In this document: positions 1 through 64,000 of the stretch, piece after piece
How positions within the stretch are numbered: position 1 is the stretch's first letter
How the letters are laid out: the number at the start of each line of letters is the position of its first letter
DNA from: a virus
Lineage: Duplodnaviria; Heunggongvirae; Uroviricota; Caudoviricetes
Reading direction: 5' to 3' (one strand)
IMG/VR virus record: IMGVR_UViG_3300045597_000172
DNA length: 64,000 bases
Position numbers and translations under genes: made by a program
The notes under the pieces: model-generated
What the model was told of the DNA's origin: nothing
Database searches by the model: none
Seen by the model: only the letters and a program-made list of their open reading frames with translations

Positions 1-1
1 C

Positions 2-367
2 AAAAAAAGATTATCCGATCAACAAATTGAAAACCAATCCGTTAACAACCTCGTTATCAAAATTAAAAGTTTATATAACGACTATCTAGCGCTTAAAATC
101 GATACTAACAAAAAGAGAATTACTTATTCGATCGTATCATTAATCATCATCGTTGCATCAGTAATCTTAACTCTTATAAGTAAAAACCCATTTTGGCAAG
201 TATATCCAATTAGTAGTCTATTAATCATAAACATTCTATTCATGATCTCATTTAGATATACTGAATACAAAATTGAAAAACGCTACCGAAATAACAGCAG
301 CATTCTAATTATTGAATTAATTGATTCTGCAATAACTGAACTTCAAAAAAGTAACAACGAAAAATAA
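2..367 (+). CDS. 5'-truncated hypothetical membrane protein (2 TM)
   Basis: Frame open from window start to TAA 365-367 (KKRLSDQQ...ITYSIVSLIIIVASVILTLI...); followed by terminator. Confidence 0.7.
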   Translation, partial: KKRLSDQQIENQSVNNLVIKIKSLYNDYLALKIDTNKKRITYSIVSLIIIVASVILTLISKNPFWQVYPISSLLIINILFMISFRYTEYKIEKRYRNNSSILIIELIDSAITELQKSNNEK

Positions 368-387
368 AACGCCAATGGCGTTTTTTT
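368..387 (+). terminator. Rho-independent terminator
   Basis: AACGCC-AAT-GGCGTT followed by T run. Confidence 0.75.
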
Positions 388-412
388 AATTTCTAAAAAA
401 AGGAGAACAAAA

Positions 413-640
413 ATGACATTCGAACAATTGTTTATATATAACACACTCGTCAATCATGCAAAAAAAGAAAACACCCCCGTTATTTCACTAACCGTAGCTC
501 TTATAGAAATTGCAGATGGGACATTTACTACTGACAAACCTGAATATCAAAAAATTGGAAAAATGTTAAGTTCAATGACAACTGAACAAGTTGAAAAAAT
601 TGTATACAAAGCACTCAAAACAATTCATAACTATCAATAA
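413..640 (+). CDS. hypothetical protein
   Basis: AAGGAG RBS, 75 aa. Confidence 0.75.
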   Translation: MTFEQLFIYNTLVNHAKKENTPVISLTVALIEIADGTFTTDKPEYQKIGKMLSSMTTEQVEKIVYKALKTIHNYQ

Positions 641-681
641 CGCAAATTTCGAATCAAAAACCAGAAAGGAATCCTGTCACC

Positions 682-1194
682 ATGAACCATCAACGTTGGA
701 GAAAACTTAGAAAACTCGAACCCGCATCAGAAGAAATTTCATTAAAAACAAAAATCAGATCCGAGAAATACACTATGAAGATATACTACGAACTATATAA
801 TCGGTTAAAAGACCTAAGAATCTACGCAGTAAAAAAAAATCCAGACGATCATACAAAAATCAACAACATCCCGCAAACAATTGACGATATTGTTGGTGAA
901 ATCTTTCAAACAATGATTATATTAAGTAATTTTGATACGCTTAGAAAAGAACGCCGTAACTATTTCACAACTAACGACGGAAATATTAATCAACTCAAAA
1001 AGTTATGCCACAAAAAAAAGCCATCGATCACGAGAAACTTCTACAATCGATTTATTGCAGTGTCAATAAAGAATCAAGAAATTAATCTGGAACCATTTCA
1101 ACGAATCAATCGCTTACGTGAAATACTTGAAAATCCAGAACATGACCTTAACAATAATCAACTTAGATTAATCAAAGATCTGTACAATTTCTAA
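682..1194 (+). CDS. hypothetical protein
   Basis: AGAAAGGA RBS, 170 aa. Confidence 0.75.
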   Translation: MNHQRWRKLRKLEPASEEISLKTKIRSEKYTMKIYYELYNRLKDLRIYAVKKNPDDHTKINNIPQTIDDIVGEIFQTMIILSNFDTLRKERRNYFTTNDGNINQLKKLCHKKKPSITRNFYNRFIAVSIKNQEINLEPFQRINRLREILENPEHDLNNNQLRLIKDLYNF

Positions 1195-1205
1195 AAAAAT
1201 TCAAG

Positions 1206-1234
1206 TTGCCAAACATAAGATTATCGACTATACT
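1206..1234 (+). promoter_or_regulatory. sigma70/SigA-type promoter
   Basis: TTGCCA-17 nt-TATACT. Confidence 0.6.
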
Positions 1235-1250
1235 AAAACTATCGAGTTTT

Positions 1251-1268
1251 ATGATATATCATCAAATT
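1251..1268 (+). promoter_or_regulatory. operator-like motif copy 1 (ATGATATATCATCAAATT)
   Basis: 12-bp palindrome plus conserved tail; near-identical copies at 34833-34850 (-) and 57286-57303 (+). Confidence 0.5.
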
Positions 1269-1270
1269 GA

Positions 1271-1321
1271 AGCGCCACAGGCGCTTTTTTTCTAAAACGA
1301 TGCATGTGTTTCCAACACATG
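1271..1321 (+). repeat. terminator + hairpin repeat unit, copy 1
   Basis: AGCGCC-ACA-GGCGCT-T6 then CATGTGTT-TCC-AACACATG; same layout and spacing at 13028-13080. Confidence 0.85.
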
Positions 1322-1372
1322 ACATATCAGAAAAACATACGAAAAAACATCCATTAGAAAGGAATTTTCAAT

Positions 1373-1870
1373 ATGTCAAACTTCTTCAAATCAAAACTTA
1401 GAAATCTTGCAATCACGAACCGATTCAATAATAAACGTGCTAAATCAAAAAAAATTGAAATCGAACACGAAGAAAAACTAAAGTTTGCACTAAAACATCC
1501 AGAAGAAACAAAACAATATCGACAAGCATTAAGAACAATTGCAATTCGACAAACTGGTGCAAACATTAAAGCATTCAGTAAATGGCTAATCATCGATCTA
1601 TTATGGTTATTACCACCCTACTTTGTATACGGTTGGTTTCAACAAGTACTTAACAACACCTTACTTGCTGATAAAATATCAAGTAAAACATTGTGGGGCA
1701 TTCAAGAACAGTTGATGCTTGGCGCAATCATTATTGGTGCACTGGTAATTCTATGCGGTGGTCAAATTATCAAGAATGGCATTTTCCATCGTCCATATAA
1801 AAAAGGATCACTTGAAAAACAAATGACTGCCTCACTTGAACGTGACAAAAAAAATAATAAACGAAACTAA
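1373..1870 (+). CDS. hypothetical membrane protein
   Basis: AGAAAGGA RBS; two hydrophobic segments. Confidence 0.75.
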   Translation: MSNFFKSKLRNLAITNRFNNKRAKSKKIEIEHEEKLKFALKHPEETKQYRQALRTIAIRQTGANIKAFSKWLIIDLLWLLPPYFVYGWFQQVLNNTLLADKISSKTLWGIQEQLMLGAIIIGALVILCGGQIIKNGIFHRPYKKGSLEKQMTASLERDKKNNKRN

Positions 1871-1934
1871 AATTAATCTTGGTATACTAATACCAAGGTT
1901 TTTTAATATTCAAGAAAGGATTATTACTAGAAAA

Positions 1935-2684
1935 ATGAAAATCATAACAAAACTAACAAATGTTAATCCAAGACCGGATGTCTCTGGATTCTTTAAATCC
2001 ACACTGCTCTTTCTAACCATGCTTATTGGAGAACAACTTTCGACCATTGTTTACTACACTGGAAGTAATTTTCATCTAAAGCTTGTTGGATTAATCTTCG
2101 GAATCTTAATCGCATGGTTATTTATCAAAACGGCAATCTCATATCAATCTAACTACGAATCATTACAACCACGTAAAGGTATCACAAAGACAGTCGTCGG
2201 ATACGTAGCACTTTTATATATATTATCAGTAACATGGGGACAAATTGGACCTAAATTATTAAACCTGAACTTAAACGGACAAACAAGCGAAAACCAAAGT
2301 AGTGTATTAAGTTTTCTAAGCGATCCATGGTCAACCGTCTTTATTATAATTATGACCGTGATAATTGCACCGATCCTAGAAGAATTTTGTTTCCGATACT
2401 TAATCATCAAACCAAAAAAACAAAATAGCAATATCATTCGTTTAATAATTTCAGTAGTCGCATTTGCATATCTGCACGTTGGCGAACAATTACCAAGCGT
2501 ACTTCATCACCAACTAACATTTGCAGCATGGTTCTTTTATTTCACCCAATATGCACTAATCGGAATAATCTTAACAACAACCTATAATAAATACCGAAAT
2601 TATAAATTAAACGTATTAATTCATGCAAGTTGGAACACTATCGCAATTGCAATCGCGATTGTCTTAAATATTATCGCTCACTAA
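1935..2684 (+). CDS. CPBP (CAAX/Abi) family intramembrane metalloprotease
   Basis: Motifs APILEEFCFR, FAYLH, LIHASWN; multiple TM; start moved to ATG 1935 after AGAAAGGA. Confidence 0.9.
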   Translation: MKIITKLTNVNPRPDVSGFFKSTLLFLTMLIGEQLSTIVYYTGSNFHLKLVGLIFGILIAWLFIKTAISYQSNYESLQPRKGITKTVVGYVALLYILSVTWGQIGPKLLNLNLNGQTSENQSSVLSFLSDPWSTVFIIIMTVIIAPILEEFCFRYLIIKPKKQNSNIIRLIISVVAFAYLHVGEQLPSVLHHQLTFAAWFFYFTQYALIGIILTTTYNKYRNYKLNVLIHASWNTIAIAIAIVLNIIAH

Positions 2685-2695
2685 TCAAACGTACA

Positions 2696-2730
2696 ACCCG
2701 TATTAATCATATTAATACGGGTATTATTTT
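2696..2730. terminator. terminator-like inverted repeat
   Basis: ACCCGTATTAAT-CAT-ATTAATACGGGT (12-bp perfect stem). Confidence 0.7.
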
Positions 2731-2760
2731 AAATAATTCTAAAAATGGAGAAAACAAGTC

Positions 2761-3360
2761 ATGAAAAATATTATCAATGAAGACCACCTTTATCACTCCC
2801 CAATTTTTGATCTATATCATGCAAAGATTCAATCGCCGAACACGAAAGAAATGATTGAACGTGACATTATCAGACATCCAGATGCCGTAGCTATTCTGCC
2901 ATATACCATTGCCAAAGCTAATCCGCACAAAATCACACGTGTCTTAACAACTGAAGAATATCGATGCGGAATCAATAAAATCTCTACTGCAATCGTAGCA
3001 GGACTAGTAGAACCAAAAGAAAATCCATTAACAACTACAATCAGAGAACTTAAAGAAGAAGCTGGGATTATTATTCCAACAACAAAACTCAACTACGTCA
3101 AAAAAATCAACAGTTCCGAAAATTTCACAGATGAATCAGTAACCGTATTCGTAGCTTGTGTTGGAACAACTTCTAATTACAGCGATCCAAAAATCAATTT
3201 TTATGACGACATCAAATTTACAAAACCCCATTTTGATAACGGCGGAGAATTTGTCAAAACAAAATGGACAACCCTAAACGAACTAAGCGACCACACAAAC
3301 GCCGCTCCATCCGTGGTCGCTGTGATGTACCTAGAATCATTATCAGAAAGAGGTTACTAA
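2761..3360 (+). CDS. Nudix hydrolase, ADP-ribose pyrophosphatase (NudF)-like
   Basis: Nudix box GLVEPKENPLTTTIRELKEEAG; HPDAVAILP and EEYR as in NudF-type enzymes. Confidence 0.85.
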   Translation: MKNIINEDHLYHSPIFDLYHAKIQSPNTKEMIERDIIRHPDAVAILPYTIAKANPHKITRVLTTEEYRCGINKISTAIVAGLVEPKENPLTTTIRELKEEAGIIIPTTKLNYVKKINSSENFTDESVTVFVACVGTTSNYSDPKINFYDDIKFTKPHFDNGGEFVKTKWTTLNELSDHTNAAPSVVAVMYLESLSERGY

Positions 3361-3361
3361 C

Positions 3362-3838
3362 ATGAAAAACAAAACACAAGAAGAATTATTAAAATCTGAT
3401 GTTCAGTATGTCACTAAAGAGGGAAATATAATTCTTCAAAACGAAATAGAAGAATATAAACATGATTACAATTCAAGTGTTTCACCAATTTATGATAGTG
3501 AAGACGTTGCTCGAATCCTAAATGCTGATACTGAAAAACAAAGAAATTGTTATATGTGTCATGCACAAATCGGTATGCGCCCATTTTCAATTAAAGAATA
3601 TCAAAAACTCTTTAAACAGTTCACGCGAAACTTTAACTCAAACGAAATCGAAACTATCGAATACTGTCAATGGTGCGGACGTAAATTACGAAAATGGGAA
3701 GTTGTATCACATCATGGAGAAAAAGACGAAACAATCGAAAGTGAACCCTTTAAGTTTAAAGAAGATGCTGAAAAATTAATGAAACAATTAAATCCAAACA
3801 TTGGACCATACACTGTTAGAGAAGTAACCGAAGAATAA
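3362..3838 (+). CDS. hypothetical protein with possible Zn ribbon
   Basis: CYMC ... CQWCGRKL. Confidence 0.65.
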   Translation: MKNKTQEELLKSDVQYVTKEGNIILQNEIEEYKHDYNSSVSPIYDSEDVARILNADTEKQRNCYMCHAQIGMRPFSIKEYQKLFKQFTRNFNSNEIETIEYCQWCGRKLRKWEVVSHHGEKDETIESEPFKFKEDAEKLMKQLNPNIGPYTVREVTEE

Positions 3839-3883
3839 TCATTCTAATACACATTGCAAGAACTAAAAAAGAAGGTCCAACAA

Positions 3884-4702
3884 ATGAAAACTTATATTTT
3901 TGCATCTGATCCGCACGGAACCGGAAAAAAATGGATCGACAACGTTAAACAAATGCAATCCATTTATCCTACTGCAATCACTATTTTCGGAGGAGATTAT
4001 ATAGATGGCCGCAAATATAGTGCTGAAACACTAAATTTCGTACAAAATCAAACCAAAACCAAAAAAAATATCGCCCTGCTCGGAAACCACGAGCAGATGC
4101 TGCTTGATTTTGTATCGTCTAATAACGAACTTGACCTTAAACTAAATTATGATCTCTGGAAAGAAAATGGTGGAAAATCAACAATCAAATCATTAACTGG
4201 TCGTAACTGGAGTTATCAACAAAGTGCTTACCAACTAAATTACCATCACCAAACATTAATTAACTGGCTAAGAACATTAAAACCACTATACATCACACCA
4301 GAAATCATCTTTATTCACGCCGGCCTAGACCTAGAAAAAGAAAATCCAATTCAAGAAACATCAAAATCAGACATGATGTGGCTTAGAGAAGACTACTGGT
4401 GGGAACCAGACAACGGTTTACGTCAAACACATTACTACTGGCATCATAATCCGCTAAGACAAGCAATCGTGAGCGGTCATACGCCAACTTGTCTCTTATA
4501 TGGACGTTACGATGACGATCTCAATCCGATTAAAGGAAATTTGAACGATGAATCATTCAATTGTCCTGTGAAAACTATTAAATATCCAAATGAAGCTCCT
4601 AGAATTTTTACAGATGGTGGATGCCACAGTCAATTAAAAAATCATAACGGTAACATTGTAGCAATAACCCAAAGTGGAAACATCCTCAACATTATCAACT
4701 AA
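3884..4702 (+). CDS. calcineurin-like metallophosphoesterase (phage Ser/Thr phosphatase type)
   Basis: SDPHG, GDYIDG, GNHE, FIHAG, GHTP, DGGC motifs; likely start ATG 3884. Confidence 0.9.
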   Translation: MKTYIFASDPHGTGKKWIDNVKQMQSIYPTAITIFGGDYIDGRKYSAETLNFVQNQTKTKKNIALLGNHEQMLLDFVSSNNELDLKLNYDLWKENGGKSTIKSLTGRNWSYQQSAYQLNYHHQTLINWLRTLKPLYITPEIIFIHAGLDLEKENPIQETSKSDMMWLREDYWWEPDNGLRQTHYYWHHNPLRQAIVSGHTPTCLLYGRYDDDLNPIKGNLNDESFNCPVKTIKYPNEAPRIFTDGGCHSQLKNHNGNIVAITQSGNILNIIN

Positions 4703-4730
4703 AATATTATTACAAAAAAGGAGAACTATT

Positions 4731-5213
4731 ATGTTTATACCAAAAAAGACAAACAAAAACTCAACTGAAGAAGAACAAGATGCAGAATTACTGCAATATT
4801 ACAAGGATCTATATATCAAAGAAAGAAAACTCACCGGTAAAACATTCGAAAATGTAAAACCAGCATTTGATTATGAACATCTAAATAACAAATTTGACAA
4901 TGTAAATAATTTCGCAGATCCTTTAATGCATAATTTACGAATCAAATTATTAGATCTAACCGAAAATAATAAAGATGAATGCACTATTGCACTTGACAGA
5001 ACATCTTTTATACAAATCACGCACATTTACGGCGAAGATCAAACTTTAATTGTTATTAACGACGAAGGTCGACTATATACAATATCATGGTATAAAAGCA
5101 GGTCACATACTGAACTATTTACTGACCTAGTAACTGCTGAACAAATCACATTACGTGAATTTATTGATTTATACCAAAGAATTGTAGAAGAAACTCATCC
5201 ACAAATCATTTAA
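4731..5213 (+). CDS. hypothetical protein
   Basis: AAGGAG RBS before ATG 4731. Confidence 0.7.
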   Translation: MFIPKKTNKNSTEEEQDAELLQYYKDLYIKERKLTGKTFENVKPAFDYEHLNNKFDNVNNFADPLMHNLRIKLLDLTENNKDECTIALDRTSFIQITHIYGEDQTLIVINDEGRLYTISWYKSRSHTELFTDLVTAEQITLREFIDLYQRIVEETHPQII

Positions 5214-5230
5214 CAAAAAGGAGACTCGTT

Positions 5231-5449
5231 ATGAAAACCATACTGATCAGTAAAATTATACAAACCCCAATCTTAGGATTGCGTGACGGAGAAGAAATAC
5301 TTAATCATCTTACAAAAAACAATATCAAGAATCCAAAATTAGTAATTAATTCTCATATGACCGGACGCTTTCTGCCCCACTTTAAAAAGCTGTTAGACGC
5401 AGCTTTAAAAAATAAAGAAATCGATTCATACGAAATCAAATTAAAATAA
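5231..5449 (+). CDS. hypothetical protein
   Basis: AAGGAG RBS, 72 aa. Confidence 0.7.
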   Translation: MKTILISKIIQTPILGLRDGEEILNHLTKNNIKNPKLVINSHMTGRFLPHFKKLLDAALKNKEIDSYEIKLK

Positions 5450-5466
5450 GAAAGAATGATTACCAA

Positions 5467-6393
5467 ATGAATAACATTAAAATTTTCACGCATACCGATT
5501 TAGACGGAATCTGTGCCGGATACCTATTAACCAACAGAATGTTCAAAAATCAAAATTGTGAAATTAACTATTGCCAAGTTAATGAGCTGGATAACACAAT
5601 CAAAACGTTTATTAAAGAAAATCCAGAAAACACAACTATGATTGTCACAGATTTAACACCGTCGTTAGAATCATTGAAATTACTAAAAAATTATCAAAAA
5701 AGTCATAAGATCAATATCAAAATAATTGATCATCACGAAAGTCGAAAAGACGCATGGAAAACATACCCAACATTCTTCCCCTTAAAATTTGAAAACTTAA
5801 ATTCACACGTATGTGCAACTAGTCTAATCAAAGACCTTTATAAAACGAAAATTGGATCAAAAACAACAATCCGATTAATTGAAGCTGTCAGATTATACGA
5901 CACGTGGGACTGGAAAAATCAAAAAGATGCAAATCCAGTTCGCTGCCAAGAAGCACAACGTTTAAATTTACTACTAGAAACATACGGCCGAGATATCTTT
6001 ATAAAACATCTCACTGAATCGCTTTCAAACAATTATCTAATTTCAAGTGAAGACAAAATTTTCTGTAACACCTTAAAACAACGTATGGACGAATACATCA
6101 AGAATCACTTTAAAGATGTTCAATATACAGAACTAAAAATTGATAATGCAACAATCAAAGCCGGTATCGTTCTTGCAACTAATCATCAATCAGAACTCGG
6201 AAATTACATTCTCGAAAATTCAAATGTTGACATTGCGATTATGTTCAAAAATGGAAAACTATCATTAAGAAGTCGAAACCACGGAGTTGATGTTTCCAAA
6301 ATCGCAAAATCACTTAACGGTGGCGGACATCCCGCCGCAGCTGGAGCAGAAATAAAAATTGACCCCGTGAAAATTATCAAACAAAATATTTAA
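5467..6393 (+). CDS. DHH/DHHA1 family phosphoesterase
   Basis: HTDLDG, TDL, IDHH, SLRS, GGGHPAAAG motifs. Confidence 0.9.
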   Translation: MNNIKIFTHTDLDGICAGYLLTNRMFKNQNCEINYCQVNELDNTIKTFIKENPENTTMIVTDLTPSLESLKLLKNYQKSHKINIKIIDHHESRKDAWKTYPTFFPLKFENLNSHVCATSLIKDLYKTKIGSKTTIRLIEAVRLYDTWDWKNQKDANPVRCQEAQRLNLLLETYGRDIFIKHLTESLSNNYLISSEDKIFCNTLKQRMDEYIKNHFKDVQYTELKIDNATIKAGIVLATNHQSELGNYILENSNVDIAIMFKNGKLSLRSRNHGVDVSKIAKSLNGGGHPAAAGAEIKIDPVKIIKQNI

Positions 6394-6412
6394 ACAAAAA
6401 AGGAAGATCCGC

Positions 6413-6865
6413 ATGTCAATTCACTCAATTTATGACCTAGACAAAATTTCAATTACTGAAAGTCAAAACAAATTAAGTATCATAAATCCAAAAGAACCTC
6501 GAAATGCTCTTGTTTATACAAGACGAACAGTCGACATTAACCTGTTAAAAATAATCAAAACCGCCATCGAAACTTATCCGGCATTAGCAAACAAAAAAAT
6601 CAACCTGTTAAAAAATCTACTTGATTCCGGAAAATTAGATGATGCTGCAATTTTTGATTTGAAAAAACTAGATTATTTTTGTGGGAGCAATCAAATCAGT
6701 ACCCTTTTTGATCTTGGCTTTCTACCTGAAAAAGATCAACAAAAGACAAATGACTTAATTAAACAATACATTCCACTACTAAGTGGTTACATGCAGGACT
6801 ACAAAGAAATCCAAATCGGAAACATCATTATTCAACCTGAAACCGCAACTAACAGAAAGAAGTAA
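6413..6865 (+). CDS. hypothetical protein
   Basis: AAGGAAG RBS, 150 aa. Confidence 0.7.
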   Translation: MSIHSIYDLDKISITESQNKLSIINPKEPRNALVYTRRTVDINLLKIIKTAIETYPALANKKINLLKNLLDSGKLDDAAIFDLKKLDYFCGSNQISTLFDLGFLPEKDQQKTNDLIKQYIPLLSGYMQDYKEIQIGNIIIQPETATNRKK

Positions 6866-6870
6866 TAATC

Positions 6871-7326
6871 ATGGATATTGGATCAAAAGATAAATACCCA
6901 GCCGGAAGCCTTAGTAACTTCGCACCGCATCCATTTGTGATTGACAACATCAAATGCAACAGCATGGAAGGCTTTTTACAATCTTTAAAATTTTCCAATC
7001 CTGACATGCAAACCAAAGTCTGTCAATTAGTTGGAATTAAAGCCAAACGCAAAGGCGGCAAAAAGAAATGGTGGAAAGCACAAATACTCTACTGGCAAGG
7101 AGCTGAAATTAGCCGTGAGAGCGAAGCATACACGCAATTAATAACTCGTGCGTATAATCAACTATCAAAAAATAAAAAGTTCGCTAAGGCACTCTTAGCT
7201 ACCAATAATGCCACGTTAACGCATAGTCTTGGAAAGCGTAAGAAAAACGAAACTGTCTTAACCAAAACTGAATTCGTTGGACAACTCACTAGAATTAGAG
7301 ACGAATTACAAAAACAAAATAATTAA
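6871..7326 (+). CDS. NADAR family protein (T4 gp30.3-like)
   Basis: LSNFAPHPFVID, MEGFLQSLK, LLATNNATLTH, TVLTKTEFVGQLTRIRDEL resemble phage NADAR proteins. Confidence 0.8.
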   Translation: MDIGSKDKYPAGSLSNFAPHPFVIDNIKCNSMEGFLQSLKFSNPDMQTKVCQLVGIKAKRKGGKKKWWKAQILYWQGAEISRESEAYTQLITRAYNQLSKNKKFAKALLATNNATLTHSLGKRKKNETVLTKTEFVGQLTRIRDELQKQNN

Positions 7327-7353
7327 ATCAAAAAAACAGAAAAGAGACTTAAT

Positions 7354-8157
7354 ATGTATGTAACACTGTTAAACATCCCAACAAAACGTCTTTACCAAAA
7401 AATAAAAGCCGATTGTAAAAAACAGCACCTTGATATTAATGCCATCATCAAAAACCGATATTGTCTACTCACGATTGATTCGCCATACGACATTCAAACC
7501 ACTACCGACAAACTTGACATTATAACTAAATCTGATTATCCGCCGAAGCTCGAAGAAACGTTACCAACCAAACTATTAAAACAAAAAATTCAACCGATTT
7601 CGTCATGGATATTTCGTCACGGTGGTTGTAATCTTGTTGCTGAAATTGTGCAACAAGAACTCAACTTAGACTGCTACATGGTTTATCACAAGTATCTTGA
7701 CTATGACGAAACCGGAACTCGAAATGACGATAATGAGCAAACGATCACGACCGAAGAATTAAATAACTTCCAACGCGACTATCACCAATTAAAACAAAAC
7801 CCGGACCCGTGGGAACAAACCTCACGCCCTATTGGCCACGTTTATTTTATTGATCATGATGCCAAAAACAAGCCAATTCTTTGTGATGGACTCGGTAAAC
7901 TACGACTTATCAAAAACAGCCATGATCCTAAACTTGAAATTAAGCAGCAATTTCGTGAAGACTTTGAAAATTTCAACTTTGATCCAATTGGCTGTCACAA
8001 AATAACTAGAGCCGAATTCACCAAATTAAATTACACGTCACCCTTATCATACTCAACAAACGCATGGTACATGCTGTTTCCACCAGTAATACATTATGCC
8101 ATTTATAAAGAACTCGTAAAATATGTACAAAAAAGACCGTGGTTAAAAAATGACTAA
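7354..8157 (+). CDS. hypothetical protein, possible papain-like Cys-His-Asp fold
   Basis: HGGCNLVA ... GHVYF ... CDGLG. Confidence 0.45.
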   Translation: MYVTLLNIPTKRLYQKIKADCKKQHLDINAIIKNRYCLLTIDSPYDIQTTTDKLDIITKSDYPPKLEETLPTKLLKQKIQPISSWIFRHGGCNLVAEIVQQELNLDCYMVYHKYLDYDETGTRNDDNEQTITTEELNNFQRDYHQLKQNPDPWEQTSRPIGHVYFIDHDAKNKPILCDGLGKLRLIKNSHDPKLEIKQQFREDFENFNFDPIGCHKITRAEFTKLNYTSPLSYSTNAWYMLFPPVIHYAIYKELVKYVQKRPWLKND

Positions 8158-8488
8158 AAAATTCAAAATATTTTACCATTGTACACCTGAAAAAAATATA
8201 ACTTCAATTTTAAACATTGGCTTAATACCGACAATTGGTAAGCATTCGTCAATGATTAACGAATTAGAACCGCAACTGTATTTATTCAATTCCAAAACGG
8301 CGCTTTCTGATGGACTATCCACATGGTTTGGTGATCTATTTGACGAAACCGAAAAATTAATAGTCATCAAACTAAAGTTAAATCTTAACGACCCCTATTT
8401 AATCTATCAAAAAGAAAGTTATGAATCACTGTACAAAAAACCAATCGTAATAACACAAAAAATGTTCTATACCGAATCAACATTTTAA
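8150..8488 (+). CDS. ADP-ribosyltransferase-fold protein (putative)
   Basis: FYHCTPEKNITSILNIGLIP then LYLF; His-containing strand-1 pattern of ART/KptA/DarT-like folds. Confidence 0.5.
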   Translation: MTKKFKIFYHCTPEKNITSILNIGLIPTIGKHSSMINELEPQLYLFNSKTALSDGLSTWFGDLFDETEKLIVIKLKLNLNDPYLIYQKESYESLYKKPIVITQKMFYTESTF

Positions 8489-8508
8489 AACAAAAAGGAG
8501 TCCTAATC

Positions 8509-8976
8509 ATGGGATGCGACATTCATGCATACACTGAAATCAAAGACAAAACGAACCAAAATTGGTTTTTAGCTGCAACTTATTATCAAAAACCAAATGA
8601 AAATAAACAGTATCAAGAAATGTACCTTGGCAGAGATTATCTAATGTTTGCTCAATTAGCAAATGTTCGAAATTATGACGATCAACCGGTCATATCAATG
8701 CCACGTGATTTACCACGTGATTGTTCTGATGAAGTACGACAACTGTCAAACAACTGGGGAATTGACGGTCATTCACACTCATATTTAACACTTGGTGAAC
8801 TTAAAGACTGGATAGCTCAACATCCAACCGTCCAATATGAAGACGATCACAACCCTGAACCAAATCCAATCAATCGTATTATTAAACACATCAATCAAAC
8901 ATGTGCCTTGTTTGAAATGGACAACAAATGCACCAATATCAATGATATACGAATCGTATTTTGGTTTGATAATTAA
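8509..8976 (+). CDS. conserved phage-type hypothetical protein
   Basis: MGCDIH...RDYLMFAQLANVRN...GHSHSYLTLGEL...RIVFWFDN. Confidence 0.75.
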   Translation: MGCDIHAYTEIKDKTNQNWFLAATYYQKPNENKQYQEMYLGRDYLMFAQLANVRNYDDQPVISMPRDLPRDCSDEVRQLSNNWGIDGHSHSYLTLGELKDWIAQHPTVQYEDDHNPEPNPINRIIKHINQTCALFEMDNKCTNINDIRIVFWFDN

Positions 8977-8991
8977 AAAAGGAGAACTAAT

Positions 8992-9465
8992 ATGAAAAAC
9001 TTAAAAATTTTCAACGAAATTACAGATTACAACGATTGGAACGTTGGCGCCGCATGGTATTTAACCGAAAAAAAATATCAAATTCCCGGTCATCATGTTA
9101 ATTATCTTACTGATGAAATTTCACCATCGGATCAAAAAGAACTTAGTCAAACACTGTTGCCATTAACAAAAAAGATCAATCCAATTGACATGTCACCACA
9201 ATTGCAAGCACTTTACCACGATCAATCAATCAAACCTGATTTATTCGAAATCGATTTACTAACATTAGTACAAAAAGTTAAACCAAACGATACGGATATT
9301 ACCTACGCTAACAAAAACAAAACCGCCATTGCCCGTTTATTAAGCAACAAAGATCGTATTTTATCGTGGCACTTTGATTTGTTTGGTTTGTTTCAAAATT
9401 TAAAACAAAAAAATAATCCCGACCAACTCAAACAAATTCGACTAGTGATTTGGGCAACTAAATAA
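8992..9465 (+). CDS. hypothetical protein, possibly diverged paralog of upstream gene
   Basis: AAGGAG RBS; C-terminal IRLVIW resembles IRIVFW of 8509-8976. Confidence 0.65.
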   Translation: MKNLKIFNEITDYNDWNVGAAWYLTEKKYQIPGHHVNYLTDEISPSDQKELSQTLLPLTKKINPIDMSPQLQALYHDQSIKPDLFEIDLLTLVQKVKPNDTDITYANKNKTAIARLLSNKDRILSWHFDLFGLFQNLKQKNNPDQLKQIRLVIWATK

Positions 9466-9532
9466 TCACAACTAAGATACACGTTAACGATCGAAGTCTG
9501 GAAACCTATTAATTACGAAAGAAGGAATTATC

Positions 9533-10183
9533 ATGGGAAATTATAATGAACGCGAATTATTTAATGAACCCAGCACAACAACAGAACCCGTTCATGTTGT
9601 ATTCTTTGTTTCACGCAATAAAGACAACTCTAATCTACCTAATTTTAAGCAACGTAAACACACATTTTTAACTACATTTTCAACAAATTCACAAAAATTA
9701 AATAATTTATTTGAACAATTTGTAAATCAAGGCGTAACTCACGAGTTATCCCGTTTTTATGTAAGTATTAATCCCCGTGATAATAAAAAAACACAAACTG
9801 CTCTTATGCACTATTTATTAGACCATGAAAATATTAATATGGCTAATTTAAACGCCATTTTGGCTAAATTAGCAATGAGTAAATCATTTGCAACTGAAAA
9901 AAATCGTATGTTTGATTTTGATCTTACTTCACGTGAAAAAGTTGATGAATTTGTTAATGACTTAGTCCAACGTGGTGCTAATAAAGAAACCATAGAAGTC
10001 GGAAAAACACTTCATGGTTATTATGTTGTTATCCAACGTGGTGTTGACTTACGCAAACTTGTTGACACCATGACAGATGCACCATTAAGTCAAAAAAAAG
10101 ATAAAGGTCCATGGAAATGGTCAAAAGATGAAGTTACCTATAAATTTGATGAACTAAAATTAGTCAAATGGAAAACAAAATAA
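9533..10183 (+). CDS. phage-type hypothetical protein
   Basis: AGAAGGA RBS; SRNKDN, RFYVSINPR, FDFD. Confidence 0.7.
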   Translation: MGNYNERELFNEPSTTTEPVHVVFFVSRNKDNSNLPNFKQRKHTFLTTFSTNSQKLNNLFEQFVNQGVTHELSRFYVSINPRDNKKTQTALMHYLLDHENINMANLNAILAKLAMSKSFATEKNRMFDFDLTSREKVDEFVNDLVQRGANKETIEVGKTLHGYYVVIQRGVDLRKLVDTMTDAPLSQKKDKGPWKWSKDEVTYKFDELKLVKWKTK

Positions 10184-10201
10184 GATCAAAGGAGCAAGAA
10201 T

Positions 10202-10630
10202 ATGCGTGTTTATCATGGCGGCACCGAATTCACTCAAAAATTTAAACGTCCATATGCCGCACTAAACGGCGGAAGCATTGGCTATTATGTTACGACCGAC
10301 TATCAACAAGCACAATGCTATGGCTTTGTACACACCTATGAATTCAGTCCAAAGTTAGATATGTCAACCACTCACTTAACCAAAGCCCAAGCCAAAAAAT
10401 TAAATCAATTAACACGATACTGGGAATCGTACGGAGAATCACCAACCAATCCTACAGCAATCGCCGCATTAATGTCTGGAAACGTATATGAATCAATGAT
10501 GGAAAGCATTAATGCAACCGGTGAAATGTCCAAAACAATTCAATATATACAGTCACTCGGTTATACCCATGCAAGTCAACCCGACCCTAACGTGTTTATC
10601 GTGATTGCTAACTTAAAACTTATCAATTAA
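10202..10630 (+). CDS. ADP-ribosyltransferase-fold protein (putative)
   Basis: VYHGG ... GYYVTTDYQQAQCYG matches the YHG / GxYxT..A..Y ART pattern. Confidence 0.55.
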   Translation: MRVYHGGTEFTQKFKRPYAALNGGSIGYYVTTDYQQAQCYGFVHTYEFSPKLDMSTTHLTKAQAKKLNQLTRYWESYGESPTNPTAIAALMSGNVYESMMESINATGEMSKTIQYIQSLGYTHASQPDPNVFIVIANLKLIN

Positions 10631-10642
10631 AGGAGCATTATT

Positions 10643-11581
10643 ATGTCTATTGCAAAAACATTATTAGATATTTTCAAATCAACCAATTTCAAATTAACCG
10701 ATGCGTATCAAGCGTGTCCGAATACACCACATCCAAGCGTTCGTGCTAGAATATATGAAAACTTAAATGTTTTGTTTGAAAGAATCGACAAGGGTGTCTA
10801 TAAAACAATCACCAACAATCAAGAAGCAATTTTAATTGAAGGTGATGGCCGTGATATTTCCTTTATCAAAGATCAATCCGTAGATTGCATCATGACTGAT
10901 CATCCGTGGGATGATAAAAAATCAAATCGTGGCGGTAGTCGAAACTTTACAACCTATAAAACATTTAAGTATAACCAACACGATTTTGATGAAAAAGCAC
11001 GTGTATTAAAACCCGGACATTTTCTAATCGAATTCATACCGAACGAAAATGCTAACAATTATGAATATTTACACGAAATCAAATCCATGGCCAAAAATTC
11101 TGGCTTTAAATACTATGCAAAAATTCCTTGGAAAAAAGGAACATTTGTCGCAAATACAGGACGTACTGCCAAAAACACTGAAGATGTAATGATTTTCACT
11201 AAAGGTAAAGCTATGGCATTACGCCCAAATGCCAAGAAAAACAAACAAACTGGAACTACTGACAATTTTATGTCAGGCGCAAAAGCAATGATGCCAACCT
11301 GTTTTGATTATCAACCACCGCGTAAAAAAGATCGTTTACATCCCAGTGAAAAACCTGTTGATTTATTGCAAGCTATTCTGTCATATGTTACAAACAACTA
11401 CGATATTGTACTTGATCAATTTACAGGAAGTGGTTCATCAATGATCGCGGCAATCAAGAATCATTGTAAGGTAATCGGCATTGAACTAAGTCATACCTAC
11501 TGCGAAAAAATTAAAAATCGTTTCAAAGAAAATAATTTGCCATTGATTGCACTAACGTCAAAAGAAACGAGTGAAATCTAA
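10643..11581 (+). CDS. DNA amino-methyltransferase (N4C/N6A, beta class)
   Basis: Motif IV variant TDHPW, HPSEKP, motif I VLDQFTGSGS. Confidence 0.9.
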   Translation: MSIAKTLLDIFKSTNFKLTDAYQACPNTPHPSVRARIYENLNVLFERIDKGVYKTITNNQEAILIEGDGRDISFIKDQSVDCIMTDHPWDDKKSNRGGSRNFTTYKTFKYNQHDFDEKARVLKPGHFLIEFIPNENANNYEYLHEIKSMAKNSGFKYYAKIPWKKGTFVANTGRTAKNTEDVMIFTKGKAMALRPNAKKNKQTGTTDNFMSGAKAMMPTCFDYQPPRKKDRLHPSEKPVDLLQAILSYVTNNYDIVLDQFTGSGSSMIAAIKNHCKVIGIELSHTYCEKIKNRFKENNLPLIALTSKETSEI

Positions 11582-12016
11582 ATGAATCAAGAAGAAAAAA
11601 AAATTTTTTTAATTATGCGTATCGGACAGAATCTATTTCAGTCATCAAAAAAAGTCCAAGCCTACAAAAAAGAAACTGGAAGATCAGTAAAACAAATATC
11701 AGACGGACATCATACATTCGAAGAATTATACGAACATCGTCGTATTTTGTCTAAAATCATTTTTGAACTAGCACCCGAATATTCATGGAAAAGTAAATTA
11801 CACGCAGACCATACTATGTTTGACGGTGATTTTATTGTCGGTATTTCTATTCCAAATGTCGGAGATTACTCCTATCATTACAAGTTAAAATACTGGAATG
11901 ACTTTAACGTAAAAGAATTACCAACGGCCCCACCCTACGATGGTCACCAACCATCAGATATTAAAAGATTATTGTCACTCATTCCGTTACTAAAAAGTAA
12001 AAAAAAAGGAAGATGA
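11582..12016 (+). CDS. phage-type hypothetical protein
   Basis: SDGHHTFEELYEHR motif; coupled to MTase gene. Confidence 0.7.
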   Translation: MNQEEKKIFLIMRIGQNLFQSSKKVQAYKKETGRSVKQISDGHHTFEELYEHRRILSKIIFELAPEYSWKSKLHADHTMFDGDFIVGISIPNVGDYSYHYKLKYWNDFNVKELPTAPPYDGHQPSDIKRLLSLIPLLKSKKKGR

Positions 12017-12020
12017 CTAA

Positions 12021-13022
12021 ATGGCCTATACTTGTGAACACTGTGGTGACATTGTTAAAAACCTTGACGACTACGATCATAACGATGATGGTTGGTGGTG
12101 TGATTGTAACAACTATGGTGATCTTGGATATTTCAACTTTTTTGATAAGTCAAAAAAGCCACAACTCAAAATTTATTTAGAAAGTGATCATGACGGAATT
12201 CCTATCAAATCATTGCCTAAAAACAAGAAAGTAAAATCACAAATAAGTCCATTCCGATATCCCGGAGGAAAAAGTAAACTCGCAAAATACATCGCTACCC
12301 AAATCAGACCGACTTATCAAAATACTTTAATAAGTCCGTTTTGTGGCGGTGCAAGTGTAGAGCTTGCATTACTAGAATCAAATATCGTAAATAACCTCGT
12401 TCTAAACGATTTAGACCCACTTATCTATAATGTATTCAATATGATTTTAAAACACCCCACTGAGCTGATTAACGAGTTAAAATCAATAAATATCGACCAT
12501 CAATTATTCAACCACGCAAAAAAAATCGTACTTGGAAAAGAAATTGAGAATAATTCAATCACTAAAGCAGCACTGACTTTAATAAACAACCGCTGCTCAT
12601 ACTCTGGCATATATTATGCTGGAGCACTTGGTGGAAAAAACGGAGATGTCAAAACATTAACATCAAGACTGAATATCCAAAACTTATGTGAAAAAATCAT
12701 AACTATAAACAAACTTCAAAATCATATTACACTCTTAAATTTAGATGTTCATGCAATCCTAAATGAATATACAGGCAATCACAATACTTTATACATTGAT
12801 CCGCCTTACGTGAAAAATGGACCAAAACTATATGCCAAAAATTACGGTACACTAAACGAACACTATAATTTGTTACTTGACGTGCAATCAAATTTTGAAG
12901 AATTCCCAAGCGACGACATATTATTGTTTTACGACGATGACGAATTTATTGATCGATATTGCATCAATCAGCCCATTAAACTACGACGAAAATTCAGCAT
13001 TAACAAAAAATCAAATCCTTAA
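12021..13022 (+). CDS. Dam-like (D12 class) DNA adenine methyltransferase with N-terminal Zn ribbon
   Basis: SPFRYPGGKSKL, SPFCGGASV, NDLD, YIDPPY; N-terminal CEHC...CDC. Confidence 0.9.
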   Translation: MAYTCEHCGDIVKNLDDYDHNDDGWWCDCNNYGDLGYFNFFDKSKKPQLKIYLESDHDGIPIKSLPKNKKVKSQISPFRYPGGKSKLAKYIATQIRPTYQNTLISPFCGGASVELALLESNIVNNLVLNDLDPLIYNVFNMILKHPTELINELKSINIDHQLFNHAKKIVLGKEIENNSITKAALTLINNRCSYSGIYYAGALGGKNGDVKTLTSRLNIQNLCEKIITINKLQNHITLLNLDVHAILNEYTGNHNTLYIDPPYVKNGPKLYAKNYGTLNEHYNLLLDVQSNFEEFPSDDILLFYDDDEFIDRYCINQPIKLRRKFSINKKSNP

Positions 13023-13027
13023 CACAA

Positions 13028-13080
13028 AGCGCCACAGGCGCTTTTTTTACAATACGATTAATGTGTTTCCAACACATTAA
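13028..13080 (+). repeat. terminator + hairpin repeat unit, copy 2
   Basis: AGCGCC-ACA-GGCGCT-T6 then TTAATGTGTT-TCC-AACACATTAA. Confidence 0.85.
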
Positions 13081-13119
13081 CCATACATAGAAAATCATTT
13101 AAGAAAGGATGATCCAACC

Positions 13120-13497
13120 ATGTTCATCGCAAAATTTACTAACCCAGAAATAATGCCATTCAAAAAACTAATGTTGGAGGATTCTCAACCAATAAAAGAC
13201 CTCACATCTTATCAGTCATACTGCATGTACCAAAACTATTATTTCCAATCCGCCGTCAATGAATTAATGATTCGCAAACACCAAAACACAAAATCTATCG
13301 TGCTTGCAAGAATCAAAATCAATCATCGAAACATTGGAACCGCCACAAAAATCATTAAAAACCTAGAAAATCTAGCTAAAGAATTAAATTACAAAGAAGT
13401 AATCATTGAATCCATTTTAACTACTGAAATGTGGAACTTAGCAGATTCACTTGGATACCAAAAAAAAGAATTCGACGCAATTAAAAAAATACAGTGA
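13120..13497 (+). CDS. GNAT acetyltransferase-like protein
   Basis: HRNIGTATKIIKNLENLAKELNYKEVIIES resembles GNAT motif A. Confidence 0.6.
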   Translation: MFIAKFTNPEIMPFKKLMLEDSQPIKDLTSYQSYCMYQNYYFQSAVNELMIRKHQNTKSIVLARIKINHRNIGTATKIIKNLENLAKELNYKEVIIESILTTEMWNLADSLGYQKKEFDAIKKIQ

Positions 13498-13508
13498 TCG
13501 GAGAAATC

Positions 13509-13991
13509 ATGAAATACCTTGGATTATCACGCCAAAAACTAATAAATATCATTAACAATAACAACATAAATTTTAAAAACACTGCCCTGATAATTTTTCT
13601 GGACAGTGATTTGGATACTGCATCAAACACTTATATCCAAAAATTTTTAAAATTAATCAAGAATTACAACAGCTTAATTCTAACGATTGACGACATTCCA
13701 AAAAAATATCCAAATTTGATCCCACCAACTAAGAAAACCGCAATTCAAATCAAAACATTTATTGACCATCTTCAAAACCAAAATCTAATAATTAGTTGTA
13801 CCGCCGGAATTAGCCGAACAGGCGCAGTAATTCATTATTTAGATGTTCTTAACAACAACGATACTAACTGGCAAAAGATACACAGCCGTGAGGATAACCT
13901 AACTTATTACAAAAACGACCAGTATTTACCAAACACCGTTTTAGACCGTAACCTACAAAAGTTACTAAAAAATAAAAGAAAAGAGTCCTAA
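13509..13991 (+). CDS. protein tyrosine/dual-specificity phosphatase-like protein
   Basis: CX5R loop CTAGISRTGAV. Confidence 0.8.
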   Translation: MKYLGLSRQKLINIINNNNINFKNTALIIFLDSDLDTASNTYIQKFLKLIKNYNSLILTIDDIPKKYPNLIPPTKKTAIQIKTFIDHLQNQNLIISCTAGISRTGAVIHYLDVLNNNDTNWQKIHSREDNLTYYKNDQYLPNTVLDRNLQKLLKNKRKES

Positions 13992-13993
13992 AA

Positions 13994-14341
13994 ATGAAAA
14001 CTATCAATTTAAAAGAACCAATCGACGTCACATTCTACGGTGACGACGAACCTATGAAATACACAAAAATAGGATTAACAAAATATCCATATCCAGAAAA
14101 CACAAAAGATCAAGGAATCTTATTACTACCAGAAAACAACCAAGAATCTGCAATCTTAACCGTTAGCGTCAACCTACGACTAGGTCTACCCGAAAATAAA
14201 GTTGCAATTAACATCAATGACACGTTAATCAAAAATCAAGCATTACCTGCTTTAATCAAACAAGGCATTCTGGAAGCTGAACCAGACTTCCAAGTACCGT
14301 CTGGATTTGTTCAATACCCAATTCATACAATCTTAATTTAA
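13994..14341 (+). CDS. hypothetical protein
   Basis: 115 aa ORF in operon. Confidence 0.7.
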   Translation: MKTINLKEPIDVTFYGDDEPMKYTKIGLTKYPYPENTKDQGILLLPENNQESAILTVSVNLRLGLPENKVAININDTLIKNQALPALIKQGILEAEPDFQVPSGFVQYPIHTILI

Positions 14342-14356
14342 AGGAGTAAAATAATC

Positions 14357-14680
14357 ATGAAATATATGCAAAAACCCGTAATTGTAGACGCCGTCTGTAT
14401 TGATTTCCATTCATTATCAAAACAGTCACCAAAAACATCCGTAATAAACGCAGTTACAAAGACTGGCGAAGCCTTTAGTGATTTTCCGAATTGGCTAAAA
14501 GACGCAATTAAAGATCAACGAATCTACATCAAACCACCCTCCACATGGAATATCATTGTAAAAACACCATTTGGAGAACTTACCGGACACATTGGTGACT
14601 ACATTGTAAAAAATAAAGATGGACAATTATCCATCTGGAAAGGACACGTATTTGAAGAACGTTTTGCAAAACTACTATAA
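14357..14680 (+). CDS. phage-type hypothetical protein
   Basis: KPVIVDAV ... GDYIVK ... VFEERF; AAGGAG RBS. Confidence 0.7.
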   Translation: MKYMQKPVIVDAVCIDFHSLSKQSPKTSVINAVTKTGEAFSDFPNWLKDAIKDQRIYIKPPSTWNIIVKTPFGELTGHIGDYIVKNKDGQLSIWKGHVFEERFAKLL

Positions 14681-14705
14681 TCATCATAAAAAAGGAGAAA
14701 TTGAA

Positions 14706-15701
14706 TTGAAAAAATTAATAACCGGAATTAGTACAATTGCTATTTTATTAAGTATGGGAACTACATCTGCGTCAGCAAGAGGATTCGGACACGTAAGCGT
14801 CCACACCACCCCTCACGTGAGTGAACATTTCTCACCACACGTAACAGAACACGAAACAAATCATTTTACAAAAGAACCTCGTACTCATAGTTATCATAGT
14901 TACAATCGATCCAATTATCATTCATATAATAACCATCATACCGGAATTATGTGGTTCTTATTTGGATGGATGAGCGGTCATCATACTAATCAATCACACA
15001 CGGCCAATACGACTAAAAAAGCCGCTGCAACACCGTCTAAATCATTAGCAACTTCTGTAATGACAACCTCGATCAAAAACCAAATTGGAAAGGAAGTGAA
15101 ATATAACAATGCCGGCGCATTCATTGTAAACAACAACAAGTCAACCCTAAATGCTAACGTAAACGTTGCACCATACGCAACCAATACATTAGATAGCCAA
15201 AAACGCGCGGCCGACGGCGAAGCATTGCTAAACAAAACGACACGTCAATACCAAAATCGTCAAAGTACAAATAACGGCGCAAGTGACTGGAAACCAGCCG
15301 GTTTCATTCAGCGCAGTAATTTAAGCGGTACTTATTCACACGCCTACAATCGTGGACATTTACTCGGCTATGCACTCGTTGGCAATCTTAAAGGCTTTGA
15401 CGCATCCGAAAGTAATGCTAAAAACATCGCGACACAAACAGCTTGGGCTAACGAAGCACGTGATACTAATTCAACTGGACAAAACTATTATGAAGGCTTA
15501 GTCCGCAAAGCACTTGATCAAAACAAGACAGTTCGTTACAGTGTCAAAGACTTGTACGAAAACAAAACAGCTAAAGTTCCAAGCGGTGCATGGATTCAAG
15601 CAAAATCTAAAGACGGCTCGATCAACTTTAACGTCTTCGTACCAAATGTCCAAGCTGGTCTCAAAATTAATTATCAAACAGGAAACACTACACTAAACTA
15701 A
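14706..15701 (+). CDS. secreted DNA/RNA non-specific endonuclease (streptodornase/DNA-entry nuclease type)
   Basis: Signal peptide from TTG 14706 after AAGGAG; His-Me motif NRGHLLG, QTAWAN, NYYE. Confidence 0.85.
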   Translation: MKKLITGISTIAILLSMGTTSASARGFGHVSVHTTPHVSEHFSPHVTEHETNHFTKEPRTHSYHSYNRSNYHSYNNHHTGIMWFLFGWMSGHHTNQSHTANTTKKAAATPSKSLATSVMTTSIKNQIGKEVKYNNAGAFIVNNNKSTLNANVNVAPYATNTLDSQKRAADGEALLNKTTRQYQNRQSTNNGASDWKPAGFIQRSNLSGTYSHAYNRGHLLGYALVGNLKGFDASESNAKNIATQTAWANEARDTNSTGQNYYEGLVRKALDQNKTVRYSVKDLYENKTAKVPSGAWIQAKSKDGSINFNVFVPNVQAGLKINYQTGNTTLN

Positions 15702-15723
15702 AATAAGAAAGAAGACATTTAAT

Positions 15724-16089
15724 ATGACCCCAATCATTGGCTACGGCCTAAAAGCAAAAGACATCAGACGATTCATGAAAAGCGTAAGTATTGATCCATA
15801 CAAATATGACCAATTTAAAGATGACAAAAATGACCACAAAATCTTAGATGGAGTTCTAAAGAATAAGAATCTGAATTATTTTTCACCAACTGATAATGAC
15901 GACTGGATCTTATACCAACCAGCAATCAGACCTGCTGAAGAAAAACAAAGCATTAATTCAACATCTCAAGTTGAACGTGAACTTATCAAAGTCATCACAG
16001 AATTATACGACGTACCACAAAAATTGACACTTCCACTAACCGTTTTTGTTGTTGCAAACGCAAAGGATATTGAAGAATGCCTAGAATAA
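15724..16089 (+). CDS. hypothetical protein
   Basis: PIIGYG motif shared with 16716-17162. Confidence 0.7.
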   Translation: MTPIIGYGLKAKDIRRFMKSVSIDPYKYDQFKDDKNDHKILDGVLKNKNLNYFSPTDNDDWILYQPAIRPAEEKQSINSTSQVERELIKVITELYDVPQKLTLPLTVFVVANAKDIEECLE

Positions 16090-16135
16090 TTCTTCATGCT
16101 AAATTCAAGATCAATAAGAAAGAAGTGTTTTAACT

Positions 16136-16696
16136 ATGAAAAAAACAATTGTTCTAATTGTAGGACCAAGCGGTTCAGGCAAAACAACACTGATGCACAA
16201 TGTTTTCCAACCCCGCCAATTCATTCGCTCAGCAACTACCCGTCCGATGCGACCAACGGAAAAGAAAAACGTTGACTATTTATTTATCGATCAAAATCGG
16301 TTCGATGAATTAATCGAAAAAGACCGTTTCGTACAACATGTCGAATATGATCATCAGCAATACGGTGTTCTAAAAGACGAAATTCATAACAAACTACGCC
16401 GTGATCACACGGTCGTTTTACCCGTTATTTACCCGGCCATTAAACAATTTGAAAAATTTGCCAACGACAATAACTATCAAGTTCTCACGGTCTTCACCGA
16501 TATTAAATATGATCGGTTGCTTGAACATTTCAAAGACCGTCACGAAACTGAATCGCAAAAAGAAAAACGTATTGCTCTTTATCAAGACGAAATCAAACTC
16601 AAAAGTAATTTTGATCAGCAACACATCTTAGATATGAATCCTGACGATCATGGAAAAAGTGCCGGTCAAAAACTGAAATCACTCCTAAATTTATAA
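16136..16696 (+). CDS. guanylate kinase-like nucleotide kinase
   Basis: GPSGSGKT P-loop, TTRPMRPTE, DYLF, QYG. Confidence 0.85.
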   Translation: MKKTIVLIVGPSGSGKTTLMHNVFQPRQFIRSATTRPMRPTEKKNVDYLFIDQNRFDELIEKDRFVQHVEYDHQQYGVLKDEIHNKLRRDHTVVLPVIYPAIKQFEKFANDNNYQVLTVFTDIKYDRLLEHFKDRHETESQKEKRIALYQDEIKLKSNFDQQHILDMNPDDHGKSAGQKLKSLLNL

Positions 16697-16715
16697 TAGA
16701 AAGAAGAAAATTATT

Positions 16716-17162
16716 ATGACAAATACAAAAAATCCATTTCAAAAATTAAGCGGATATTCAAACAACCATGATTTCCCAATTATCGGTTACGGTATCACAA
16801 TTGAAACACTTCAAAGTTTTCTGTTTGAACATAACATAAACACTGACTTCAAAATTAAAAATTCTGAAAACCCCGAACTCGAACCAGACTATGATGATCT
16901 CGTTGACGCTTGTCAAAAAAACCAAAACTTGATTGAATACACCGCCTTTAGCAATGTAGACGGAGAAGTTCTAATTCATTATGCAAAAATATATGCAGTA
17001 AACCCTGAAGAAAAATTAAGATCACGTGACGAATTAGATGATGCACTTCTGACAGCAGCAAATTCATTATTCGAGATTCCAAACGATGAAAAAGTACAAG
17101 CAGAATTAAAATCATTTATTAAAGACTATGCTGATGATATTTTCATCTGTGATTTCTCCTAA
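16716..17162 (+). CDS. hypothetical protein
   Basis: PIIGYG motif; paralog-like. Confidence 0.7.
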   Translation: MTNTKNPFQKLSGYSNNHDFPIIGYGITIETLQSFLFEHNINTDFKIKNSENPELEPDYDDLVDACQKNQNLIEYTAFSNVDGEVLIHYAKIYAVNPEEKLRSRDELDDALLTAANSLFEIPNDEKVQAELKSFIKDYADDIFICDFS

Positions 17163-17194
17163 GCAGCGCGCAATAGAAAGGTGTTGAACACCAA

Positions 17195-17749
17195 TTGGGA
17201 TTAGATATATATGTTGACGAGCTTGAAAAATCAAAAATTGATAATACCCATACTATTATTATTAAAGATTTCCAAACATCAACCCTAGAACTACTAACCA
17301 ATTACAAAAATGAATACGATCGAATCAATGATGATCTAAGAAAAGCTTATAACGCTTTAGACATTGACTATTGTGAAGAACCCTATTACTTAGACATGAT
17401 CATCAGCAATTTAAAATCAAAAACAGGACAATACTTAGATCCAAAATCATTAAGTCCTAAAGAATTAAGCTTTTATAAAAAAATATGTTACCAAGAAATG
17501 CCAGATGACATTAAAACAAAACTTAAAATCAATAAATTACCAACTAAAGAAATTTTTTACGCACGTAAAGACTACGTCTTATGCGATAAACTAGCAAAAA
17601 TGATCTCTAAACTATCAAACAATAAAATCGATATAGACACCATAAATGGTTTTTCAATCTTATTAACACCAGCAACCCAACCTTTATTTGATCTTATCGA
17701 TTTTCAAAAAAAAGAAACCAAAACATACTTACTACTTATTTGGTACTAA
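17195..17749 (+). CDS. hypothetical protein
   Basis: MGLD start typical of phage-type ORFs; AGAAAGG RBS. Confidence 0.7.
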   Translation: MGLDIYVDELEKSKIDNTHTIIIKDFQTSTLELLTNYKNEYDRINDDLRKAYNALDIDYCEEPYYLDMIISNLKSKTGQYLDPKSLSPKELSFYKKICYQEMPDDIKTKLKINKLPTKEIFYARKDYVLCDKLAKMISKLSNNKIDIDTINGFSILLTPATQPLFDLIDFQKKETKTYLLLIWY

Positions 17750-17764
17750 AAAGGAGAACGCAAT

Positions 17765-18274
17765 ATGATTTATTCCGGATTTGCCGGTATCGGAAAAACC
17801 TATGCCGCAAAAACAAACAAAAACGTCATCGATTTGGAATCATCTCAATATCAATGGCAAAATGCCGATTCAAAATCAATTGAGTCAGCAAAAGGTAATT
17901 ACACCAAAAAAAATCCAAATTGGCCAAAAAATTACATCAATGAAATCATAACGAAAAATAACCAAAAATATATCGTTTTGATTTCAGCACAACCAATAAT
18001 TTTACACGAACTAGAAAAGAAAAAGATTGAATTTAATACCGTCACACCTGAAATTGATGATAAAGAAATCTATCTTGATCGATACAAAAATCGAGGAAAT
18101 TCAAAAGAATTCGTTAGTCTAATGTCAAAAAACTTTGAAAGATTTGTTAATGACCTAGATACCAATAAGGCTGCTAAAAAGCATATTAAACTTCATACCA
18201 ATAAATTTATTTCCGGATTATTTAACGAAACGAATAATAAAAATATAAGTCTAACATCGCAGTTAGACTTATAA
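17765..18274 (+). CDS. small P-loop NTPase/kinase
   Basis: SGFAGIGKT, DLESS. Confidence 0.75.
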   Translation: MIYSGFAGIGKTYAAKTNKNVIDLESSQYQWQNADSKSIESAKGNYTKKNPNWPKNYINEIITKNNQKYIVLISAQPIILHELEKKKIEFNTVTPEIDDKEIYLDRYKNRGNSKEFVSLMSKNFERFVNDLDTNKAAKKHIKLHTNKFISGLFNETNNKNISLTSQLDL

Positions 18275-18297
18275 AATCAAAAAAAGAGGTTGATAAA

Positions 18298-20721
18298 ATG
18301 CAGCTAAACGAAGTTGTTAACGAACTATCATTGTCAGAAATGCAAATAAGTCGTCTTGCAAACGATAAAAAGATAGTCCGATATCATAAGAATCATTCAA
18401 AGATGTGGGAATATGACGACGAAAGTGTCTTTAGTTACAAACAATATCTCATTGAGAAACAAAAACTAGAACAACGGTATAATACCCAAAAAACAGTAAT
18501 CAAACGTGATAAATCAATTGCTAAATTTCACCGTGAAAATATCACGAACGCGGTAACAAAAGCCTTTGACGATGTATATTCAAACATTGAAGATCATGTC
18601 ACTACAATTGACCAAATTGTAGATTTAGCAATCAATAAATTACTACGTCAAAACAAAATGCAGTTCGATATTACCGAGATTCAATCATCTGTTGAACAAT
18701 CTCTCATTGACGCTGAAGAATTTAAAGTTGCCGAAGCGTATACAGCATATCGTTTACAACACGACATCGATCGTAAAAAACAAACATCTGTTGATTACCA
18801 AATCAACAAGCTATTGAAAAAAGATGATGACGTCATTAACGAAAATGCTAATAAAGACGCCGATGTCTATGCTACCAAACGTGATTTGACCGCTGGCGCT
18901 GTCTCAAAAGCAATTGGTTTAAAACTATTGCCAAAGAAAATTGCTAACGCTAATATCAAAGGTCTGATTCACTGGCATGACTTAGATTACAGTCCTGCAA
19001 ATCAATACCACAATTGTGGATTAATTGACTTAGAAGATATGTTAAAGAATGGATTCACATTAGGAAACGCTGATGTTGAATCGCCACACACATTGACAAC
19101 CGCGGTAGCACAAGCATCACAAATACTTTCAGCAATAAGTTCATCTCAGTACGGGGGTTGTTCATATGATCGTATTGACGAAGTCCTCGCACCATACGCT
19201 GAAAAATCATTTAAAAAGCACTTAAAAATTGCTAAATCATTAAACATCGAAGATCAAAAGAACTACGCAGAAATAATGACACGCCGCGAAATTCAACAAG
19301 CTATGCAAAGTTTCGAATACGAGATAAATACCCTCTATTCATCGAATGGCCAAACTCCTTTCGTAACACTAGGATTTGGACTTGGTACTAGTTGGTTTGA
19401 ACGTGAAATTCAAATCGGTATCCTTAACCAACGCATTGCTGGACTAGGCAAAGATCATCGTACTGCAATTTTTCCAAAGTTATTATTTACAATTAAACCC
19501 GGCGTTAACATGCATCCAAAAGATCCCAATTATGACATCAAGAAACTCGCTTTAAAATCAGTTATTAAACGCATGTCACCCGAAATTCTAAACTATGACA
19601 ATGTCATCGATATTACGGGAAGTTTTAAAGCCTCAATGGGCTGCCGCAGTTTTCTTAGCGCGATGACACCAGAAGATTTAAAAGCTCGTGGCGAAACACA
19701 TGATTACTCAAGCGGACGCTTAAATTTAGGTGTCGTTAGTTTAAACCTACCAAGAATTGCACTTGATTCAAACGGTGACAAAGACAAATTCTGGAAATTA
19801 CTCGATGAACGGCTAAATCTACAACGTGATGCTTTACTTTTTCGAATTGAAAATGTTAAACAAGCCTTACCAAAATACAATCCAGCCGGATTCATGTATG
19901 GCGGATATGGTCGTTTAGATCCTGATGGAAATGTCGACGAACTATTTAATCACAACCGTGCATCCGTTTCAATGGGATACGTTGGCTTATACGAAATGAC
20001 AGCCCGCTTCTATGGTGACTGGCAACATGATCACACTTACAACCAAGAAGCTCACGACTTTGCATATTCCGTCATTAAACACATGAACGAAAAAGCTGCT
20101 GCATGGAAAAAACAATATGGATACGGTTTTTCAGTTTATGGTACTCCAGCCGAAAGTCTGAATAGTACCTTTGAAGAAATTGACCATAAACTATATCCAA
20201 ACGTACCATTTGTTACCGATCATGATTTCTATACTAATAGTTTTCACTATTTTGTTGAACGAAAACCAACACCGTTCGAAAAACTAGATTTTGAAGCACC
20301 CTTCCAAAAACTTTCAAACGGTGGTTTTATCAGTTACATTGAATTGCCATGTATGAAAGATAACTTAGATGCACTCGAAGCAATTTGGGATTATTCCTAT
20401 AAAGCCGGCATTGGTTATTTTGAAATCAACACCGCAATTGACCACTGTTTGGAATGTGACTTCCATGGTGAATACACCGCCGATGAAAAAGGCTATCATT
20501 GCCCAAACTGTGGAAATTCAAATCCTGAAACCAGCGACGTTACCCGCAGGATCTGCGGTTATCTTGGAAATCCAATGAAACGTCCACCAAAACACGGTCG
20601 TCAAGCCGAAATCATTCATCGTGTCAAGCACATGTCTGGTACCCTTGGTCGTCTGGATAATGGTGAATTTCTGGAATCCGACACTGCCGATAAAAACAAA
20701 GTTCGAAAACTAAATAATTAA
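18298..20721 (+). CDS. nrdD: anaerobic (class III) ribonucleoside-triphosphate reductase with extra N-terminal HTH-like segment and ATP cone
   Basis: ATP cone VIKRD..., HWHDLDY, MGCRSFL, NLGVVSLNLPR, GTPAESL, CLEC...CPNCG, glycyl-radical TRRICGYLG. Confidence 0.95.
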   Translation: MQLNEVVNELSLSEMQISRLANDKKIVRYHKNHSKMWEYDDESVFSYKQYLIEKQKLEQRYNTQKTVIKRDKSIAKFHRENITNAVTKAFDDVYSNIEDHVTTIDQIVDLAINKLLRQNKMQFDITEIQSSVEQSLIDAEEFKVAEAYTAYRLQHDIDRKKQTSVDYQINKLLKKDDDVINENANKDADVYATKRDLTAGAVSKAIGLKLLPKKIANANIKGLIHWHDLDYSPANQYHNCGLIDLEDMLKNGFTLGNADVESPHTLTTAVAQASQILSAISSSQYGGCSYDRIDEVLAPYAEKSFKKHLKIAKSLNIEDQKNYAEIMTRREIQQAMQSFEYEINTLYSSNGQTPFVTLGFGLGTSWFEREIQIGILNQRIAGLGKDHRTAIFPKLLFTIKPGVNMHPKDPNYDIKKLALKSVIKRMSPEILNYDNVIDITGSFKASMGCRSFLSAMTPEDLKARGETHDYSSGRLNLGVVSLNLPRIALDSNGDKDKFWKLLDERLNLQRDALLFRIENVKQALPKYNPAGFMYGGYGRLDPDGNVDELFNHNRASVSMGYVGLYEMTARFYGDWQHDHTYNQEAHDFAYSVIKHMNEKAAAWKKQYGYGFSVYGTPAESLNSTFEEIDHKLYPNVPFVTDHDFYTNSFHYFVERKPTPFEKLDFEAPFQKLSNGGFISYIELPCMKDNLDALEAIWDYSYKAGIGYFEINTAIDHCLECDFHGEYTADEKGYHCPNCGNSNPETSDVTRRICGYLGNPMKRPPKHGRQAEIIHRVKHMSGTLGRLDNGEFLESDTADKNKVRKLNN

Positions 20722-20809
20722 GCAAAACAAAGACCATGAGAGAATCGATTCACGTTCGCTGCGTGATGGTCTTTTTATAATCTCAAAATATTAAAAAAAG
20801 GATGATTAC

Positions 20810-21412
20810 ATGACAACTCCAAGCATTCATATCAAAAACCCAAAACCTACCAAAATTAAACAATTTGCTAATCCTAAGCCCAAAGAATGGTTAGCTAAGA
20901 ACTTATCTAAAGGACTTTATGCTGACTGGAAGTTTCCATCAGTCTCAGACGGAAACGGCGTTAGAGGCTCATTATTTGTCTCTGGATGTATGTTCCACTG
21001 CCATAACTGTTTCAATGCATCAATTTGGAACTTCAACAACGGCAAGCCATTCACAAAAGACGTTCAAGACAAAATTATTCAAGATCTATCACATTCATAT
21101 GTTCAGGGACTCACCCTACTCGGTGGTGAACCATTCTTAAACACAAATATTCTAATTCCATTAATTGACCGTGTACGCAAAGAATTACCGACCAAAGATA
21201 TTTGGTCATGGTCAGGCTACAAGTGGGAAGAATTATTAAAAGACTCAGACGACAAACTTGAAATGTTATCAAAAATCGATGTTTTAGTTGATGGCCGTTT
21301 TGACGAACGTCTTAAAGCTGGTGACCATCCCTTTAGAGGTAGTTCCAACCAACGTATCATTGATGTTCCCGCATCATTAAAACAACACAAACTAATAAAG
21401 TTGATGGAATAA
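20810..21412 (+). CDS. nrdG: anaerobic RNR activase (radical SAM)
   Basis: GVRGSLFVSGCMFHCHNCFN, LLGGEP, DVLVDG, RGSSNQRII. Confidence 0.95.
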   Translation: MTTPSIHIKNPKPTKIKQFANPKPKEWLAKNLSKGLYADWKFPSVSDGNGVRGSLFVSGCMFHCHNCFNASIWNFNNGKPFTKDVQDKIIQDLSHSYVQGLTLLGGEPFLNTNILIPLIDRVRKELPTKDIWSWSGYKWEELLKDSDDKLEMLSKIDVLVDGRFDERLKAGDHPFRGSSNQRIIDVPASLKQHKLIKLME

Positions 21413-21437
21413 CAAATAAGAAAGAAGTGAATCATTT

Positions 21438-22004
21438 ATGACTGAAGATTTAAACATCCCAATCAAAAACGATATTATCACCGCCATTGACGATGAACCT
21501 GTCACTGTTTCAGAATGGACTGGTACATTTTCACCTGATCGCGTATATCATGTCAAAAATCTAATCATCAAACTAAAATCGGGTGCAGTTATTAAACTTG
21601 AAAACCGTGAACCAGATACTGATTATGGAAATTGCGAAGTAATCGCAAATTTTGACGAAATCAAATTAATTCCAGTCGTACTTAAAGTCTTTGCTGATTC
21701 AAAAACAAAAACATTAACCATCGGAGCATTAATCCAATCATTACTTAAAAATCTCAATTCACAAGAAGAATCAGACTATACGTATCCCGGTGGTGTAATT
21801 TCAATCAAAAATAAAAATAAAACTACTGATTATTACATCAAAAACCCAAATTACTTAATGGAAATCCCAGAACTTGACGATGATAACAAACCGGTATCAT
21901 ATATTCCAGATCATGGAATGTTTCGTTATAAAGACGACAATGACCCAAATATTAAGCCATATTTAACCGAAATCGTTTCAACCATCGATAAGATGACAAA
22001 ATAA
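21438..22004 (+). CDS. hypothetical protein
   Basis: 188 aa ORF. Confidence 0.7.
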   Translation: MTEDLNIPIKNDIITAIDDEPVTVSEWTGTFSPDRVYHVKNLIIKLKSGAVIKLENREPDTDYGNCEVIANFDEIKLIPVVLKVFADSKTKTLTIGALIQSLLKNLNSQEESDYTYPGGVISIKNKNKTTDYYIKNPNYLMEIPELDDDNKPVSYIPDHGMFRYKDDNDPNIKPYLTEIVSTIDKMTK

Positions 22005-22060
22005 AAAACGCCGGAATCTTCGGCATACATACTAATCCAAAACGAAAGGACAAATCCCCT

Positions 22061-23116
22061 ATGGAAAAATTAACATACAAAAAAATAATTGAAAAACTTA
22101 TCATCTGGAATTTTACTAGTGCCCCAACAATTTTTACTAAAAAAGGCAGAGAAAAAAAATATACAAGAAACTTCCTTTGGTTAGTACCACTAATAAATAC
22201 TGAAACGCAACAACTAGAAATCTATTTAGCAATCCAAAAAGATCCACGTAACTATAAAAGTACCAGATTAATTCAACATAAATTAGAAACAATTACCTTT
22301 AAACAACAAAAATTTGATTATAACGTTGACTTAGAAATATCAAAATTCATATCATTTTACAAAGATCCAACATACGACCAAAGCGAACGATTTGAAATCA
22401 AAGCATCTAATTTTGACAATGTATTTCTAAGTCAATTGAAAAAATTACATCAATTAATATCAAAGCTCTATCAATCATGTGATACTAGTTCAATTACAAA
22501 ACCAATAACTCAAAAAGTTCTCACCTACAAAATTCAATTACAAGAACGATATGGCGAAAATAAAATCAATATTCGGATTGACAACAACTTAAAACAGCAA
22601 TATGAAGTTCCAACGAATAAAAAATACCTACCACTGTTCGTAGTTCTAAATGACTACACCATACCAAGTAACGAACCTTGGATGAACGAACCGTTCACTA
22701 ATATTTCTGCAAACGGACTACCAACATTTCAACGATATCTTTATCTAACATCAACTCCAAATAAAGAAATTGCTAAGAAAACCAAAGCAAAAAACAGAGA
22801 AACTTTACAAAAAAACATCAACCGAAAAAGAGGAAATGGACCAGCAAGTAAAAAACAAATTGAAACTCTCCAAAAAATATTTGAAACAACCTACAATAAA
22901 CAACAATGGTTTAAAGACGGAAAATTACCTGAAGAAATAAACAAATCATCCGCAAATGATCTACTAACCCGAATTTTATATCATAACCAAATTGGATTGA
23001 CTATAAAACAACACTACTTCTTGTCACAACGATTTAAGGAATCTGAAATAAAAAACATGACAAAAAAAGAAGCATTCGAAATAATAAGAAAAATCCACAA
23101 AGACGAAACGACATAA
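22061..23116 (+). CDS. hypothetical protein
   Basis: GAAAGGA RBS, 351 aa. Confidence 0.7.
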   Translation: MEKLTYKKIIEKLIIWNFTSAPTIFTKKGREKKYTRNFLWLVPLINTETQQLEIYLAIQKDPRNYKSTRLIQHKLETITFKQQKFDYNVDLEISKFISFYKDPTYDQSERFEIKASNFDNVFLSQLKKLHQLISKLYQSCDTSSITKPITQKVLTYKIQLQERYGENKINIRIDNNLKQQYEVPTNKKYLPLFVVLNDYTIPSNEPWMNEPFTNISANGLPTFQRYLYLTSTPNKEIAKKTKAKNRETLQKNINRKRGNGPASKKQIETLQKIFETTYNKQQWFKDGKLPEEINKSSANDLLTRILYHNQIGLTIKQHYFLSQRFKESEIKNMTKKEAFEIIRKIHKDETT

Positions 23117-23134
23117 TACCATAATAAACAACAC

Positions 23135-23158
23135 AACGCACCAGCCGGTGCGTTTTTT
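23135..23158 (+). terminator. Rho-independent terminator
   Basis: AACGCACC-AGCC-GGTGCGTT + T run. Confidence 0.8.
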
Positions 23159-23197
23159 AGTTTACAGTTATCCAAAAAAAACCAAGAGGACGATAAT

Positions 23198-24025
23198 ATG
23201 AACATTTTAATCAGTATCTTAATCATCACAATGATTGCTATTCTAACAATCACCATGATTAAGAAAATCCAAATTAAAAAAGAAGAATCAAGAATTCAAA
23301 GCAGAAAACATGAAATTATCAACATGTTAAATACAAAAGTAAAAACAATTTTCTACAAAAATGCTAGACGTCAGGCAATTCAATCAATGTTACAATCTTG
23401 GGATGATTTTCAAATTAAAATTCTTAACACTTTCAATAACGAAATCTACAAAAAAGAACCCCTCGACATTAATTTAATCTACACGTATACGATTCAAATG
23501 ATAAATCTAGCAATCTATCTAACATATTCACGAAAAAGTTATCCGCAAGAAGACCAATCTGTTAACGATTTGACGATGCAATACTACCAAATTATGAATA
23601 ATGATTACCAAGACATTCAACTCGTGAGCATCAAAAATGAAATTAAAAACGAATTTCAAAAAGAAGATTTCAATCCAGAAAATGCAAGACAAATGATAAT
23701 TGCATATAAAGTCACAAAATTAAATTTTGAAACTCAAAACGAGAATTTCTTTAAAGTTGGATTATCAGAAATCACAGCAACAAAACTTATCAACAATCTA
23801 GCAACCGCTAACGAAACTGATCCTACGGTACTTAACAATCTGGCCAATCAAACGATCAAAGAAATCAACGTCCAAGAATTTCGTGACTTTACCGTAACCT
23901 CAAATCAAGAAGCCTATGAAAAATTATTAAGTTGGGCTACTGCATCATTAAAATCAAAACAAGAAACAAAACATCAAAAAAAATCTACACTTGAAATTGC
24001 AATCACTGCAACATCTAAACTATAA
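23198..24025 (+). CDS. N-terminally membrane-anchored hypothetical protein
   Basis: ILISILIITMIAILTITMI anchor; GAGGA RBS. Confidence 0.75.
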   Translation: MNILISILIITMIAILTITMIKKIQIKKEESRIQSRKHEIINMLNTKVKTIFYKNARRQAIQSMLQSWDDFQIKILNTFNNEIYKKEPLDINLIYTYTIQMINLAIYLTYSRKSYPQEDQSVNDLTMQYYQIMNNDYQDIQLVSIKNEIKNEFQKEDFNPENARQMIIAYKVTKLNFETQNENFFKVGLSEITATKLINNLATANETDPTVLNNLANQTIKEINVQEFRDFTVTSNQEAYEKLLSWATASLKSKQETKHQKKSTLEIAITATSKL

Positions 24026-24043
24026 AATATAGGAGAAATCATT

Positions 24044-24469
24044 ATGCCAACAAAATCAAAACTGATCGGAACATTCGATCACTACACTGTATCTGAAAAA
24101 GAATACACGAAAGACGGAATTTCAAAGAAATTTTTCAATCCAAAAATCGTCCTGAAAAATGTCATTGACTTAATCACTGGTGAAAAATTTGAAACTGTCA
24201 CCTTCAACTACGGATCCGGATTCAAAAAGTTCGGATTAATTACCGAAGAAATCGAATTTAGTCTAAATGTAAAACGAAACGAAGATGGAACATTCAGCTA
24301 TCCATCAAACATTACCAAAATTGACAAAACATACCAACCAATCCCTGATATTTCAAACGATTTGATTTCAGGAATGATCATGCAACATAACCAAAAAATT
24401 GGTCGCAACGACACCCCAATTAATCAAGAACTAATTGACGAATGGAAAAAATACGGAGCAGCAAAGTAA
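24044..24469 (+). CDS. hypothetical protein
   Basis: AGGAG RBS. Confidence 0.7.
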   Translation: MPTKSKLIGTFDHYTVSEKEYTKDGISKKFFNPKIVLKNVIDLITGEKFETVTFNYGSGFKKFGLITEEIEFSLNVKRNEDGTFSYPSNITKIDKTYQPIPDISNDLISGMIMQHNQKIGRNDTPINQELIDEWKKYGAAK

Positions 24470-24483
24470 GAAAGGAAGTCACT

Positions 24484-24960
24484 ATGAACATCATTTCAAA
24501 AATAAAACTAATAAAAGACAAACCAATGTTTTATATCGAAATAAAAGGCAGCATTCCAACAATTTCAAAGGTTGAACACGTACTTAATAACTCAGGATTT
24601 GATTTCACACCAGTCTATTTGCACGTTAGTGTTCGTGATTTTTACACGAACTATCAACAAGGAATGATTGCCCAGCCAAGCAAAGAACCCACCAGCATGC
24701 AACAAAATAATCTAGCAAAAGAACTAAGCTACATTGCTGTGATGGCTAACAAAAAAGAACCAAAATCCACAACGATTTTCGGTGTGTACAACACTGCTGC
24801 TGAATTATCAAGCATCCTTAAAAAAGAAAAGACTATTGATCAAATTGCAGAAAATGGCGGATTTAAAACATTTCACGCTGATGATACTGAGTTAACAAAT
24901 TTCGAAGATGACTTCAATCGGTACCTTGTAAAGATTTTATACCAAGATCGTTTAAACTAA
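24484..24960 (+). CDS. hypothetical protein
   Basis: AGAAAGGA RBS before ATG 24484. Confidence 0.7.
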   Translation: MNIISKIKLIKDKPMFYIEIKGSIPTISKVEHVLNNSGFDFTPVYLHVSVRDFYTNYQQGMIAQPSKEPTSMQQNNLAKELSYIAVMANKKEPKSTTIFGVYNTAAELSSILKKEKTIDQIAENGGFKTFHADDTELTNFEDDFNRYLVKILYQDRLN

Positions 24961-24982
24961 CACATCCAAAGGAGTAATTAAC

Positions 24983-25687
24983 ATGGCAAACATTTCAGAC
25001 GCAGTTGGAACAATTTCATTCGATCCAGATTTTTATCAACAACAAAAAAGTATTATCGACAATTTTATGCAAGAAATGATGAAAACGGATGACTTAATCA
25101 GTGAATACGGAATTATGCTAACAAATCAAACTAATGAAGAATTTACATTCACCGGTTCTGGACGCTGGTCACTGTCAAATATTATTGAATCACTTTTAGT
25201 ACCTATTGCATTTTATGAACAAAAACAGTCAAAAGCATTCGAAGACTTTTATCAACTGTTACAAAATACCCAAAGTCCAATCGAAATTGAATATAAAGAC
25301 TATGAATGCGGTTGTGAGCTTTTAACACATGAAATAGTTAGTCTAACCGCAAGACGTAAGTTAACAAAAGAACAAACCGAAAATGGTCGCTTGTTTGATT
25401 CAAACGAAAAATTATCCGATCCATATGATTACAACGATTACAAAAAGATTGAACTGGATTTTGAAGAAGGATACCTACTTGATGATCCTCATCAAAAAAG
25501 TGAATTCCTTAAACAAGAATTACATCCGTGGTATGAAGAACAAGATGAAGAATTTCAAAACAATCATCAATATTCAACACTGAAAAATGAAATCCTGAAG
25601 TATATCAAACATGATTCAGACTTAAAGAATGGAATTTGTTTATGGCGTTGCGAAGAAGGTTTTGACGCAATCATTGAAGATTTATAA
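24983..25687 (+). CDS. hypothetical acidic protein
   Basis: AAGGAG RBS. Confidence 0.7.
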   Translation: MANISDAVGTISFDPDFYQQQKSIIDNFMQEMMKTDDLISEYGIMLTNQTNEEFTFTGSGRWSLSNIIESLLVPIAFYEQKQSKAFEDFYQLLQNTQSPIEIEYKDYECGCELLTHEIVSLTARRKLTKEQTENGRLFDSNEKLSDPYDYNDYKKIELDFEEGYLLDDPHQKSEFLKQELHPWYEEQDEEFQNNHQYSTLKNEILKYIKHDSDLKNGICLWRCEEGFDAIIEDL

Positions 25688-25710
25688 AATCGAAATAAGG
25701 AGCATCTTTC

Positions 25711-27033
25711 ATGGATAATGAAAAAAATGAAATAACTTTATTGATTCAACAATTAAATACGCTCGGAAATCTCAAAGGTAATCAAAAATTAGATTACTTA
25801 AAAGATCAGCCCCTACAAAAATGGTTGACCATGACACTGATGTTTGTGTTTAATAAATTTATTCAAACTGGAATCTCTAGTAAAACCCTTCTGAATCCAG
25901 ACCTTGAAACGCAGGTTGTGCCATCAGATTTAACATATCTTAAATTAATTGATTATGTTAGAGCACATCATACGGGTGACAAAAACACAGCGAGTCTTGT
26001 AAAAAGCTACATCCAACAGTTTTCAGACCAAAACGTTCAAACAACACTAATTCAAATCTTCAGCAAAGAATTAAAACTTGGAATTACCGCAAAATCAATC
26101 AACAAAGTTTTCGGTAAGAACTTCATCCCTGAATTCGATGTGCAACTAGCGTTTCATTACGCAAAATATGCAAATAAAATCACGAACAAACGATTTATCC
26201 TAACTCAAAAATTAGATGGACATCGTTCAGTATGTATTATTAAAAATGGCCACGGACAATTCTATACCCGACAAGGACTCATTATTCCCGGCCTAGAAAC
26301 ACAAGCCAAAAACTTAGTAAACTTCGCAAATCAGATAAACCAACAAGAATTTGTCTTTGACGGAGAATTACTACTAAAAAACACTGATCGACTTACAACC
26401 AAAGATCTATTTAGAAAAACTAGCAGTGTCTTACGGTCAAACACAGCCGATAAATCAGACATTATTTTTAATATTTTTGACGGCTTGTCGCTAGATGAAT
26501 TTATCAACGGCAAATCAAATATTATGTTTGCAGACCGAAAACAAACGTTAATAAGTGCAAAGTTCATCACCCCGCAAATCAAAGTGATTCCCAATTTATA
26601 CGACGGTTACGACACCAACAAAATTGCAGAAATAGTTCAACAATATGTCGAACCTAATGATTGGGAAGGCTTAATGCTTAACACTGCTGATGGACAATAT
26701 GTCACAAAAAGGTCACAAGATATTTTAAAGATTAAAAAATTCTTTAATACCGATGTCTTTGTAACGGATATATTTGAAGGAACGGGACATCTAAAAAACA
26801 GAATCGGTGGCGTAATTGTTGATTACAAAGGATTTCCGGTCAGAGTTGGATCCGGATTCAATGACGTACAAAGAAAATACTTTTGGGAACACCCTGCCGA
26901 CATTGTAAATCATCTAATTGACGTACAATACTTTGAAGAAACTCGAAATCAAAAAGATGAAAGTCTATCATTAAGATTCCCAATCTTTAAAACCATTCGG
27001 GATGACAAAAATCACGTCAGCTTTGAAAGTTAA
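25711..27033 (+). CDS. ATP-dependent DNA ligase (phage type)
   Basis: QKLDGHR (KxDG), FDGEL, FNIFD, EGLML, LKIK, VGSGF, LRFP. Confidence 0.92.
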   Translation: MDNEKNEITLLIQQLNTLGNLKGNQKLDYLKDQPLQKWLTMTLMFVFNKFIQTGISSKTLLNPDLETQVVPSDLTYLKLIDYVRAHHTGDKNTASLVKSYIQQFSDQNVQTTLIQIFSKELKLGITAKSINKVFGKNFIPEFDVQLAFHYAKYANKITNKRFILTQKLDGHRSVCIIKNGHGQFYTRQGLIIPGLETQAKNLVNFANQINQQEFVFDGELLLKNTDRLTTKDLFRKTSSVLRSNTADKSDIIFNIFDGLSLDEFINGKSNIMFADRKQTLISAKFITPQIKVIPNLYDGYDTNKIAEIVQQYVEPNDWEGLMLNTADGQYVTKRSQDILKIKKFFNTDVFVTDIFEGTGHLKNRIGGVIVDYKGFPVRVGSGFNDVQRKYFWEHPADIVNHLIDVQYFEETRNQKDESLSLRFPIFKTIRDDKNHVSFES

Positions 27034-27057
27034 TAACGCTAAAAGGAAGAACACACT

Positions 27058-27411
27058 ATGAAAAATATTTATCTGGATGACGACAAACATAACAGACCCA
27101 CGCCGCACGGTTTTATCCGAACATATAGTGTCGAACAATTGATACAAAAATTAGATATGTATAAAACAATTGACACCATCTCATTGGATAATGACTTAGG
27201 CAGCAAATTAGATGGCATTGACTTTGTAAAAATCTGGATAAATAAATGTATCGAAAACAATTGTTCATGGACAATTAAAAACGTTATTATTCATTCTGCA
27301 AATCCAATTGCTGTTAAAAACATGTATTCATTACTGAATCAAGCAAAAAAACATCACTTGATTGATGCAAATATTACTGAAAAGTCTAAACTATTTAAAA
27401 ATGAAAGGTAG
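27058..27411 (+). CDS. cyclic-phosphate-processing receiver-like domain protein (phage type)
   Basis: IYLDD..P..F..., ISLDNDLG, HSAN. Confidence 0.65.
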   Translation: MKNIYLDDDKHNRPTPHGFIRTYSVEQLIQKLDMYKTIDTISLDNDLGSKLDGIDFVKIWINKCIENNCSWTIKNVIIHSANPIAVKNMYSLLNQAKKHHLIDANITEKSKLFKNER

Positions 27412-28055
27412 TGGTTGTTTTGTATGAAAAATATCAAATAACAAAATCAATGTTACTCAGTGAACTCAGGCTTGAAAAAATAGAGCCTAATACTCGGTTT
27501 GGAACGTCAAGTTCTAGTGCTATATCCGTCACCAACGATGTTTTAACGCTTGTTCCCCGTATGTTGGAATTAAATAAACGTCCATTTAGGGGTATTGTTA
27601 CAGATGTTGCTCCTTATGTGGAGAATATATATCAATTTAAAGAGCCTGATCTGCCTAAAGTTGAAGCTATCTTGGGTAAAAAACTTGATGTTTATGATGT
27701 GCCTGCACCTAAGTTTCATTCTTTAGGTTTAAGCATTGATGAAGTTTCTCACGATAGTAAATACCCTTACACCATATCAATGGGTCGTCTGTCACGTTCT
27801 GATGATCCCAACGCTCCATTTGTTTTAAGCAAACGTTACAAACGTGGAATTGAAACCAATGCTGTACATGCTTGTTTTTCTTGGATGAATTCCGAGCATT
27901 CAGCTATTAAAACTGTTGATGAAAACTATCTTGTCCTTGTTAAAGGTTTAGATTCTTGTTTAAAACTTGGCGAGTATTTTAAAGTTGGTCAAGATACACT
28001 TGATTGGAATAAGGATAGTTATGATAGAAAGATCAAGGAAAACGTACGAAAGTGA
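27411..28055 (+). CDS. hypothetical protein with atypical composition
   Basis: GTG start overlapping upstream stop; T/G-ending codons unlike neighbours. Confidence 0.7.
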   Translation: MVVLYEKYQITKSMLLSELRLEKIEPNTRFGTSSSSAISVTNDVLTLVPRMLELNKRPFRGIVTDVAPYVENIYQFKEPDLPKVEAILGKKLDVYDVPAPKFHSLGLSIDEVSHDSKYPYTISMGRLSRSDDPNAPFVLSKRYKRGIETNAVHACFSWMNSEHSAIKTVDENYLVLVKGLDSCLKLGEYFKVGQDTLDWNKDSYDRKIKENVRK

Positions 28056-28067
28056 AGATGAACTCTT

Positions 28068-28313
28068 ATGAAAAAAGGAAATGTAATCAGATATACATTC
28101 GAAGATCGACATGAAGCAATAACGGCAATAAACATTGCTGAATTACTTGATTTAGACAAAATTAAATCATCCGATATTATCGGCAGCGTATTTCTGCCAA
28201 TTGAAAATGAAATCATAAACGTTCCTCTAATTCGCCAATACAACATTCCGTACACATACGACGGTGAAAACGAACTCGGAACAATTCACTATATCTATTA
28301 TGAAAAACATTAA
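28068..28313 (+). CDS. hypothetical protein
   Basis: 81 aa ORF in operon. Confidence 0.6.
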   Translation: MKKGNVIRYTFEDRHEAITAINIAELLDLDKIKSSDIIGSVFLPIENEIINVPLIRQYNIPYTYDGENELGTIHYIYYEKH

Positions 28314-28335
28314 ATGAGAAAGCTGGAAACAAAAC

Positions 28336-28770
28336 ATGAGTTTAACTAACAAACAAGAATATTACAAAGAAGCATCCCGCCACGAGTTTTGTGACAGTAA
28401 TTTCCAAAATTTAATCAAGGATGTTCAAAACGGAAAATTCGGAAAAGATGCTATTTTTATCAGATATCAAGCTAAAGAAGAATACACAGCTAAAGACCGA
28501 AAATCCCAAACTGAAAAATTAAATGGTTTGAAGAACAATCGAGATTTTAACCTTGGACTCAAACGTGATTTGAAAGGTGATACTTTTACTATTCTAAGCA
28601 ATACTAAAATTGACACAAAGCAAATCAGAGAAGATTATTTCATTGATGAAACATATACACCAGAATCCGATCCAGATGATGAGTTCATTGATCCAACCCA
28701 ATTTGGATACAAATTTGTGTTAGAAGGATTTTATGACGGTATTGGCATTGAGTCGTATACTAATTTCTAA
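28336..28770 (+). CDS. hypothetical protein
   Basis: 144 aa ORF. Confidence 0.65.
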   Translation: MSLTNKQEYYKEASRHEFCDSNFQNLIKDVQNGKFGKDAIFIRYQAKEEYTAKDRKSQTEKLNGLKNNRDFNLGLKRDLKGDTFTILSNTKIDTKQIREDYFIDETYTPESDPDDEFIDPTQFGYKFVLEGFYDGIGIESYTNF

Positions 28771-28787
28771 AAAAGGATGAAGACTAA

Positions 28788-28976
28788 ATGATTGATAACG
28801 AAATAAAAACTATCATTGAAACTGCGTATAAAAACATGCAAGATATCGCACCGGAATACGCAGAAAAGAAATTATCAAAAACCGAAGAACAAGCATTGTT
28901 CAAGAAAATTCTAAAAGCAATGACCATGAAACAATGCATCCGTGAGGAAATCAGATATCAAGCGGAGATACAATAA
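28788..28976 (+). CDS. hypothetical protein
   Basis: AAGGA RBS, 62 aa. Confidence 0.65.
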   Translation: MIDNEIKTIIETAYKNMQDIAPEYAEKKLSKTEEQALFKKILKAMTMKQCIREEIRYQAEIQ

Positions 28977-28993
28977 GAAAAGAGCATCATATC

Positions 28994-29446
28994 ATGACCC
29001 GAAACATTACTGAACTTGAAGAAAAAATGGTTATCAAAAAAGATAACTTTAAACCCATTACCACAGCATTAACAACATTTGCAAAGCCTAAATTAAAGAA
29101 TAAGCCTTATTATTCGGTGGTTCTTGCAGAAAATGTGAAAGTCACAGATAAAAATGCCGCAAACATTTACTTCGGTCAAGAAATAACTGAAACTAACGAT
29201 CTCATAACAATTTTAGAAAACATGATGTTTGAACCCGAATTCAACAAAAATGGCGATCTAACTATAATGCGTTATGTTGGCGAAAGTTTATATAACGCAT
29301 TTGAAGAATTCTTTGACATTGTTGCACCATTTGTTGAACCGGGTTCACATATATCATTTGAAGGAGAAAACCAAGAATTTTTCCAATATGCCTTTGACGG
29401 TAAAACAATGCGTGAAAAAGCTGGAACCATTACATGGGAAGATTAA
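28994..29446 (+). CDS. phage-type hypothetical protein
   Basis: APFVEPGSHISFEGE motif. Confidence 0.7.
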   Translation: MTRNITELEEKMVIKKDNFKPITTALTTFAKPKLKNKPYYSVVLAENVKVTDKNAANIYFGQEITETNDLITILENMMFEPEFNKNGDLTIMRYVGESLYNAFEEFFDIVAPFVEPGSHISFEGENQEFFQYAFDGKTMREKAGTITWED

Positions 29447-29475
29447 AAAATCAATTAAAAAAGGAGCTATGACTT

Positions 29476-29655
29476 ATGACCACCGCCCTTTGTATTACCG
29501 CATTAATATTACTGGGCATTGCTTTTCTACTATATCTACTACCCGTAATAATCGAAATTGAGGATGTCAATCTCGAAAAATATACTGAACCAATCTCATT
29601 AAGTCTTACCATTATCGTTTGTGTTATTGGATTATATCTGCAAATTAACCAATAA
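29476..29655 (+). CDS. small 2-TM membrane protein (59 aa, not in ORF track)
   Basis: AAGGAG at 29461; MTTALCITALILLGIAFLLYLLPVII...LSLTIIVCVIGLYLQINQ. Confidence 0.7.
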   Translation: MTTALCITALILLGIAFLLYLLPVIIEIEDVNLEKYTEPISLSLTIIVCVIGLYLQINQ

Positions 29656-29683
29656 ATAATAAATAGAGAAAGGAGAATTACTT

Positions 29684-30361
29684 ATGTGTGAAATATCACC
29701 TAGTACAAAACTCATCCAAGAAAATTTTAATGAAACCGTAAAAAGTGCTAAAAAACTCTTTAACAAAAATAAATTCAGAACTATCTTTACAAAATCGGGA
29801 AGATTGACGTTGGTTGAATTTCATGACGAAAACAACAGCATGATGTACAGTATTAAATTCATTTTTGACAAGAAAGATTCAACCCTTTATATTTCTGGAG
29901 ATCTAGGTTCTGCTATATTTTCATGGTACTCAAGTCGTAATTCATTTTGGACACTTACCAAGTTTGCAAAAGACACTGGATACTTTATAAACAAACGTGA
30001 AACTGATACAAACATCCATGTTTATAATTCAGATCTAGCTAGACTGCAAATCATAGAAACCTATGCTGAATTCAAGGGAATTAACATTAACAAACTTAAT
30101 TCAGACGACTTAAAAAAGCTAGTCGAAAATGAAGAACCATTAACAGAATTTTTTGAAATGGATTTTATAAATGACGATGAACCAATGGACATGTCAACAA
30201 TTCAAAAATTACACAATGATGTATATCATGCAGTGTCTAATCAAGACTGGGTTGATGATGAAACAGACTATGGACGATTATTAGGTCCTCGACCAATCGT
30301 TTGGTTAACCGCCCTAACCGAAATAAAAAATCATCCAATCACATTCGTACCAAGCAAGTAA
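29684..30361 (+). CDS. phage-type hypothetical protein
   Basis: LYISGDLGSAIFSW motif; AAGGAG RBS. Confidence 0.7.
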   Translation: MCEISPSTKLIQENFNETVKSAKKLFNKNKFRTIFTKSGRLTLVEFHDENNSMMYSIKFIFDKKDSTLYISGDLGSAIFSWYSSRNSFWTLTKFAKDTGYFINKRETDTNIHVYNSDLARLQIIETYAEFKGININKLNSDDLKKLVENEEPLTEFFEMDFINDDEPMDMSTIQKLHNDVYHAVSNQDWVDDETDYGRLLGPRPIVWLTALTEIKNHPITFVPSK

Positions 30362-30416
30362 CGGTATAATAAATGTATACTAACCAAAATAATAAAGAAG
30401 CAGAAAGGAATAAATC

Positions 30417-31730
30417 ATGACAAAAACTGTAAAAGAACCTGAAATTATCACGCAAGATGACACTCAAAATGAACCAATTCTATTGAACCTCCAAAAAGAT
30501 AGTTTGAGTGTAAATCAAGCATTCCAGAAAGTCTTAGCCGAAGTACCAGACATTGTCAAACGAAGCGAAACCTTACTCAAAACGGATGTTAATGAAATCA
30601 ACGAAGATGAAATGACCGAACTTAATCGTGATATTAAACCAATCACCGATTACGAAAAGAAATTCACAGAATTCCGTAAGCAAATTAAGAATCGTCTTCA
30701 AGAACGTGATGAACTCGTACTTAATAGCCTAGATCAAACCTTGAATGCTGCTGGATTTGACAAGATTCCAGCGATGACCAAAAAGTTACGACAACTACAA
30801 AAAGATTTTAAAGCAAACCGTGCAAACCAGCGTTGGGAACAGCTTGAAGAACTCTTCAACGCCCAAATGGATACTTATCCCGAACTACAAAAATATGCAC
30901 CGGAAACATTGGGTAATTTCAACTATTATCGTGTTCATCACGCTAATATGGTATCTGAAGCAAAGACTAAGCCGGTTAACAACGCAACTATCAAGCAACT
31001 TAACGACGATCTAAATAACTACCATACAGATCTTGCGCATTTACTTGATTCAACGCTTAGTCCTGTATACTACAAAAATGTTATTGAACAATATGCTGCT
31101 GAACCAAATACTAACAACATGCTCGGCTTAGTTGAAAAAGCTATGGCTCAACAAATCAAAGACCAAAATGCAAAATTAATCCAAACCATTGAAGTCAAAG
31201 CAAAAGGTGATATCACTAAACTATGGTACGAAAATGAACGGATTAAAGACTTGCTTAACACGCAAAAACCAAAGGAACAAGATCAAGACGAATTCGATAT
31301 TCAGAAATTGAAACTCATGAAGCTGGAAGCAAATGCTATGCTTCGAAATCTCCAATTTGAAAACTTCTTACAAGATGGAAAAATCGAAGACGTAGAATTA
31401 AAATCAACTATCAAGTCATTGATTAAAGATGCATTCGCACGAGTAGAAAGCACCTTAACCAAACAGGCAGCCGATTACAAGATCGAAAAGAAGCCAGTAG
31501 AAAAGCCAAAAGCCGAAGTTAAAGAACCAGTGAAAGAAATTCCATACAAGTGGCTCTTAGACTACTTACAAGTTTCAGGATGGAAAGATATTCACAACCG
31601 TAATTCGATCAAAGTTGCTGTTTTAAGTGATTTATTTAACAATATCCGAAATCCTGAATCAATTTGGCGCGCAAACATTAAGTCAAATAAAGATGTAATC
31701 AATACTGTAAATTACATCACTGGCTTATAA
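30417..31730 (+). CDS. coiled-coil protein (possibly DUF1351-like)
   Basis: 437 aa, heptad-rich; family call tentative. Confidence 0.65.
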   Translation: MTKTVKEPEIITQDDTQNEPILLNLQKDSLSVNQAFQKVLAEVPDIVKRSETLLKTDVNEINEDEMTELNRDIKPITDYEKKFTEFRKQIKNRLQERDELVLNSLDQTLNAAGFDKIPAMTKKLRQLQKDFKANRANQRWEQLEELFNAQMDTYPELQKYAPETLGNFNYYRVHHANMVSEAKTKPVNNATIKQLNDDLNNYHTDLAHLLDSTLSPVYYKNVIEQYAAEPNTNNMLGLVEKAMAQQIKDQNAKLIQTIEVKAKGDITKLWYENERIKDLLNTQKPKEQDQDEFDIQKLKLMKLEANAMLRNLQFENFLQDGKIEDVELKSTIKSLIKDAFARVESTLTKQAADYKIEKKPVEKPKAEVKEPVKEIPYKWLLDYLQVSGWKDIHNRNSIKVAVLSDLFNNIRNPESIWRANIKSNKDVINTVNYITGL

Positions 31731-31753
31731 AATATTTCAAACGAGGTAATTTT

Positions 31754-32179
31754 ATGTATACAGCACAACAAGAACAAAACGCAATCGCATTTTCACATGG
31801 CTGCGAAGACTACTTGCTAAAATTAATAAATTACCAAGCACTGAATTTTGCAACCGGTGTAGACCTTAGCAAAAATCCAGAAATCATGGATAAACTATTA
31901 AATCTCTACCGTAGCAAAGATATGTGTGTTAGTTTTTTAATTGATCACACAGCAAGATCTGCTGGACACTTTCTTGAAGAATTGGACGCAACTCAAATCG
32001 ACCGATTTTTCAAAAATTACGATCCAATCGATTTAGCAGAATTTTTCCAACAAGAAGCTGCCATCAATAATTTCATTTTAGAAAATGAATTTGGAAAAGC
32101 AGATTCGTTTAAAAATGACAAAGAATTCCAAAAATGCTACGAAATTTTCATCAAATTAGCCAAAACTGGAAAACCATAA
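31754..32179 (+). CDS. hypothetical protein
   Basis: GAGGT RBS. Confidence 0.7.
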   Translation: MYTAQQEQNAIAFSHGCEDYLLKLINYQALNFATGVDLSKNPEIMDKLLNLYRSKDMCVSFLIDHTARSAGHFLEELDATQIDRFFKNYDPIDLAEFFQQEAAINNFILENEFGKADSFKNDKEFQKCYEIFIKLAKTGKP

Positions 32180-32180
32180 C

Positions 32181-32211
32181 AAAAAACCCCGCAAATGCGG
32201 GGTTTTATTTT
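32181..32211. terminator. bidirectional terminator at the junction of the two convergent halves
   Basis: AAAACCCCGCA-AA-TGCGGGGTTTT with A/T tails on both sides. Confidence 0.85.
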
Positions 32212-32368
32212 AAACTAAATAATTAAGACTGTTAATACAATCACCATAACTCACATGCTGAGAGACGTATTCTAAGACTATAAAAAGCAACCAGTCGAAC
32301 AACTATACGCCAGAAATCGTTACAATTCGAATCTCAGCACGTCAAAAAACGAAGATCAATCCGAAATT

Positions 32369-33496
32369 CTAAAAATATTTTTCAATGTCAACCGGCGTAG
32401 AAATATCTTTATTTTTAATCATTTTTTTGACATCTTTATACTTAGATTTCAAATCTGACAATTTCTTTGAATTTTCCCGATTCAATGATTTAGGATCTTG
32501 AGCATGAACGGCTTGCAAATTCTCTAAATATGTTGTCTTGGCATCTGCACGCTGATCTTTTTTAGATTTGACAGAAGCATGTTCCGCCTGCTTATTTAAT
32601 TTAGCAACTGCTTTATTATATCTGGTATAAGCTAAATTGGAATCATGACTCAAATTATAATCTAACGATGTCAGCTGATCTTGCAACTTGACAGCTTCAT
32701 TATCGTGAGCATGATCTCCGGGAAGAACATTAATTTTATCTTGGACAACCTGAACTTGTTGATTATAAGTATCTTGTAAAGAATTCAACCTTGCGGACAA
32801 CGCTTCTTGTAACGCCGACTTCTGTGTCGAAACTGATTGTTCACGTTCTTGCAAAGTTGTCTTACCCGATTTAATATTTTTCAAAGCCGCCTGATATGCA
32901 GCATACAATTCATTAGCACCTTTGTTATTATTATCCGTCATACTCTGCTTATTTTCGGAAACTAAATTATCACGACGCAATTTATATTGTGCATAAGCAT
33001 CCTGCAATAAATCATCAATGCTATAAGTTTTAGTAGAATTTGCAACCGTACTAGAAGACGTTACACTTTCAGGAATACTACTAGAACTGCTACTAATACT
33101 ACTTTCAGAAGAACTATCACTACTACTCGACGATGAACTGGAACTAACCGGACTTTCTGAACTCTGAGAAGAAGATGATCTAACAGAATTATCAGACGAC
33201 GCATTCGAAGCAGATGTTACCCGTGAGCTTGATGACCTCGAATCAGAACTAACACTGGAACTACTTGGTTCATGACTTGATTGACTACTTGATGAACTAG
33301 TTATCGACGAACTTGATTCACTACTACTATTGTTACTTTGGCTAGAACTAGTAGAACTACTTTGAGAACTTTCACTACTCGAAGAATCCCATCCCGGACT
33401 AACCGCATAGACCGGCATAGAAACTACTCCAAAACCCAACTGCAAAAGTAAAACTGGAATACTAACACGAAATACCGCTTTTTTTATATTTTTCAA
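32369..33496 (-). CDS. secreted serine-rich protein
   Basis: Signal peptide (...MPVYA), Ser-rich tract of about 120 aa, helical C-terminus. Confidence 0.8.
   Translation of the reverse strand: MKNIKKAVFRVSIPVLLLQLGFGVVSMPVYAVSPGWDSSSSESSQSSSTSSSQSNNSSSESSSSITSSSSSQSSHEPSSSSVSSDSRSSSSRVTSASNASSDNSVRSSSSQSSESPVSSSSSSSSSDSSSESSISSSSSSIPESVTSSSTVANSTKTYSIDDLLQDAYAQYKLRRDNLVSENKQSMTDNNNKGANELYAAYQAALKNIKSGKTTLQEREQSVSTQKSALQEALSARLNSLQDTYNQQVQVVQDKINVLPGDHAHDNEAVKLQDQLTSLDYNLSHDSNLAYTRYNKAVAKLNKQAEHASVKSKKDQRADAKTTYLENLQAVHAQDPKSLNRENSKKLSDLKSKYKDVKKMIKNKDISTPVDIEKYF
33030..33390 (-). repeat. Ser-rich low-complexity coding tract
   Basis: SSSSESSQSSSTSSSQ... encoded by AGT/TCT-rich repeats. Confidence 0.8.
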
Positions 33497-33511
33497 AATG
33501 ACACCCTCTAT

Positions 33512-34297
33512 CTACATTTCAAGTTCAGACTGATAATGCTTAGTCAATTTTTTACGATCAAGTTCAGAATCAGGATGATCTTCAGGAAGTGGGTGATCCT
33601 CAATATAATCATGAACTTCTTTATCTACATCTCGATTTCCCAAAGGAGAAGAAATTTCCTCCGCATCCTCAACTTCGGACTCAGTATCAATCGGATTATT
33701 CTCATCCCGATTTGTAAAAATACGTTGCTTTTCAGCCAAAGTCTGTGTTTTATTTGAAGAATCATCATCATTATGAACATTTTTAACACTCGAATTTCCA
33801 ATCGAATGCTCATCATCTTTAGTTGCAACTTTTTCTTCCCGTAACTTTTCAGCATCTTGCACCGACAAATGCCGAATCTTACCGCCACTACCACCACTTG
33901 TTGATGGTTTAAATCGACGTGCCGCACTATCAAGCCAAGACTGTAATTGTGTTAATGACATTTCATCGAATTGCGGATAAGTACGCATCCACCAATCAAC
34001 TAATTCATTGTTACGCTGCTTTTTAGCGCCCTCAAGTTCTTTCTTTAAATCATTCGCAATTTCATTCCGCTGATCTTGCTGGTCAGATAACTTATCCAAC
34101 TCAGTTCGAGAGCTACTTAAACTATCCTGCAAACTCGATTCTTCGTTATCCAAACTTGTCCTACGATTCTGCAAATTTTCCAATTTTTGCTGTGCTTGTT
34201 TCCGTTTGCGTTCTAATCGATCATGCAACTCACGATCACGCGCTGCTTCTTGATCCAATGCAATCAACTTTGACTGTAACTCATCAAATTTCGACAT
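33512..34297 (-). CDS. coiled-coil hypothetical protein
   Basis: N-terminal heptads; GGAGG RBS. Confidence 0.75.
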   Translation of the reverse strand: MSKFDELQSKLIALDQEAARDRELHDRLERKRKQAQQKLENLQNRRTSLDNEESSLQDSLSSSRTELDKLSDQQDQRNEIANDLKKELEGAKKQRNNELVDWWMRTYPQFDEMSLTQLQSWLDSAARRFKPSTSGGSGGKIRHLSVQDAEKLREEKVATKDDEHSIGNSSVKNVHNDDDSSNKTQTLAEKQRIFTNRDENNPIDTESEVEDAEEISSPLGNRDVDKEVHDYIEDHPLPEDHPDSELDRKKLTKHYQSELEM

Positions 34298-34316
34298 TTC
34301 ACCCGGCCTCCCATAC

Positions 34317-34502
34317 CTAATAATCCTCCATAGTTAAAACGCATGACCGCAACAATTCCAACTCGTTATCATCTAAGTCATGCAAATAAAAAATATCACG
34401 ATGTCTACCTTTTTGTAATTCAATTTGTGAAACCGTTTCTTTAACGAACAAAATATTATTCCGTGAAACATTACCACGTCTAATTACTAACTTGGCCATC
34501 AT
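34317..34502 (-). CDS. hypothetical protein
   Basis: AGGAG RBS, 61 aa. Confidence 0.65.
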   Translation of the reverse strand: MMAKLVIRRGNVSRNNILFVKETVSQIELQKGRHRDIFYLHDLDDNELELLRSCVLTMEDY

Positions 34503-34521
34503 TACATCTCCTTAAAACATC

Positions 34522-34809
34522 TTACTTACCACTAACAAGTTGTTTAAAAGTAGACCCAGCCTTAAATCTAGGGCGACGTTGGGCTTCCACATTAATTTCC
34601 TCGCCGGTAACAACATTCCTAGCTTTACGTGGTTTAAGATCACGAGCTTCAAAATTACCAAATCCCATAATTAAAACCGTATCACCATCCGCAACCGATT
34701 CCATTATGTTTTTAAAAATGCTCCGATAGACATTACTAACTTGATCCAAGGTCAATTCAGCATTATCTTCTTGAACACGTTTTACCAAATTTTTCTTTGC
34801 AATTTTCAT
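34522..34809 (-). CDS. hup: HU/IHF family DNA-binding protein
   Basis: IMGFGNFEAR...RKARNVVTGEEI...PRFKAG. Confidence 0.9.
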   Translation of the reverse strand: MKIAKKNLVKRVQEDNAELTLDQVSNVYRSIFKNIMESVADGDTVLIMGFGNFEARDLKPRKARNVVTGEEINVEAQRRPRFKAGSTFKQLVSGK

Positions 34810-34832
34810 TTTTTCATCACCTATTCATAGCT

Positions 34833-34856
34833 AATTTAATGATATATCATTATATT
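34833..34856 (-). promoter_or_regulatory. -10 box overlapped by 16-bp palindrome (operator-like motif copy 2)
   Basis: Minus strand TATAATGATATATCATTAAATT; perfect palindrome TAATGATATATCATTA 34837-34852. Confidence 0.55.
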
Positions 34857-34921
34857 GAAAACCTATTCCAATTTTACCACGTAACAGCATTCTTTGTCAT
34901 CATGTTTCGATTAAGCGAAAT

Positions 34922-34946
34922 AAAAAACGGAAGCATCAGCTTCCGT
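34922..34946 (-). terminator. Rho-independent terminator
   Basis: ACGGAAGC-TGAT-GCTTCCGT + T run on minus strand. Confidence 0.8.
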
Positions 34947-34953
34947 CAAATAA

Positions 34954-35118
34954 TTAATCATTTAAACATTTTCCGTAATTATAATAAAACCCAATCCAAA
35001 CTGTCGCAATAAAAGAAATCGCAATCAACGGATAAACCAACAACCCATAGATCATTGCGCTATACGAAAATAAAATCATAATTGCAATTACAGGAGTTAT
35101 TTTACGTTTTAACATCAT
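34954..35118 (-). CDS. small membrane protein (54 aa, not in ORF track)
   Basis: MMLKRKITPVIAIMILFSYSAMIYGLLVYPLIAISFIATVWIGFYY...; AGGTGA RBS. Confidence 0.65.
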   Translation of the reverse strand: MMLKRKITPVIAIMILFSYSAMIYGLLVYPLIAISFIATVWIGFYYNYGKCLND

Positions 35119-35120
35119 AA

Positions 35121-36032
35121 TCACCTACCATCTATTGGCAAACGTGTTCGTAGACCATGAAGACAACCAATTCCGAAACCGACATAATGCATAATAACAC
35201 CCAGCAATAATGCAGCACCGGTACTTGTTGCGAATTTAACATCTGACAAACTCGTCCAACGTGCATACAATAAAGCAACTACCAGAAACAAAATCACAAT
35301 CAATACTAATTGAACCCATCGGGATTGGCGTAAATGACGCAAAGTTTGAAATAAGGTAAACCCTAACAAACCATAAATACCAACCGACGCACCAACGATC
35401 GGCGTAATACTATGAGAGACCGCATATAACCACGTTTCTTGTTTTGCTAAGAATTGGGCAACAAAACTAACAACTTCTACAATCAACCACGTAAAGCCAA
35501 TCCCCATCAAATTCAAAACAAACCACTCACGCACAGCCTTTCGTAAAGGTACTTGTAGAAAAAATAAAATTCCGCATAAGATCAAGAACACCAAAATGTT
35601 ACCAAAAAGATGACCCCAACTGGCATGAATAAAACCAGCAAACAAAACACAAATTGCCATAACTACTACCGATGCAATTTTTAAAATAAAACCTAACAAT
35701 AATCCGATTGCACCGTGGGATGTTGCAAACTGAGCGATCCAAGCAGAAACCGGTTTAATAATTGCTATATGCGAAGTTTCACCCATTACAACTGGCCAAT
35801 GCGATAATCCTTTTGCTGAAACACCAGTAAAAATAAGCTCAATCACAAATACTAAAACCCAAATTCCGACTAAAGCAAGTGGCATAAGCCACGAGCCAGC
35901 GCTATCACCCAAACTATCAAACGGACTTGATAAATTTCCTAACTTCCCCGCACTTCCAACATCAGCATCAACATCCTTATTATCATCTAACGTAGGAAAA
36001 TCAAACGGTTCTTTCATATTATTATCTTTCAA
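35121..36032 (-). CDS. rhomboid family intramembrane serine protease
   Basis: HASWGHLFGN, GASVGIYGLLG (catalytic Ser), MHYVGFGIG (catalytic His); probable TTG start 36032. Confidence 0.8.
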   Translation of the reverse strand: MKDNNMKEPFDFPTLDDNKDVDADVGSAGKLGNLSSPFDSLGDSAGSWLMPLALVGIWVLVFVIELIFTGVSAKGLSHWPVVMGETSHIAIIKPVSAWIAQFATSHGAIGLLLGFILKIASVVVMAICVLFAGFIHASWGHLFGNILVFLILCGILFFLQVPLRKAVREWFVLNLMGIGFTWLIVEVVSFVAQFLAKQETWLYAVSHSITPIVGASVGIYGLLGFTLFQTLRHLRQSRWVQLVLIVILFLVVALLYARWTSLSDVKFATSTGAALLLGVIMHYVGFGIGCLHGLRTRLPIDGR

Positions 36033-36168
36033 AACAAATCTCCACCTTCCAATTAAAAAACTAACAATTCTCGTGGCACCCACGAAAACTAGCACTTCAA
36101 TATGTTCAGTATAGCACATTGATAAGTACAAAAAAAGAACGGCATCATTCAGATACCGTTCCAAAATT

Positions 36169-37497
36169 TTAAACTGGATTATCAACAACATCCTTACGCC
36201 AAGATTTTAAATTATGAAGACCCAATTCAATTCCTTGAGCAACCAATTCTGGAGTCGGTTTACTAATTATAGCACCCCTAAAGCCATCAACCGTAGTCAC
36301 AACAGGCAAGCCGTAATGATTAAGCAAACTAGCTTTAATCGTACTTTCATCACCTAACGGTAACCACCAAGCCAACGCACACTGTTTCAAGACCCTAGCC
36401 CGATTTTTACCTACCAAATTACCATGCATTTTGATATGCGAATCTAACTTGTACTTATCAACCAATTGTTTGTACGTTTTCTCAGAAGCCGTTGTAAAAT
36501 AGCCAATCAAATGAATTTTAGCAGCCGGAACTCTTTTTAATATTCCACGAATTTGGTTAATCAACTGCATAACGACGGTATCATTCGCCCAAACACCAAC
36601 GCCAGCAACTCTAATCGGACTATAAAAATCAGACTGTTCGACAGCACTTCCAGTTTTCCAAGGATTGACATATTTAAACTTATAAACATCTGCGACATGT
36701 TGGTTAACGGCAATAACATCGTTACGATTACGCAATTCTTTCACGCGATCTGGGTCAGTTGACTGAATATGTGCAACTTCGGTTAATGCTACCCGATCTT
36801 CCAATTGCGTCCAAACCGGATCTAAATATGGATCATCATTATAAACAGAACCATAATCATTAGCAATCCGTCCATACCACCACAACATTAATGACAATTC
36901 ATTTCTCAATAACCAATTAGGAAGTCCGTGAGTCCCAAGGAGTCGATACATTGTTTTATCAGCCATGTGTGAAATTTCCAAAACAGGCGTTCCATCGACA
37001 TGATAAACCAACTCAATTCCCATCTTACCATCCGGATTAAAATAACGTCTTCGACTTAAAAATCCACGTGCATCATAAAAATCTTCTGCCCACTTGACAT
37101 GGTTTTGATCAAACAATTCAACGCTTTTCGTTCGCATTGTATAACCCGGTAAATAATTAATCTTACCAACTTGCTGACCCATACTCATAACACTAGTATA
37201 ATGGTCATCACCACGATCAACCGGTGATAAAATCGTTTCTCGCTTATCATAACGAGGCAAAACCCGCATATCATAATCAATTCCACGACTTGGAAAATCT
37301 AACGCACCTTGTAGATAATCATACATATTTAAAGATTGATTATCTGATAAACCTAAACGTTCTAATCGGGGATGTAATTCAAAATCCTGTGCCACAGTCA
37401 GCAGTTTCATATTAGAATGTTGTTTAACCCGATTGACCACGTTCTCGCCACGGTCATCTAAAAATTCTGGTAAAATATATAAACTCGAAACTGACAT
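36169..37497 (-). CDS. GT-B glycosyltransferase-like protein (GtfB/TagE-like, possibly non-catalytic partner)
   Basis: EDFYDARGFLSRRRYF repeat domain shared with GtfA/TagE family; no clear EX7E motif. Confidence 0.7.
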   Translation of the reverse strand: MSVSSLYILPEFLDDRGENVVNRVKQHSNMKLLTVAQDFELHPRLERLGLSDNQSLNMYDYLQGALDFPSRGIDYDMRVLPRYDKRETILSPVDRGDDHYTSVMSMGQQVGKINYLPGYTMRTKSVELFDQNHVKWAEDFYDARGFLSRRRYFNPDGKMGIELVYHVDGTPVLEISHMADKTMYRLLGTHGLPNWLLRNELSLMLWWYGRIANDYGSVYNDDPYLDPVWTQLEDRVALTEVAHIQSTDPDRVKELRNRNDVIAVNQHVADVYKFKYVNPWKTGSAVEQSDFYSPIRVAGVGVWANDTVVMQLINQIRGILKRVPAAKIHLIGYFTTASEKTYKQLVDKYKLDSHIKMHGNLVGKNRARVLKQCALAWWLPLGDESTIKASLLNHYGLPVVTTVDGFRGAIISKPTPELVAQGIELGLHNLKSWRKDVVDNPV

Positions 37498-39218
37498 TAT
37501 TTAACCCCCTGATTATCCTTAATTTCTTTTAAAATGACCTTACGTTCTTCATCAATTTGTTTCTTTTCACGCTCAACAGCAATTTTTGACTGCTTAACAA
37601 TCGCGGCATCTAAATCAGGCACTTCTTCTAAACCTTTCACGGATGTATTCCTACGAACCGTATTCTTCCACATAACCATTGCTTGCGAAACTAATGTTTG
37701 CCAAGCTTTGAAAATTGCATCTGAAGAATACCTTTCAGAATAAGCATACGCATTATCACTTAAAGATTGCGCTAAATCAGCATTACTAAAAATCTCAACT
37801 AATCGTTCAGACGCACGATCAACATCATCATAATCAACCACATAGCCATTCTTTTGATCTACTACTAACTCATTAGGCCCGTAATTAACATCGTTAACAA
37901 CTCCGATTTCGCCATGATTTTGAGCTTCCATTAGAGCGATATTGAATCCTTCCATCGTCGAAAATACCATATACACCTGATGCTGATCTCTGGCCGTATC
38001 CAAATCAGGATTATAATCATTAATCGAAACACAATCTTCAACATTGTATTTTTTGATCATGGCATCAATTTTTTTCTTAGCTGCATCATGATTACGACTA
38101 TCTCGATACCCATAAACATCTAATGAAATATCCGGAATTTTAGTTCGTGCTTTGGCCACCGCTTCGATAATTTTATCAATTCGCTTTTCCTCAGCACGCC
38201 GAGCAGTAACTAACACGCTATGCGGCTTACGGGATAATTGTGAAACTTGTTTAACCCGTTCAGTCAAACCTACAGGAATTGTTACCACCCGATTACCTAA
38301 ACCAAACCGATTTCGAACATCAACCGTTTGTTTATGCGTAGCGGCAACATAAAAATCGTAACGGTCGTTATTATATAAATCGAATTCGTAATAATTATTC
38401 AATAACGAGTGCATTTCATCATGTACATCTGCACCATGACTGTTATGCAAATGCGCAATTTTAATAGCCGGCTTAGTTAGTTGCATTAAAGCATCTTCGT
38501 AACCTTCCATACGATCACCAACAAAGTAATTAGGCTCATCAACCGACCAATACTCATTGTTCAAATCATCCAAATACTTAGCAACAACCGTACGATAATT
38601 CTGATAATAATGACGTCGGTTTTCACGATCGACTACTTCCCATACGCCCGCAACTGTCTTATGCTCCACATTTTGTGAGAATGTCTGCGATAAAACTGGA
38701 CGACCCTTTAAATCAAACCAGACAAACATGTAAACTTTATTATCTGGTGTATAATACTGAGATCGAGATAAAAACCCACGAACATCGTACTCATCAACCC
38801 GATACAAATTACCATAAATATCAAATCGTTCGACCATTGATACCCGTTTAATATTATCGGAAAAACCATCAAACCAATGAATTCTTCCCATCAAACTATT
38901 ATTTTGTTTAACTAAATAACAATTATTATGTTGCGGATCAACTTCGAAACGTGTTTCAACGTCCGCTAAAAATATATCATTCGGTGTAACAATCTTACTT
39001 TTCACGGACTGTGTGCCCTGATAATAATCAAACAGGGTTAACGCATCATTTGAAACCAATCCAAATCTGGATAACCAGCGATCCAATTGTGGATTCCACG
39101 CCGTATAAATCAATTTACACGGCACATGGTGGTCTTTAAAAACTTTGACCCGCTGTAACTGAGCGTGTTCAATTCCAGAATTTTGTTTATTCAATGCAGT
39201 ATTGACAAAAAAATACAT
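37497..39218 (-). CDS. GT4 glycosyltransferase (GtfA/TagE-like)
   Basis: NSGIEHAQLQR, DEYDVRGFLSRSQYY, ARRAEEKRID, EGFNIALMEA (EX7E), DVNYGPNEL. Confidence 0.88.
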   Translation of the reverse strand: MYFFVNTALNKQNSGIEHAQLQRVKVFKDHHVPCKLIYTAWNPQLDRWLSRFGLVSNDALTLFDYYQGTQSVKSKIVTPNDIFLADVETRFEVDPQHNNCYLVKQNNSLMGRIHWFDGFSDNIKRVSMVERFDIYGNLYRVDEYDVRGFLSRSQYYTPDNKVYMFVWFDLKGRPVLSQTFSQNVEHKTVAGVWEVVDRENRRHYYQNYRTVVAKYLDDLNNEYWSVDEPNYFVGDRMEGYEDALMQLTKPAIKIAHLHNSHGADVHDEMHSLLNNYYEFDLYNNDRYDFYVAATHKQTVDVRNRFGLGNRVVTIPVGLTERVKQVSQLSRKPHSVLVTARRAEEKRIDKIIEAVAKARTKIPDISLDVYGYRDSRNHDAAKKKIDAMIKKYNVEDCVSINDYNPDLDTARDQHQVYMVFSTMEGFNIALMEAQNHGEIGVVNDVNYGPNELVVDQKNGYVVDYDDVDRASERLVEIFSNADLAQSLSDNAYAYSERYSSDAIFKAWQTLVSQAMVMWKNTVRRNTSVKGLEEVPDLDAAIVKQSKIAVEREKKQIDEERKVILKEIKDNQGVK

Positions 39219-39255
39219 ATGCTAATTCCTCACTTTCAAAAGCCGTTCTTCTACC

Positions 39256-39322
39256 ATACTTTAATTATACCAAACTAAAAGACTAAATCAAGTCTTAAAG
39301 TAGTCTCAATTTAGTCTTTTTA
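39256..39322 (-). promoter_or_regulatory. duplicated promoter/operator, copy upstream of gtf operon
   Basis: 43 bp identical to 43374-43416; TTGATT-16 nt-TATAAT with TGn extension; AAAAGACTAA/TTAGTCTTTT inverted repeat. Confidence 0.8.
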
Positions 39323-39334
39323 TCAATTTATGAA

Positions 39335-40129
39335 TCATTTTTCAGAACTATGCAATTTAACCACCATTTGTCCATCTCGATTATCATTAATCCCTAATCT
39401 CGACTTACGTAACTCAACTTCCTTATCATGGCGCACTTGATCTTCTTTTGACGTTGGCTTAACGGGATCTTTTTTAGCTGTATGCGCGTCATCTGCATGA
39501 TATAAGACCTTTGACTCATTACCCGTTTGAAGCCTCGAATACCGATCTAACACTCGCACGATCGGCTTAAAATCATTAGCCGTCAACTTACGCGCAACTT
39601 TAAGAATTAACCAAACGGGTTCAATTTCAGCACGATAAAATTTCAAATCTAATGCAAACCCGTGAGATAATAAAAATCTCAATTGTTGCTGAAAGCCTAA
39701 TCGCACATCCGCATACTGATCAATCGTCGGTCCGACCTGTGCAGTCTGTTGTAATTGCTTCAATAACGGAACCGTATTGACTAAGTACGCATGTATTTGG
39801 TTTTGAACAATCATATTAAACGCATCTTTATGAGTCTGATGATACGATTCAATTAACATTGACAAATTAACATCTTTTGGAAGTAACTCTTTTGGCAACT
39901 CACCGGTGACTTGATAATATTGGTAGGATAATTCTAACAAATGACTATATGCTATCTCATATTTACCAGTACCGGGTTTTAACGTATCCAAAAACTCTTT
40001 TTGCGTAGCTACCTGATGCAACTTAACAATATCCTCATTATGTTTTTTCTTACTATATTCAGCTAATCCGTCCATTTTATTATAAACACGGAGTAACTGT
40101 TTCTTCGCTTCTTTTTTCAAATAACCCAC
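39335..40129 (-). CDS. hypothetical protein
   Basis: GAGGT RBS, 264 aa. Confidence 0.75.
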   Translation of the reverse strand: MGYLKKEAKKQLLRVYNKMDGLAEYSKKKHNEDIVKLHQVATQKEFLDTLKPGTGKYEIAYSHLLELSYQYYQVTGELPKELLPKDVNLSMLIESYHQTHKDAFNMIVQNQIHAYLVNTVPLLKQLQQTAQVGPTIDQYADVRLGFQQQLRFLLSHGFALDLKFYRAEIEPVWLILKVARKLTANDFKPIVRVLDRYSRLQTGNESKVLYHADDAHTAKKDPVKPTSKEDQVRHDKEVELRKSRLGINDNRDGQMVVKLHSSEK

Positions 40130-40131
40130 CT

Positions 40132-42291
40132 CTAATTATTACCGCTATTAACAGTTTGATACAATTTTTCTAACGATCCCGTTTCACTCGAAAATCCGCT
40201 TGTATGCAATAATTGTGTTGGCGAAATATTCAAGTAAAATGGTACATACGTATTTTCACGATTGACTGCTTGCGTAAAGTTATTAGACAAATTAACACCA
40301 TTTTCATAAGATTTTGTCTTATCATCAACTCCGCTTGGCGCAGTCCAATCAGAATTATCAGTATTCGGTAAAGAACTCGCTTTTGTCATAACCGCTTTAT
40401 ATAACTGCTGTGCAATTGCATCTTTTTGATCAGTCAGATAGTTCGTTTTATCATACGGATTATCATAACCAACCCACACCGCAACCGTATACGTCTTCGT
40501 ATAACCGACCATCCAACCATCAGTTAACGCATTTTTGATATCTTCACGTCCAACAGTACCCGTTTTACCCGCTTCGCTAATATTATTGACTTTGGCACTA
40601 ACACCAGTACCGCCAGACTCAAAGACACCTTTCAAAATATCAGTAATTAAGTAAGCAGTCTGATTAGAAAAAACTCGTTCATGGACAGCCTTTGTTTTTA
40701 AAACTTGATGATTACGTTTATTAGTAATTGAATCAACAAACCGTGCATTTGTACGAACACCGCCATTTGCCAAACTCGAATACGCTGATGCTAAAGCTAA
40801 TGGACTTGTATCTAACCCAATCGCATTTGCATAATACAAATTACTACTTGGTAAACCTAACGATGTTAATGCTTTTTGTCCGTTGTCTAAACCTACTGCG
40901 GCTAATGACTTAACCGCTGGAATATTTCTCGACTGTACTAACGCTTGCCTGATCGTAATATTCCCTTGATACTGATGATCCCAATCATTGACCGAAGTTT
41001 TTGTATTCGGATAATTATACGCAGAATCATCAACTTTTGTATTTGCAGTCCATTTAAACAAGTCAAAACCGGTAGCATAATCTAACAATGGCTTAATACT
41101 TGAACCAGAAGAACGCTTAACATTAAATGCTCGATTATATCCACCTAATACGGTTTGATTACGTCCGCCAGAAATTGCAGAAACCTTGCCATCTTTGTTG
41201 TTAATCACCACAATGGATTCTTGAAATTTATCATCCGGATATGCTTGTGTTTTAACAATCTGATTAATTTCATCTTGCAACGTTTGATTCATAGTTGTCT
41301 TAACCGTAATTGTTGAATTCGTAAGTTGATCATCATATCGAGAAAGTTGTGCATTAACCGCCGAAACGAAACCATTATATTGCAACTTTTGTTGTCGTTT
41401 ATTTAACGTTTCCTGAACATTTGTTTTAGCTAAAACCAAATTAGTATTAACCGATTCCTTAGACAATTTCTGATATTCAGCTTTTTTCAAATAACCAGCT
41501 TCATGCATCGATCTCAAAACCACATTTCTTCGATACACCATCGCTTTTTTATTCGTATATGGATTATAAACAGCTGGAGAATTAACAATTCCGACCAACG
41601 TTGCTGATTCCAACGTATTTAATTGGTCAGGCTTTTTATTATAATAATACTTAGCCGCTGCAATTAAACCCTGCTGTCCGTTTCCATAATTAGTTTTATT
41701 CAGATACCACGTTAAAATCTGATATTTAGAATATTTCTTAGCTAATTCTTCAGCTAAAACAATTTCTTGCGTCTTACGTCTAATTGTCTGATCTTTTTTA
41801 CTTGTCGAATAAAACGCTAACTTGATTAACTGTTGCGTAATTGTCGACCCACCAGAAACACCTTTGTGTAAGAACGTATCAACCCCAGCTTTTGCCGTAT
41901 GCAACCAATTAACGCCCGATTCTTTAAAATAATCACGATCTTCAGTTGCAACTAATGCATTAACAATCTTTGGTAAATGAGAAACATCCTGCTTAGATAA
42001 CGCACGGTATGTTGAATTATTAGACTGATAAAAAACCTTACCGTCTGAATTTTGATACCGTACATTAACTTGTTTTTCAAACAAACGGGTCTTATCAGCA
42101 GAAACAAATACTGAACTTAATTTAGGACGAGTTACATAATAATAACCAAAAACACTTCCGCCAAAAATTAAAACGGAAAAAATACCTAAACAGATTCCTC
42201 TTCGCCACCAGCGGTGCCGATAACGTCGTGCTTTTCTTCTGAGTTTTCGTTGGAGCTTACTGCCTCTTGCTCTTTTAGTGAATAATCCCAT
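40132..42291 (-). CDS. class A bifunctional penicillin-binding protein (PBP1A-like)
   Basis: TM anchor; transglycosylase ATEDRDYF, GGSTITQQL, RKTQE; transpeptidase SSIK, SRN, KTG. Confidence 0.92.
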   Translation of the reverse strand: MGLFTKRARGSKLQRKLRRKARRYRHRWWRRGICLGIFSVLIFGGSVFGYYYVTRPKLSSVFVSADKTRLFEKQVNVRYQNSDGKVFYQSNNSTYRALSKQDVSHLPKIVNALVATEDRDYFKESGVNWLHTAKAGVDTFLHKGVSGGSTITQQLIKLAFYSTSKKDQTIRRKTQEIVLAEELAKKYSKYQILTWYLNKTNYGNGQQGLIAAAKYYYNKKPDQLNTLESATLVGIVNSPAVYNPYTNKKAMVYRRNVVLRSMHEAGYLKKAEYQKLSKESVNTNLVLAKTNVQETLNKRQQKLQYNGFVSAVNAQLSRYDDQLTNSTITVKTTMNQTLQDEINQIVKTQAYPDDKFQESIVVINNKDGKVSAISGGRNQTVLGGYNRAFNVKRSSGSSIKPLLDYATGFDLFKWTANTKVDDSAYNYPNTKTSVNDWDHQYQGNITIRQALVQSRNIPAVKSLAAVGLDNGQKALTSLGLPSSNLYYANAIGLDTSPLALASAYSSLANGGVRTNARFVDSITNKRNHQVLKTKAVHERVFSNQTAYLITDILKGVFESGGTGVSAKVNNISEAGKTGTVGREDIKNALTDGWMVGYTKTYTVAVWVGYDNPYDKTNYLTDQKDAIAQQLYKAVMTKASSLPNTDNSDWTAPSGVDDKTKSYENGVNLSNNFTQAVNRENTYVPFYLNISPTQLLHTSGFSSETGSLEKLYQTVNSGNN

Positions 42292-42749
42292 TTACCCTCA
42301 ACCATCCTTGCTAATCCAACTAATCCTAAAATCGGATCCGTACTTTCATCACTAAACAATTTCATTAACCATTTAATAACAACTAAGGAAAGATCATCCG
42401 TCGAGATACCTTCCGCATCAGAAGCAACGACGGTTCCATCTTTTTTAATAACCGCCAAGACATCATCTGTATTCTTTGAATTGTCAATTAACGGTACATT
42501 CTTCATAAAATCAGTTGGATCACCTTGCATAAATAATGTTCCTAATGCAAATAAAAACTGACTAAAATCCAACTGTGGAGCTTTAAAATTCTCAGGTACA
42601 AACGAAATAGCTCTATCAGATTTTCTAATTGAAAAAAATGGCTCGTCAAAGCCTCTTACAATTACAAATAATTCATTATCTTTATCAACTACGGCTAACG
42701 ATTTACTAGCCTTAACTGCTTCTATAAACGATTCATATTTTGCTGTCAT
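42186..42749 (-). CDS. hypothetical protein
   Basis: AAGGA RBS; 3' end overlaps PBP start. Confidence 0.65.
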   Translation of the reverse strand: MTAKYESFIEAVKASKSLAVVDKDNELFVIVRGFDEPFFSIRKSDRAISFVPENFKAPQLDFSQFLFALGTLFMQGDPTDFMKNVPLIDNSKNTDDVLAVIKKDGTVVASDAEGISTDDLSLVVIKWLMKLFSDESTDPILGLVGLARMVEGKWDYSLKEQEAVSSNENSEEKHDVIGTAGGEEESV

Positions 42750-42766
42750 AAATTACATCCTTTACT

Positions 42767-43165
42767 TTAATCATTCAACGAAATCCGCCATTGCGTAATT
42801 TCATCAGTTATCGTTACGTCTAATGCTTGCGTATCCATTACCTGTTTCAATTCAGTCATACCTTTACCTAACACCATCTTATCCGGATCATTCAAACCAA
42901 TCAGACGTCGATAAATCTTATCCATACCACTGTCATTTTCAAAGCAGGACAAATATCGTAGTAAATGCTTTGGTAACACTAAATCTTGTTTTAACGAAAA
43001 CTGTTGAATAGCTTTAACCAAGATGTGCTGAAAATACCATTTTTTAACATCTTCAGAACTCAATTCAAGTTGCGCATCATACAACTCATCAGCATCACGT
43101 ACTTGCTGCACTAACTTCGGCAACATATCAAACACACGTTCTTGACTACTAACCATACTTATCAA
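42767..43165 (-). CDS. hypothetical protein downstream of Phd-like gene
   Basis: Overlaps upstream stop; no recognisable toxin motif. Confidence 0.65.
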   Translation of the reverse strand: MISMVSSQERVFDMLPKLVQQVRDADELYDAQLELSSEDVKKWYFQHILVKAIQQFSLKQDLVLPKHLLRYLSCFENDSGMDKIYRRLIGLNDPDKMVLGKGMTELKQVMDTQALDVTITDEITQWRISLND

Positions 43166-43344
43166 TCCTTTCCATGCTGTTCCTTAACTAATCGTTCATA
43201 TTCATCAATTGAAACAACAACTCCTACCGGTTCATCCCGTTTCATAACATAAACCGCACTTTTAGTTGCCTCTGTAAAAATATTCATCGGTTGCGCCTTT
43301 AACTTAGAAATCGACGCAAAAGAATGTCCTAATGCACTCATCAT
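43162..43344 (-). CDS. Phd/YefM-type antitoxin-like DNA-binding protein
   Basis: SISKLKAQPMNIF...AVYVMKRDEPVGVVVSIDEYERL; start after GAAAGGA at 43344. Confidence 0.75.
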   Translation of the reverse strand: MMSALGHSFASISKLKAQPMNIFTEATKSAVYVMKRDEPVGVVVSIDEYERLVKEQHGKD

Positions 43345-43373
43345 ATCAATCCTTTCAAAATTCATAACTTAAT

Positions 43374-43440
43374 ATACTTTAATTATACCAAACTAAAAGA
43401 CTAAATCAAGTCTTAATATAGACTAAACTTAGTCTTTTTA
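43374..43440 (-). promoter_or_regulatory. duplicated promoter/operator, copy upstream of Phd-like gene
   Basis: Same 67-bp layout as 39256-39322. Confidence 0.8.
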
Positions 43441-43450
43441 TAAACAAAAT

Positions 43451-43472
43451 AAAAAAGCCGGAAGTCCGACTT
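43451..43472 (-). terminator. probable terminator
   Basis: AAGTCGGA-CT-TCCGGCTT + T run on minus strand. Confidence 0.6.
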
Positions 43473-43477
43473 AATCA

Positions 43478-44140
43478 TTATTCTACGCTATTTGCTTTAA
43501 CTGTCACACCATTTGGTAACATATCATTATCAATTCGCATCTGCGAATAATTACCAGCCGTACCTTTAACATTGAAAATCTGCGTCAATGTAGTCAATGA
43601 AGATTCCTGATATAAATCCGACATTGCATGATACGGTATATACGTTACGACCACTTGATAAGTATCAGATCCAGTTACAATAACTTGTGTCCGGACATTT
43701 TTCAACTTCAAATTTGTTGCGACCACGGTTGAACTACCACTGTTATCAACCGGAGCAGTCATAAACGTATCATAGAATTGGCTATCGTGAACAGATCGTT
43801 TAGCTAATCGATAATTAGTTGCATAAGCTGTCGTATTATCAAACGTGGTAATCTGTGTGAAAAATGACGATAACCACTCCACCGATTTAGCTTGTGTAGC
43901 CGTTAAATTAACATCGCCCGCCTTGGGCAAATAAATAACTCGTCGATTTTTCGCAACTAACTTATCTAACTTAGATTGCCAATGATCAACCTGTGCAGAA
44001 ACCTTAACATTATCACGTTCTAAACCCTGCCGTTGATACTGCGTATATCCAATCACAGCAATCATTATCAAACAAACAACCCCAAACAACACATTCCACT
44101 TTGTCAATATCCAATGTTCGCGTGAATCATCTTTAGTCAT
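43478..44140 (-). CDS. bitopic membrane protein, VirB8-like T4SS component (putative)
   Basis: Single N-terminal TM, short coiled coil, then alpha/beta domain; in operon with VirB1-like gene. Confidence 0.5.
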   Translation of the reverse strand: MTKDDSREHWILTKWNVLFGVVCLIMIAVIGYTQYQRQGLERDNVKVSAQVDHWQSKLDKLVAKNRRVIYLPKAGDVNLTATQAKSVEWLSSFFTQITTFDNTTAYATNYRLAKRSVHDSQFYDTFMTAPVDNSGSSTVVATNLKLKNVRTQVIVTGSDTYQVVVTYIPYHAMSDLYQESSLTTLTQIFNVKGTAGNYSQMRIDNDMLPNGVTVKANSVE

Positions 44141-44144
44141 CTGT

Positions 44145-44705
44145 CTAACCTCCTAACGTTTGCTGTAACTGACTACGTCCTGCCTTACTGAAGTAGTATG
44201 AAAAACCAGATAAAACACCAGAATCAGGATTGTAATAAAATGTATATAATTTCATCAATTTATTATCATTGTTGAAAAATTTATAAGACATTACAATCTT
44301 ACCATCACTGTTTTGGCCACCATACGATACCTCACCGTGCCAGTCCTTAATTTGATACGCCACCAATGGTCCAGTAACCAACGAACCATCCGACACCATG
44401 TGCTTCATTTTAGCAAGATTCGTTTTACCATCTTTTGAAGAATTAGAACCCGAATCATGCAGAGCATTGGCATATTTTAAATACTTATTTGCAGCATTAA
44501 CTGCCTTTTGATAATTAGTCGTAATTGTTTTCGTAGTTGGCTTTTTAGTCAATTCATTACGATATTGCGACTTAATACTTTTAAGTTCAGCAATATTAGT
44601 TTGACGATCAACCTGCACACTATGATATGACTCCAACGACCAACCAATTCCAGCAAGTAATGCAATTGCAATCCCGCTCTTTAACAACTGACTACCCAGA
44701 CTCAT
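44145..44705 (-). CDS. bitopic membrane protein, VirB8-like (putative)
   Basis: N-terminal TM, extracellular domain; GAGGTG RBS. Confidence 0.45.
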   Translation of the reverse strand: MSLGSQLLKSGIAIALLAGIGWSLESYHSVQVDRQTNIAELKSIKSQYRNELTKKPTTKTITTNYQKAVNAANKYLKYANALHDSGSNSSKDGKTNLAKMKHMVSDGSLVTGPLVAYQIKDWHGEVSYGGQNSDGKIVMSYKFFNNDNKLMKLYTFYYNPDSGVLSGFSYYFSKAGRSQLQQTLGG

Positions 44706-44716
44706 AAATCCGCACC

Positions 44717-46588
44717 TCACTTTTTAATTGGATTTGCAAAATGATAATGATTCCAATAAATACCGAATGAATCACCGATCGTCGATTCATTGACACCACC
44801 ATCACCGCCGGCTCCACCTTCATTAATCATTTTAGTACCAGTTCCATGATAATCTTCAAGTAAAATTGCCGCATGATCATCACCCGAACCATCTGTAAAA
44901 ATAACTGTTCCAGCTTTGGCTTGTGATTGGTCAACTTCTTTTAAGTATTTACCTTGTTTCATGTAATCATTCATCGAACCGGTAAACCACATTTGATCCG
45001 GAACAGAATAACCGGCTAACTTCAATACCAACCAGACATAGCCAGAACAATCCGTTTGTCCATCTCGTTTAACCTGACTAATCGATGAAATACTCGTATA
45101 CGAACCAGAATTAGAAACATCCGTTCGGTTCGGTTGTGAATAAGTAAAATACCCTAATAAACTTTCAGCCGTCGAAACTATCGAACTCGTATCACCAGTA
45201 TTAGACGAACCACTACATAGAGCCGCATTAACGCCCTCTGCTAACGCCGAATTAGATGTTGCAGTTGATTCACTGCCACCGCCTAAAAGTGACGCTAACG
45301 CGCTGTCATTAGCATGTACACCACTAAGATTAAATGTTGCATACGCTTGTTGAGCATAAGCCTCACGCTTAGGAGCTGATCCATCAGGATCAGACGTATA
45401 TGCTTGCCCAGCTTCAAATGCTGATAAATAAAATCTTAGAGCCGCATCCGCAGGCGAAGACGAACCACTTAAAATTGTTGGTGAAATTGTCTTATACGCA
45501 GAAGCCCACATATCACTTTCGCCCAATTCCTTTGCCATCATCAATAATTGCAACTCCAAACTGCTTGAATCCATGTTTTTTGATTTTGCAAATGACTCTA
45601 ATTCAGTTCGACGGCCACCCGTCCATTGCATCAATCCTTTACCACCATCACCAGAGCCATTAAGAACACTAGTCTGAAATCCTGATTCTTGCGCCATGTT
45701 ACCCATTATTCCGGCAATTGCATTCCCAGAAAAACCTAGACTTTGTAACTTTGCCGCAACAGCTTTCGCGTTTGTATATTGCGTACTACCCGACTGTGTC
45801 CAAGCCGCACCATCAGCACCGCCTGACGTTGCACCGCTATAACTTTGAGATCCATTGTTACGTGTCGTACAGACAGAACCAGAATCCAGTGGCTTATTAC
45901 TATTGTAAACATACATTCCGCCTAACAACCCGGCACCTAATGTTGACGTCAAGGCCACATGCAAAATTATACGAGCAGTCTTTTTCTTAATCGTGATGTT
46001 AGACTTTTTACCTAACTTAATAATGCCAGAAGTCGCTTTATTGGTAAGATTTTCATAACCGCCCTTTAACTTACCACCCGCAGCCTTAGCAGCTTTCGGT
46101 GCATTGTTGCTTAACGATTTCAATCCAGATGTAATCCCGGATGACTTCTTATCACCATCTTGATGATCGCCACCGCCATTTAAACCAGATTGTCCACTCG
46201 CGTTTTTTGCACTGTCAGGTAAACCCGATTGCATTGCACCCGTACTGGCATCAGAAGCTGCCGGATTACCCGTTTCACCAACACCCGCATTCTTATTATT
46301 ATCAGTTAAAGGTGATGCCAAACTTTTAGCGCCGGATTGTGCAGCAGATCCCGCTGGACTGTTAGATAAAGAATTACCGATCCGATCTAAATTTGGATCT
46401 TTACCAGTACGCAATCCGTTACCTGAACCTTGATTACTTCCATGATTACCGTTACTAGGTAATTTAGATTTTGCATCAGACAGATTCTTATCACGTCCAC
46501 TATCGGCTTTACCAAGTTTGCCAGCCGCATTTTTCAAATCTTTCGAATTATCATTGGCCACCACCGTCACTCCCTTCAATTTAATCAA
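44717..46588 (-). CDS. VirB1-like conjugative cell-wall hydrolase: TM + phage-tail-lysozyme + NlpC/P60 (CHAP-like)
   Basis: AIAGIMGNMAQESG...GLMQWTGGR lysozyme; TDCSGYV ... HAAI peptidase; true start probably GTG near 46564. Confidence 0.85.
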   Translation of the reverse strand: MIKLKGVTVVANDNSKDLKNAAGKLGKADSGRDKNLSDAKSKLPSNGNHGSNQGSGNGLRTGKDPNLDRIGNSLSNSPAGSAAQSGAKSLASPLTDNNKNAGVGETGNPAASDASTGAMQSGLPDSAKNASGQSGLNGGGDHQDGDKKSSGITSGLKSLSNNAPKAAKAAGGKLKGGYENLTNKATSGIIKLGKKSNITIKKKTARIILHVALTSTLGAGLLGGMYVYNSNKPLDSGSVCTTRNNGSQSYSGATSGGADGAAWTQSGSTQYTNAKAVAAKLQSLGFSGNAIAGIMGNMAQESGFQTSVLNGSGDGGKGLMQWTGGRRTELESFAKSKNMDSSSLELQLLMMAKELGESDMWASAYKTISPTILSGSSSPADAALRFYLSAFEAGQAYTSDPDGSAPKREAYAQQAYATFNLSGVHANDSALASLLGGGSESTATSNSALAEGVNAALCSGSSNTGDTSSIVSTAESLLGYFTYSQPNRTDVSNSGSYTSISSISQVKRDGQTDCSGYVWLVLKLAGYSVPDQMWFTGSMNDYMKQGKYLKEVDQSQAKAGTVIFTDGSGDDHAAILLEDYHGTGTKMINEGGAGGDGGVNESTIGDSFGIYWNHYHFANPIKK

Positions 46589-46664
46589 AAGTCACCAAAC
46601 TAGACACTTTATACCTATTTTACCAGACAAACAAAAAAAATAACATAGCACAATCTCAAAACAC

Positions 46665-46693
46665 AAAAAAAACAAGGAACAAATCGTTCCTTG
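46665..46693 (-). terminator. terminator downstream of giant RNAP gene
   Basis: CAAGGAAC-GATTT-GTTCCTTG + T run on minus strand. Confidence 0.8.
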
Positions 46694-46709
46694 CTCAAAC
46701 TAACTATTA

Positions 46710-49700
46710 TCACAACTCAGGACCTTTGACAGTTGCCTGTGCTTTCGTGCCATTGTCAGATGCAACACCAACTTGATGATGCTTATCATAAAACGATACC
46801 GCATTTTCAATCGCATTCTGACGGATCCGATTCAACTTGTACTTTTGTAAATTACCACGAACATCATGTAACGTTTGTGCAACCGTATCATTAGTTGTCA
46901 TCTGTACATAATATGCATTCGTTAACTTACGTTGATTCGTAACACCATCAAATAACGAAGCACCAACATTTTCTTGATACTCTTTGCCAAGATCATTGAC
47001 CCTCGAAATAAAATCATTCCGATAATCAGTTGGATTTTCATTAGCTTTAACTAAACCATTCTTAGTCTTATCACTAACCGCATTCTTCGAAACCGCAGTC
47101 TGCAAAAATTCCATACCAACTTGACCGTTAACTGTACCACCCGTTACATTATGAACCGTAATTGGTGACCAGTAATTACCGTTAAGAATCTCAGCAACCC
47201 GATCGTAACTACTTCCAACTGAACTCTTAGCAGTATTAACCGTTTCAGTAGTTCCGTTATCAACGCCCTGCCATTTTCCAGTCAACGTATCACCAGCAAT
47301 TTCAACCGAAGTTGGTTTTGGTGTTTCGAGACCCTGAACAAGCTCGGTACGAACTTCCTCAAGCAACCGGCCCGTAACGTTTTGACCTTTAGTTGCATCA
47401 AAAACATCACCACCAGAAACATCTTTTAACGACATCCCTGCGCCATAAACACTGCCACGCTTACTTTCAGCTTCAACCAACGAAGCATTACCAGTATCAC
47501 GCAATTTCGTATAGACATACGTATTTTGCGAAAACTTAGCCATCATCCCGGCTTTCAAGACGCTTGGTGAAACAGTATTCCAAGCCTTATCATCAAAGTT
47601 CTTAACCGCATCTGCCGCAGACTTCCATGGATTCTTTGCACCATCAGGTTCAATTTCCAAAATCTTAGATGCCTGAACATCATCCTTAAACATCAATGCT
47701 TTTGCATAACTGAAATATTGTTCAACCGAATTAAAATTACGAGGATGATCATCATGAACGTGAATATCATGAACATCATCATCAATGTTAACCTGTGCCT
47801 TAAATGGCTGAGCATTCAAATTAGAAAATGGAGCATATGCACCATAAAAAGCAATCGTTTGAGTATCTTTATTTTCAACCATACCATAACGGCCAGAATG
47901 ATCAACCCGAAGATCACGTTGATACATCTTATCTGCTAACGACTTAGCTTGTCGAATTTCACCATCCGGAATTTGTGGAGTTGCAGTACGTGATACATTT
48001 GTCTTAGCCTTCAATTCAGCTAATACTGCATGACTGCTTGGCAAACCAGTCTGTTGACGCTTAGACTCCGTATCATCACGGTGCTGCAAATTCAATTGGA
48101 ATTCATCCATAACTTCACCAACCATTGAATCCTGCTTAGCCGCATACTGTTGACGTTTTACTTGTTGATGAACTTTATCTTGATACGTATTGAATTTTTC
48201 GACATTCTTCATATTGTTTTTAACAATATTTGTCAAAACTTCTTGCGTACCCGCATCAGGAACCGCTACAAATTTAACTTCATCCGGATTACCCAAACTA
48301 CGTGACAATGCAGAATTAAGAACAACCGTATCGTCTTTGACGTTATCACTAACATTGATATTTAACGCAACATCACAATTATCATCGTTCGTCTTTAACT
48401 GCAACTTATTCCAATCGTGACGATTTCCTAACGAACCATTTTCGATTCCAAGCTCATTAGCAACCGCCTTAGAAATAATCACAGTGTTAAATGGAACATC
48501 ATCAGCAACATTCGGATGATTTACAATCGTACTCTTAGCAACATCTAACTTATCCGCCATAGTCAACGTATCAACTACTGAATTCAACGAATTATCACGC
48601 TGTGATAGACTTAACTGCTTATTTAACTGGTCAGCAGATAAATTACCAAACACGGATTCTCGAATATATGAACCCGAATCACCAAACAAGTTAGCCGGAA
48701 CATAATCTTCCTGATCTTGCTTAGTTAATTCTTCAGTAATACCCGCAAAACCATGCATGTTAATCTTAGCCGTAATTGTTGCAAATCCACCGTCTTTAGT
48801 AGCATCTTCGATTGAACGAATTTCCTTAGTTGGACTCTTAGGGTCAACTAAAACATCAGCTAAACGTTCAAAGTTATGACGATCAACACCAAGGCCCATT
48901 CCATTGTCTTTGTCATTGTACAAGAAATCCATAATCTCAACAAATTCATCACGCGTGACTTTATCTGGTTGATTATCTTTTTCCGCTTTCAACATTGGAA
49001 CTTGAACCTGACGAATGTCTTTACCTTGCTTATCAGCAATTCGCTGACGCAAATCTTTCATGAAATCATCACGAAGATATGGCTGACTAGCTTCATCAAC
49101 AGTCGTCCTAAACTCAGTTAACTGCTGTGCATTCTTAGGATCAATCTTAACACCAATTGCATTTGCAACATCCATGACTTGGTCATCAGTGAAATCATTA
49201 CTTAAAATACTCTTTGGATATTCCCGTAATGTCTGATCTGTACCCGGAACCTTATAGTCACGTAAAGCTGCGGCACGTAAAGCAACATCCGACGGATCAT
49301 TACCCAATCGACCTTGACTTTCCGGTCCCAACAAGGCAAACGATGGATAAACTTTATTTGGAAAATTACCACGTAACAATTCGCCAAGTGGTTCCTGCAA
49401 AATTTCAGAAACACGACCAGCCATAACTGGATCACGTTTAATCGAAAGTACCTTTTGCGTACCAGCCTGACCGATTGCAGCCGCAGAATGCATTCCCAAA
49501 TTACTACTATTCATCATCACAGCCGTAATCTTTTGTTGCGTCGAACCGGGAACCCCTGTCATATCACTCTTAATCTTAGTAGCACGCTGTACAGCTAACA
49601 AGGTATCATGCAAACCAGTCAATTCACGTTCATAAGCATTACGTGCATTAACATCTAACTTACCATCGACAACCTGAGCTTCACCCATTGCGCGTACTTC

Positions 49701-52700
49701 ACTAAACAACGGTTTCTTCATGTAACCATCAATCAAGCCCGTAACAGCACTTGATTTACCTTTAGCACCTTCGTTAGCAAATTTCATCAATGATGCACGT
49801 AACGTATCTTCACTCGTATAATCAACACCATCATTCCGCAACATCGAAACTTCACCTTGACTAATTTGAACCTCACCATTAGCATCCCGGCTAGTTTCAA
49901 AACCACGCGTACGTTGAACAATTTCATCAACAACTTGACGTGCGCCACGATAATCACCGTTGTCATAACGAGTTTTAATTTCGTTATCAACTAACATCAA
50001 CAAGAAATCACCGTCATTAAAATCGGGATGTCCATCCTTATCAAGTTTCGTTAACTCACCATTTTCATCAAACCATGAATCATCAACGACATCTCGACGC
50101 ATACTCTCCAAAGCCTGCTTCCGGAAACCGGGATCTAAGAAATTACCACTGACAACATTGCCATCTCGACCAGTTACATCATAATCATTGCTTGTATTGA
50201 CCGCCATTTCAACGATTTCAGCATTGATATTCAACAATGTAGACTTTTGAGAATTATCCAACATCCAACGGTCAACTTCCATGATTGAACCAAGTTCACG
50301 TTGTGCACCCGCATCTGGCATAGACGTCAATCCCAAGTTATCACCATCAAAATCGGCATCCATTAATGCGGCCATTACTGGACTAATACGAACACCCGTA
50401 AGTGCATCATTAATCTTAACTCGGAAGCCTAACGAACCTTGTTCACGCCAAACTGGATCACGATGGACATGTAAATATCCCCAATCAGAATGACCATCGA
50501 CATGTGCCATGCCATCTTCACCAGTTACAAAATTCAAACGTTTAGCAATTGCTGGTGAAATTTCAATAACATCCATTGGCAATTCGGGATTAGCAGAAAC
50601 CTGACTTGTTACAGAATCTTCAGCATAACCACCTAAAACATAATTACGGAAGAATCCATTTTTAGGACTGCCACCACCAAATGCAAAACGATTAGCTTCA
50701 GCATTAATCCGACTAACAGATCCTTGAATATTAAGTTCCTTAGCCAATTGTTCATTAATCTTAGCTTGTACCGCATCATCACCGTGAGCCAAATCAGCAT
50801 CTTTAGTAGCCTTAACTAAGACTTCGTATTGTGCCAAGTTAGTTCCCAAATTCTGATACAAACGGTTAAAGTCAGAAATCACAGTGGTATCATCCATCGC
50901 AATTGTATTAACCCGCATCCGTTCTGGCAAAATATACAACGAATTTGTACGTTTTCCACCAGCAGTCGTTACCGTAACACCCTCTGGTAATCGTAAAACA
51001 CCACCGTCAGGTAATTGCTGCAAGAAATCTTCACCCGCATTGTATTTGTCCGGTGCCATCATATCAGTATTTGGCGCAATTGCACCCGTACGACGAGAAA
51101 CTGAACGTAACGTACGTAAGAAAGTTACCGATGCTGGCTTCAACTCACCATTTTGATCAAGGCCAACAAATTTTTGCGAACGTGCACTAGAAACCTTATT
51201 AGAAGCAGATTTACTAAACGTCATATCTCGATTAATCAATCCATGATAAGAACGCTTGATCTTCTGCAAAACATCCGGCTGAATAACATATTCAGTTTCA
51301 ACTGTTTCACGCGCAATCTTATCATAATCGGCTTGTTCAACTCGATCAGGTAATAAATCAACACCCATTGCAAGCATCGATTCACGCAACGTTTGCAAAT
51401 TCTGGCCATTACGACGATGCCAATTACCAACAATATGTGCACCCTTAGCATTATCACCGTTATTCAATAAAATACTCAACTTACGACCAGTATCATCATT
51501 TGGCTTATCATATAACGTAACCTTATGGTTAATCGTTTGGTTCGTAATAATTAACTTACCAGAATTAATCGTAGCGTTAGTAGCAACAACTTCGCCAGTT
51601 TCACGATATTGTCCGTCACCATCAACCCGCACACGTTTATATGTCATTGGCTTCGAAGATGGACGAGTCAGATACGTATATCCAGTAGCACCGTTATTAC
51701 GTGAAATTTGACTCATCTCGTTCATAACAACTTGCAAATCGGGATGTTGCTTAAACAACTCTACAATATCTAATAATCCATGCTTATCTGCTTCTGCTAA
51801 ATCCATATCAGGATCAATCACATGCGAAATCGTTGCCTTATTACCACCGTTATCAGAAAGTTTATCACCAATTGTTAACGAACGATAAATTGGAAGACCG
51901 TTTCCATCAACCTGATCAGAAATTTGATGCGCATCGGCAAATGCCTTTGAAACTACCAAACCATCTTCCATTGAAAATGCACCAAGCGCCATCGTAGCTA
52001 CTTTAACATCATCAATAGTTTCATGACCCTTAATTGCTTGTTCCTTTGAAACTGGTTGACGGTCACCGGCATTTTTCAAAGAATCATCGAAAAACTCAGT
52101 ATTTTCAATTGGTGTACCAGATGCAACACCAACAATCTTGCCATTTGCATCTTTCATATATGAACCATCAGCATTACGAAATGCATTAGGTAAAACTCGG
52201 CCGTCATCAGTTACTTGGGCACCCTCAACTAAATAAGTCAACAACCCAAACATCTTACCTTGTCCAGTCATATTATCAGAAATTAACAAATTACCAGACT
52301 CATGTGCAACTTCACCAACACCATGACCACCATACACACTAATTGGATCATGCAAATAACGAATAACATCCAACGTAGTTTCTTTAGCATCCTGCGGATT
52401 TGTCAATAATCCATTAGCTTTCATTTCAGCTAAGCCATCTTCAAATCGTTTCATGTACGAAATAACTTCAGTTGTCTTAGTAGCCGCTAATGCAGCATCT
52501 TCCAAACGTACCGCATTCAATTCAGTTTCACGTTTAGCCTGACTCATTTCATCAACGGTATTATTAAGCGATGATTCTTCTACACGATTACCAAGAACTT
52601 CATTATGAAGTAACTTATTCATAATCGTATTAGAGTTATAACGGGTAATCGTACCGACATCACGTGTAGAAATGATTGTATCAACCGCTTGCCCAACTTC

Positions 52701-55700
52701 ACGGAATAACGCTTGATCATATCCCATTACACGTAACCGATTAAAATGACCTAAGCCGTTACGTTCTTCATCACGGAAACTTTCTTTACTCCAATTGCCG
52801 GATGCATCACGGTCAGGATTCAAAATCCAACCACGATAACGAGCTTGATACGTAAATTGTCCAGACGTAACATCCTGTCCATCAAATCGGTTATACGCCG
52901 TCCGAATTAAGCCATCATGATCAGGTGCAAAAATTTGTCCAATCGTACCTTCAACCGGCTGATAACGAACATCATTTGTACCATCTTTGTCAGCACGATA
53001 AACACGACCCTTTGCAGTTGTTTCATAACCGTGTTTATTAATTGACGTTGGCTTAGCCGTGGCTTCATCATACTTTTTATAAGTAGCACCACCACGTTGT
53101 TGTTCATGAGTTGCGGCCTTATAAACCGGAACCTTAGCTACAAAATGAACAACACCTTGCGCATCAATCTTAATATCATCATTACCAACAATAACCCCAC
53201 GAGTTTCTAATCGTGATTTTACAATTTCCAACGAACGTGCTTTAAACTCGTTAGGTGAAACATCTCGAATTAACCGTGAACCATCACGACTAAATGCAGA
53301 CGGATTAGGGTTTTCAGCAGGATCAAAACTAAATTTCTTACGTCCTGCTTTAACATCTTCCATATATTGACGTAACTTGAACTCATCACTATTAGGATCC
53401 TGATCCGCAGCTCGTAAATCATCAATCGTCATTGCTGTTGACTTATTAAAATCAACATCTGGAGTTGCATCAGCCGACTGGTAACGCTCACCAGCTTTAA
53501 CTGAATCAACATACGCACGTAATCGTTTTGCATTCGGAGAATCAAACTGAACTGCACGTTCCTGAACCGTTTCACTGGCATAGCTATTATCACCAACTAA
53601 ATTATCTGCATATTCACTCTTAGAAACGGCCTGTGCCATCATAAACGCATACAGTGTCGAATTAGCACCAGCTTCAGTTTGCTTAATAACTTGCGTCAAA
53701 TTCAAATCAGAATTTAATTCAAATTTGCTAAGTAATTCATTATGCAAATCAAGATAAGCATGTTGTGCTTTAGTCTTAGCCATCGGATCTGAAATCATTC
53801 CCAATCGTGCATATTGCTCACGATAAGACATCTTATTCAAATTGTCATCTAAGTCTAAGCCATCACCTTCAACATCCGACAAAATTGTCTTAGCATCGTC
53901 AGAATCAAGTAACAATGATTTCATCTTACTGTGCAATGCCATAATTTCTTGCTGTTCATAACCTTTAGATGTTTTAAACTTAGCCGTTTCCATATACTGA
54001 TGTTCATAATCGGACAATGATAAGTCCATGTAATCGTCATGCAAAACAGCATTCTTAACCGGCGCTTTACCAAACGTCTTATTCATCTGCTCAACTAAGC
54101 CATCAAACACTTCTAACCGACGAGCTTTTAATACCGGATCAGTTACATTTGCAACCAACGCTTGTCGATTTTGAATTAATTCATGATCATCAACACTATT
54201 TTGGTCAGCCGTAGCAACTAATAAGCCATTTTTAAATGCAGTCAATACTAATTTCTGGCTTTCTAAATCAAGTACATCACGACGAACCTTTTCAGTTCCA
54301 TGACCAGATTCCGATAATGTAACATCCGTAACATCATTTGACAAAATATGTTTAAACGTCTTCTGTGCTTGAGCATACGTCCGATTTGAATTATCTTGAT
54401 CCGGACCCATCAACATCTTCAAATAATTAATACGAGCATCACGATAGGCAACGTTGATTAATTCATTCGCATCATCGCCATCGACTTGATATGGATCCAT
54501 CCGTGGATTAGTTGTAGCTGTATCCACACGGTCATCACCAACAATTGCACTGCGTAAATCCAAATGAATTTTACCCTGAACATCATCTTGTACAGAACTC
54601 GTAGCAATTTCATCACCGTCTGTACCATCAATTACCTGAACTGGAGCAATTTCAGCATCAACCTTACCCAAATTAATTTGTGCTTGATAACTATTTGAGT
54701 TAGAAGAACTTAAACGATTAACAGTTTCAATCTTTGCATCTGGTAAATACGACTGTGTACCCTTTGATAAGACGTTTTTATTAATTCCCAACAAGTTGGC
54801 AATTCCAGCAACAGCTAATTTATTCTTTGTGACTTGATCCAAACCAACATAACGTGCTTGAGCAACCATTCGTGAACGTTGCACATCAGGTACATTATTA
54901 GCACCGAAATCATCACGACGTGGTTTGAAAGCTTCCAATCGACGTTCACTATTCCGGAAAAGAACCGTTCCGTCATTTTTATGAACAATTGGTGACATTT
55001 CAGATCCGTCTTTATTGATTGACGACGCAATGGCATGCTGCATTTCTAAGCCAGTACCCATCTCAGCCTCAGTTTCGAATGGCAAACGAGTCAATTCAGG
55101 ACTCCAATAAATACCCTCACGCGTACGGATTTGACCAGTCAAGTACGGATGTTGCGGATCAACTAAGGTAATCAACGCGGCCGAATTATCATTCAAACGT
55201 AAAGCAACTGAATTGTCCGAACCCTGTACAACACTGTAATCAATCCCTGCATCATGAACCAACGTCAAAACCGTAATCATTGTTTCAACATCTGATGGTG
55301 AAACTTCATGAATCTTACCATCAGCACTACGTTGTCCAATCAAATCAACCGTAGCTTTATCAGAACCGGCAATCAATACAGAATCACTAAGACTATCTGT
55401 CAACAACGATTGCAAACTTTTACGACGACCGGCATTCGGCATTACTGAACCCAACGCGGTCATTAATTCATTAACCGAAACCGGGCTTTTTTCATCGATG
55501 TTAGAATTACGCCACCAGTAACGACTCTGTGTAACACCTTTAGGCGTATAAGCATACTGATGATGGTCTGAACTTGGTGCAAAAACGTATTCTACACGCG
55601 TTTGAGATGGTACTGCTGCAACATTATCCGACGAAGTCTTATCAGCATTAGTTTCGGCATCAGCCTTTTTCTTCTTTTTAACATTTTGGTGATTATCACT

Positions 55701-56687
55701 AATTCCAAAATCTTCGGGACGAACAACAGTGGCATCTTTACCGGTGAATTGTTTAATATCAAACATTCCATTAAACGTACCGCCATGAACTTCACCATCA
55801 ACCGTTGGAGCAGTAGCAAACGCAATCCCTTCATCCGCATTCATGAACATTGTCTGATTGCGTTTTTCATAGACAAACCGTTGCTTACCGTTAGCAGAAC
55901 GTTCAGCATGACTAGAAACCTGATCAGCCATTCCCAACATACTGTAATACAACCCCTGTTTATTTTGATCAGGTACCGTAAATCCACGATCATTCTTAAT
56001 AGTTTTTCCATTGTCGTCATATTGAGCAAGCGTGTATGCTTGTGTATTCATTGGCAAATCAGCTACAAACCGAATTTTATCAGCACCTAACCGATAAATA
56101 TCATTTCGTAACCATGTACTATCACCGTGAGCCTTATGATCTTGAATAAGTTTTGCATAAGCTGGATTCTGAGCAACAAGTTCTTCACGTCGCTCTAATC
56201 CCTCTTGATATTTAACATTCAAAATAGCACGTGCCCAAACCAAATCTGCACCGTCAGCCATTCCTGAATGAGCTTCAACATAACCATGTTGGCGAATCCG
56301 ATCACGTAAAATATTCTCAAACGCATCTTGAACTTTCGCCCATGGATTTGTAGGAACGCCATCGGTCTGTGCCGAACCTTTGTACGTCATATCACCTAAG
56401 TTATAACCATCACTGCTTAAATCTTTAGGACGATGTCCGGTCAATGCAACAACGTATGGTTTTAAACCGTTTGATTGAGGATCCTGATTTGGTCGCCAAT
56501 CATGCAGCATCCGAATCTGTCCACGACCAATTGCATCCAAGCTCGTCATTATCTTTGGCGTAGCATAACCGCTTGATTGAATATCAGACAGTCGATGCTG
56601 ATTTGTACCAATATATCGGTCAGCCGTATACGGACGGTCTCCCCATGAATAAGTTGAACCTTTTATATTTTCTGCCAAAATAGTCAC
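46710..56687 (-). CDS. 3325-aa polyvalent protein: SLOG/YspA + single-chain fused beta-beta' two-barrel RNA polymerase + degenerate barrel duplicate + NADAR
   Basis: Collinear beta motifs FSMEDGLVVS, GDKLSDNGGNKATIS, DLQVVMNEMSQISRNNG, then beta' motifs YILPERMR..SDFNRLY, KNGFFRNYVLGG, HRDPVWREQGSLGF, MDADFDGDNL (50340-50360), trigger loop SAAAIGQAGTQKVLS; N-terminal LTGHRP..SGMADGADLVWA; C-terminal FSNL..SVEQY..AKF..LVEA..GQNVTGRLLEEVR. Confidence 0.92.
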   Translation of the reverse strand: MTILAENIKGSTYSWGDRPYTADRYIGTNQHRLSDIQSSGYATPKIMTSLDAIGRGQIRMLHDWRPNQDPQSNGLKPYVVALTGHRPKDLSSDGYNLGDMTYKGSAQTDGVPTNPWAKVQDAFENILRDRIRQHGYVEAHSGMADGADLVWARAILNVKYQEGLERREELVAQNPAYAKLIQDHKAHGDSTWLRNDIYRLGADKIRFVADLPMNTQAYTLAQYDDNGKTIKNDRGFTVPDQNKQGLYYSMLGMADQVSSHAERSANGKQRFVYEKRNQTMFMNADEGIAFATAPTVDGEVHGGTFNGMFDIKQFTGKDATVVRPEDFGISDNHQNVKKKKKADAETNADKTSSDNVAAVPSQTRVEYVFAPSSDHHQYAYTPKGVTQSRYWWRNSNIDEKSPVSVNELMTALGSVMPNAGRRKSLQSLLTDSLSDSVLIAGSDKATVDLIGQRSADGKIHEVSPSDVETMITVLTLVHDAGIDYSVVQGSDNSVALRLNDNSAALITLVDPQHPYLTGQIRTREGIYWSPELTRLPFETEAEMGTGLEMQHAIASSINKDGSEMSPIVHKNDGTVLFRNSERRLEAFKPRRDDFGANNVPDVQRSRMVAQARYVGLDQVTKNKLAVAGIANLLGINKNVLSKGTQSYLPDAKIETVNRLSSSNSNSYQAQINLGKVDAEIAPVQVIDGTDGDEIATSSVQDDVQGKIHLDLRSAIVGDDRVDTATTNPRMDPYQVDGDDANELINVAYRDARINYLKMLMGPDQDNSNRTYAQAQKTFKHILSNDVTDVTLSESGHGTEKVRRDVLDLESQKLVLTAFKNGLLVATADQNSVDDHELIQNRQALVANVTDPVLKARRLEVFDGLVEQMNKTFGKAPVKNAVLHDDYMDLSLSDYEHQYMETAKFKTSKGYEQQEIMALHSKMKSLLLDSDDAKTILSDVEGDGLDLDDNLNKMSYREQYARLGMISDPMAKTKAQHAYLDLHNELLSKFELNSDLNLTQVIKQTEAGANSTLYAFMMAQAVSKSEYADNLVGDNSYASETVQERAVQFDSPNAKRLRAYVDSVKAGERYQSADATPDVDFNKSTAMTIDDLRAADQDPNSDEFKLRQYMEDVKAGRKKFSFDPAENPNPSAFSRDGSRLIRDVSPNEFKARSLEIVKSRLETRGVIVGNDDIKIDAQGVVHFVAKVPVYKAATHEQQRGGATYKKYDEATAKPTSINKHGYETTAKGRVYRADKDGTNDVRYQPVEGTIGQIFAPDHDGLIRTAYNRFDGQDVTSGQFTYQARYRGWILNPDRDASGNWSKESFRDEERNGLGHFNRLRVMGYDQALFREVGQAVDTIISTRDVGTITRYNSNTIMNKLLHNEVLGNRVEESSLNNTVDEMSQAKRETELNAVRLEDAALAATKTTEVISYMKRFEDGLAEMKANGLLTNPQDAKETTLDVIRYLHDPISVYGGHGVGEVAHESGNLLISDNMTGQGKMFGLLTYLVEGAQVTDDGRVLPNAFRNADGSYMKDANGKIVGVASGTPIENTEFFDDSLKNAGDRQPVSKEQAIKGHETIDDVKVATMALGAFSMEDGLVVSKAFADAHQISDQVDGNGLPIYRSLTIGDKLSDNGGNKATISHVIDPDMDLAEADKHGLLDIVELFKQHPDLQVVMNEMSQISRNNGATGYTYLTRPSSKPMTYKRVRVDGDGQYRETGEVVATNATINSGKLIITNQTINHKVTLYDKPNDDTGRKLSILLNNGDNAKGAHIVGNWHRRNGQNLQTLRESMLAMGVDLLPDRVEQADYDKIARETVETEYVIQPDVLQKIKRSYHGLINRDMTFSKSASNKVSSARSQKFVGLDQNGELKPASVTFLRTLRSVSRRTGAIAPNTDMMAPDKYNAGEDFLQQLPDGGVLRLPEGVTVTTAGGKRTNSLYILPERMRVNTIAMDDTTVISDFNRLYQNLGTNLAQYEVLVKATKDADLAHGDDAVQAKINEQLAKELNIQGSVSRINAEANRFAFGGGSPKNGFFRNYVLGGYAEDSVTSQVSANPELPMDVIEISPAIAKRLNFVTGEDGMAHVDGHSDWGYLHVHRDPVWREQGSLGFRVKINDALTGVRISPVMAALMDADFDGDNLGLTSMPDAGAQRELGSIMEVDRWMLDNSQKSTLLNINAEIVEMAVNTSNDYDVTGRDGNVVSGNFLDPGFRKQALESMRRDVVDDSWFDENGELTKLDKDGHPDFNDGDFLLMLVDNEIKTRYDNGDYRGARQVVDEIVQRTRGFETSRDANGEVQISQGEVSMLRNDGVDYTSEDTLRASLMKFANEGAKGKSSAVTGLIDGYMKKPLFSEVRAMGEAQVVDGKLDVNARNAYERELTGLHDTLLAVQRATKIKSDMTGVPGSTQQKITAVMMNSSNLGMHSAAAIGQAGTQKVLSIKRDPVMAGRVSEILQEPLGELLRGNFPNKVYPSFALLGPESQGRLGNDPSDVALRAAALRDYKVPGTDQTLREYPKSILSNDFTDDQVMDVANAIGVKIDPKNAQQLTEFRTTVDEASQPYLRDDFMKDLRQRIADKQGKDIRQVQVPMLKAEKDNQPDKVTRDEFVEIMDFLYNDKDNGMGLGVDRHNFERLADVLVDPKSPTKEIRSIEDATKDGGFATITAKINMHGFAGITEELTKQDQEDYVPANLFGDSGSYIRESVFGNLSADQLNKQLSLSQRDNSLNSVVDTLTMADKLDVAKSTIVNHPNVADDVPFNTVIISKAVANELGIENGSLGNRHDWNKLQLKTNDDNCDVALNINVSDNVKDDTVVLNSALSRSLGNPDEVKFVAVPDAGTQEVLTNIVKNNMKNVEKFNTYQDKVHQQVKRQQYAAKQDSMVGEVMDEFQLNLQHRDDTESKRQQTGLPSSHAVLAELKAKTNVSRTATPQIPDGEIRQAKSLADKMYQRDLRVDHSGRYGMVENKDTQTIAFYGAYAPFSNLNAQPFKAQVNIDDDVHDIHVHDDHPRNFNSVEQYFSYAKALMFKDDVQASKILEIEPDGAKNPWKSAADAVKNFDDKAWNTVSPSVLKAGMMAKFSQNTYVYTKLRDTGNASLVEAESKRGSVYGAGMSLKDVSGGDVFDATKGQNVTGRLLEEVRTELVQGLETPKPTSVEIAGDTLTGKWQGVDNGTTETVNTAKSSVGSSYDRVAEILNGNYWSPITVHNVTGGTVNGQVGMEFLQTAVSKNAVSDKTKNGLVKANENPTDYRNDFISRVNDLGKEYQENVGASLFDGVTNQRKLTNAYYVQMTTNDTVAQTLHDVRGNLQKYKLNRIRQNAIENAVSFYDKHHQVGVASDNGTKAQATVKGPEL

Positions 56688-56722
56688 TTCTCTTCCTATT
56701 TTTTATTCACTACATGCCATTC

Positions 56723-56778
56723 CTGACACAGAAAAAGCGATGCCATCATTGAAATATATCAAGAATAACATCGCTCCT
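56723..56778 (-). terminator. long hairpin between pilin-like gene and RNAP gene
   Basis: Minus strand AGCGATG...TTGA-TATATT-TCAA...CATCGCT-TTTT. Confidence 0.6.
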
Positions 56779-56835
56779 TCGTTAAATTAGTTACGTATTT
56801 CTTTATGTTTAGTTTACAGTTATTACAGCTGAACG

Positions 56836-57186
56836 CTAAAACCCAAGAAATCCGAGCAATGGTGTTACGTAGTTAATCGCACCAAAGACTTCGCCCCAAG
56901 TATCGCTAAAGTTGCCTTGGATGGTATTTACCGCACCACTCATCAGTAAGATAGCCCCAATAACGAAAGCGATACCGGAACTCCAATACCACTTAGCTTT
57001 CTCACGTGATTTAACTACGGCAATTACTAAGAAGATAACTGCTACAATAATGACAATAGCACCACCGAAACTAGCAACAACATCCCACTTAGATTTTAAA
57101 TTACTGGCTCCTCGTGAAAGCGACGAGAATAAACCCGACGCAACAATAGGAGCATTTGCAAGTAATGACGTCATAAAACTTGCCAC
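56836..57186 (-). CDS. small membrane protein, VirB2/pilin-like (putative)
   Basis: 116 aa with two long hydrophobic helices after an N-terminal leader; tra context. Confidence 0.55.
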   Translation of the reverse strand: MASFMTSLLANAPIVASGLFSSLSRGASNLKSKWDVVASFGGAIVIIVAVIFLVIAVVKSREKAKWYWSSGIAFVIGAILLMSGAVNTIQGNFSDTWGEVFGAINYVTPLLGFLGF

Positions 57187-57285
57187 GTCCTTTCACCTAG
57201 AATTTTCTAAAAGTATTACTACTTTCATGTTTACATTATAACAAACATCTAACCCATAATACTAGTCCTAAATCGACACATTTTA

Positions 57286-57303
57286 ATGATATTTCATCAA
57301 ATT
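57286..57303 (+). promoter_or_regulatory. operator-like motif copy 3 (ATGATATTTCATCAAATT)
   Basis: 1 mismatch to copy 1; upstream of pilin-like gene promoter region (TGtTATAAT on minus strand near 57235-57243). Confidence 0.5.
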
Positions 57304-57358
57304 AGACATATTATCTCAAAATGGTGCCAAAAATATTGAAATTTCAACAAGTTATTAC

Positions 57359-57565
57359 TTACTTAAACAAATCCCAAATACTAAATGTTGTTTTACGATA
57401 AACAGCACTATATAATTTACGTTTGGGATGCAACCATCCCATGCCACGTTTACCATATTCCGGAATTATCGCACGTTTAACACTTCGCGTTAATTGGCCT
57501 TTAGTACGAGCTGAAAAAGACTTTTTCCAACTTGGTTTACGCATACCAACCTTCACAATCATCAC
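57359..57565 (-). CDS. conserved basic phage/mobile-element protein
   Basis: GMRKPSWKKSFSART...YGKRGMGW...KTTFSIWDLFK family pattern. Confidence 0.75.
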   Translation of the reverse strand: MMIVKVGMRKPSWKKSFSARTKGQLTRSVKRAIIPEYGKRGMGWLHPKRKLYSAVYRKTTFSIWDLFK

Positions 57566-57604
57566 CTCCTAAAAACCTTACCTATTCTATTTTAGAACAA
57601 AAAT

Positions 57605-57634
57605 AAAAAACTTGCAGGAAAATCCCACAAGTTT
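57605..57634 (-). terminator. probable terminator
   Basis: AAACTTG..GGA-TTT-TCC..CAAGTTT + T run. Confidence 0.65.
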
Positions 57635-57644
57635 AATAATTATT

Positions 57645-58520
57645 CTACCACCAACCTTGACTTTGCCATGCCGCTTTTGCAGCATCCCAACTACCGTAAC
57701 GACTCTGCATATACTGAGTAGCCACACGTTCTTGATTAGCAGCCGAATAATCACCGTGTAAATAACTCTTATCTAACTGATAACGTCCATAATAACGACC
57801 ATTCTGTGCTGTATACGATCCACCAGATTCACGTTGTGCAATCCATTCTTTAGATGCACTTGAATTAGTTGTCGAAACAGTGTTCGTATTAGTATTTGAA
57901 GTCGTCGTTGCACTTGGTGTAACGGTATTCGAAGTACTTTGAGCTGGCGCAGTTGACGCAATACTTGGCTGTGCTACGGAACTTGCTGGTGCAGCAGACG
58001 ATGCTACACTACTTGTTGGAACAACCGCACTTGCAGTTGATGCTGTACTTGATGCCGGTACGGTTGACGTTGCAACACTCGTTGTCGCTTCAACAACCTT
58101 TAATTTCAAAGTTTGATTAATATAAATTACATCAGACGTTAAACCATTTGCAGCTTTTAAATTTGCAACAGTTGTTCCAAATCGATTTGCAATCGATGAT
58201 AATGTATCGCCCGCTTTAGTTACATACGTTGTTGCATTCGTATCAACCGCACCAGACGTTGTACCATCGATTTTAACTTGCTGTCCAACATAAATTAGAT
58301 CTTCATTACTAATTCCATTTGCAGATGCTAATGCCGATACCGTAGTATTCGCATTCTTAGCAATTGTCGATAAATTCTCATTAGCTTGTACAGTATGTAC
58401 CGTATCTGCATTCGCTGAAACACCGGTAGCTGCAACCCCCGCTAATCCCGCTACCAAACCTACACCTAACAGGGCAAGCTTATGTGACGAACCCTCGTTC
58501 ATCCTTTCTGCTGTACTCAT
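57645..58520 (-). CDS. secreted 2xLysM protein with aggregation-promoting-factor (Apf) lysozyme-like C-terminus
   Basis: Signal peptide; HTVQANENLSTIA and YVTKAGDTLSSIA LysM; S/T/A linker; AKEWIAQRESGGSY..GRYQL..RYGSW..GWW. Confidence 0.9.
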   Translation of the reverse strand: MSTAERMNEGSSHKLALLGVGLVAGLAGVAATGVSANADTVHTVQANENLSTIAKNANTTVSALASANGISNEDLIYVGQQVKIDGTTSGAVDTNATTYVTKAGDTLSSIANRFGTTVANLKAANGLTSDVIYINQTLKLKVVEATTSVATSTVPASSTASTASAVVPTSSVASSAAPASSVAQPSIASTAPAQSTSNTVTPSATTTSNTNTNTVSTTNSSASKEWIAQRESGGSYTAQNGRYYGRYQLDKSYLHGDYSAANQERVATQYMQSRYGSWDAAKAAWQSQGWW

Positions 58521-58632
58521 TGGACCACTCCTCTTTTTATTATCAAAAATATACTTATTACATTATCTACATTAACACTTATCAACAATAATTCCATAAC
58601 AGCAATGTCACAATTAGATTACAGACTGTAAC

Positions 58633-58664
58633 AAAAAAAGACCTGAAAATTTTCAAGTCTTTTT
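58633..58664. terminator. terminator
   Basis: AAAAAGAC.TGAAA-AT-TTTCA.GTCTTTTT. Confidence 0.7.
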
Positions 58665-58681
58665 AAAAGTTCTAAAATTAT

Positions 58682-61255
58682 TTAACGATTGCTTGATGAA
58701 GCACTTGTTGCAGAAGAAGATGGTGCACTATTTGAATTCGAAGATGCACTTGATCCATTTTGCGACGAACTACTTGCAGAAGAACTAACCGAAGATGAAT
58801 TACTACTACTGTTTTGGCTAGAACTACTTTGAGAGCTTTCACTCGATGAACTAGAACTTGGTTGTGACGAAGATTGTGATTGCGTTTGATACATAGGAAC
58901 CGCAACGGTCTTAACATTGTTATTATTTGAACTGTTATGAACTAACATTGAACCAGTTGCAAAACCACCAGTTAATCCAAGTAACATCAACAAGACTGAA
59001 ACTCCTAAATATCCATTACGACGACGTTTGCTATCACGATCAAGCTTATCCTCAGTATGCTTCATATCTTCACGAAGTAAGTTTAATTCCTTACGATGAC
59101 TTTCATCACGTTTATCTAACTTCTCATCATACACTTCGACTTGCTTATTCATCTTAGCTTTAAGTTCATCACGTTCCTTAGTTACCTTAGTCAATTCACC
59201 TTGAACTTGTCCAACAGCTAATTGCTGAGTTGAAGTTGCCTGTGATTGAAGAGTTTCCAATTGACGTTTGTAATTTTCGGCATTTTCAGCCAATGCAGCC
59301 TTATGATTATCCTGTAATTCCTTAATTCGTTCATTAAGAACTTCGACAGTAGTATCATGACGAGCAACATCTGCTTGATCGGCCACACGTTTGTTTTCAT
59401 CATCACGAGATTGTTTGGTATATTGTTCCAACTCAGCAATCTTATTACGATGTGCAGTTTCCAAAACGTTCTGAGCTTTGCGGAATTCCATTGCACCTTG
59501 TTCCATGACTTCCATGTAAACTTTAGATGCCGCCGTTTGAGCATACTCTTGACTGTTATGCTTAATTTCCGTAATATTATTTGCAATTTCTTGACGTTTA
59601 GCTGCCACACCTTGCTGAATAATATCATTTTTATGCTGATTCAATTCCACTCGTTTCTGATTAAACTGCGCTTCAACCTCAACGATTGCCTGCTGACGTG
59701 CATTCTCCAAATCACTATTAAACTGATCTTCTAACGTATCAAGCTCATCTTTAACTAAATCTTGTGCTTGAAGACGTAAACCTTCATCGTCATTCAAATC
59801 AGACTGCAATTCTTTTAACGTTTTACGGTTTGACTTAATCTGAGACCCATCTTCTTGCACTTTATTATGCAGTGCATCCAACATACTAGAACGTTGTGTT
59901 TCAAACCATTGTCGTAAACGAGCCTTACGTTCTTTTAAGACTGACTCTAATTCAGCATTAGCTTTACGACGTAGTTCATTTTCATGATGAATTCGTCCAG
60001 TTGGATCATTAGTTTCATCTGCTAAAGGAATTGGCGTTACAGACAATGGCTTCAAATACGCATCTAAAAATTCACGGTCAGAAACTGAAACTTTCAAATC
60101 AGATAATGTTCTAACAGATGACGTCATAATCGCATTATCGGCTTCAAGGTCATCCCTTGAAACTGTTTCGACGTATGGATTTTTCTTTTTAGGTGTTGGA
60201 TCGGCCTTTGGCGCAACCTGTGATTCAACTGGCTCAACAACAGTCGATGCAGTAGACTGCGTTGCCTGAGAGACTACTGCCGGTTGTGAAGTTTCTGATT
60301 CTTCTGATTCAACATTACCAGACTCAACTGCCTCAGACTCCGTACCATCTTGAGAATCGTCAGCATCGTCCTCAGCATCATTCAACTCATCAGCAGCAGA
60401 AATACTAAAACCTTGATCCGCATTGTCACTAGTAACAGTTCCAGCCGATTGCGGATCTGTTTCACCATCAGAATTTGCAAACGATGAAATCGTTGAATTA
60501 GATGCCTTACCATCATCATCTTCAAATTCACGCGTTGCAGCCATTACGTTCGGATCAATCGTACCCGTTTCATTATCATCAAGTTTCAAAGGATCAGACG
60601 TAGTTGGAACATTTTCATCAACTTTCAATACATCATTTTCAACTTTGAAATTAAGTTTACCATTAACATATGCCCACCATTGTGCCATCGGAAGACGAAC
60701 ATCTGTCAGTCGCAAATGAAGTTCATCATTGTCAATGTTCAATAATCCAACCAACCAACCTTTACTATACTTGGCAAAAGTTGGAAAATCATTCAAAACT
60801 TCAAACGCATCATGCATTGGTAATAACGTAATATACTGCTGATCTAAACTTTCAGTTGTCACAACTGGTAAAAACCCAGAAGCACCTGAACTGGTTTTTA
60901 AACCAACACTAACTTGGCCAAACTGATCTTTATTCTCACGATTGCCCAATCCACTATCTTCAAGGGTTGCTTCATCCATAACAAACACTGGATACTGCGG
61001 ACCGTCGCTAAATTGTAACGCCGTCGCACGAACAAAGTCCTTATCTGAATTAACAACTGATTTATCACCATGTACCGCATCAATAACAGTTGCTGGTACA
61101 GACTCACTAATTTTCATTTGCGAAATTAATGACTTTTTCTTACGACGGGTATGTAATTTACCCCGTGATTTCTTTTCTGATCCAACATCAGACTGATTTG
61201 TATCTGATTCAGGATTCTTGTTCGCTTTCTTATGGAACTTAAAAATTCCCATCAA
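58682..61255 (-). CDS. large acidic/coiled-coil membrane protein with Ser-rich extracellular tail
   Basis: Acidic linker, long coiled coil, TM YLGVSVLLMLLGLTGGFATG, C-terminal poly-Ser. Confidence 0.8.
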   Translation of the reverse strand: MMGIFKFHKKANKNPESDTNQSDVGSEKKSRGKLHTRRKKKSLISQMKISESVPATVIDAVHGDKSVVNSDKDFVRATALQFSDGPQYPVFVMDEATLEDSGLGNRENKDQFGQVSVGLKTSSGASGFLPVVTTESLDQQYITLLPMHDAFEVLNDFPTFAKYSKGWLVGLLNIDNDELHLRLTDVRLPMAQWWAYVNGKLNFKVENDVLKVDENVPTTSDPLKLDDNETGTIDPNVMAATREFEDDDGKASNSTISSFANSDGETDPQSAGTVTSDNADQGFSISAADELNDAEDDADDSQDGTESEAVESGNVESEESETSQPAVVSQATQSTASTVVEPVESQVAPKADPTPKKKNPYVETVSRDDLEADNAIMTSSVRTLSDLKVSVSDREFLDAYLKPLSVTPIPLADETNDPTGRIHHENELRRKANAELESVLKERKARLRQWFETQRSSMLDALHNKVQEDGSQIKSNRKTLKELQSDLNDDEGLRLQAQDLVKDELDTLEDQFNSDLENARQQAIVEVEAQFNQKRVELNQHKNDIIQQGVAAKRQEIANNITEIKHNSQEYAQTAASKVYMEVMEQGAMEFRKAQNVLETAHRNKIAELEQYTKQSRDDENKRVADQADVARHDTTVEVLNERIKELQDNHKAALAENAENYKRQLETLQSQATSTQQLAVGQVQGELTKVTKERDELKAKMNKQVEVYDEKLDKRDESHRKELNLLREDMKHTEDKLDRDSKRRRNGYLGVSVLLMLLGLTGGFATGSMLVHNSSNNNNVKTVAVPMYQTQSQSSSQPSSSSSSESSQSSSSQNSSSNSSSVSSSASSSSQNGSSASSNSNSAPSSSATSASSSNR

Positions 61256-61600
61256 CTACTCCTTCTTTCCATTTATTTTATCCAATTTGCGCAGCCGGTT
61301 AACAGGACTAAATTTAATCCGTAAGCGAGCAGGAATCACAATTGACTTACCTGTCACCATATTCCGACCATGACGTGGTGCTCCTTGAACAATATCAAAC
61401 CGGCCCAATCCGTATTGAGAAAGACTAATTGACTCCCCATTACTCAAATGATCAGCAATTCCGGATACCGTTCGCTTAACAATTGCAGTCACTTCATTAC
61501 TCGGAAAATCCAAATCTGCAACAATTTCAGCAACTAAATCTGAACCCGTTATTCTCTTTTTTTCAGCAGAGCCACGAGTTGATGCTTCATGTCCTGACAA
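61256..61600 (-). CDS. second HU/IHF family DNA-binding protein
   Basis: GLGRFDIV..APRHGRNMVTGKSIVIPARLRIKFSP. Confidence 0.85.
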   Translation of the reverse strand: MSGHEASTRGSAEKKRITGSDLVAEIVADLDFPSNEVTAIVKRTVSGIADHLSNGESISLSQYGLGRFDIVQGAPRHGRNMVTGKSIVIPARLRIKFSPVNRLRKLDKINGKKE

Positions 61601-61722
61601 CGATTAACAACTCCTCTCATGCAGTTAAAATCACTACACAGAATTTCAAACCACCTACCAATCATCAAATAATCATCTCTAAATTCAAATTATTTATAAA
61701 GTAACTGTTTTGAACATCTCCT

Positions 61723-61751
61723 AGTATAGCAGAGACTACGGAGAGAGACAA
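61723..61751 (-). promoter_or_regulatory. sigma70-type promoter for HU2 operon
   Basis: TTGTCT-17 nt-TATACT with TGn extension. Confidence 0.65.
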
Positions 61752-61875
61752 GTGGTTACGAAAAACAATTTACCACAAATGGATAATAAAAAAGACATTC
61801 CCAGATTTAACTGAAAAAATGCCCTTAAAAAATATTACAGAACAGCCTGTTTATCAAATAAGTTAGGTGACAAAC

Positions 61876-61905
61876 AAAAAAACTCGTGATGAAAACATCA
61901 CGAGT
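61876..61905 (-). terminator. terminator after virD4
   Basis: ACTCGTGATG-TTTT-CATCACGAGT + T run. Confidence 0.85.
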
Positions 61906-61921
61906 CTAATATAAAATACGG

Positions 61922-63082
61922 TTAAACTTCATCCCACAACTGAGCAACTAAATCATCATACTTACCATCCAAAATATCTTTCCAAGATGGAAGTTGTGAT
62001 AAATATTTCAGCCAAGTATCCTGTACAGTCACTTTAAAAGCATCCTCAGACTCATTGCCGCCACTCATTAAACTATCTAAGCCATCTTCACCAAAATCTT
62101 CCTTAGCGTCGTTTAACGTATCAGCAGAGCCTTTGACCATGATCTGTCCACCAACAACTAAGTTATTATGATCATCAACCTTGAAATCCGGTGAGGCTTT
62201 GAAATCATCAAGTAACTTAACATACGCCTCACCTAACACTTCACGAGTCGTATCATCAACTTCAAACAACAAATCATGCTTAGAAATTTTCTGATGAGCA
62301 TAAATTTTCTCACTAATCGCATTCGCTTTAGCATCTTGCGTTTGTTGTGCCTGAATAACTTCATGGTTAACTTCCGCAGTATCATTTAAGCCCTTTTCAA
62401 TTTCGTCCTTTGTCTGGAATTGATCATCAGAATAATCTTGATTTTCAACTGCCACTTCACCAACTTCATCCTGAAAAGCAATCTGTTCATTAATTGAACG
62501 CATTAACTCTTGCGATAACGCTTCAGGATCAATCCGTGACAAGTCATCATCCGTCAAAGTATGTCCATTGACTTTATTATTCTGCTTATACAAATTCAAT
62601 TTTTTAGCTGTTAACCGAGCTTGTTTAACCCGCTTTGCAACCATTTCAACAAAGTTTGGTTGGTTATTTAAAATATCAAAGTCCATCGTGTTAGCAGTTG
62701 TCGGAACAGTCCGTAACGTATATTCTTTAGGATCTTCGAAATTTTTCAAAGCATTTTTATGAACCGACATAAACGAGTAAGGCATTGACAATTGGTTTTT
62801 ATCCCAAATAGGATTTCCTTTACCAAAGACCATTAAATTACCTTTATTAACCCGCAACATATCGTTTTTAGATATAACAGGAACTTCTTTTGCAGTCCGG
62901 TTAGTTGACAATTTACCATCGGTTCGGTTAATTGTCTTATACATATCAGTCGAAATCGTCTGACTATCTTTTTCAAGACGGTGCATCTGTCCGGAAAGAC
63001 CCTGCAAAATTTCAAGCATTGAATCATCCGTTGACTTGATATAAATAATATTACCTGTGTTACCTTGCAAAATTTTATCGAT
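61922..63082 (-). CDS. virD4: VirD4/TraG coupling protein, 3' exon
   Basis: IDKILQGNTGNIIYIKSTDDSMLEILQGLSG continues the TraG C-terminal domain; in-frame TAA at 63092-63094 upstream. Confidence 0.75.
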   Translation of the reverse strand: MDKILQGNTGNIIYIKSTDDSMLEILQGLSGQMHRLEKDSQTISTDMYKTINRTDGKLSTNRTAKEVPVISKNDMLRVNKGNLMVFGKGNPIWDKNQLSMPYSFMSVHKNALKNFEDPKEYTLRTVPTTANTMDFDILNNQPNFVEMVAKRVKQARLTAKKLNLYKQNNKVNGHTLTDDDLSRIDPEALSQELMRSINEQIAFQDEVGEVAVENQDYSDDQFQTKDEIEKGLNDTAEVNHEVIQAQQTQDAKANAISEKIYAHQKISKHDLLFEVDDTTREVLGEAYVKLLDDFKASPDFKVDDHNNLVVGGQIMVKGSADTLNDAKEDFGEDGLDSLMSGGNESEDAFKVTVQDTWLKYLSQLPSWKDILDGKYDDLVAQLWDEV

Positions 63083-63602
63083 CGAATCGTTTTATTTATT
63101 AATTACTGAGATATTCAGAAAGTTGTGAAATTATTTTTCGTTTATTAGCAAAAGTTCTATTAAACAACTAAATCTAACATCTCAGTTTCTTAAAATTTCA
63201 CGTAATCGTAACTTACGCTCTGCTAATGCAGCACTCTCATTACAAGACGTGACTGACTATATGTCAAAGTCGGTATCCCGGCCCCACCTATTTTTCGCGC
63301 ATGCCATAAACTTGCACCGCTAACGAGGACGCCATCCTCTAGTCGATGAACGTTATCCGGTAAATTAATTACTACGGACATTCGTAACCATACAGACCCT
63401 TTTTAATAACAACTTAGAACAGTAAATACTGCTTTTATTTCATCATATTGTCATCCGAACAATTTTTTCTGCTTTCGCACCGTCACGCTTGTCGTTTCCA
63501 ACTACGTTGTGGACATTCGGCTTTAAGGTCTTTCGAGGTATTAAACTGGTGTTGGTACTCACCCATTACAGATAAGCAGAGGTTCTTTTATAATAAGATA
63601 AA
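63083..63602 (-). ncRNA. group I self-splicing intron (IA-like, about 520 nt, no ORF) inside virD4
   Basis: R element UCAUCGACUA (63340-63349), S element UGACAUAUAGUC (63255-63266), P7 GACUA/UAGUC, P3 CACCAGUU/AAUAGGUG, P7.1 GAGGA/UCCUC; removing 520 nt restores the frame; boundaries uncertain by 5 nt. Confidence 0.8.
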
Positions 63603-64000
63603 ATTTTCTCCATAAATATCTTTAAGTTGTTGAAGTGTTTGTAATATCAATGTGAAGAACTGACCCTGAGCCAAACCAATAGATTCCTTGGTTTGTAAAT
63701 CAGGAATACCAGAACCATCAGAACTAAGATTACCAACTTCATCCAACATATACTTTGTCTTATATAACGGTTTCTGTGACGCTAACGTTAAATAAGATCG
63801 ATCAACCTGCATATTAAACATCTGGTTAATCAAAATCAAAATAATTCTTGAATATGACTTCAAATGCGGTGGCGTAATAAAATCAACATAAACCGGTTCT
63901 TCCGTATAATGCACTTGAATCTGTTCAAACAACAGTGCGTTATACGCTTCGATTTCACCAACACTACCGGCACGATTACCTGCATCTTCAAGCAAGCTAA
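63603..64000 (-). CDS. virD4: VirD4/TraG coupling protein, upstream exon (5'-truncated by window)
   Basis: Walker B YMLDEVGNL, FTLILQTLQQLKDIYGE; frame open to window end. Confidence 0.85.

Follow-up and report, generated by a model that had tools for sequence, protein, structure and literature searches.

The locus examined here raises the question of why a small, conserved hairpin should follow a strong intrinsic terminator at the boundaries of long gene blocks, and whether such a hairpin might be the promoter for an RNA polymerase encoded by the same element. To our knowledge, the orphan two-barrel polymerases of mobile elements have no known promoter. For YonO, a transcription start site has been reported but a promoter sequence has not (PMC5467207). 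The module described below offers three short, defined, and conserved candidate sites. Two of these reside within the window, which is the 64,000-nt stretch of DNA that we analyzed.

A terminator-hairpin module at gene-block boundaries

The boundary module is a 51-nt unit located inside a long, terminator-punctuated block of same-strand genes in a Gram-positive conjugative element. It comprises a strong intrinsic terminator followed ~12 nt later by a small conserved hairpin. The initial annotation of the window had described two copies (positions 1271–1321 and 13028–13080), and both are indeed present, with 90% identity over the 51 nt. The terminator had been called identical in the two units, which is borne out by a 20-mer that is found exactly twice (chance expectation 0.01), and the 17-nt core of the shared hairpin likewise occurs exactly twice, on the + strand. 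The hairpin loop is TCC on the + strand and GGA on the − (template) strand of units 1 and 2, and it lies 40 nt from the start of the terminator, as had been noted (1271 to 1311 in unit 1 and 13028 to 13068 in unit 2). Also as described, the outer arms of the hairpin, C..G in unit 1 versus TTA..TAA in unit 2, differ but are still complementary, and downstream of each unit come a ribosome-binding site (RBS), an ATG codon (1373 and 13120), and then genes on the same strand.

The statement that only two copies are visible had to be revised to at least three, as a covariance model (R1) located a diverged copy outside the window (L139:2651–2728; 44 bits, E 1e-7), ~15.7 kb to the left of window base 1. 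In this third copy, the terminator loop measures 4 nt and the spacer 11 nt, such that its hairpin loop still falls 40 nt after the terminator start. The distance from the T run to the hairpin is nearly constant among the three copies (12, 12, and 11 nt). All three copies in the 82 kb examined are situated at gene-block boundaries of this giant conjugative element. No hairpin without a terminator was found in these 82 kb (coupling in 3/3 paralogues), whereas terminators without a hairpin do occur there.

Unit 1 begins with an intrinsic terminator (1270–1291, + strand) formed by a 7-bp GC-rich stem, an ACA loop, and a T7 run. An A-rich spacer with a single GA follows (1292–1302, +), whose length is kept and whose sequence is variable at about half of its positions. 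The hairpin itself (1303–1321, +) has an 8-bp stem and a TCC loop and can be extended to 1300–1325 with one bulge. Downstream are the RBS AGAAAGGA and the ATG of a 165-aa gene (1356–1375, +). In unit 2, the terminator (13026–13048, +) starts 4 nt past the stop codon of a Dam-like methylase gene, and an A-rich spacer with GA (13049–13057, +) leads to a hairpin with a 10-bp stem and a TCC loop (13058–13080, +). When read on the − strand, this hairpin extends to 15 pairs via two G.T pairs. The RBS AAGAAAGGA and an ATG (13101–13122, +) then introduce a 125-aa gene whose product has a GNAT-like fold. The hallmarks of an intrinsic terminator, a 7- to 8-bp stem with 5 GC pairs and a T7 run on the sense strand, are evident in all three copies, and one variant of the terminator stem includes a U.G pair on the + strand.

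Conservation and variation of the hairpin

The 7-bp inner stem is conserved along with the first and last bases of the loop, and the outer stem varies in sequence with pairing kept. The loop ends are invariant, and the template strand therefore reads G-N-A in three variants (GGA, GAA, and GTA). The pairs that close the hairpin are T:A, or T.G in copy 3, which also has a T at the loop center. The complementarity of the outer arms among the three paralogues has a probability of ~3e-4 of arising by chance. Because the outer pairs vary among copies yet remain complementary, the hairpin is, as judged from sequence comparison, a selected folded nucleic-acid structure and not a mere palindrome in duplex DNA. 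RNA folding yielded z-scores of −4.3 and −5.4 with both hairpins kept, and DNA folding yielded z-scores of −4 to −5.6 on either strand.

The spacer is A/U-rich and unstructured and contains GA in 7/8 variants, with the hairpin beginning 1 to 4 nt later. Roughly half of the spacer positions have diverged, compared with 1 of 14 stem positions in the hairpin core. Sequences 3′ of the stem could not be aligned among the three paralogues. Three stem positions in the alignment depart from Watson–Crick pairing. Two of these (in L051 and copy 3) are A.C on the + strand and G.T on the − strand, and the stem of L055 has a C.A mismatch on the − strand. We did not assign the functional strand from this asymmetry because a count of 2 versus 1 in favor of the − strand is too small, and the stem change in L051 was set aside as strand evidence because it follows the mutational bias of the element itself. 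Identity with an Rfam small RNA was rejected, as no match reached a gathering score; Rfam 15 gave 0 matches in the window, and the best subthreshold score over unit 1 was 22 bits versus a threshold of 55.

Distribution among related elements

A search of relatives for the motif, which the initial annotation had recommended, revealed four or five related elements that retain the unit at orthologous positions. In one relative (L061), the 3′ half of the terminator and the hairpin of unit 1 have been deleted, and the upstream promoter, palindrome, and RBS remain. In this same element, a hairpin stays perfect where the terminator decays and the downstream gene is truncated. The unit is absent from L141 (methylase lineage, 65% identity) and from L142 (a distant element), and no analogous repeated cassette was found in L142, L055, or L051.

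Searches of viral, genome, and metagenome collections with the exact 17-mer returned only single chance matches with unrelated flanks, and viral contigs contained 0 matches to a looser pattern (a T run plus a degenerate hairpin). A 13-kb Megablast query likewise matched neither phages nor plasmids. The 3325-aa putative polymerase of the element recovered by tblastn only plasmid proteins with 24–28% identity and no phage match, and Pfam and PHROGs detect only a NADAR domain in this protein.

Promoters and terminators around the units

The initial annotation had found no obvious −35/−10 elements between the units and the genes that follow. This holds for the interval between terminator and RBS, but not for the region upstream, where a sigma-A-type promoter (TTGCCA-17-TATACT, 1206–1234, +, 10/12 matches) precedes the unit 1 terminator. 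Its TTG and TATACT are invariant in four lineages (the window, L054, L055, and L061), and unit 1 sits in the leader of a conserved host-type promoter, between that promoter and the gene. In L061, the deletion leaves the corresponding promoter immediately ahead of the RBS. A palindrome around ATGATATATCAT (1247–1266, +), which may be an operator or a leader RNA hairpin, lies between the −10 box and the terminator; similar sites are present at ~34835–34854 and ~57282–57301.

Within the unit, neither a promoter-like hexamer pair nor a conserved sigma-A promoter turned up in our scan. Hexamers resembling a −10 box do occur in the spacer; their register shifts, no −35 box accompanies them, and both unit 1 of the window and copy 3 are without the key A2 or T6. 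Several other assignments were considered and rejected. An ATG in the stem has no RBS and is unsuited to a leader peptide, no antisense promoters are seen to the right of the units, and the spacing does not suit LexA, CRP/Fnr, or Fur-type boxes. We set aside attC, IS200/IS605 ends, and oriT because a terminator better accounts for the T7 run and for the location past stop codons. A nut- or put-like antitermination site was dismissed because the hairpin comes after the terminator rather than before it.

The block contains genes for methylases, a Nudix protein, a nuclease, and a ligase, and it looks like an establishment or anti-defense gene set. Other terminators in the region (366–384, 2696–2722, ~20735, and ~23140) are only 28 to 40 nt from the next ATG. 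Since this distance is too short for a promoter, read-through or antitermination is needed in the block in any case.

A possible role in read-through transcripts

Among the roles considered, we tentatively favor one at the level of RNA, wherein the second hairpin is a processing, stabilizing, or protein-binding structure in read-through transcripts, even though we regard this as possible rather than probable. The first half of the module is a standard, strong intrinsic terminator, which would halt host RNA polymerase that has not been modified, and some transcription would pass it through leakiness or processive antitermination. Such passage is suggested because unit 1 separates a host-type promoter from its gene and because several other terminators directly precede an RBS. 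Past the A/U-rich spacer with its GA, the second hairpin may then act in the read-through RNA as a specifically recognized 5′-leader stem-loop. It could guide an endonucleolytic cut (perhaps by an enzyme of the RNase Y type), shield the new 5′ end from a 5′-exonuclease, or do both; alternatively, it could bind a regulatory protein. The outcome would be that the level of the downstream mRNA is uncoupled from that of the upstream genes.

An RNA-level role is consistent with the strict coupling of terminator and hairpin, the position of unit 1 downstream of a promoter that persists in L061 together with the palindrome and RBS, the four block terminators close to the next ATG, and the retention of both hairpins in the RNA fold. 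The spacer also fits the target signature of RNase Y, itself a weak one, in which GA lies within an AU-rich stretch ahead of a structured element (PMC11780869), and its A/U-rich, unstructured stretch with GA and structure a few nucleotides on matches the sequence pattern of sae/cggR-gapA-type sites. The layout resembles that of Staphylococcus aureus saePQRS, where a terminator and a cut site are followed by a double-stranded element 6 nt downstream (PMC5449607), and where an intrinsic terminator and a single-stranded A/U-rich stretch similarly lie between co-transcribed genes of a Firmicute. However, guidance in sae comes from a long-range duplex of 24 bp, far larger than the 8- to 10-bp local triloop hairpin by which cleavage would be directed here. 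Furthermore, the inner stem and loop ends show more sequence conservation than the sae model, or any purely structural RNase Y guide, calls for. The + strand loop U-N-C is no known stable or recognized motif, whereas G-N-A on the − strand is, and two of the three non-Watson–Crick positions are A.C on the + strand. The strong-looking terminator also means that read-through has to be assumed.

For such read-through there is precedent, in that internal terminators and antitermination are documented in Gram-positive conjugation operons (PMC8955417, PMC11658703). As in the systems served by conAn of pLS20 and canT of Tn916, the element has long same-strand operons with intrinsic terminators that need bypass and that insulate against outside transcription. 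Known antitermination signals precede the first terminator, whereas the hairpin here lies just after one. Neither a conAn1-like gene nor a canT-like RNA was identified in this element. If the RNA-level role is correct, the module would be a compact, portable part, a terminator plus a leader hairpin, that punctuates very long operons in large Gram-positive conjugative elements.

Alternative explanations

It is somewhat unlikely that the hairpin instead acts as − strand DNA, namely as the place where the single-chain RNA polymerase of the element initiates, a broadened form of the promoter that the initial annotation had proposed. It might fold once the strand has been transferred as single-stranded DNA, or be extruded by supercoiling, and serve early transcription, complementary-strand priming, or both, with the terminator as insulation from host read-through. 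The more specific proposal, that the putative two-barrel polymerase uses the three hairpins as start sites on the single strand that enters during conjugation, we consider unlikely. What recommends a DNA hairpin is its likeness to the P1–P3 early promoters of phage N4, which are small template-strand hairpins with the 3-nt loop 5′-GGA-3′ at the heads of early gene blocks, used by a very large element-encoded polymerase (putative in our case). The promoters of the N4 virion polymerase show the same pattern of conserved and freely complementary positions (PMC4496689), and GNA mini-hairpins mark N4 promoters, the G4 origin, and ssiA (PMC13037366); here only the middle base of the template G-N-A loop changes. 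The 3-nt loop and 8- to 10-bp stem compare well with the N4 format (5–7 bp, 3-nt loop). In addition, the units are at expected promoter places, with no conserved sigma-A promoter between terminator and RBS, and the block genes resemble those used in establishment or anti-defense. The heptamer differs, since N4 has GCGGAGC with a G-purine-A loop and the C:G closing pair of a stable mini-hairpin, in contrast to the AT-rich stem, T:A closing pairs, and loop-center T of copy 3 seen here. N4 promoters start transcription 11 nt past the center of the loop and are conserved from −17 to +1, whereas nothing is conserved between copies from the stem to the putative start in our units. The N4 enzyme is T7-like and unrelated to the putatively β-β′-type polymerase of this element. 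Only three copies exist in the 82 kb examined, each fused to a terminator; unit 1 is already served by a conserved host promoter; L061 lives without its hairpin; and L055 carries its C.A mismatch on the − strand. Among signals active only on entering or replicating single-stranded DNA (F Frpo, ColIb-P9 ssi, RSF1010 ssiA, and the G4 origin), ssiA and G4 contain GNA mini-hairpins comparable to the − strand loop, and gene orientation, as there, would make the single strand the template. However, Frpo is a ~300-nt hairpin that rebuilds −35/−10 elements for host polymerase, unlike the 19- to 23-nt hairpins here, which have none, and ssiA and G4 are read by primases. If it did prove to be a promoter, the module would parallel the N4 strategy in a conjugative setting, and this orphan polymerase family would gain its first assigned promoter type.

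The palindrome could also be a duplex-DNA site for a dimeric regulator that, bound 10–12 bp past the T run, stalls RNA polymerase on the U tract and tightens termination as a roadblock, or that represses an unrecognized promoter. Dyad symmetry of 7 + 3 + 7 up to 10 + 3 + 10 bp, the nearly fixed distance from the T run, and the invariable pairing with a terminator would all suit such an operator, and operator-controlled establishment genes are known from Gram-positive plasmids (Reg576; PMC6294495). Nevertheless, this explanation, which the initial annotation had raised as a simple repressor operator, is improbable and is the one we favor least, because the outer arms covary and because the asymmetry of the conserved loop bases (T..C) is not accounted for by a symmetric dimer; moreover, no promoter overlaps the site and no regulator gene was recognized nearby. 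We give similarly little credence to a functionless hairpin that traveled as a passenger when a useful terminator cassette was copied and that persists because stem substitutions are slow to fix. In its favor, all three units are paralogous copies of a single cassette, and the terminator stem, which is purely structural, is conserved as much as the hairpin core. Set against it are the divergence of the spacer relative to the hairpin core, the compensated changes in the outer stem, and the perfect hairpin of L061 beside a decaying terminator and a truncated gene.

Strand composition of the gene block

The − strand of the element is G/T-rich irrespective of gene orientation. GC skew at third codon positions is −0.42 for + strand genes and +0.46 (coding-strand view) for − strand genes, with the same sign in relatives. 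Because the − strand is G/T-rich in either gene orientation, the template strand of the block is of the type exposed as single-stranded DNA. This composition would suit a template-strand DNA hairpin, although the skew is explicable by replication alone. Whether the hairpin acts as RNA or as DNA, the orientation-independent skew and the layout of the block yield a testable prediction of which strand is transferred.

A repeated terminator and hairpin unit forms a genuine structure

The initial annotation described two plus-strand copies of a unit composed of a terminator and a triloop hairpin. Both were recovered exactly where reported (unit 1, 1271-1321; unit 2, 13028-13080), and a repeat finder grouped them as one 51-nt family with 90% identity. 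The 20-nt terminator string occurs twice in the window, against 0.01 occurrences expected by chance, and the 17-nt hairpin core likewise occurs twice on the plus strand. In each unit, the TCC loop begins 40 nt past the terminator start, and the outer arms differ yet remain complementary, yielding an 8-bp stem in unit 1 (7-bp core plus C..G) and a 10-bp stem in unit 2 (core plus TTA..TAA). A strong RBS, an ATG (1373 and 13120, respectively), and tightly packed plus-strand genes follow on the 3′ side.

The hairpin is a genuine structure. Across eight sequences, pairing is retained in 93% of cells, compared with 23-57% once the partners are slid. One pair is A-T in five sequences and C-G in three; at another position an A-T pair has been gained. 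Outside the invariant 7-bp core, the paralogues carry 1, 3, or 2 extra complementary pairs of differing sequence (chance ∼3e-4 at this base composition). Between paralogues, roughly half of the spacer positions differ, versus 1 of 14 positions in the core stem. This pattern favors a folded, recognized hairpin.

Plus-strand genes encode methylases, Nudix proteins, phosphoesterases, a T4 gp30.3-like protein, a nuclease, nrdDG, and a ligase, and minus-strand genes encode a lysozyme/NlpC hydrolase, a class A PBP, glycosyltransferases, and a 3325-aa protein. This gene content is among the features that assign the window to a giant, plasmid-like conjugative element from a Gram-positive host of low GC content. 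The first gene after unit 1 (165 aa) has no recognizable relatives; that after unit 2 (125 aa; 13120-13497) has a predicted fold resembling GNAT acetyltransferases, with phage-associated look-alikes.

Distribution of the unit

Although only two copies had been thought visible, a covariance model trained on seven units identified a third (44 bits) at L139:2651-2728, in the DNA 15.7 kb to the left of the window. Like the others, copy 3 sits between a stop codon and an RBS. Its terminator loop is 4 nt and its spacer 11 nt long, which again sets the hairpin loop (...ATGTGTC TAC AACACAT...) at 40 nt past the terminator start. When 82 kb (the window plus L139:1-18334) and the relatives were scanned with a model of the hairpin alone, no additional copy emerged. 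Therefore, within this range every hairpin accompanies a terminator, and five or more terminators lack a hairpin.

Contigs of related elements were reached through homologs of the genes that immediately follow each unit. As the initial annotation had proposed, we searched these relatives for the motif and found it preserved at both orthologous positions, in lineages with flanking proteins 69-81% identical. Both units are present in locus L054, unit 1 in L055, and unit 2 in L051 and L061; the unit is absent from a lineage with a 65%-identity methylase and from a distant element. Exact-motif scans of three public collections returned chance singletons only. Rfam gave no match for the unit, and a gathering-threshold scan of the whole window (including 63083-63602) also gave no hit. 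Because it lacks both an Rfam match and relatives outside the element family, the unit is, judged by sequence, a new family.

Two deletions were observed in L061 (L061:3715-3850 and L061:6064-6170). The one at unit 1 has taken out the terminator's 3′ half together with the hairpin, so that promoter, palindrome, and RBS remain in succession; the other has cost the gene that follows unit 2 its RBS and first ∼40 codons. In this locus, unit 2 combines a perfect hairpin with a degenerate terminator. The terminator loops read ACA at both window sites (1270-1291 and 13026-13048) and AAA at both L054 sites (L054:2364-2386 and L054:9908-9930). The middle base is thus alike within an element and different between elements. 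This agreement may stem from concerted change, or it may be due to chance (1 in 4).

Unit 1 probably lies within the leader of a host-type promoter

The units had been described as lacking an obvious -35/-10. This holds between terminator and RBS, where no copy has a promoter-like hexamer pair and the -10-like hexamers of the spacer share no conserved register. However, it does not hold just upstream of unit 1, where a sigma-A-type promoter (TTGCCA-17-TATACT; 1206-1234, plus strand) and a palindrome around ATGATATATCAT (1247-1266, plus strand) lie directly 5′ of the unit, both conserved in four lineages. Because of this promoter conservation, and because the L061 deletion leaves promoter, palindrome, and RBS in place, the promoter is probably the ancestral driver of the gene after unit 1, with the unit inside its leader. 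Its transcripts presumably pass the unit 1 terminator, since elements that carry the unit have also conserved the promoter.

Other intrinsic terminators in the plus-strand block (366-384, 2696-2722, ∼20735-20776, and ∼23140-23160) lie 28-40 nt before the next start codon, which leaves no room for a promoter. This arrangement implies that the block needs leaky termination or read-through, processive antitermination, or a terminator-insensitive polymerase. Read-through or antitermination is documented in other Gram-positive conjugative elements (PMC8955417, PMC11658703).

Possible roles of the hairpin in RNA or DNA

We tentatively favor an RNA-level role for the hairpin in read-through transcripts, which agrees with the order promoter, terminator, hairpin. 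The unit resembles RNase Y-type signatures in having a GA-containing, A/U-rich spacer that is followed after a few nucleotides by a hairpin (PMC11780869), and saePQRS offers a precedent (PMC5449607). If the hairpin instead acted as duplex DNA, as an operator or roadblock, its outer pairs would not be expected to vary freely while remaining complementary, with the inner stem and loop ends conserved; this pattern speaks against a simple duplex operator and for a recognized folded hairpin, and we consider the duplex explanation improbable. Similarly little weight is given to the hairpin being a hitch-hiking remnant, and mechanisms not listed here take up the rest of the probability.

The chief rival to an RNA-level role, which we rate only slightly lower, is that the hairpin is a template-strand DNA start site for the element's putative polymerase. 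Plus-strand loops read TCC in six sequences, TTC in L051, and TAC in copy 3. On the template strand, the annotated GGA loop was borne out in both window units, with GAA and GTA as the variants, giving the G-N-A form on which this explanation draws. Loop variation is confined to the middle base (chance ∼1 in 9 for both changes). A start site would also suit the missing promoter between terminator and RBS, and the conservation pattern resembles that reported for N4 promoters (PMC4496689). Nevertheless, the hairpin lacks N4's C:G closing pair and conserved initiation region, there are only three sites, and nothing links the hairpin to the polymerase. Folding energies are similar on the two strands, and the three nonstandard stem cells are divided: L051 and copy 3 have A.C mismatches on the plus strand and G.T pairs on the minus strand, and L055 has the reverse.

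The strand skew also fits a DNA start site. Across the 82 kb, C exceeds G on the plus strand in every bin, and third-codon-position GC skew is -0.42 in plus-strand genes and +0.46 (coding-strand view) in minus-strand genes. The skew is thus independent of gene orientation; its sign is shared by relatives and is opposite in an unrelated element. The template strand of the plus-strand block is therefore the G/T-rich strand, as is typical of a strand that is more often single-stranded. Such a skew is compatible with a block readable from transferred single-stranded DNA, but unidirectional replication might equally have generated it. About 50 kb of plus-strand genes sit on the C-rich strand. A DNA start site, if real, would give an uncharacterized polymerase family a promoter of a new kind.

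A palindrome shared by three promoters

A TTTAATGATATATCATTAAA-type palindrome lies just 3′ of sigma-A-type promoters at three places: at unit 1 (1247-1266, plus strand), at an HU-like gene, and at the operon with the 3325-aa putative polymerase gene (∼34835-34854 and ∼57282-57301, both minus strand). It may serve as a common operator for a repressor of the element, or as a nut-like hairpin in the leader.

Follow-up and report, generated by a model that had tools for sequence, protein, structure and literature searches.

On the current view, conjugation relies on the RNA polymerase (RNAP) of the recipient to make the earliest transcripts and, where Gram-positive elements are concerned, also to prime at single-strand origins. 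Among described systems, the closest to the polymerase analysed here include the NCgl1702-like β::β′ RNAPs that mobile elements carry (Iyer, Koonin and Aravind, 2003, cited by PMC2919709 and PMC7824862), whose function PMC2919709 calls enigmatic, and YonO, which serves the late genes of SPβ (PMC5467207). Conjugative elements encode polyvalent proteins whose delivery together with the DNA has been predicted, transferred primases providing a precedent (PMC5512222). Literature searches turned up no paper that links such an RNA polymerase to conjugation.

The window, i.e. the whole stretch of 64,000 nt that was analysed, comes from a giant plasmid-like element and contains a giant gene, P0001, whose sequence and structural models identify its product as a polyvalent protein organised around a single-chain β::β′ RNA polymerase.

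Results

The giant gene and its expression signals

P0001 (46710-56687, minus strand, as are all other genes and signals of the cluster located below) is one open frame of 3325 aa with 1 Cys and no TM segment, which starts with GTG behind the ribosome-binding site AGGAAGAG. Its transcription unit is headed by the gene for a small membrane protein of 116 aa (56836-57186; 2-3 hydrophobic segments), conserved in the related locus L003. Ahead of that gene lies a host-type extended -10 promoter (TGTTATAAT, 57243-57235), itself preceded by the palindrome AATGATAT-TCATT (57275-57306; repeat family D4), further copies of which occur at 1240-1271 and 34828-34859. Between the 116-aa gene and P0001, a long hairpin with a stem of about 21 bp (56780-56731; z -3.1; 0/200 shuffles fold as well) is a possible attenuator or processing site. 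An intrinsic terminator (46670-46696), comprising an 11-12 bp stem and a T-run, begins 14 nt past the P0001 stop and ends the transcription unit (z -3.4; 0/200 shuffles fold equally well). The original prediction had placed a hairpin directly 5′ and a terminator directly 3′ of the gene, and both are borne out.

RNA polymerase core

The catalytic core (aa ~1440-2450; 49338-52370) was recognised by family alignment (A1), profile, AF2, Foldseek, and VIA comparisons. The family profile matches bacterial β′ at E 1e-24 over β′ residues 235-803 (about 570 residues), and the AF2 model of the core (pLDDT 91, pTM 0.85) matches β′/Rpb1 with a Foldseek probability of 1.00 and VIA Z scores of 16-17. Superimposition on Rpb1/β′ by VIA covers 390-440 residues with an rmsd of 3.3-4.7 Å and extends to Rpb1 residues ~1106-1237; by both profile and VIA, the β′ homology of the family includes the bridge helix, and the largest-subunit fold extends past the barrel to switch 2, bridge helix, and trigger-loop region. 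The β-type barrel motifs (51699-51968) are ED (1574-1575), GDK (1607-1609), K1617, and R1663, and the β′-type Mg-binding loop is DADFDGD (aa 2110-2116; 50340-50360). Residues D1575, G1607, D1608, K1609, K1617, R1663, R2076, and P2078 are invariant in the 58 sequences of alignment A1, as are D2110, D2112, D2114, G2115, and D2116 of the Mg loop; the ED pair is kept in the family consensus, with only D1575 invariant. By comparison with the cellular motif, the motif TQ..LQIKHD of the family may be the base of the trigger loop.

Several relatives score above the Pfam gathering thresholds, with Rpb2_6 followed by Rpb1_2 within one chain; P0014, P0054, P0118, and P0046 do so for RNA_pol_Rpb2_6. P0001 itself has a weak Rpb1_2 match (aa 2075-2137; 16.8 bits, cut-off 25.3) and no Rpb2_6 match in Pfam. 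Because the curated thresholds are not reached, its membership rests on profile, motifs, and fold. On this evidence from sequence and model, P0001 is assigned as a two-barrel RNAP of the multisubunit type, a β::β′ fusion with an apparently intact active site, and the prediction that the giant gene encodes a real and apparently catalytically competent polymerase stands. The invariance of all catalytic residues in the 58 sequences speaks against a catalytically dead structural relic.

Accessory domains and C-terminal tip

To judge from sequence, added SLOG/YpsA and NADAR modules make the RNAP of this element a polyvalent protein. The N-terminal SLOG/YpsA-like domain (aa 76-327; 55707-56462) matches by BLASTP, at E 8e-21, the part of P0010 that bears a precomputed PF06908, and the L. 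equi relative P0082, named ‘SLOG family protein’ by NCBI, matches Pfam YpsA at E 8e-8; with P0001 as the query, this Pfam family gives no match at E<=0.01. The region that follows (aa 332-1109; 53361-55694) is conserved only among giant relatives (phmmer). Its AF2 model has a pLDDT of 76 and its VIA-align scores are below Z 6, which is no proof of a new fold since the body was folded whole and its parts not singly. The N-terminal body (aa 331-1400) has no Foldseek PDB match at E<=0.001.

The region adjoining the core (aa ~1110-1400; 52488-53360) probably represents the β-subunit N-terminal lobe region, in view of modest but recurrent VIA-align scores of the model. It aligns with the N-terminal parts of second-largest RNAP subunits from plastid (8qma_A, Z 7.2), Xanthomonas (6j9e_C, 6.1), vaccinia (6rfl_B, 5.3), phage AR9 (7s00_c, 5.3), and Pol IV (7eu0_B, 4.8). 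Beyond the core, an Atlas search with aa 2450-2950 gave no usable match.

The NADAR domain (aa 2950-3116; 47340-47840) is predicted from a PF08719 match at E 6e-27 (95.3 bits, cut-off 35.1) that spans profile positions 9-162 of 163, and it matches PDB 8bau at E 5e-6. Its placement varies: the domain is C-terminal in P0001, N-terminal in P0008, P0009, and P0011, and encoded by a separate gene directly upstream at P0044. NADARs reverse the DarT1 guanine ADP-ribosylation of DNA, and orphan NADAR-like enzymes are used by phages against DarTG1 (PMC11543638, PMC11825919).

After a polar linker, the chain ends in ...VKGPEL (46713-46730), an instance of a family-wide acidic/Gly-hydrophobic-x-hydrophobic motif. 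Gly occupies position -4 from the C-terminus in 32% of 162 family members (7% background), and a tolerant form of the motif is found at 35% of true C-termini vs 6% of random internal cut points; no more than a third to a half of the members show the tip clearly. It matches no established T4SS signal. From its sequence, the conserved tip is a candidate docking signal.

The transfer cluster

The gene directly after P0001 (44717-46588) encodes a cell-wall hydrolase of 623 aa with Phage_lysozyme2 (E 3e-29) and NlpC/P60 domains, an architecture that identifies it as a putative VirB1-type partner of a Gram-positive T4SS. A hydrolase gene also follows the RNAP gene in L003, L004, L007, L015, and L022 (6 loci counted). 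Next come genes for proteins of 191 and 220 aa (43478-44720), conserved after the hydrolase and assigned to no family, the latter with a hydrophobic anchor at its N-terminus, and further on a PBP1A-type transglycosylase/transpeptidase, glycosyltransferases, and a rhomboid protein (35121-42291); the PBP1A is kept in L003, L015, and L022, and the rhomboid in L015 too. On the other side of P0001 lie genes for an HU-like protein, an 857-aa protein, and a LysM/transglycosylase protein (57645-61600), and the 857-aa family also adjoins the T4CP in L003, L004, and L015. The flanking genes had been described as a pilin-like gene on one side and hydrolase and VirB8-like genes on the other. The hydrolase does adjoin P0001, but the labels ‘pilin-like’ and ‘VirB8-like’ found no backing, the small neighbouring proteins having no family match in Pfam, NCBIfam, or PHROGs.

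The gene for the VirD4-type coupling protein (T4CP) is on the same strand as P0001, as had been proposed, but it is interrupted. Its two pieces are separated by a gap of ~520 nt and match Pfam TraG-D_C, T4SS-DNA_transf, and TrwB_AAD_bind. Measured on intact T4CPs of 1270-1290 aa, the piece from 63588 to the end of the window (64000) and the piece at 61922-63070 correspond, in collinear order, to residues 751-859 and 864-1266. A group I intron proposed for this gene was not confirmed by an Rfam search of the window, which gave no RNA family at gathering thresholds. Genes for VirB4, VirB6, or a relaxase were not recognised within the window, and neither an oriT nor a relaxase was located near P0001. 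The window also carries phage-like nucleotide-metabolism genes, and NrdD/NrdG, DNA ligase, guanylate kinase, NUDIX, and methylase genes are present. Megablast of 24 kb of the window against plasmids and phages gave no match.

Linkage to a coupling-protein clade

Synteny of RNAP homologs with conjugation genes had been set in advance as a test of the prediction, and it proved strongly conserved across two phyla. Among relatives on Bacillota and Actinomycetota plasmids, MAGs, and metagenome contigs, a T4CP gene lies <=10 kb from the RNAP gene at 16 of the 18 informative loci (the window, L001-L007, L013, L015, and L018-L023), directly upstream and co-oriented in most. For L011, a distant relative (23% identity), no T4CP gene lies <=10 kb away, and in the four Lactococcus megaplasmids with both genes the RNAP is ~35 kb away from the T4CP. 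In PLSDB, the best 12 T4CP matches (30-47% identity, E<=2e-92) all fall among the 13 RNAP-bearing plasmids, and the T4CPs ranking after these drop to <=27% identity. The paired T4CPs form a clade of long proteins (about 1270-1410 aa), and the RNAP relatives are mostly of 1700-2200 aa. In staphylococcal plasmids of 55-65 kb, the RNAP family lies inside the transfer operon. The relatives' plasmids include typed ones with MOBP relaxases, and typing tools label the RNAP/T4CP plasmids ‘mobilizable’ or ‘non-mobilizable’.

The RNAP family thereby marks one uncharacterised type of conjugation module in Gram-positive bacteria, as a signature component that co-occurs with the long-T4CP clade. Because its relatives nearly always occur with one kind of T4CP, the enzyme probably works on transferred DNA.

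Discussion

Export to the recipient and its alternatives

The reading we favour, with a probability of roughly 0.45, is that a donor-made polymerase is handed to the T4CP, exported, and makes RNA on the incoming strand in the recipient, with NADAR providing counter-defence. The RNAP would be made in the donor alongside the transfer genes, from a host-type promoter, and handed to the T4CP, possibly via its acidic-Gly-hydrophobic C-terminal tip, for export with the DNA. In the recipient, it would make RNA on the incoming single strand, yielding early establishment transcripts, complementary-strand primers, or both, independently of the RNA polymerase and sigma factors of the new host. NADAR would strip ADP-ribose adducts put on single-stranded DNA by DarT-type defences. 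The NADAR and SLOG fusions and the conserved tip are compatible with an enzyme that acts on DNA arriving in the recipient; translocation of the RNAP into recipients is something we infer at slightly less than even odds. We are a little more hesitant about the general proposal that the conjugation systems of an entire Gram-positive class send an RNAP of their own into the recipient, with the tip as T4CP signal and NADAR/SLOG as counter-defence. Several observations speak against export: a polymerase of ~370 kDa would need unfolding for T4SS passage; the tip is unlike any established T4SS signal and unclear in half or more of the members; the Lactococcus megaplasmids and L011 depart from close linkage to a T4CP; a giant element with phage-like nucleotide-metabolism genes could have use for a transcriptase of its own where it resides; and the transfer cluster in the window has ordinary host-type promoters.

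The polymerase might instead stay in the resident (donor) cell as the element's own transcriptase, providing transcription, independent of host sigma factors, of a subset of genes, e.g. those for transfer or those of the long plus-strand block, which are co-oriented. A donor-side role had been allowed for in the original prediction. Non-virion RNAPs do this for jumbo phages. YonO, an element-encoded two-barrel RNAP transcribing one operon (PMC5467207), is a further precedent, and the large size of the element, its nucleotide-metabolism and DNA-modifying genes (NrdD/NrdG to methylases), the distance between RNAP and T4CP in Lactococcus, and the palindrome shared by three sites, which suggests element-specific regulation, all fit such a role. 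The RNAP family is, however, also found within the transfer operon of small (55-65 kb) staphylococcal plasmids, its strict co-occurrence with one T4CP clade would be unexpected for a general transcriptase, host-type promoters serve the RNAP's own unit and neighbouring operons, and the fused NADAR is hard to account for in a resident enzyme; we regard a purely resident role as unlikely, if well short of negligible. Less probable again is a function in conjugative DNA processing in the donor, where the RNAP would be physically coupled to the T4CP and not exported, and would prime the replacement strand or open oriT, by transcription or an R-loop, for loading of relaxase and T4CP. Host RNAP does prime at single-strand origins in Gram-positive elements, the RNAP tightly adjoins the T4CP and co-varies with it, and SAP020A, a poorly annotated record, has no annotated primase. 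Against this, synthesis of the donor replacement strand can do without a primer, since it starts from the nicked 3′ end, neither an oriT nor a relaxase was located near the RNAP gene, and the NADAR and SLOG additions are better suited to conflict with a new host.

A phage with a virion-packaged polymerase of the crAss-like gp66 or N4 gp50 type, or a catalytically dead structural relic, is very improbable, even though the protein is similar in size to the N4 vRNAP, the adjoining gene has a Phage_lysozyme2 domain, and the window holds phage-like nucleotide-metabolism genes. Every catalytic residue is invariant, relatives reside on typed plasmids with MOBP relaxases, and we rejected the phage reading as there was no DNA or protein match among 50,697 phage records and capsid, portal, terminase, and tail families were absent among the window proteins scanned.

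If, as in the favoured reading, the RNAP travels with the DNA, this would explain plasmid establishment in distant hosts through a module common to Bacillota and Actinomycetota. It would also represent a new kind of T4SS cargo, give a function to the ‘NCgl1702-like’ polymerases, orphans for 20 years, and provide a compact, sigma-independent RNAP of the multisubunit type for biochemistry. Even with a donor-only enzyme, the near one-to-one pairing of RNAP and T4CP clade defines an uncharacterised conjugation type.

Comparison with known systems

On the published description, the NCgl1702-like polymerases are large single chains (NCgl1702, 2169 aa; relatives here, mostly 1700-2200 aa) that share with the P0001 family the order of β then β′ barrels in one chain, switch 2 and funnel elements, and an actinobacterial and mobile-element origin; the published descriptions consulted make no mention of a link to a T4SS coupling protein or of SLOG or NADAR fusions. 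YonO (SPβ, B. subtilis) is likewise a single-chain, two-barrel, element-encoded DNA-dependent RNAP of Bacillota (PMC5467207). It has, however, few residues in common with multisubunit RNAPs and no trigger-loop homology, whereas the β′ homology of the P0001 family is long and includes the bridge helix. The extra carboxylate that corresponds to Rpb2-E836 is missing from YonO-like proteins (PMC2919709), whereas the P0001 family consensus keeps ED, and YonO transcribes late genes of a phage, outside any context of conjugation. With ED kept and long β′ homology, the family was placed outside the YonO-like/RdRP-like class (PMC2919709, PMC5467207). The Rpb2::Rpb1 fusion of yeast killer plasmids (pGKL2 Orf6; PMC2919709) is also plasmid-encoded, with β before β′ and a reduced active-site region of the multisubunit type, but it belongs to a eukaryotic cytoplasmic linear plasmid, where it works as the resident transcriptase, aided by a small subunit on a separate chain, and there is no transfer machinery.

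Polyvalent proteins and the transferred primases Sog and TraC resemble P0001 in combining several unrelated domains in a very large chain adjoining transfer genes (PMC5512222). P0001 has SLOG, RNAP, and NADAR in one chain, beside T4CP and hydrolase. The RNAP modules in the survey of polyvalent proteins were only of N4 type and only in phages, and a two-barrel RNAP core in a conjugative polyvalent protein was not described there (PMC5512222).

As giant multidomain enzymes delivered with the DNA to start transcription, N4 gp50 and crAss gp66 may, by analogy, serve as a functional model for P0001. The crAss enzyme is a two-barrel polymerase too, of the same fold class, although the structural matches listed for P0001 gave no direct comparison with the gp66 structure; gp66 is phage-packaged whereas P0001 is found in the context of a plasmid and a T4SS. 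The fold of N4 gp50 is T7-like, and a zincin peptidase is invariably fused to it (PMC5512222); P0001 shows neither feature. The ‘virion-like’ label of the original prediction applies to function only, the enzyme being a two-barrel β::β′ polymerase and not of the T7/N4 type; the N4-like virion RNAP class was rejected on this fold, on the lack of a peptidase or N4-type family in Pfam and PHROGs, and on the lack of a phage match. While the N4 and crAss enzymes are packaged in capsids, P0001 is encoded beside a T4CP, and its family occurs on plasmids with no sequence match in phage records. By analogy, a class of conjugation systems exporting its own RNAP would do for plasmids what the virion polymerases do for N4 and crAss-like phages, with no host polymerase or sigma factor needed.

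Polymerase Identity and Domain Architecture

Pfam alone detects in P0001, the 3325-aa giant protein of the window, only a NADAR domain (aa 2950-3116, E 6e-27) and, below threshold, an Rpb1_2 match centred on DADFDGD (aa 2110-2116). With aa 1251-2450 as query, an exhaustive HMMER search returned 367 cluster representatives at E<=1e-3, of which 93 reach E<=1e-30; their lengths are mostly 1700-2200 aa, with a subgroup reaching 2750-4050 aa. In an alignment of 58 of these relatives, the invariant positions coincide with the catalytic residues of both double-psi barrels, of beta type (D1575 of ED, GDK1607-1609, K1617, and R1663) and of beta' type (R2076, P2078, D2112, D2114, D2116, and K2309-G2310). 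The family profile matches bacterial beta' (E 1e-24) over beta' residues 235-803, as far as the bridge helix, and several small relatives carry RNA_pol_Rpb2_6 followed by RNA_pol_Rpb1_2 in a single chain, both at or above the Pfam gathering score. AlphaFold models aa 1400-2450 with confidence (pLDDT 91, pTM 0.85), and the model resembles the largest RNAP subunits of bacterial, archaeal, eukaryotic, and viral enzymes (Z 16-17, 390-440 residues); aa ~1110-1400 resemble the N-terminal lobe of the second-largest subunit more weakly, yet recurrently (Z 4.8-7.2). Together, the barrel residues, beta' profile match, Pfam passes of the relatives, and modelled fold imply that P0001 is a beta::beta' fusion of the DNA-dependent, multisubunit RNAP type; catalytic residues, profile, and fold thus bear out the RNA polymerase gene of the original prediction.

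A YonO-like identity was rejected, since the extra carboxylate is missing from YonO-like proteins and YonO has no trigger-loop homology (PMC2919709, PMC5467207), as was an N4/T7-like one, the enzyme being of the beta::beta' multisubunit type. The beta' barrel region (aa 2035-2137) finds a second phmmer match in the close relative P0003 (residues 2721-2814), which would fit a degenerate second internal barrel copy at aa ~2735-2830 (window ~48198-48485). Ligilactobacillus equi DSM 15833 carries its polymerase gene (L006 6485-14889) as two ORFs, of 2133 aa and 665 aa; other strains of the species have the polymerase as one 2801-aa protein (cluster of P0082).

Residues 76-327 share homology with a YpsA-type SLOG region present in relatives, and the L. 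equi homologue is named both "SLOG family protein" (NCBI) and "DNA-directed RNA polymerase" (UniRef). Conservation of aa 332-1109, for which no solved fold matched, is limited to the giant relatives, and a short stretch at aa ~2565-2660 shows weak similarity to the conserved domain at the C-terminus of small relatives. The NADAR position varies in the family, being C-terminal in P0001 and N-terminal in the relatives P0008, P0009, and P0011; P0004 and P0005 have no NADAR, and a separate NADAR gene lies just upstream of P0044.

A short acidic/Gly-hydrophobic-x-hydrophobic motif recurs at the very end of the family's chains, after unalignable polar linkers: KGPEL in P0001; GGPEL, TGLEL, DDGLAL, DDGLTL, and GFELEM in other Bacillota; and EGLGA, EGMGA, and YGMGY in Actinomycetota. 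Among 162 members, Gly occupies position -4 in 32% (background 7%) and a hydrophobic residue position -3 in 64% (background 29%); a tolerant motif test was positive for 35% of true C-termini versus 6% of random internal cut points. By analogy, the tip may be of the typical docking-peptide kind, as exemplified by the SSB C-terminus and the TraD tail, which binds TraM.

Gene Neighbourhood in the Window

The window comprises a plus-strand block (1-32 kb) of ~50 mostly small genes and a minus-strand block (32-64 kb) of larger ones. The polymerase ORF (46710-56687, minus strand) has a GTG start and a AGGAAGAG ribosome-binding site; its 3325 aa include a single cysteine and no hydrophobic segment. 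Directly upstream lies a gene for a 116-aa protein with 2-3 hydrophobic helices (56836-57186, minus strand), preceded by an extended -10 promoter TGTTATAAT (57243-57235, minus strand); a ~21 bp hairpin (z -3.1) separates the two genes, and a clean intrinsic terminator (46696-46670, minus strand) begins 14 bases 3' of the polymerase stop. By sequence, the pair forms a two-gene unit with a predicted host-type promoter and a terminator at its end.

Next downstream is a hydrolase gene (Pfam Phage_lysozyme2 and NlpC/P60), then genes for 191-aa and 220-aa proteins; farther upstream, on the minus strand, are genes for a LysM transglycosylase, an 857-aa protein, an HU-like protein, and the VirD4-type coupling protein (T4CP). 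The originally predicted gene layout stands. Its "pilin-like" and "VirB8-like" labels gain no support from family matches, and none of the genes within the window was recognised as VirB4, VirB6, or relaxase. The T4CP frame is broken in two (63588 to the window end, and 61922-63070), the pieces being collinear with residues 751-859 and 864-1266 of intact homologues.

The T4CP gap (63071-63587) spans ~520 nt, with no intron family found in the window by Rfam at gathering thresholds. The T4CP is also split in relatives: the gap in locus L003 (2616-3959) holds a 307-aa ORF, and L005, L006, and L020 have two T4CP ORFs each. Between the terminator of the LysM gene and the polymerase unit's promoter is a very basic small ORF (MRKPSWKK..., ~60 codons; 57360-57552, minus strand). 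The palindrome AATGATAT(A/T)TCATT, with flanks, occurs at 1240-1271, 34828-34859, and 57275-57306, the last just 5' of that promoter, and is a candidate operator of an element-encoded regulator. A 51-nt repeat (1270-1320 and 13027-13077, 90% identical) joins a GC-rich terminator hairpin to another inverted repeat (TGTGTTTCCAACACA). A class A penicillin-binding protein (transglycosylase and transpeptidase), uncommon for T4SS loci, is kept in the transfer cluster of the window (35121-42291), L003, L015, and L022, followed by a rhomboid protease gene in the window and L015. The plus-strand block (1-32000) encodes NrdD, NrdG, an ATP-dependent DNA ligase, two orphan DNA methylases, an NS-type nuclease, guanylate kinase, NUDIX, DHH phosphoesterase, and metallophosphatase proteins, a phage-like nucleotide metabolism on a plasmid-like element.

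Linkage to Conjugation Genes

The predicted association with conjugation genes extends to the homologues: a T4CP lies <=10 kb from the polymerase in 16 of 18 informative loci, the window included. These are Staphylococcus SAP020A, Gordonia pGKT2, Rhodococcus fascians pGS01, and a plasmid from Streptomyces; Kurthia sibirica and L. equi; MAGs of Parvibacter, Oscillospiraceae, and Saccharofermentans (T4CP on the opposite strand in the last); and the window with six metagenome contigs. The exceptions are a Lachnospiraceae protein (23% identity) and the ambiguous P0044 contig. The common order is [857-aa family] - T4CP - (0-2 genes) - polymerase - Phage_lysozyme2/CHAP hydrolase - two small proteins - PBP1A.

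PLSDB holds 13 polymerase-bearing plasmids. Of 1017 plasmids matched by an intact long T4CP, the 12 best (30-47% identity, E<=2e-92) all fall within these 13, and matches beyond them have <=27% identity (CD1115-type VirD4). In the four Lactococcus megaplasmids among the matches the polymerase-T4CP distance is ~35 kb; the paper on pMPJM1 reports a "novel" conjugation cluster with no mention of an RNA polymerase (PMC6458302). Neither window DNA nor P0001 matched any of 50,697 phage records, and no phage structural family was found among the window proteins scanned. Given this linkage and the lack of phage matches, the conjugative context is a feature of the whole polymerase family, not a chance of the window.

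MOB-suite types the polymerase plasmids (PLSDB H9-H33) as "mobilizable" or "non-mobilizable" despite their T4CP and hydrolase, and their mating-pair system appears to lie outside current typing schemes. Near the T4CP-polymerase pair, L020 (1-852) and L021 (3160-5836) carry genes for Clp/AAA+ unfoldases, one of which contains a LAGLIDADG insert, and one gene for ClpP.

Discussion

Judged from sequence, the polymerase appears intact and is a conserved member of one conjugation module. We favour, at a probability of roughly 0.45, its export to the recipient, because the enzyme co-varies with the T4SS substrate receptor, is built like polyvalent proteins predicted to enter with DNA (PMC5512222), carries or adjoins NADAR, which reverses DarT-type ADP-ribosylation of DNA and serves phages as counter-defence (PMC11543638, PMC11825919), and has a conserved C-terminal tip, the most direct means of probing export. 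The exported polymerase would act on the transferred DNA strand, its product being early mRNA or primers. The same conserved module might instead employ the enzyme as a resident transcriptase of the element, which we consider rather unlikely, and a donor-side role in DNA processing is less probable still. That it is a phage enzyme, against which the lack of matches in 50,697 phage records and of phage structural families among the proteins scanned argues, or a dead one, is very improbable.

Fusions of beta and beta' on mobile elements have been known since 2003 and are treated as orphans ("NCgl1702", "enigmatic") (PMC2919709, PMC7824862). The literature searched yielded neither the near one-to-one pairing of the polymerase with a T4CP clade across two phyla, nor SLOG and NADAR polyvalent versions of the beta::beta' polymerase, nor the C-terminal tip of the family. 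That invading elements bring enzymes to "jump-start transcription" is a published idea, in which the polymerases reported are only N4-type, in phages (PMC5512222).

Follow-up and report, generated by a model that had tools for sequence, protein, structure and literature searches.

A fused β–β′ RNA polymerase of the two-barrel superfamily is predicted in a conjugative plasmid/ICE lineage of three bacterial phyla

By common assumption, bacterial conjugative elements rely on host RNA polymerase (RNAP) in donor and recipient alike. The 64-kb stretch of DNA analyzed here (64,000 nucleotides, referred to as the window) raises the question of whether such an element can carry a transcription enzyme of its own and, if so, in which cell this enzyme would work. 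A gene at 46710..56687 on the minus strand (−) encodes a 3325-aa polyvalent protein, designated as P0001, which an initial annotation had taken to be a single-chain β–β′ RNAP of a conjugative element. The gene is one continuous open reading frame (ORF), intact as claimed: it has a GTG start with an AGGAAG ribosome-binding site close upstream, contains no internal stop, and is followed by a terminator-like hairpin (46696-46670, −; 12-bp stem and T run, recognized by consensus match only). P0001 consists of a SLOG-like N-terminus, an unassigned region, the β–β′ RNAP, a further unassigned region, a NADAR domain, and a C-terminal tail, and its only cysteine (C2771) lies outside the RNAP module. 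An orthologue in a related locus, L032, is 89% identical to P0001. The overall dN/dS of the pair is 0.073; within the RNAP module, where dS is ~0.8, it amounts to 0.035-0.05, demonstrating purifying selection.

All motif strings quoted in the initial annotation were located in the translation of P0001, in the stated order. The β-side motifs are FSMEDGLVVS (residue 1571), GDK..GNK (1607), an SRNNG block (1650), a GRK block (1733), and RESMLAMGVDL (1768). Those of the β′ side are YILPERMR (1918), SDFNRLY (1938), KNGFFRN (2009), SVTSQV (2025), HRDPVWREQG (2075), MDADFDGDNL (2109), RATKIKSDMTG (2368), and SAAAIGQAGTQKVLS (2401). This agreement with RNAPs is far above chance. Pfam returned only RNA_pol_Rpb1_2 for the RNAP region, below threshold (E 0.0085). 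A profile built from 17 family sequences, however, matched the β′ chains of all cellular RNAPs (E 1e-11), and a 61-sequence profile of residues 1450-2620 (A3) matched β′/Rpb1 chains at E 4.6e-26. The A3 alignment is colinear: it begins at the PPDLRP motif, includes NADFDGD and SGARGS, ends with the bridge helix, and corresponds to E. coli β′ 240-807. A separate profile, A2, gave a weak but specific match to RpoB/β chains (E 5e-4), nearly all of its 25 matches being RNAP second-largest subunits.

Structure prediction and comparison with RpoB and RpoC revealed double-psi β-barrels (DPBBs) of both the β and the β′ type. The AlphaFold2 model of residues 1450-2620 has a pLDDT of 92.5 and a pTM of 0.88, and a Foldseek search of the PDB listed at least 500 matches, all of them RNAP largest subunits. 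In VIA comparisons of the same model, Rpb1-type chains aligned with Z 13-16.4 over model residues 330-1169, and β and A135 chains with Z 8.7-9.7 over model residues 1-312. QDE-1 spanned both barrels (Z 12.7, model residues 1-1137), isolated DPBB domains aligned with model residues 571-681 (Z 7.6-8.4), and AR9 β′ and PolD DP2 reached Z 12.9 and 8.4, respectively. A second model (ma5731c01dc64, residues 1136-1560, pLDDT 83.7) aligned with residues 25-828 of the X. oryzae β subunit (Z 11.5), the AR9 β N-terminal subunit (9.3), and vaccinia Rpo132 (8.4); VIA ranks 1-8, 9, 13, and 24 were RNAP second-largest subunits or isolated β1/β2 domains. The initial annotation had proposed residues 1200-2600 for comparison with RpoB/RpoC; the identity holds, but the RNAP module is larger than annotated and starts near residue 1136 with a β N-terminal half. 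The profiles and models thus support the assignment of residues ~1136-2620 to the two-barrel RNAP superfamily, with β predicted to be fused to β′.

The predicted β N-terminal half (residues 1136-1560; 52008..53282, −) comprises the β1/β2 lobes and a fork-like TGQGK..GL segment, as indicated by the model and its VIA match (Z 11.5). The β-like DPBB follows at residues 1561-1900 (50988..52007, −) with E1574-D1575, K1609, K1617, R1663, N1665, and R1735, and was detected by both the A2 profile and VIA. Its flap (SBHM) insert is absent: GDK follows the ED motif at a distance of 34 aa in P0001, with a family median of 28 and a range of 18-103. The β′-like part (residues 1901-2620; 48828..50987, −), delineated by the A3 profile, VIA, and Foldseek, contains the clamp-core motifs, the catalytic barrel, the funnel sequence GAKGS, the bridge helix, a trigger-loop-like hairpin, and C-terminal helices, and lacks the zinc-binding cysteine clusters of β′. 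The bridge helix (residues 2346-2391; 49515..49652, −), assigned by HMM alignment, is modeled as one long kinked helix (model helices 897-927 and 929-942). Only 26 aa separate it from the trigger-loop-like helical hairpin (residues 2396-2431; 49395..49502, −; model helices 947-966 and 971-982). No significant alignment between the family profiles and RNAPs reaches this hairpin, and its putative homology to the trigger loop is suggested by the predicted structure together with a conserved motif, TQxxLxxK(H/R), represented by T2410, Q2411, L2414, K2417, and R2418. Among 61 relatives, T is found in 59 and L and K in all, while position 2418 is H in 50 and R in 9. This motif may correspond to the TQ..(M/L)..H pattern of cellular trigger loops.

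Eight residues are universal in two-barrel polymerases, namely DxDxD, Rpb2-D837, two Rpb2 lysines, and Rpb1 R446 and P448 (PMC2919709). Their counterparts in P0001 (D1575, K1609, K1617, R2076, P2078, D2112, D2114, and D2116, with R2076 equivalent to Rpb1-R446) are invariant in 61/61 relatives, although the alignment is deeply diverged, with a mean column identity of 20%. The Asp triad D2112-F-D2114-G-D2116 (50340..50354, −) and both β lysines are hence intact, as first annotated, and R1663, N1665, and R1735 of the β barrel are likewise invariant in the 61 sequences. The acidic residue at the position of Rpb2-E836, reportedly absent from YonO-like and RdRP enzymes (PMC2919709), is E or D in 59/61 relatives of P0001. 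These conserved residues and the low dN/dS suggest that the RNAP core is apparently active and would synthesize RNA. The position matching E. coli β′ N458, a ribose-contacting residue, is Asp or Glu in 56/61 sequences, and this makes the sugar selectivity of the enzyme uncertain.

P0001 shares with cellular RpoB/RpoC the colinear motifs of both subunits, the bridge helix, and the structural likeness to Rpb1 types (Z 13-16.4), and with the split RNAPs of jumbo phages similarity to AR9 β′ (Z 12.9), the AR9 β N-terminal subunit (Z 9.3), and phiKZ (Z 11.2 and 6.9). It differs from both groups in being fused, flap-less, and zinc-less, and in having its trigger-loop-like hairpin only 26 aa away from the bridge helix. 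Cellular RNAPs assemble separate β and β′ on an α dimer and bind sigma region 4 or TFIIB through the flap, whereas P0001 is encoded by one ORF, has a β barrel without the flap, and embeds its RNAP in a larger multi-domain protein; the 28 window ORFs scanned include no recognizable α or ω. Likewise, the initial claim that the window holds no α or sigma gene stands for these 28 of ~71 ORFs, in which Pfam found neither.

One chain, both barrels, and the lack of a flap and of sigma are also features of YonO/QDE-1-like enzymes, whose two-barrel likeness to the model extends from QDE-1 (Z 12.7) to the Thermus phage proteins P74 gp62 (Z 10.2) and P23-45 gp96 (Z 9.2). YonO of the Bacillus prophage SPbeta is a processive DNA-dependent RNAP of ~100 kDa that has no trigger loop and no detectable homology beyond the barrels (PMC5467207). 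P0001 adds a β N-terminal half, the clamp-core, the SGARGS funnel, a bridge helix that HMM alignment recognizes, and the trigger-loop-like motif, and its family retains the acidic residue at the Rpb2-E836 position that YonO-like enzymes lack. We rejected P0001 as a YonO orthologue, since its homology to cellular RNAPs reaches much further and tblastn gave no match in 50,697 phage records (among which the SPbeta record was not necessarily included).

The initial annotation left to a search whether the lineage is undescribed; it is not wholly so. β::β′ fusion RNAPs typified by NCgl1702 of Corynebacterium glutamicum (2169 aa) were already named by Iyer, Koonin and Aravind in 2003, as cited in PMC2919709 and PMC7824862, and the latter mentions that they lack the SBHM. 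Like the P0001 family, they are giant single chains with β followed by β′ and no flap, occur in mobile elements, and are uncharacterized. Their size fits the 1800-2200 aa typical of the present family, a correspondence made by description and not by sequence; P0001 differs in its additional 1100-1500 aa and in carrying SLOG-like and NADAR domains. The passing mentions in these two citing papers draw no link to conjugation or to coupling proteins. A search of AFDB clusters did not return NCgl1702, its best matches being single-chain entries of 1052-1262 aa named 'DNA-directed RNA polymerase'.

The RNAP family comprises at least 403 clusters at 50% identity, most members having 1800-2200 aa, and none of the 10 clusters looked up carries a database name. 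P0001 exceeds this size by 1100-1500 aa, with its SLOG-like and NADAR domains. MOBP-typed plasmids of Staphylococcus and Rhodococcus carry relatives, as do plasmids of Gordonia and Streptomyces, in each case at the protein level only; megablast of the RNAP gene against 72,556 plasmids gave no match. Of the related loci, 22 include 4 kb or more of DNA upstream of the RNAP gene. In 17 of these, a gene for a long conjugative coupling protein (T4CP) lies upstream on the same strand, often ending 30-200 nt before the RNAP start; the remaining 5 have no T4CP within reach. The T4CP orthologues of Bacillota and Actinomycetota align with more than 800 bits. The RNAP family is a conserved component of one conjugative plasmid/ICE lineage found in Bacillota, Actinomycetota, and Bacteroidota, and is normally encoded behind the T4CP gene, a position that is also compatible with a donor-side role. 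One of 301 genomes was positive in each of the families of the Ligilactobacillus equi and Plantibacter flavus genomes, and both figures are lower bounds because only two candidates per genome were scored.

The window shows the same arrangement, its RNAP gene lying in the transfer region of a large conjugative element of Gram-positive bacteria. Upstream of the RNAP gene, and cut by the window end, is a T4CP gene (61922..63995, −) with Pfam matches to TraG-D_C, T4SS-DNA_transf, and TrwB. Between the two lies a gene for an HU-like DNA-binding protein (61256..61600, −; PF00216, E 1.2e-16), which recurs in the related loci L032 and L004. Directly downstream of the RNAP is the gene of a bifunctional cell-wall hydrolase, lysozyme plus NlpC/P60 (44717..46588, −; PF18013, E 2.9e-29; PF00877, E 1.5e-6), of a kind typically found in the transfer regions of Gram-positive elements; the Staphylococcus plasmid SAP020A carries a comparable lysozyme+CHAP gene. 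A LysM protein gene shares the strand of these four genes. Pfam found no match for an 857-aa neighbor in the window or for two conserved ~750-aa neighbors, X and Y. A phage origin of the locus was rejected in view of its T4CP and its conjugative hydrolase; the window ORFs scanned, moreover, included no genes for capsid or tail proteins. Together with the profiles, the two models, and the invariant residues, this gene context supports the original reading of a single chain with both RNAP barrels in a conjugative element.

P0001 carries modules beyond the RNAP. A probable SLOG/YpsA-like domain lies at residues ~70-330 (55698..56480, −) with the motifs TGHRP and HSGMAxGADLVWA. It is only probable because it was assigned through aligned homologues: the region of P0001 itself has no Pfam match, two aligned homologues match PF06908 YpsA at 2.8e-30, and the Pfam results of P0008 and P0011 agree. 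The NADAR domain at residues 2945-3120 (47328..47855, −) matches PF08719 above the cut-off (E 6.2e-27), as well as TIGR02464 (E 8.9e-23) and phrog_1017 (E 8.3e-27). SLOG and NADAR are nucleotide/ADP-ribose-processing, anti-defense modules used early by mobile elements; SLOG, NADAR, and Macro modules have been described as early or virion-delivered counter-defense functions (PMC9503650). A block of ~90 aa at residues 450-540 (55068..55340, −) is conserved throughout the family, jackhmmer covering it in 114-153 of 160 family proteins. ESM Atlas gave no usable match for residues 361-935 and 2621-2945, and Pfam detected no additional domains in the long variants P0023 and P0014.

With SLOG-like, RNAP, and NADAR parts in one ORF near T4CP, hydrolase, and HU-like genes, P0001 fits the description of a conjugative polyvalent protein. 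Such proteins are likewise very large and multi-domain, reside among T4SS genes, and combine a polymerase with counter-defense enzymes. Those encoded beside T4SS genes are predicted to move with the DNA, and their polymerases are Toprim or PrimPol primases (PMC5512222); a two-barrel RNAP in that role is not described in this survey. The initial annotation also referred to reports of RNAP domains in the polyvalent proteins of mobile elements. This needs correction, because the RNAP modules surveyed by Iyer et al. 2017 are N4-like, with a T7-type fold, and are described only from N4-like phages and prophages (PMC5512222). The N4 virion RNAP (gp50) and gp66 of the crAss-like phage phi14:2 are also giant RNAP proteins with accessory domains and enter the new host with the DNA for the first transcripts, which we propose as a functional analogy for P0001. 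Of these, gp66 is a QDE-1-like two-barrel enzyme weakly similar to the P0001 model (Z 6.3), whereas the N4 enzyme has an unrelated T7-like palm/fingers/thumb fold; all fold matches of P0001 are two-barrel, and an N4-like identity was rejected on account of the wrong fold. Both are phage proteins delivered by the capsid, whereas P0001 would be delivered by a conjugative T4SS.

We consider it probable that P0001 is a catalytically competent, DNA-templated β–β′ RNAP of the conjugative lineage that acts in connection with transfer, most probably upon delivery to the recipient. P0001 would be made in the donor along with the transfer machinery, would have the DNA of its own element as the target of this transfer-linked activity, and would most probably pass into the recipient together with the single strand. 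The first RNAs in the recipient, either early transcripts or primers of the complementary strand, would then be produced by P0001 independently of the host polymerase and sigma factors; RNA synthesis, template, and translocation are what we infer here. More tentatively, P0001 might be the conjugative counterpart of a virion RNAP: a sigma-independent enzyme that is fed by the T4CP through the T4SS with the single strand and transcribes or primes before the host polymerase, while SLOG and NADAR disarm NAD/ADP-ribose defense.

It is rather unlikely, though with precedent, that the RNAP works only in element-holding cells (the donor or the established transconjugant) as a transcriptase of transfer or cargo genes and is not translocated. 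YonO transcribes the late genes of SPbeta, and YonO and the non-virion RNAPs of jumbo phages act where they are made (PMC5467207, PMC7824862). The element is also very large, with a contig of 236,971 bp, and encodes NrdD, an ATP-dependent ligase, and methyltransferases, which give it a phage-like self-sufficiency; in addition, a 3325-aa protein is awkward as a T4SS substrate. However, the fixed place behind the T4CP gene in three phyla and the fusion to SLOG and NADAR fit co-transfer better. In addition, a k-mer search of 25 intergenic regions of the window detected no promoter-like motif repeated more than three times, and the window thus shows no sign of a dedicated promoter set, which counts against the preferred reading as well; sigma-70-like and terminator-like elements are as numerous in it as expected from shuffled sequence.

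A role as the element's primase, making short RNAs on the transferred strand in place of the Toprim or PrimPol enzymes of other conjugative polyvalent proteins, appears improbable. Primase domains are common in such proteins and plasmid primases are transferred with DNA (PMC5512222), the two-barrel QDE-1 resembles the model (Z 12.7), and the 28 window ORFs scanned include no primase. That absence covers only part of the element, however, a D5-type primase is encoded near the RNAP gene in one related locus, and the full apparatus of β lobes, clamp, bridge helix, and trigger-loop-like hairpin suits processive transcription better than short primers. We give very little credence to a catalytically silent relic that serves the transfer apparatus as a scaffold or as a platform for DNA binding, or to a polymerase making something other than RNA, e.g., DNA as by PolD. 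The model does match PolD DP2 (Z 8.4) and the N458 equivalent is acidic instead of Asn, but RNAP largest subunits score much higher (Z 13-16), the catalytic residues including R2076 and P2078 are invariant in 61/61 sequences at 20% mean column identity, and the dN/dS of the module is 0.035-0.05.

The preferred reading, an RNAP acting in connection with transfer, describes a plasmid/ICE family crossing phyla with its own near-complete single-chain, flap-less, and zinc-less cellular-type RNAP, and a natural minimal β–β′ core in which β lobes, a clamp, and a bridge helix are retained along with an element resembling the trigger loop. An RNAP of this type stands between YonO and the cellular enzyme and thus bears on the evolution of the multisubunit core and on sigma-less initiation. 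It also provides a testable account of establishment and host range, in which expression or priming would proceed without host promoter recognition; if true, delivery of the RNAP would explain the near-identical transfer cores across three phyla with incompatible promoters. The enzyme may be a target for blocking transfer, including that of Staphylococcus plasmids with distant relatives, and a single-gene sigma-independent RNAP could become an orthogonal expression tool if it works in Gram-positive bacteria.

Two observations concern the window as a whole. Searches with Rfam at gathering scores and for tRNAs gave no match over its full length. The T4CP gene is split by a 514-nt insert (63089-63602), as judged against the uninterrupted 1264-aa orthologue in L032.

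The gene at 46710–56687 on the minus strand is an unbroken frame of 3325 codons that starts with GTG and carries AGGAAG just 5' of the start. The initial annotation had read its product, the polyvalent protein P0001, as a single-chain β–β' RNA polymerase (RNAP) of a conjugative element, and all 15 motif strings quoted for that reading were located in P0001 in their places and in β-then-β' order. The β side holds ED (1574–1575), GDK/GNK (1607–1617), and blocks at 1650, 1733, and 1768, and the β' side holds PERMR (1918), SDFNRLY (1938), KNGFFRN (2009), HRDP (2075), and DADFDGD (2109–2116), followed by a bridge-like segment at 2368 and a trigger-like one at 2401. For the RNAP part, Pfam returned only a sub-threshold match to RNA_pol_Rpb1_2 (E = 0.0085), and NCBIfam and PHROGs reported the NADAR domain only.

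Profiles of the family resolved the homology. A word-index search yielded 16 relatives (2000–3800 aa), and a 17-sequence profile of residues 1450–2620 (A1) matched PDB β' chains from bacterial, archaeal, plastid, and eukaryotic RNAPs (E = 1e-11), with an alignment colinear with E. coli β' 239–494. When extended upstream (A2), the profile matched β subunits via the ED and GDK..GNK motifs (E = 5e-4), and nearly all of its 25 matches were RNAP second-largest subunits. Run on 1.84 billion representative proteins, A1 retrieved 668 clusters at E ≤ 1e-10, 403 of which also passed E ≤ 1e-30. The profile of 61 diverse members (A3) matched β' at E = 4.6e-26 over E. coli β' 240–807, a stretch that opens with the PPDLRP motif, includes NADFDGD and SGARGS, and closes with the bridge helix.

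An AlphaFold2 model of residues 1450–2620, built from the family alignment (pLDDT 92.5, pTM 0.88), gave at least 500 Foldseek matches in the PDB, all of them RNAP largest subunits. In an exhaustive structural alignment covering 48,161 chains, model residues 330–1169 matched Rpb1-type chains (Pol I, Z = 16.4; vaccinia, Z = 16.0; Pol II, Z = 15.3; M. tuberculosis β', Z = 13.0), and model residues 1–312 matched β/A135 chains (Z = 8.7–9.7). The same model aligned with the jumbo-phage chains AR9 β' (Z = 12.9) and phiKZ gp55 (Z = 11.2), with both barrels of the single-chain QDE-1 (Z = 12.7), and with P74 gp62 (Z = 10.2) and P23-45 gp96 (Z = 9.2). A second model, of residues 930–1560 (pLDDT 83.7), showed 1136–1560 as the predicted N-terminal half of β: the best structural match was X. 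oryzae β 25–828 (Z = 11.5), followed by the AR9 β N-terminal subunit (Z = 9.3), vaccinia Rpo132 and plastid β (both Z = 8.4), and Pol III C128 (Z = 8.2), and isolated β1/β2 domain structures likewise matched this region. The RNAP module therefore spans about 1136–2620, and the YonO-type minimal enzyme is far less complete. Structure prediction and Foldseek, proposed as a check of the RNAP reading, matched RNAP largest subunits, the exhaustive alignment also matched β chains, and the presence of both sides in one polypeptide was borne out by A2 and A3 as well as by the models. P0001 very probably carries a real two-barrel RNAP module.

In the 61-sequence alignment, whose mean column identity is 20%, no variation occurred at the eight positions by which two-barrel RNAPs as a whole are defined (PMC2919709), namely D1575, K1609, K1617, R2076, P2078, D2112, D2114, and D2116; the Asp triad and both β lysines, described as intact in the initial annotation, are among them. 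R1663, N1665, R1735, K2309, and G2310 were also invariant. The position equivalent to Rpb2-E836 was E or D in 59 of the 61 sequences, and this acidic residue is absent from YonO-like enzymes and RdRPs (PMC2919709). Because the ED-to-GDK spacing is short (34 aa in P0001; family median 28 aa, range 18–103), P0001 and its family lack the flap (SBHM), which in the cellular core is the docking site for sigma region 4 or TFIIB. Likewise, P0001 lacks the β' zinc sites because the whole protein has a single cysteine, C2771. At the position corresponding to E. coli β' N458, 56 of the 61 sequences have an acidic residue (Asp or Glu). In the model, the bridge helix is a single long kinked helix (2346–2391), and after it, 26 residues on, stands a predicted helical hairpin (2396–2431) with T2410, Q2411, L2414, K2417, and R2418. 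The T was conserved in 59, and the L and K in all, of the 61 sequences, 50 of which have H at position 2418; this register presumably fits the cellular trigger-loop pattern TQ-x-x-(M/L)-x-x-x-H. No significant profile alignment over the hairpin was found, and on the model and these residues we describe it as trigger-loop-like. Against the 89%-identical orthologue of locus L032, dN/dS was 0.035–0.05 in the RNAP module, at dS of about 0.8, and 0.08–0.19 in the terminal domains. The module is under strong purifying selection, and the fused β–β' core was shown to be complete with its active site intact.

The enzyme class of P0001 is already known. NCgl1702 of C. glutamicum, a 2169-aa β::β' fusion, was noted in 2003 (as cited in PMC2919709 and PMC7824862); a 2010 account gave it about 40 conserved residues and no known function (PMC2919709), and in 2021 it was reported to lack the SBHM insert (PMC7824862). 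It agrees with the P0001 family in size, fusion order, absence of the flap, and mobile-element context, a likeness drawn from its description rather than its sequence. A 2017 survey of polyvalent proteins recorded N4-like RNAPs only, and in phages only (PMC5512222), and our full-text literature searches found no paper linking a two-barrel RNAP to conjugative elements, T4CP (conjugative coupling protein) synteny, or polyvalent proteins. The conjugative niche, the near-complete single-chain core (β lobes, bridge helix, and trigger-loop-like hairpin), and the SLOG/NADAR fusion to a two-barrel RNAP all appear to be undescribed.

The terminal regions of P0001 carry other domains. The regions of homologues aligned with about 70–330 match Pfam YpsA/SLOG (E = 2.8e-30), which falls below the Pfam threshold in P0001 itself, and residues 2945–3120 form a bona fide NADAR domain (Pfam match over 2950–3116, E = 6e-27). 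The domain assignments do not reach 361–935, 2621–2944, or 3121–3325, and ESM Atlas look-ups of the first two yielded no usable hit. The fusion of a SLOG-like domain and NADAR to the RNAP was found in the sub-lineage of P0001. Blocks conserved family-wide lie at 450–540, 960–1195, and 1235–1420, the latter two at least partly representing the predicted β N-terminal half.

The conjugative setting claimed for the polymerase held both in the window and across the family. On the minus strand, the order runs from a gene for a T4SS coupling protein (in two pieces, 63588–63995 and 61922–63070) through an HU-like DNA-binding gene (61256–61600), an 857-aa protein without a Pfam match, a LysM protein, and small membrane proteins to P0001, and then to a lysozyme–NlpC/P60 hydrolase, a Phd-like gene (seen in L032, the locus of an 89%-identical orthologue), and a class A penicillin-binding protein and GT4 glycosyltransferases (40132–42291 and 37497–39218), an order kept in L032. 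The T4CP gene (61922–63995) is split by a 514-nt insert (63089–63602) that is not in L032, whose T4CP residues 748–879 and 878–1264 correspond to 63998–63603 and 63088–61925, respectively; Rfam gave no family at gathering score for the insert. Minus-strand terminator-like hairpins with similar 12-bp stems follow the T4CP gene (61880–61907), the LysM gene (57608–57634), and the P0001 stop (46696–46670, with a T run), and P0001 and the small membrane-protein ORFs upstream may form a separate transcription unit. The plus-strand block 1–32200 comprises about 45 tightly packed genes, including those for NrdD, an ATP-dependent DNA ligase, two orphan DNA methyltransferases, a non-specific endonuclease, a DHH phosphoesterase, and a CAAX protease. 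This looks like phage-like self-sufficiency in an apparent conjugative element of at least 237 kb; the database entry of P0001 places it on a metagenomic contig of 236,971 bp, and its close relative lies on a 165,766-bp scaffold with identical gene order.

Among 22 genome-scan, plasmid, and metagenome loci whose upstream DNA extends over 4 kb or more, 17 had an orthologous long T4CP (1250–1500 aa) on the same strand upstream of the polymerase, often ending 30–200 nt before its start. The T4CPs of Bacillota and Actinomycetota match each other at >800 bits, and that of L004 was confirmed by Pfam. Scanning species-representative genomes turned up 29 loci, distributed over Microbacteriaceae, Actinomyces, Bifidobacteriaceae, Lachnospiraceae, Oscillospiraceae, Ligilactobacillus equi, Muribaculaceae, and Paludibacteraceae. 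By tblastn, distant relatives, all annotated as hypothetical, were found on plasmids of Staphylococcus (SAP020A, 1807 aa), Rhodococcus fascians (pGS01, 1912 aa, directly 3' of a T4CP gene), Gordonia, and Streptomyces, and no family match was found among 50,697 phage records. In 301 species genomes from each of the families of L. equi (G001) and Plantibacter flavus (G002), the seed genome alone was positive, figures that are lower bounds owing to scoring depth; this fits a sporadic mobile-element distribution. The HU-like gene recurs beside the T4CP–RNAP pair in Bacillota and Actinomycetota (4748–5092 in L032 and 15639–16418 in L004, besides the window), and its product could be an architectural or template-coating partner. 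A lysozyme–CHAP/NlpC hydrolase is recurrent at related loci, and other family members adjoin SSB, NERD, an excisionase-like HTH, and D5 primase-helicase. These results showed that the polymerase lies within the transfer region of one particular lineage of conjugative elements, which extends across phyla.

We propose that P0001 would make RNA on the element's own DNA independently of host sigma factors, probably in the recipient right after transfer, and so supply early transcripts or primers; we regard this explanation as likely. YonO, a single chain with two barrels and without flap or sigma, nevertheless transcribes DNA processively and in a promoter-specific manner (PMC5467207). For polyvalent proteins encoded next to T4SS genes, transfer along with the DNA has been predicted (PMC5512222), and phage SLOG, NADAR, and Macro modules are predicted to counter defence early or after delivery by the virion (PMC9503650). 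On the actual translocation of P0001 into the recipient we are more tentative, putting it somewhat below an even chance.

The foremost alternative, a resident transcriptase that would work untranslocated in cells already containing the element, is rather unlikely. A primase role, which overlaps with the delivery reading, is improbable. A dead scaffold is very improbable.

Several further features of the loci were observed. Among L003–L025 and L002, conserved neighbours without a Pfam match lie upstream of the T4CP (~750 aa, 12 loci) and downstream of the RNAP (470–800 aa, 14 loci). The T4CP orthologue of L005, from L. equi (1650–5515), consists of two overlapping ORFs (1650–4067 and 4043–5515), a pattern suggestive of a frameshift or of an element in decay. 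L029, L030, and L031 have clear T4CP orthologues and a weak RNAP-profile match downstream, where a replacement gene or a polymerase of greater divergence may lie. P0001 has one Cys in 3325 aa, with about 19 expected from the 0.56% of 28 other ORFs in the window, and no Cys occurs in four neighbouring products (57645–63070), namely the 857-aa protein, the HU-like and LysM proteins, and the C-terminal piece of the T4CP. Cys is also near zero in most of the long relatives P0002–P0026, the exceptions being P0015–P0017 (0.55–1.03%); the extreme depletion may stem from passage through the envelope.

Follow-up and report, generated by a model that had tools for sequence, protein, structure and literature searches.

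How does an RNA polymerase begin its chains when the parts that seat a sigma factor over the promoter are missing from it, and what use might a conjugative element have for such an enzyme? These questions are raised by a single giant gene in the 64-kb window (the whole stretch of DNA analysed here), whose product, judging from its motifs and predicted structure, carries a miniaturised single-chain β::β′ RNA polymerase inside a multi-domain protein of a conjugative element. The element is of the low-GC, lactic-acid type and of giant size. No match to the polymerase core was found by tblastn in 50,697 phage records, nor to 20 kb of the element by megablast among plasmids, and the element is therefore not a catalogued phage or plasmid. 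The gene and the recognisable parts outside its polymerase module are as follows.

46710..56687, minus strand: polyvalent protein gene, 3325 aa (ORF list and translation)
55668..56465, minus strand: probable SLOG (YpsA-like) domain, aa ~75-340 (phmmer via the L. equi relative P0068)
47340..47840, minus strand: NADAR domain, aa 2950-3116 (Pfam PF08719, 95 bits, 6e-27; PDB 8bau, E 5e-6)
46670..46696, minus strand: intrinsic-terminator-like hairpin, a 12-bp stem plus T run 14 nt past the stop codon

The protein runs from a SLOG-like N-terminus through about 700 unassigned residues into the fused polymerase, and then through about 500 further unassigned residues to the NADAR domain and a C-terminal tail. 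The SLOG assignment is made through a relative from Ligilactobacillus equi (P0068), for which Pfam gives a YpsA match (7.6e-8) and NCBI the name "SLOG family protein"; aa 115-162 of the 3325-aa protein match the YpsA/SLOG region of P0068 by phmmer (1.7e-8), and a direct Pfam search of the protein itself returned no SLOG or YpsA match. For aa 400-1040 and 2450-2960, feature-atlas searches gave no usable lead, and permissive NCBIfam and Pfam searches brought up nothing but noise. The polymerase family to which the protein belongs spans Actinomycetota and Bacillota, and its 369 representatives are all between 1150 and 4050 aa long.

Structure prediction covered the polymerase module, aa 1037-2512, the first half of which resembles the β subunit.

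51348..53285, minus strand: β-like half, aa ~1135-1780 (model, Foldseek, VIA-align, HHalign)
51837..51968, minus strand: β-type double-psi barrel core without flap insert, aa 1574-1617 (motifs, family alignment, model)

The AlphaFold model of this half (ma67ce3dd4f10, pLDDT 83) has β chains as its top Foldseek matches (E 6e-9), and HHalign against L. equi RpoB gives 96.3% (E 2e-9) from GDK through the C-terminal helix. The barrel core begins with E1574-D1575, contains G1607-D1608-K1609 and ends with G1615-N1616-K1617. A preliminary description of this DNA had put about 34 residues between the ED motif and the GDK lysine, and that is exactly the distance from D1575 to K1609, with 31 residues lying between D1575 and G1607. 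In the 71-member family alignment that we used for motif spacing, Cys columns and invariance, the step from the invariant Asp to GDK takes 25-36 residues in 67 relatives (family median 26); D1575, K1609 and K1617 never vary, and position 1574 is Asp in 43 members and Glu in 28. The canonical RpoB of L. equi has the same motifs (NFED and GDK) 150 residues apart. In E. coli RpoB, where the flap carries an extra lineage-specific insert, the distance is about 250 residues, the figure that had been quoted earlier as the reference; it holds for E. coli and not for L. equi.

The structure-based comparison with RpoB that the preliminary description had proposed gives the same picture. VIA-align places model residues 99-689 on E. 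coli β 23-1243 (Z 16, 410-440 residues aligned, rmsd ~4), and the interval at the flap site contains only a strand (230-234), a helix (235-240) and a hairpin (243-256, model numbering), which in the model belong to the barrel itself and form no separate domain. Four relatives have inserts of 100-154 aa precisely at the flap position, so the site is able to host a domain; when the 154-aa insert of P0068 was compared by BLASTP with the RpoB of its host, only the GDK motif matched and there was no sign of flap homology. Another part of the giant protein outside the modelled aa 1037-2512, or a separate protein, could occupy the flap site.

The second half of the module resembles the β′ subunit and follows directly on the first.

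49350..51347, minus strand: whole β′-like half, aa 1781-2446 (model, Foldseek, VIA-align)
50928..51347, minus strand: β′-like N-terminal clamp segment, aa 1781-1920 (140 aa, 0 Cys, 1 His)
50913..50927, minus strand: PERMR motif, aa 1921-1925, equivalent of β′ LPxxPxxLRP (R1925 invariant)
50679..50873, minus strand: clamp-helix (coiled-coil) equivalent, aa 1939-2003 (model and HHalign)
50340..50462, minus strand: β′-type barrel with R2076, P2078 and catalytic D2112/D2114/D2116 (invariant in 71/71)

Its model (mf8da981a9234; pLDDT 88, pTM 0.85, with confidence falling past aa 2446) matches β′ chains in Foldseek (E 1e-10) and aligns with them by VIA-align (Z ~16, 400-460 residues, rmsd ~4), beginning at model residue 435 (aa 1781) against residues 14-20 of the largest subunits. 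A long helix resembling the bridge helix (aa 2346-2376), followed by a small number of others, closes the half, and sequence homology within the family stops near aa 2480. The clamp segment, with its 0 Cys and 1 His, has no zinc-binding domain; about 235 aa precede the equivalent LPVIPPELRP motif in L. equi RpoC. The earlier statement that no Cys clusters lie between the end of the β part and PERMR is correct, since aa 1781-1921 contain no Cys at all, and no column of the 71-member alignment reaches one-third Cys. The clamp helices, by comparison, have been kept. Model helices 593-617 and 625-657 form a helical hairpin at the expected site, which opens with DFNRLY (compare DLNDLY of β′), and 90% or more of family members share the tyrosine of this motif (Y598, model numbering). 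HHalign against L. equi RpoC, over the stretch that begins at LPxxPxxxR, takes in the coiled coil and ends at DFDGD (aa 2112-2116 here), gives 97.7% (E 1.8e-12) and sets the clamp helices against RpoC 253-298, with 19% identity over the whole aligned stretch.

Spacing, Cys counts, models and the 71-member alignment thus bear out the absence of the flap and the β′ zinc finger as originally described, and we regard it as nearly certain that both the β flap (the SBHM domain within the β barrel) and the β′ zinc-binding domain are absent; the alignment indicates that this is a family-wide trait. Loss of the SBHM flap, which binds sigma or TFIIB, has already been described computationally for NCgl1702-like RNA polymerases (PMC7824862) and is not new here. 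What this analysis adds is structural confirmation, numbers for the family as a whole and the caveat of the retained clamp helices.

To which class of enzyme does the module belong? All eight universal residues of the two-barrel superfamily are present (D1575, K1609, K1617, R2076, P2078 and D2112/D2114/D2116) and invariant in 71 of 71 relatives, and both halves are alike in fold to solved subunits. The extra carboxylate typical of DNA-dependent enzymes is found as well (E1574), and the fold runs along β from the N-terminus as far as the final helix, and along β′ between the clamp and the bridge helix. The YonO-like or RdRP-like class was rejected on two counts, the presence of the extra carboxylate and the extension of homology to cellular enzymes beyond the two barrels. 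As for the canonical core of a sigma-70 holoenzyme, the module has the clamp helices and lacks both a flap with a flap tip and the Cys4 zinc domain. The order β then β′ in one chain, the setting in a giant mobile-element protein and the lack of an SBHM insert are those of the NCgl1702-like enzymes. This assignment is a putative one made from architecture and described features; a search from a 2170-aa actinobacterial relative found no named C. glutamicum protein among its best 120 matches. The combination of polymerase, NADAR and probable SLOG domains in one chain beside a transfer apparatus is that of a polyvalent protein.

That apparatus is represented in the window by one further feature.

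61922..63998, minus strand: type IV coupling protein (VirD4-like) gene, in two pieces, upstream of and co-oriented with the polymerase gene

By tblastn the two pieces match 51 and 49 of 58 family loci, in each case upstream of the polymerase gene, and family members sit directly downstream of the coupling-protein gene in about 50 of the 58. The partner in this cluster has the Pfam domains T4SS-DNA_transf, TraG-D_C and TrwB, and plasmid homologues of the polymerase gene likewise adjoin a coupling protein.

What, then, does the reduced anatomy imply for initiation? Because the flap and zinc domain are absent, the contact between sigma region 4 and the flap tip on which −35 recognition depends cannot form in the canonical way, and the models make such docking, and hence the reading of a −35 element, implausible. 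The clamp helices, the main dock of sigma region 2, are retained, so that sigma binding as such is not excluded by anatomy. The preliminary description was therefore right to doubt flap-based −35 docking and went too far in concluding that the enzyme cannot use host sigma. We think it probable that no use is made of host sigma. Its further conclusion, that the enzyme must recognise promoters itself, names one option, and a promoter-less start on single-stranded DNA or an element-encoded specificity factor could apply equally well.

The explanation that we favour, with slightly better than even confidence, is that this is a self-contained, most likely sigma-independent fused polymerase serving conjugation or DNA transfer. 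The donor would express the protein, using a host-type promoter, and the protein would probably travel with the transferred strand into the recipient, where the polymerase may make primers and/or first transcripts on the incoming single-stranded DNA while the NADAR and SLOG-like domains counter NAD/ADP-ribose-based host defences. With flap tip and zinc domain missing, sigma region 4 would not be held over the −35 element and the RNA exit channel would be open, so that RNA chains would most likely be begun without a host sigma factor. That the protein enters the recipient and works on single-stranded DNA is suggested by gene position and architecture, multi-domain polyvalent proteins of this kind having been described among those delivered with DNA (PMC5512222); we rate this part of the scheme as somewhat short of an even chance. 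Cys depletion may point the same way: the 3325 residues include one Cys (C2771), whereas Cys accounts for 0.98% of the residues in plus-strand ORFs across the window and for 0.25% in the ORFs of the transfer module; such depletion would fit a protein that leaves a Firmicute cell. The most specific form of the proposal is that the polymerase is a T4SS substrate that enters with the single strand and there makes primers and/or first transcripts free of sigma and of a promoter duplex, the flap and zinc domain having been lost in adaptation to templates that are single-stranded and to export through the channel of the secretion system. We put this forward a shade more tentatively again.

Alternatively, the polymerase may stay in the donor and transcribe a subset of the element's genes from element-specific promoters, with specificity supplied by its own extra domains or by a separate element factor, as in the non-virion polymerases of phiKZ and AR9 or YonO of SPbeta. 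The late genes of SPbeta are indeed transcribed by its own YonO (PMC5467207), and sigma-70-like sites are not enriched between 44 and 64 kb of the window (60 found, 62 expected). The roughly 1100 residues ahead of the polymerase module, which have no assigned role and are conserved in part in relatives, could also provide specificity, as could a conserved 611-aa protein of unassigned function and an HU-like protein whose genes follow the polymerase gene in 38 and 27 family loci, respectively. These two genes, as taken from actinobacterial loci, have no tblastn match within the 64-kb window. No specificity factor came to light in the window, however, and both the close pairing with the coupling-protein gene across the family and the fusion to counter-defence domains of the NADAR and SLOG type suit a delivered protein better. 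A dedicated donor-side transcriptase is a credible rival that we nonetheless consider unlikely.

A minimal core that still uses sigma seems improbable to us. Here the clamp helices would bind the host primary sigma or a sigma encoded by the element beyond the window and direct the enzyme to −10-only or extended −10 promoters, as the clamp-helix homologue with its conserved DxNxxY start might allow; indeed, E. coli polymerase without its flap tip reportedly still forms a holoenzyme and works at extended −10 promoters (Kuznedelov et al. 2002). Against this, about half of β and β′ is gone, along with the flap and the zinc domain, sigma regions 3.2 and 4 would have no seat at the exit channel, and identity to RpoC over the coiled coil is low. 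The spread of the family over Actinomycetota and Bacillota favours a host-independent function. The window, which covers 64 kb of a much larger element, also appears to contain no sigma gene, as none of its 62 other ORFs of at least 100 aa has a Pfam match to a sigma domain. A complex prediction pairing aa 1781-2206 with regions 1.2-2.4 of L. equi SigA, run without controls, scored 0.00 and speaks on neither side of the binding question.

That the module is a decayed relic, which the transfer apparatus would use for structure or for binding DNA, is very improbable: polymerase activity is a prediction for the whole family and the Pfam polymerase scores of this protein fall below cut-off (RNA_pol_Rpb1_2, 19 bits), but relatives pass the Rpb1_2 (40 bits) and Rpb2_6 cut-offs, the catalytic and nucleotide-binding residues are the same in all 71 diverse relatives, and the intact 9978-nt frame and confident two-barrel fold argue for purifying selection on activity.

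If the enzyme is indeed sigma-independent, large Gram-positive conjugative elements would carry a private, host-independent machine for transcription or priming, which would help to explain how such elements become established in distant hosts. If it is also a T4SS substrate, bacterial conjugation would gain a step in which a two-barrel polymerase of the cellular type makes RNA; our literature search for such polymerases in conjugation found no relevant paper. A sigma-independent enzyme would moreover be a cellular-type RNA polymerase that nature has reduced to about 1300 residues, in which one could learn what parts of the enzyme are dispensable.

Among known systems, the NCgl1702-like polymerases are close, being likewise single chains with β before β′ in giant proteins of mobile DNA, with both barrels, switch 2 and the funnel conserved, no SBHM/flap insert and mostly actinobacterial relatives; NCgl1702 differs in its length (2169 aa, compared with 3325 aa here) and in the NADAR and SLOG-like domains and the low-GC, lactic-acid-type giant element of the present copy. 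YonO of the B. subtilis prophage SPbeta is also a single-chain two-barrel polymerase of a mobile element; it has neither a flap nor most of the accessory domains and has been proven to be processive and DNA-dependent (PMC5467207). However, YonO is an enzyme of about 100 kDa with few residues in common with cellular enzymes and is phage-borne with no link to conjugation. Moreover, YonO-like proteins have no extra carboxylate beside the β-barrel Asp (PMC2919709), whereas the corresponding position here is E1574, Asp or Glu in 71 of 71 relatives, and the present fold follows β 23-1243 and β′ from clamp to bridge helix. Cellular RpoB and RpoC share with the module the order of elements, the catalytic residues and the clamp helices, the β C-terminal helix here leading directly into the β′ N-terminus. 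Natural fusions of RpoB to RpoC occur in Helicobacter and Wolbachia. The cellular pair is nevertheless far larger (~2400 aa, against ~1310 here), and the flap, the zinc-binding domain and the C-terminal third of β′ are lacking in the module. No α or ω partner is known for it. The Rpb2::Rpb1 fusion Orf6 of pGKL2 and the phiKZ and AR9 non-virion polymerases are reduced two-barrel extrachromosomal enzymes that work without host sigma, but they keep the SBHM/flap insert (PMC7824862), and the phage enzymes consist of four or five chains with a fifth subunit of their own. Finally, N4 gp50, the crAss-like virion polymerases and the conjugative primases Sog and TraC (PMC5512222) offer a functional analogy only, as giant multi-domain proteins that are delivered along with the incoming DNA and synthesise the first RNA on it. 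They differ in kind, gp50 being of the T7 type, with hairpins in single-stranded DNA serving N4 as promoters, and Sog and TraC being primases of the Toprim class; delivery of the present protein is a proposal.

The stretch in question lies in a single giant open reading frame with the following landmarks.

46710-56687, minus strand: giant ORF, 9978 nt, 3325 aa
51837-51968, minus strand: stretch under study, coding for aa 1574-1617 of the 3325-aa protein
aa 1921-1925, minus-strand giant ORF: PERMR motif
aa 2112-2116, minus-strand giant ORF: DFDGD motif

Residues 1574-1617 start with E1574-D1575, hold G1607-D1608-K1609 and close with G1615-N1616-K1617. The preliminary description had noted an ED-to-GDK spacing of about 34 aa and no Cys clusters before PERMR, and this observation is correct as stated: D1575 and K1609 are 34 residues apart, and the 141 residues from the beta-like end to PERMR (aa 1781-1921) contain no Cys and one His, the sole cysteine of the protein being C2771. 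Direct searches with the giant protein gave sub-threshold matches to RNA_pol_Rpb1_2 (Pfam) at the DFDGD region and to Rpb2_6 at GDK, and just a weak phiKZ polymerase match in a PDB sequence search. Pfam also detects a NADAR domain (aa 2950-3116, 6e-27), and the protein probably has a SLOG domain as well.

Exhaustive HMMER searching with residues 1380-2480 retrieved 369 related cluster representatives, which all fall between 1150 and 4050 aa and include no canonical RpoB or RpoC; several exceed Pfam cut-offs (Rpb1_2, 40 bits; Rpb2_6, 24 bits), and 71 of the relatives make up alignment A1. AlphaFold2 models were obtained for aa 1347-2512 (mean pLDDT 87.9, pTM 0.85) and, from a second alignment (A2), for aa 1037-1797 (pLDDT 83.1, pTM 0.79). 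In Foldseek, the top matches of the former were beta-prime chains and eukaryotic largest subunits (E 1e-10, 640-800 columns), and those of the latter beta chains (E 6e-9). By VIA-align, aa 1135-1725 superpose on E. coli beta 23-1243 (Z 16, 410-440 aligned, rmsd ~4) and aa 1781-2512 on largest subunits, beginning at their residue 14-20 (Z ~16, 400-460 aligned). Profile-profile comparison with the Ligilactobacillus equi subunits matched RpoC from LPxxPxxLRP via the clamp helices to DFDGD (97.7% probability, E 1.8e-12) and RpoB from GDK to the C-terminal helix (96.3%, E 2e-9). Because of these fits and profile matches, we conclude that the polymerase module is a seamless beta::beta-prime fusion of ~1310 residues (aa ~1135-2446), whereas a cellular RpoB/RpoC pair is about twice that size. 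Family homology and model confidence end near aa 2446-2480, not far beyond a bridge-like helix of considerable length; the module therefore also lacks the C-terminal third of beta-prime.

In the model, the D1575-G1607 interval comprises a strand, a helix of six residues and a hairpin, all elements of the barrel itself. The gap from the barrel Asp to the G of GDK is 25-36 residues in 67 of the 71 relatives (median 26). The figure of about 250 residues in the preliminary description is that of E. coli, where it includes a lineage-specific insert; in L. equi RpoB 150 residues separate the two motifs. Structure-based alignment with beta places no flap insert in the barrel, as had been proposed, and the module has no space for a displaced flap-sized domain, since 410-440 of the ~590 residues of the beta-like half align to canonical beta and low confidence is confined to 43 (155-172 and 176-200 in model numbering). 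The models cover aa 1037-2512, and other segments of the giant chain, or a separate protein, might fill the flap position. The predicted loss of the beta-prime N-terminal zinc finger was likewise borne out: besides the Cys-free interval before PERMR, no column of the family alignment is conserved as Cys or reaches even one-third Cys, and 140 residues precede PERMR, as opposed to ~235 ahead of the corresponding motif of L. equi RpoC. The shortened stretch and the want of a Cys-rich column therefore make absence of the zinc-binding domain a family trait.

Four of the 71 relatives (P0030, P0048, P0091 and P0068) carry inserts of 100-154 residues precisely at the flap position, between barrel Asp and GDK; each may represent a domain regained independently at this loop. 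Three appear helical; that of P0068 (L. equi WP_056986674, locus L021, named 'SLOG family protein' at NCBI) appears beta-rich and does not resemble the host flap in sequence. Separately, contig C117 of the L. equi comparator genome (G001) holds two equal-scoring Sigma70_r2 matches 1.46 kb apart (L061 and L062; the frames measure 377 and 396 aa), which means either that sigA is duplicated in tandem there or that the assembly contains a repeat.

The gene neighbourhood points to a link with conjugation. Its plasmid homologues (Rhodococcus, Gordonia, Streptomyces, Staphylococcus, Lactococcus) adjoin a type IV coupling protein gene, and a search of phage records yielded no homologue. The 58 family loci come mostly from Actinomycetota, with Lachnospiraceae and L. 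equi, and the window's two coupling-protein pieces have homologues in 51 and 49 of them. Clustering of neighbours gave a conserved order, seen in actinobacterial elements (loci L003-L058; the region concerned lies about 3 kb past the polymerase gene).

Position 1, 50 loci: coupling protein (Pfam T4SS-DNA_transf, TraG-D_C, TrwB)
Position 2, 48 loci: polymerase gene
Position 3, 38 loci: unknown 611-aa protein
Position 4, 27 loci: 127-aa HU-family DNA-binding protein

The window's polymerase gene lies ~5 kb downstream of the coupling-protein gene in the same orientation, followed by a cell-wall hydrolase (Phage_lysozyme2 + NlpC/P60). Neither the 611-aa nor the 127-aa HU-like protein has a tblastn match in the window, which carries its own HU-like ORF. 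Signals around the gene are as follows.

46670-46696, minus strand: strong terminator-like hairpin, 12-bp stem and T run, 14 nt past the giant-gene stop
57608-57634, minus strand: strong terminator-like hairpin, 12-bp stem and T run
57493-57465, minus strand: extended -10-like site

The hairpins flank a unit of a 116-aa ORF (56836-57186) and the giant gene; together with the -10-like site, they point to the host RNA polymerase as the enzyme that transcribes this gene. Elsewhere, a minus-strand transfer-side block (35121-42291) has companions unusual for a conjugation module, and a long plus-strand block of co-oriented small genes (1-32200), with strongly positive AT skew, has phage-like nucleotide and DNA-metabolism functions, including matches to the T4 gp30.3-like family, cREC_REC, NUDIX and guanylate kinase.

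5467-6393, plus strand: DHH phosphoesterase
10643-11581 and 12021-13022, plus strand: two DNA methyltransferases
14619-15701, plus strand: non-specific endonuclease
18298-20721, plus strand: NrdD, anaerobic ribonucleotide reductase, with an activase-like Fer4_12/radical SAM ORF
25711-27033, plus strand: ATP-dependent DNA ligase
35121-36191, minus strand: rhomboid-domain protein
37497-39218, minus strand: GT4 glycosyltransferase
40132-42291, minus strand: bifunctional penicillin-binding protein (transglycosylase + transpeptidase)

The anatomy and gene linkage shown here are best read as a self-contained polymerase in the service of conjugation that does without the host sigma factor; its sigma-independence, transfer and choice of template are what we infer. 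The protein would be made in the donor and would probably move with the transferred single strand; on single-stranded DNA it would go on to synthesise primers and/or first transcripts, and its NADAR and SLOG domains would meanwhile counter ADP-ribose-based defences. Departure from the donor would fit the extreme cysteine depletion of the giant protein (1 in 3325 aa, against 0.98% in 15 plus-strand ORFs of the window and 0.25% in ten minus-strand transfer-module ORFs), Cys poverty being typical of the proteins that Firmicutes export. In actinobacterial relatives the count reaches 31 Cys. A rival reading is a transcriptase acting on the donor side with its own specificity factor.

A second rival is a minimal core that uses sigma through its clamp helices. 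In the model, PERMR is directly followed by a long hairpin of helices (aa 1939-1963 and 1971-2003) that HHalign aligns to the RpoC clamp helices; its start, DFNRLY, matches beta-prime DLNDLY, with a Tyr that at least 90% of family members retain. Clamp helices are where sigma region 2 chiefly docks, and Kuznedelov et al. reportedly found in 2002 that deletion of the flap tip leaves the E. coli enzyme able to make holoenzyme, active on extended -10 promoters. Without flap and zinc domain, the canonical sigma region 4/-35 mode is thus excluded, but the anatomy is compatible with sigma binding as such, and the earlier prediction of sigma-independence, plausible and right about that mode, was overstated because the clamp helices are kept. 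Clamp helices are, on the other side, universal in the two-barrel superfamily and also bind other factors, and so are no evidence for sigma use; a search for sigma-domain proteins found none in 62 other ORFs (at least 100 aa) of the 64-kb window, part of a much larger element. An inactive relic is argued against by the eight universal two-barrel polymerase residues, invariant in 71/71 relatives.

Among known systems, YonO-like and RdRP-type enzymes reportedly lack a carboxylate preceding the barrel Asp (PMC2919709), whereas this residue is D or E throughout the 71 relatives; this and the breadth of the structural match together place the giant protein with DNA-dependent cellular-type enzymes rather than YonO. 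It also shares the multi-domain architecture of the 'polyvalent proteins' described as delivered with invading DNA (PMC5512222), here RNAP, NADAR and probable SLOG. Our literature search found no paper testing any family member or linking a two-barrel polymerase to conjugation. The absence of flap and zinc finger is a confirmed family trait already known from the literature (for the flap, PMC7824862). NCgl1702 of C. glutamicum (2169 aa) was reported as a beta::beta-prime fusion in 2003 and discussed in 2010 (PMC2919709). In a comparison by features, the giant protein has every tested one of the NCgl1702-like family; it is a new member, of unusual size, in a known but experimentally untouched family.
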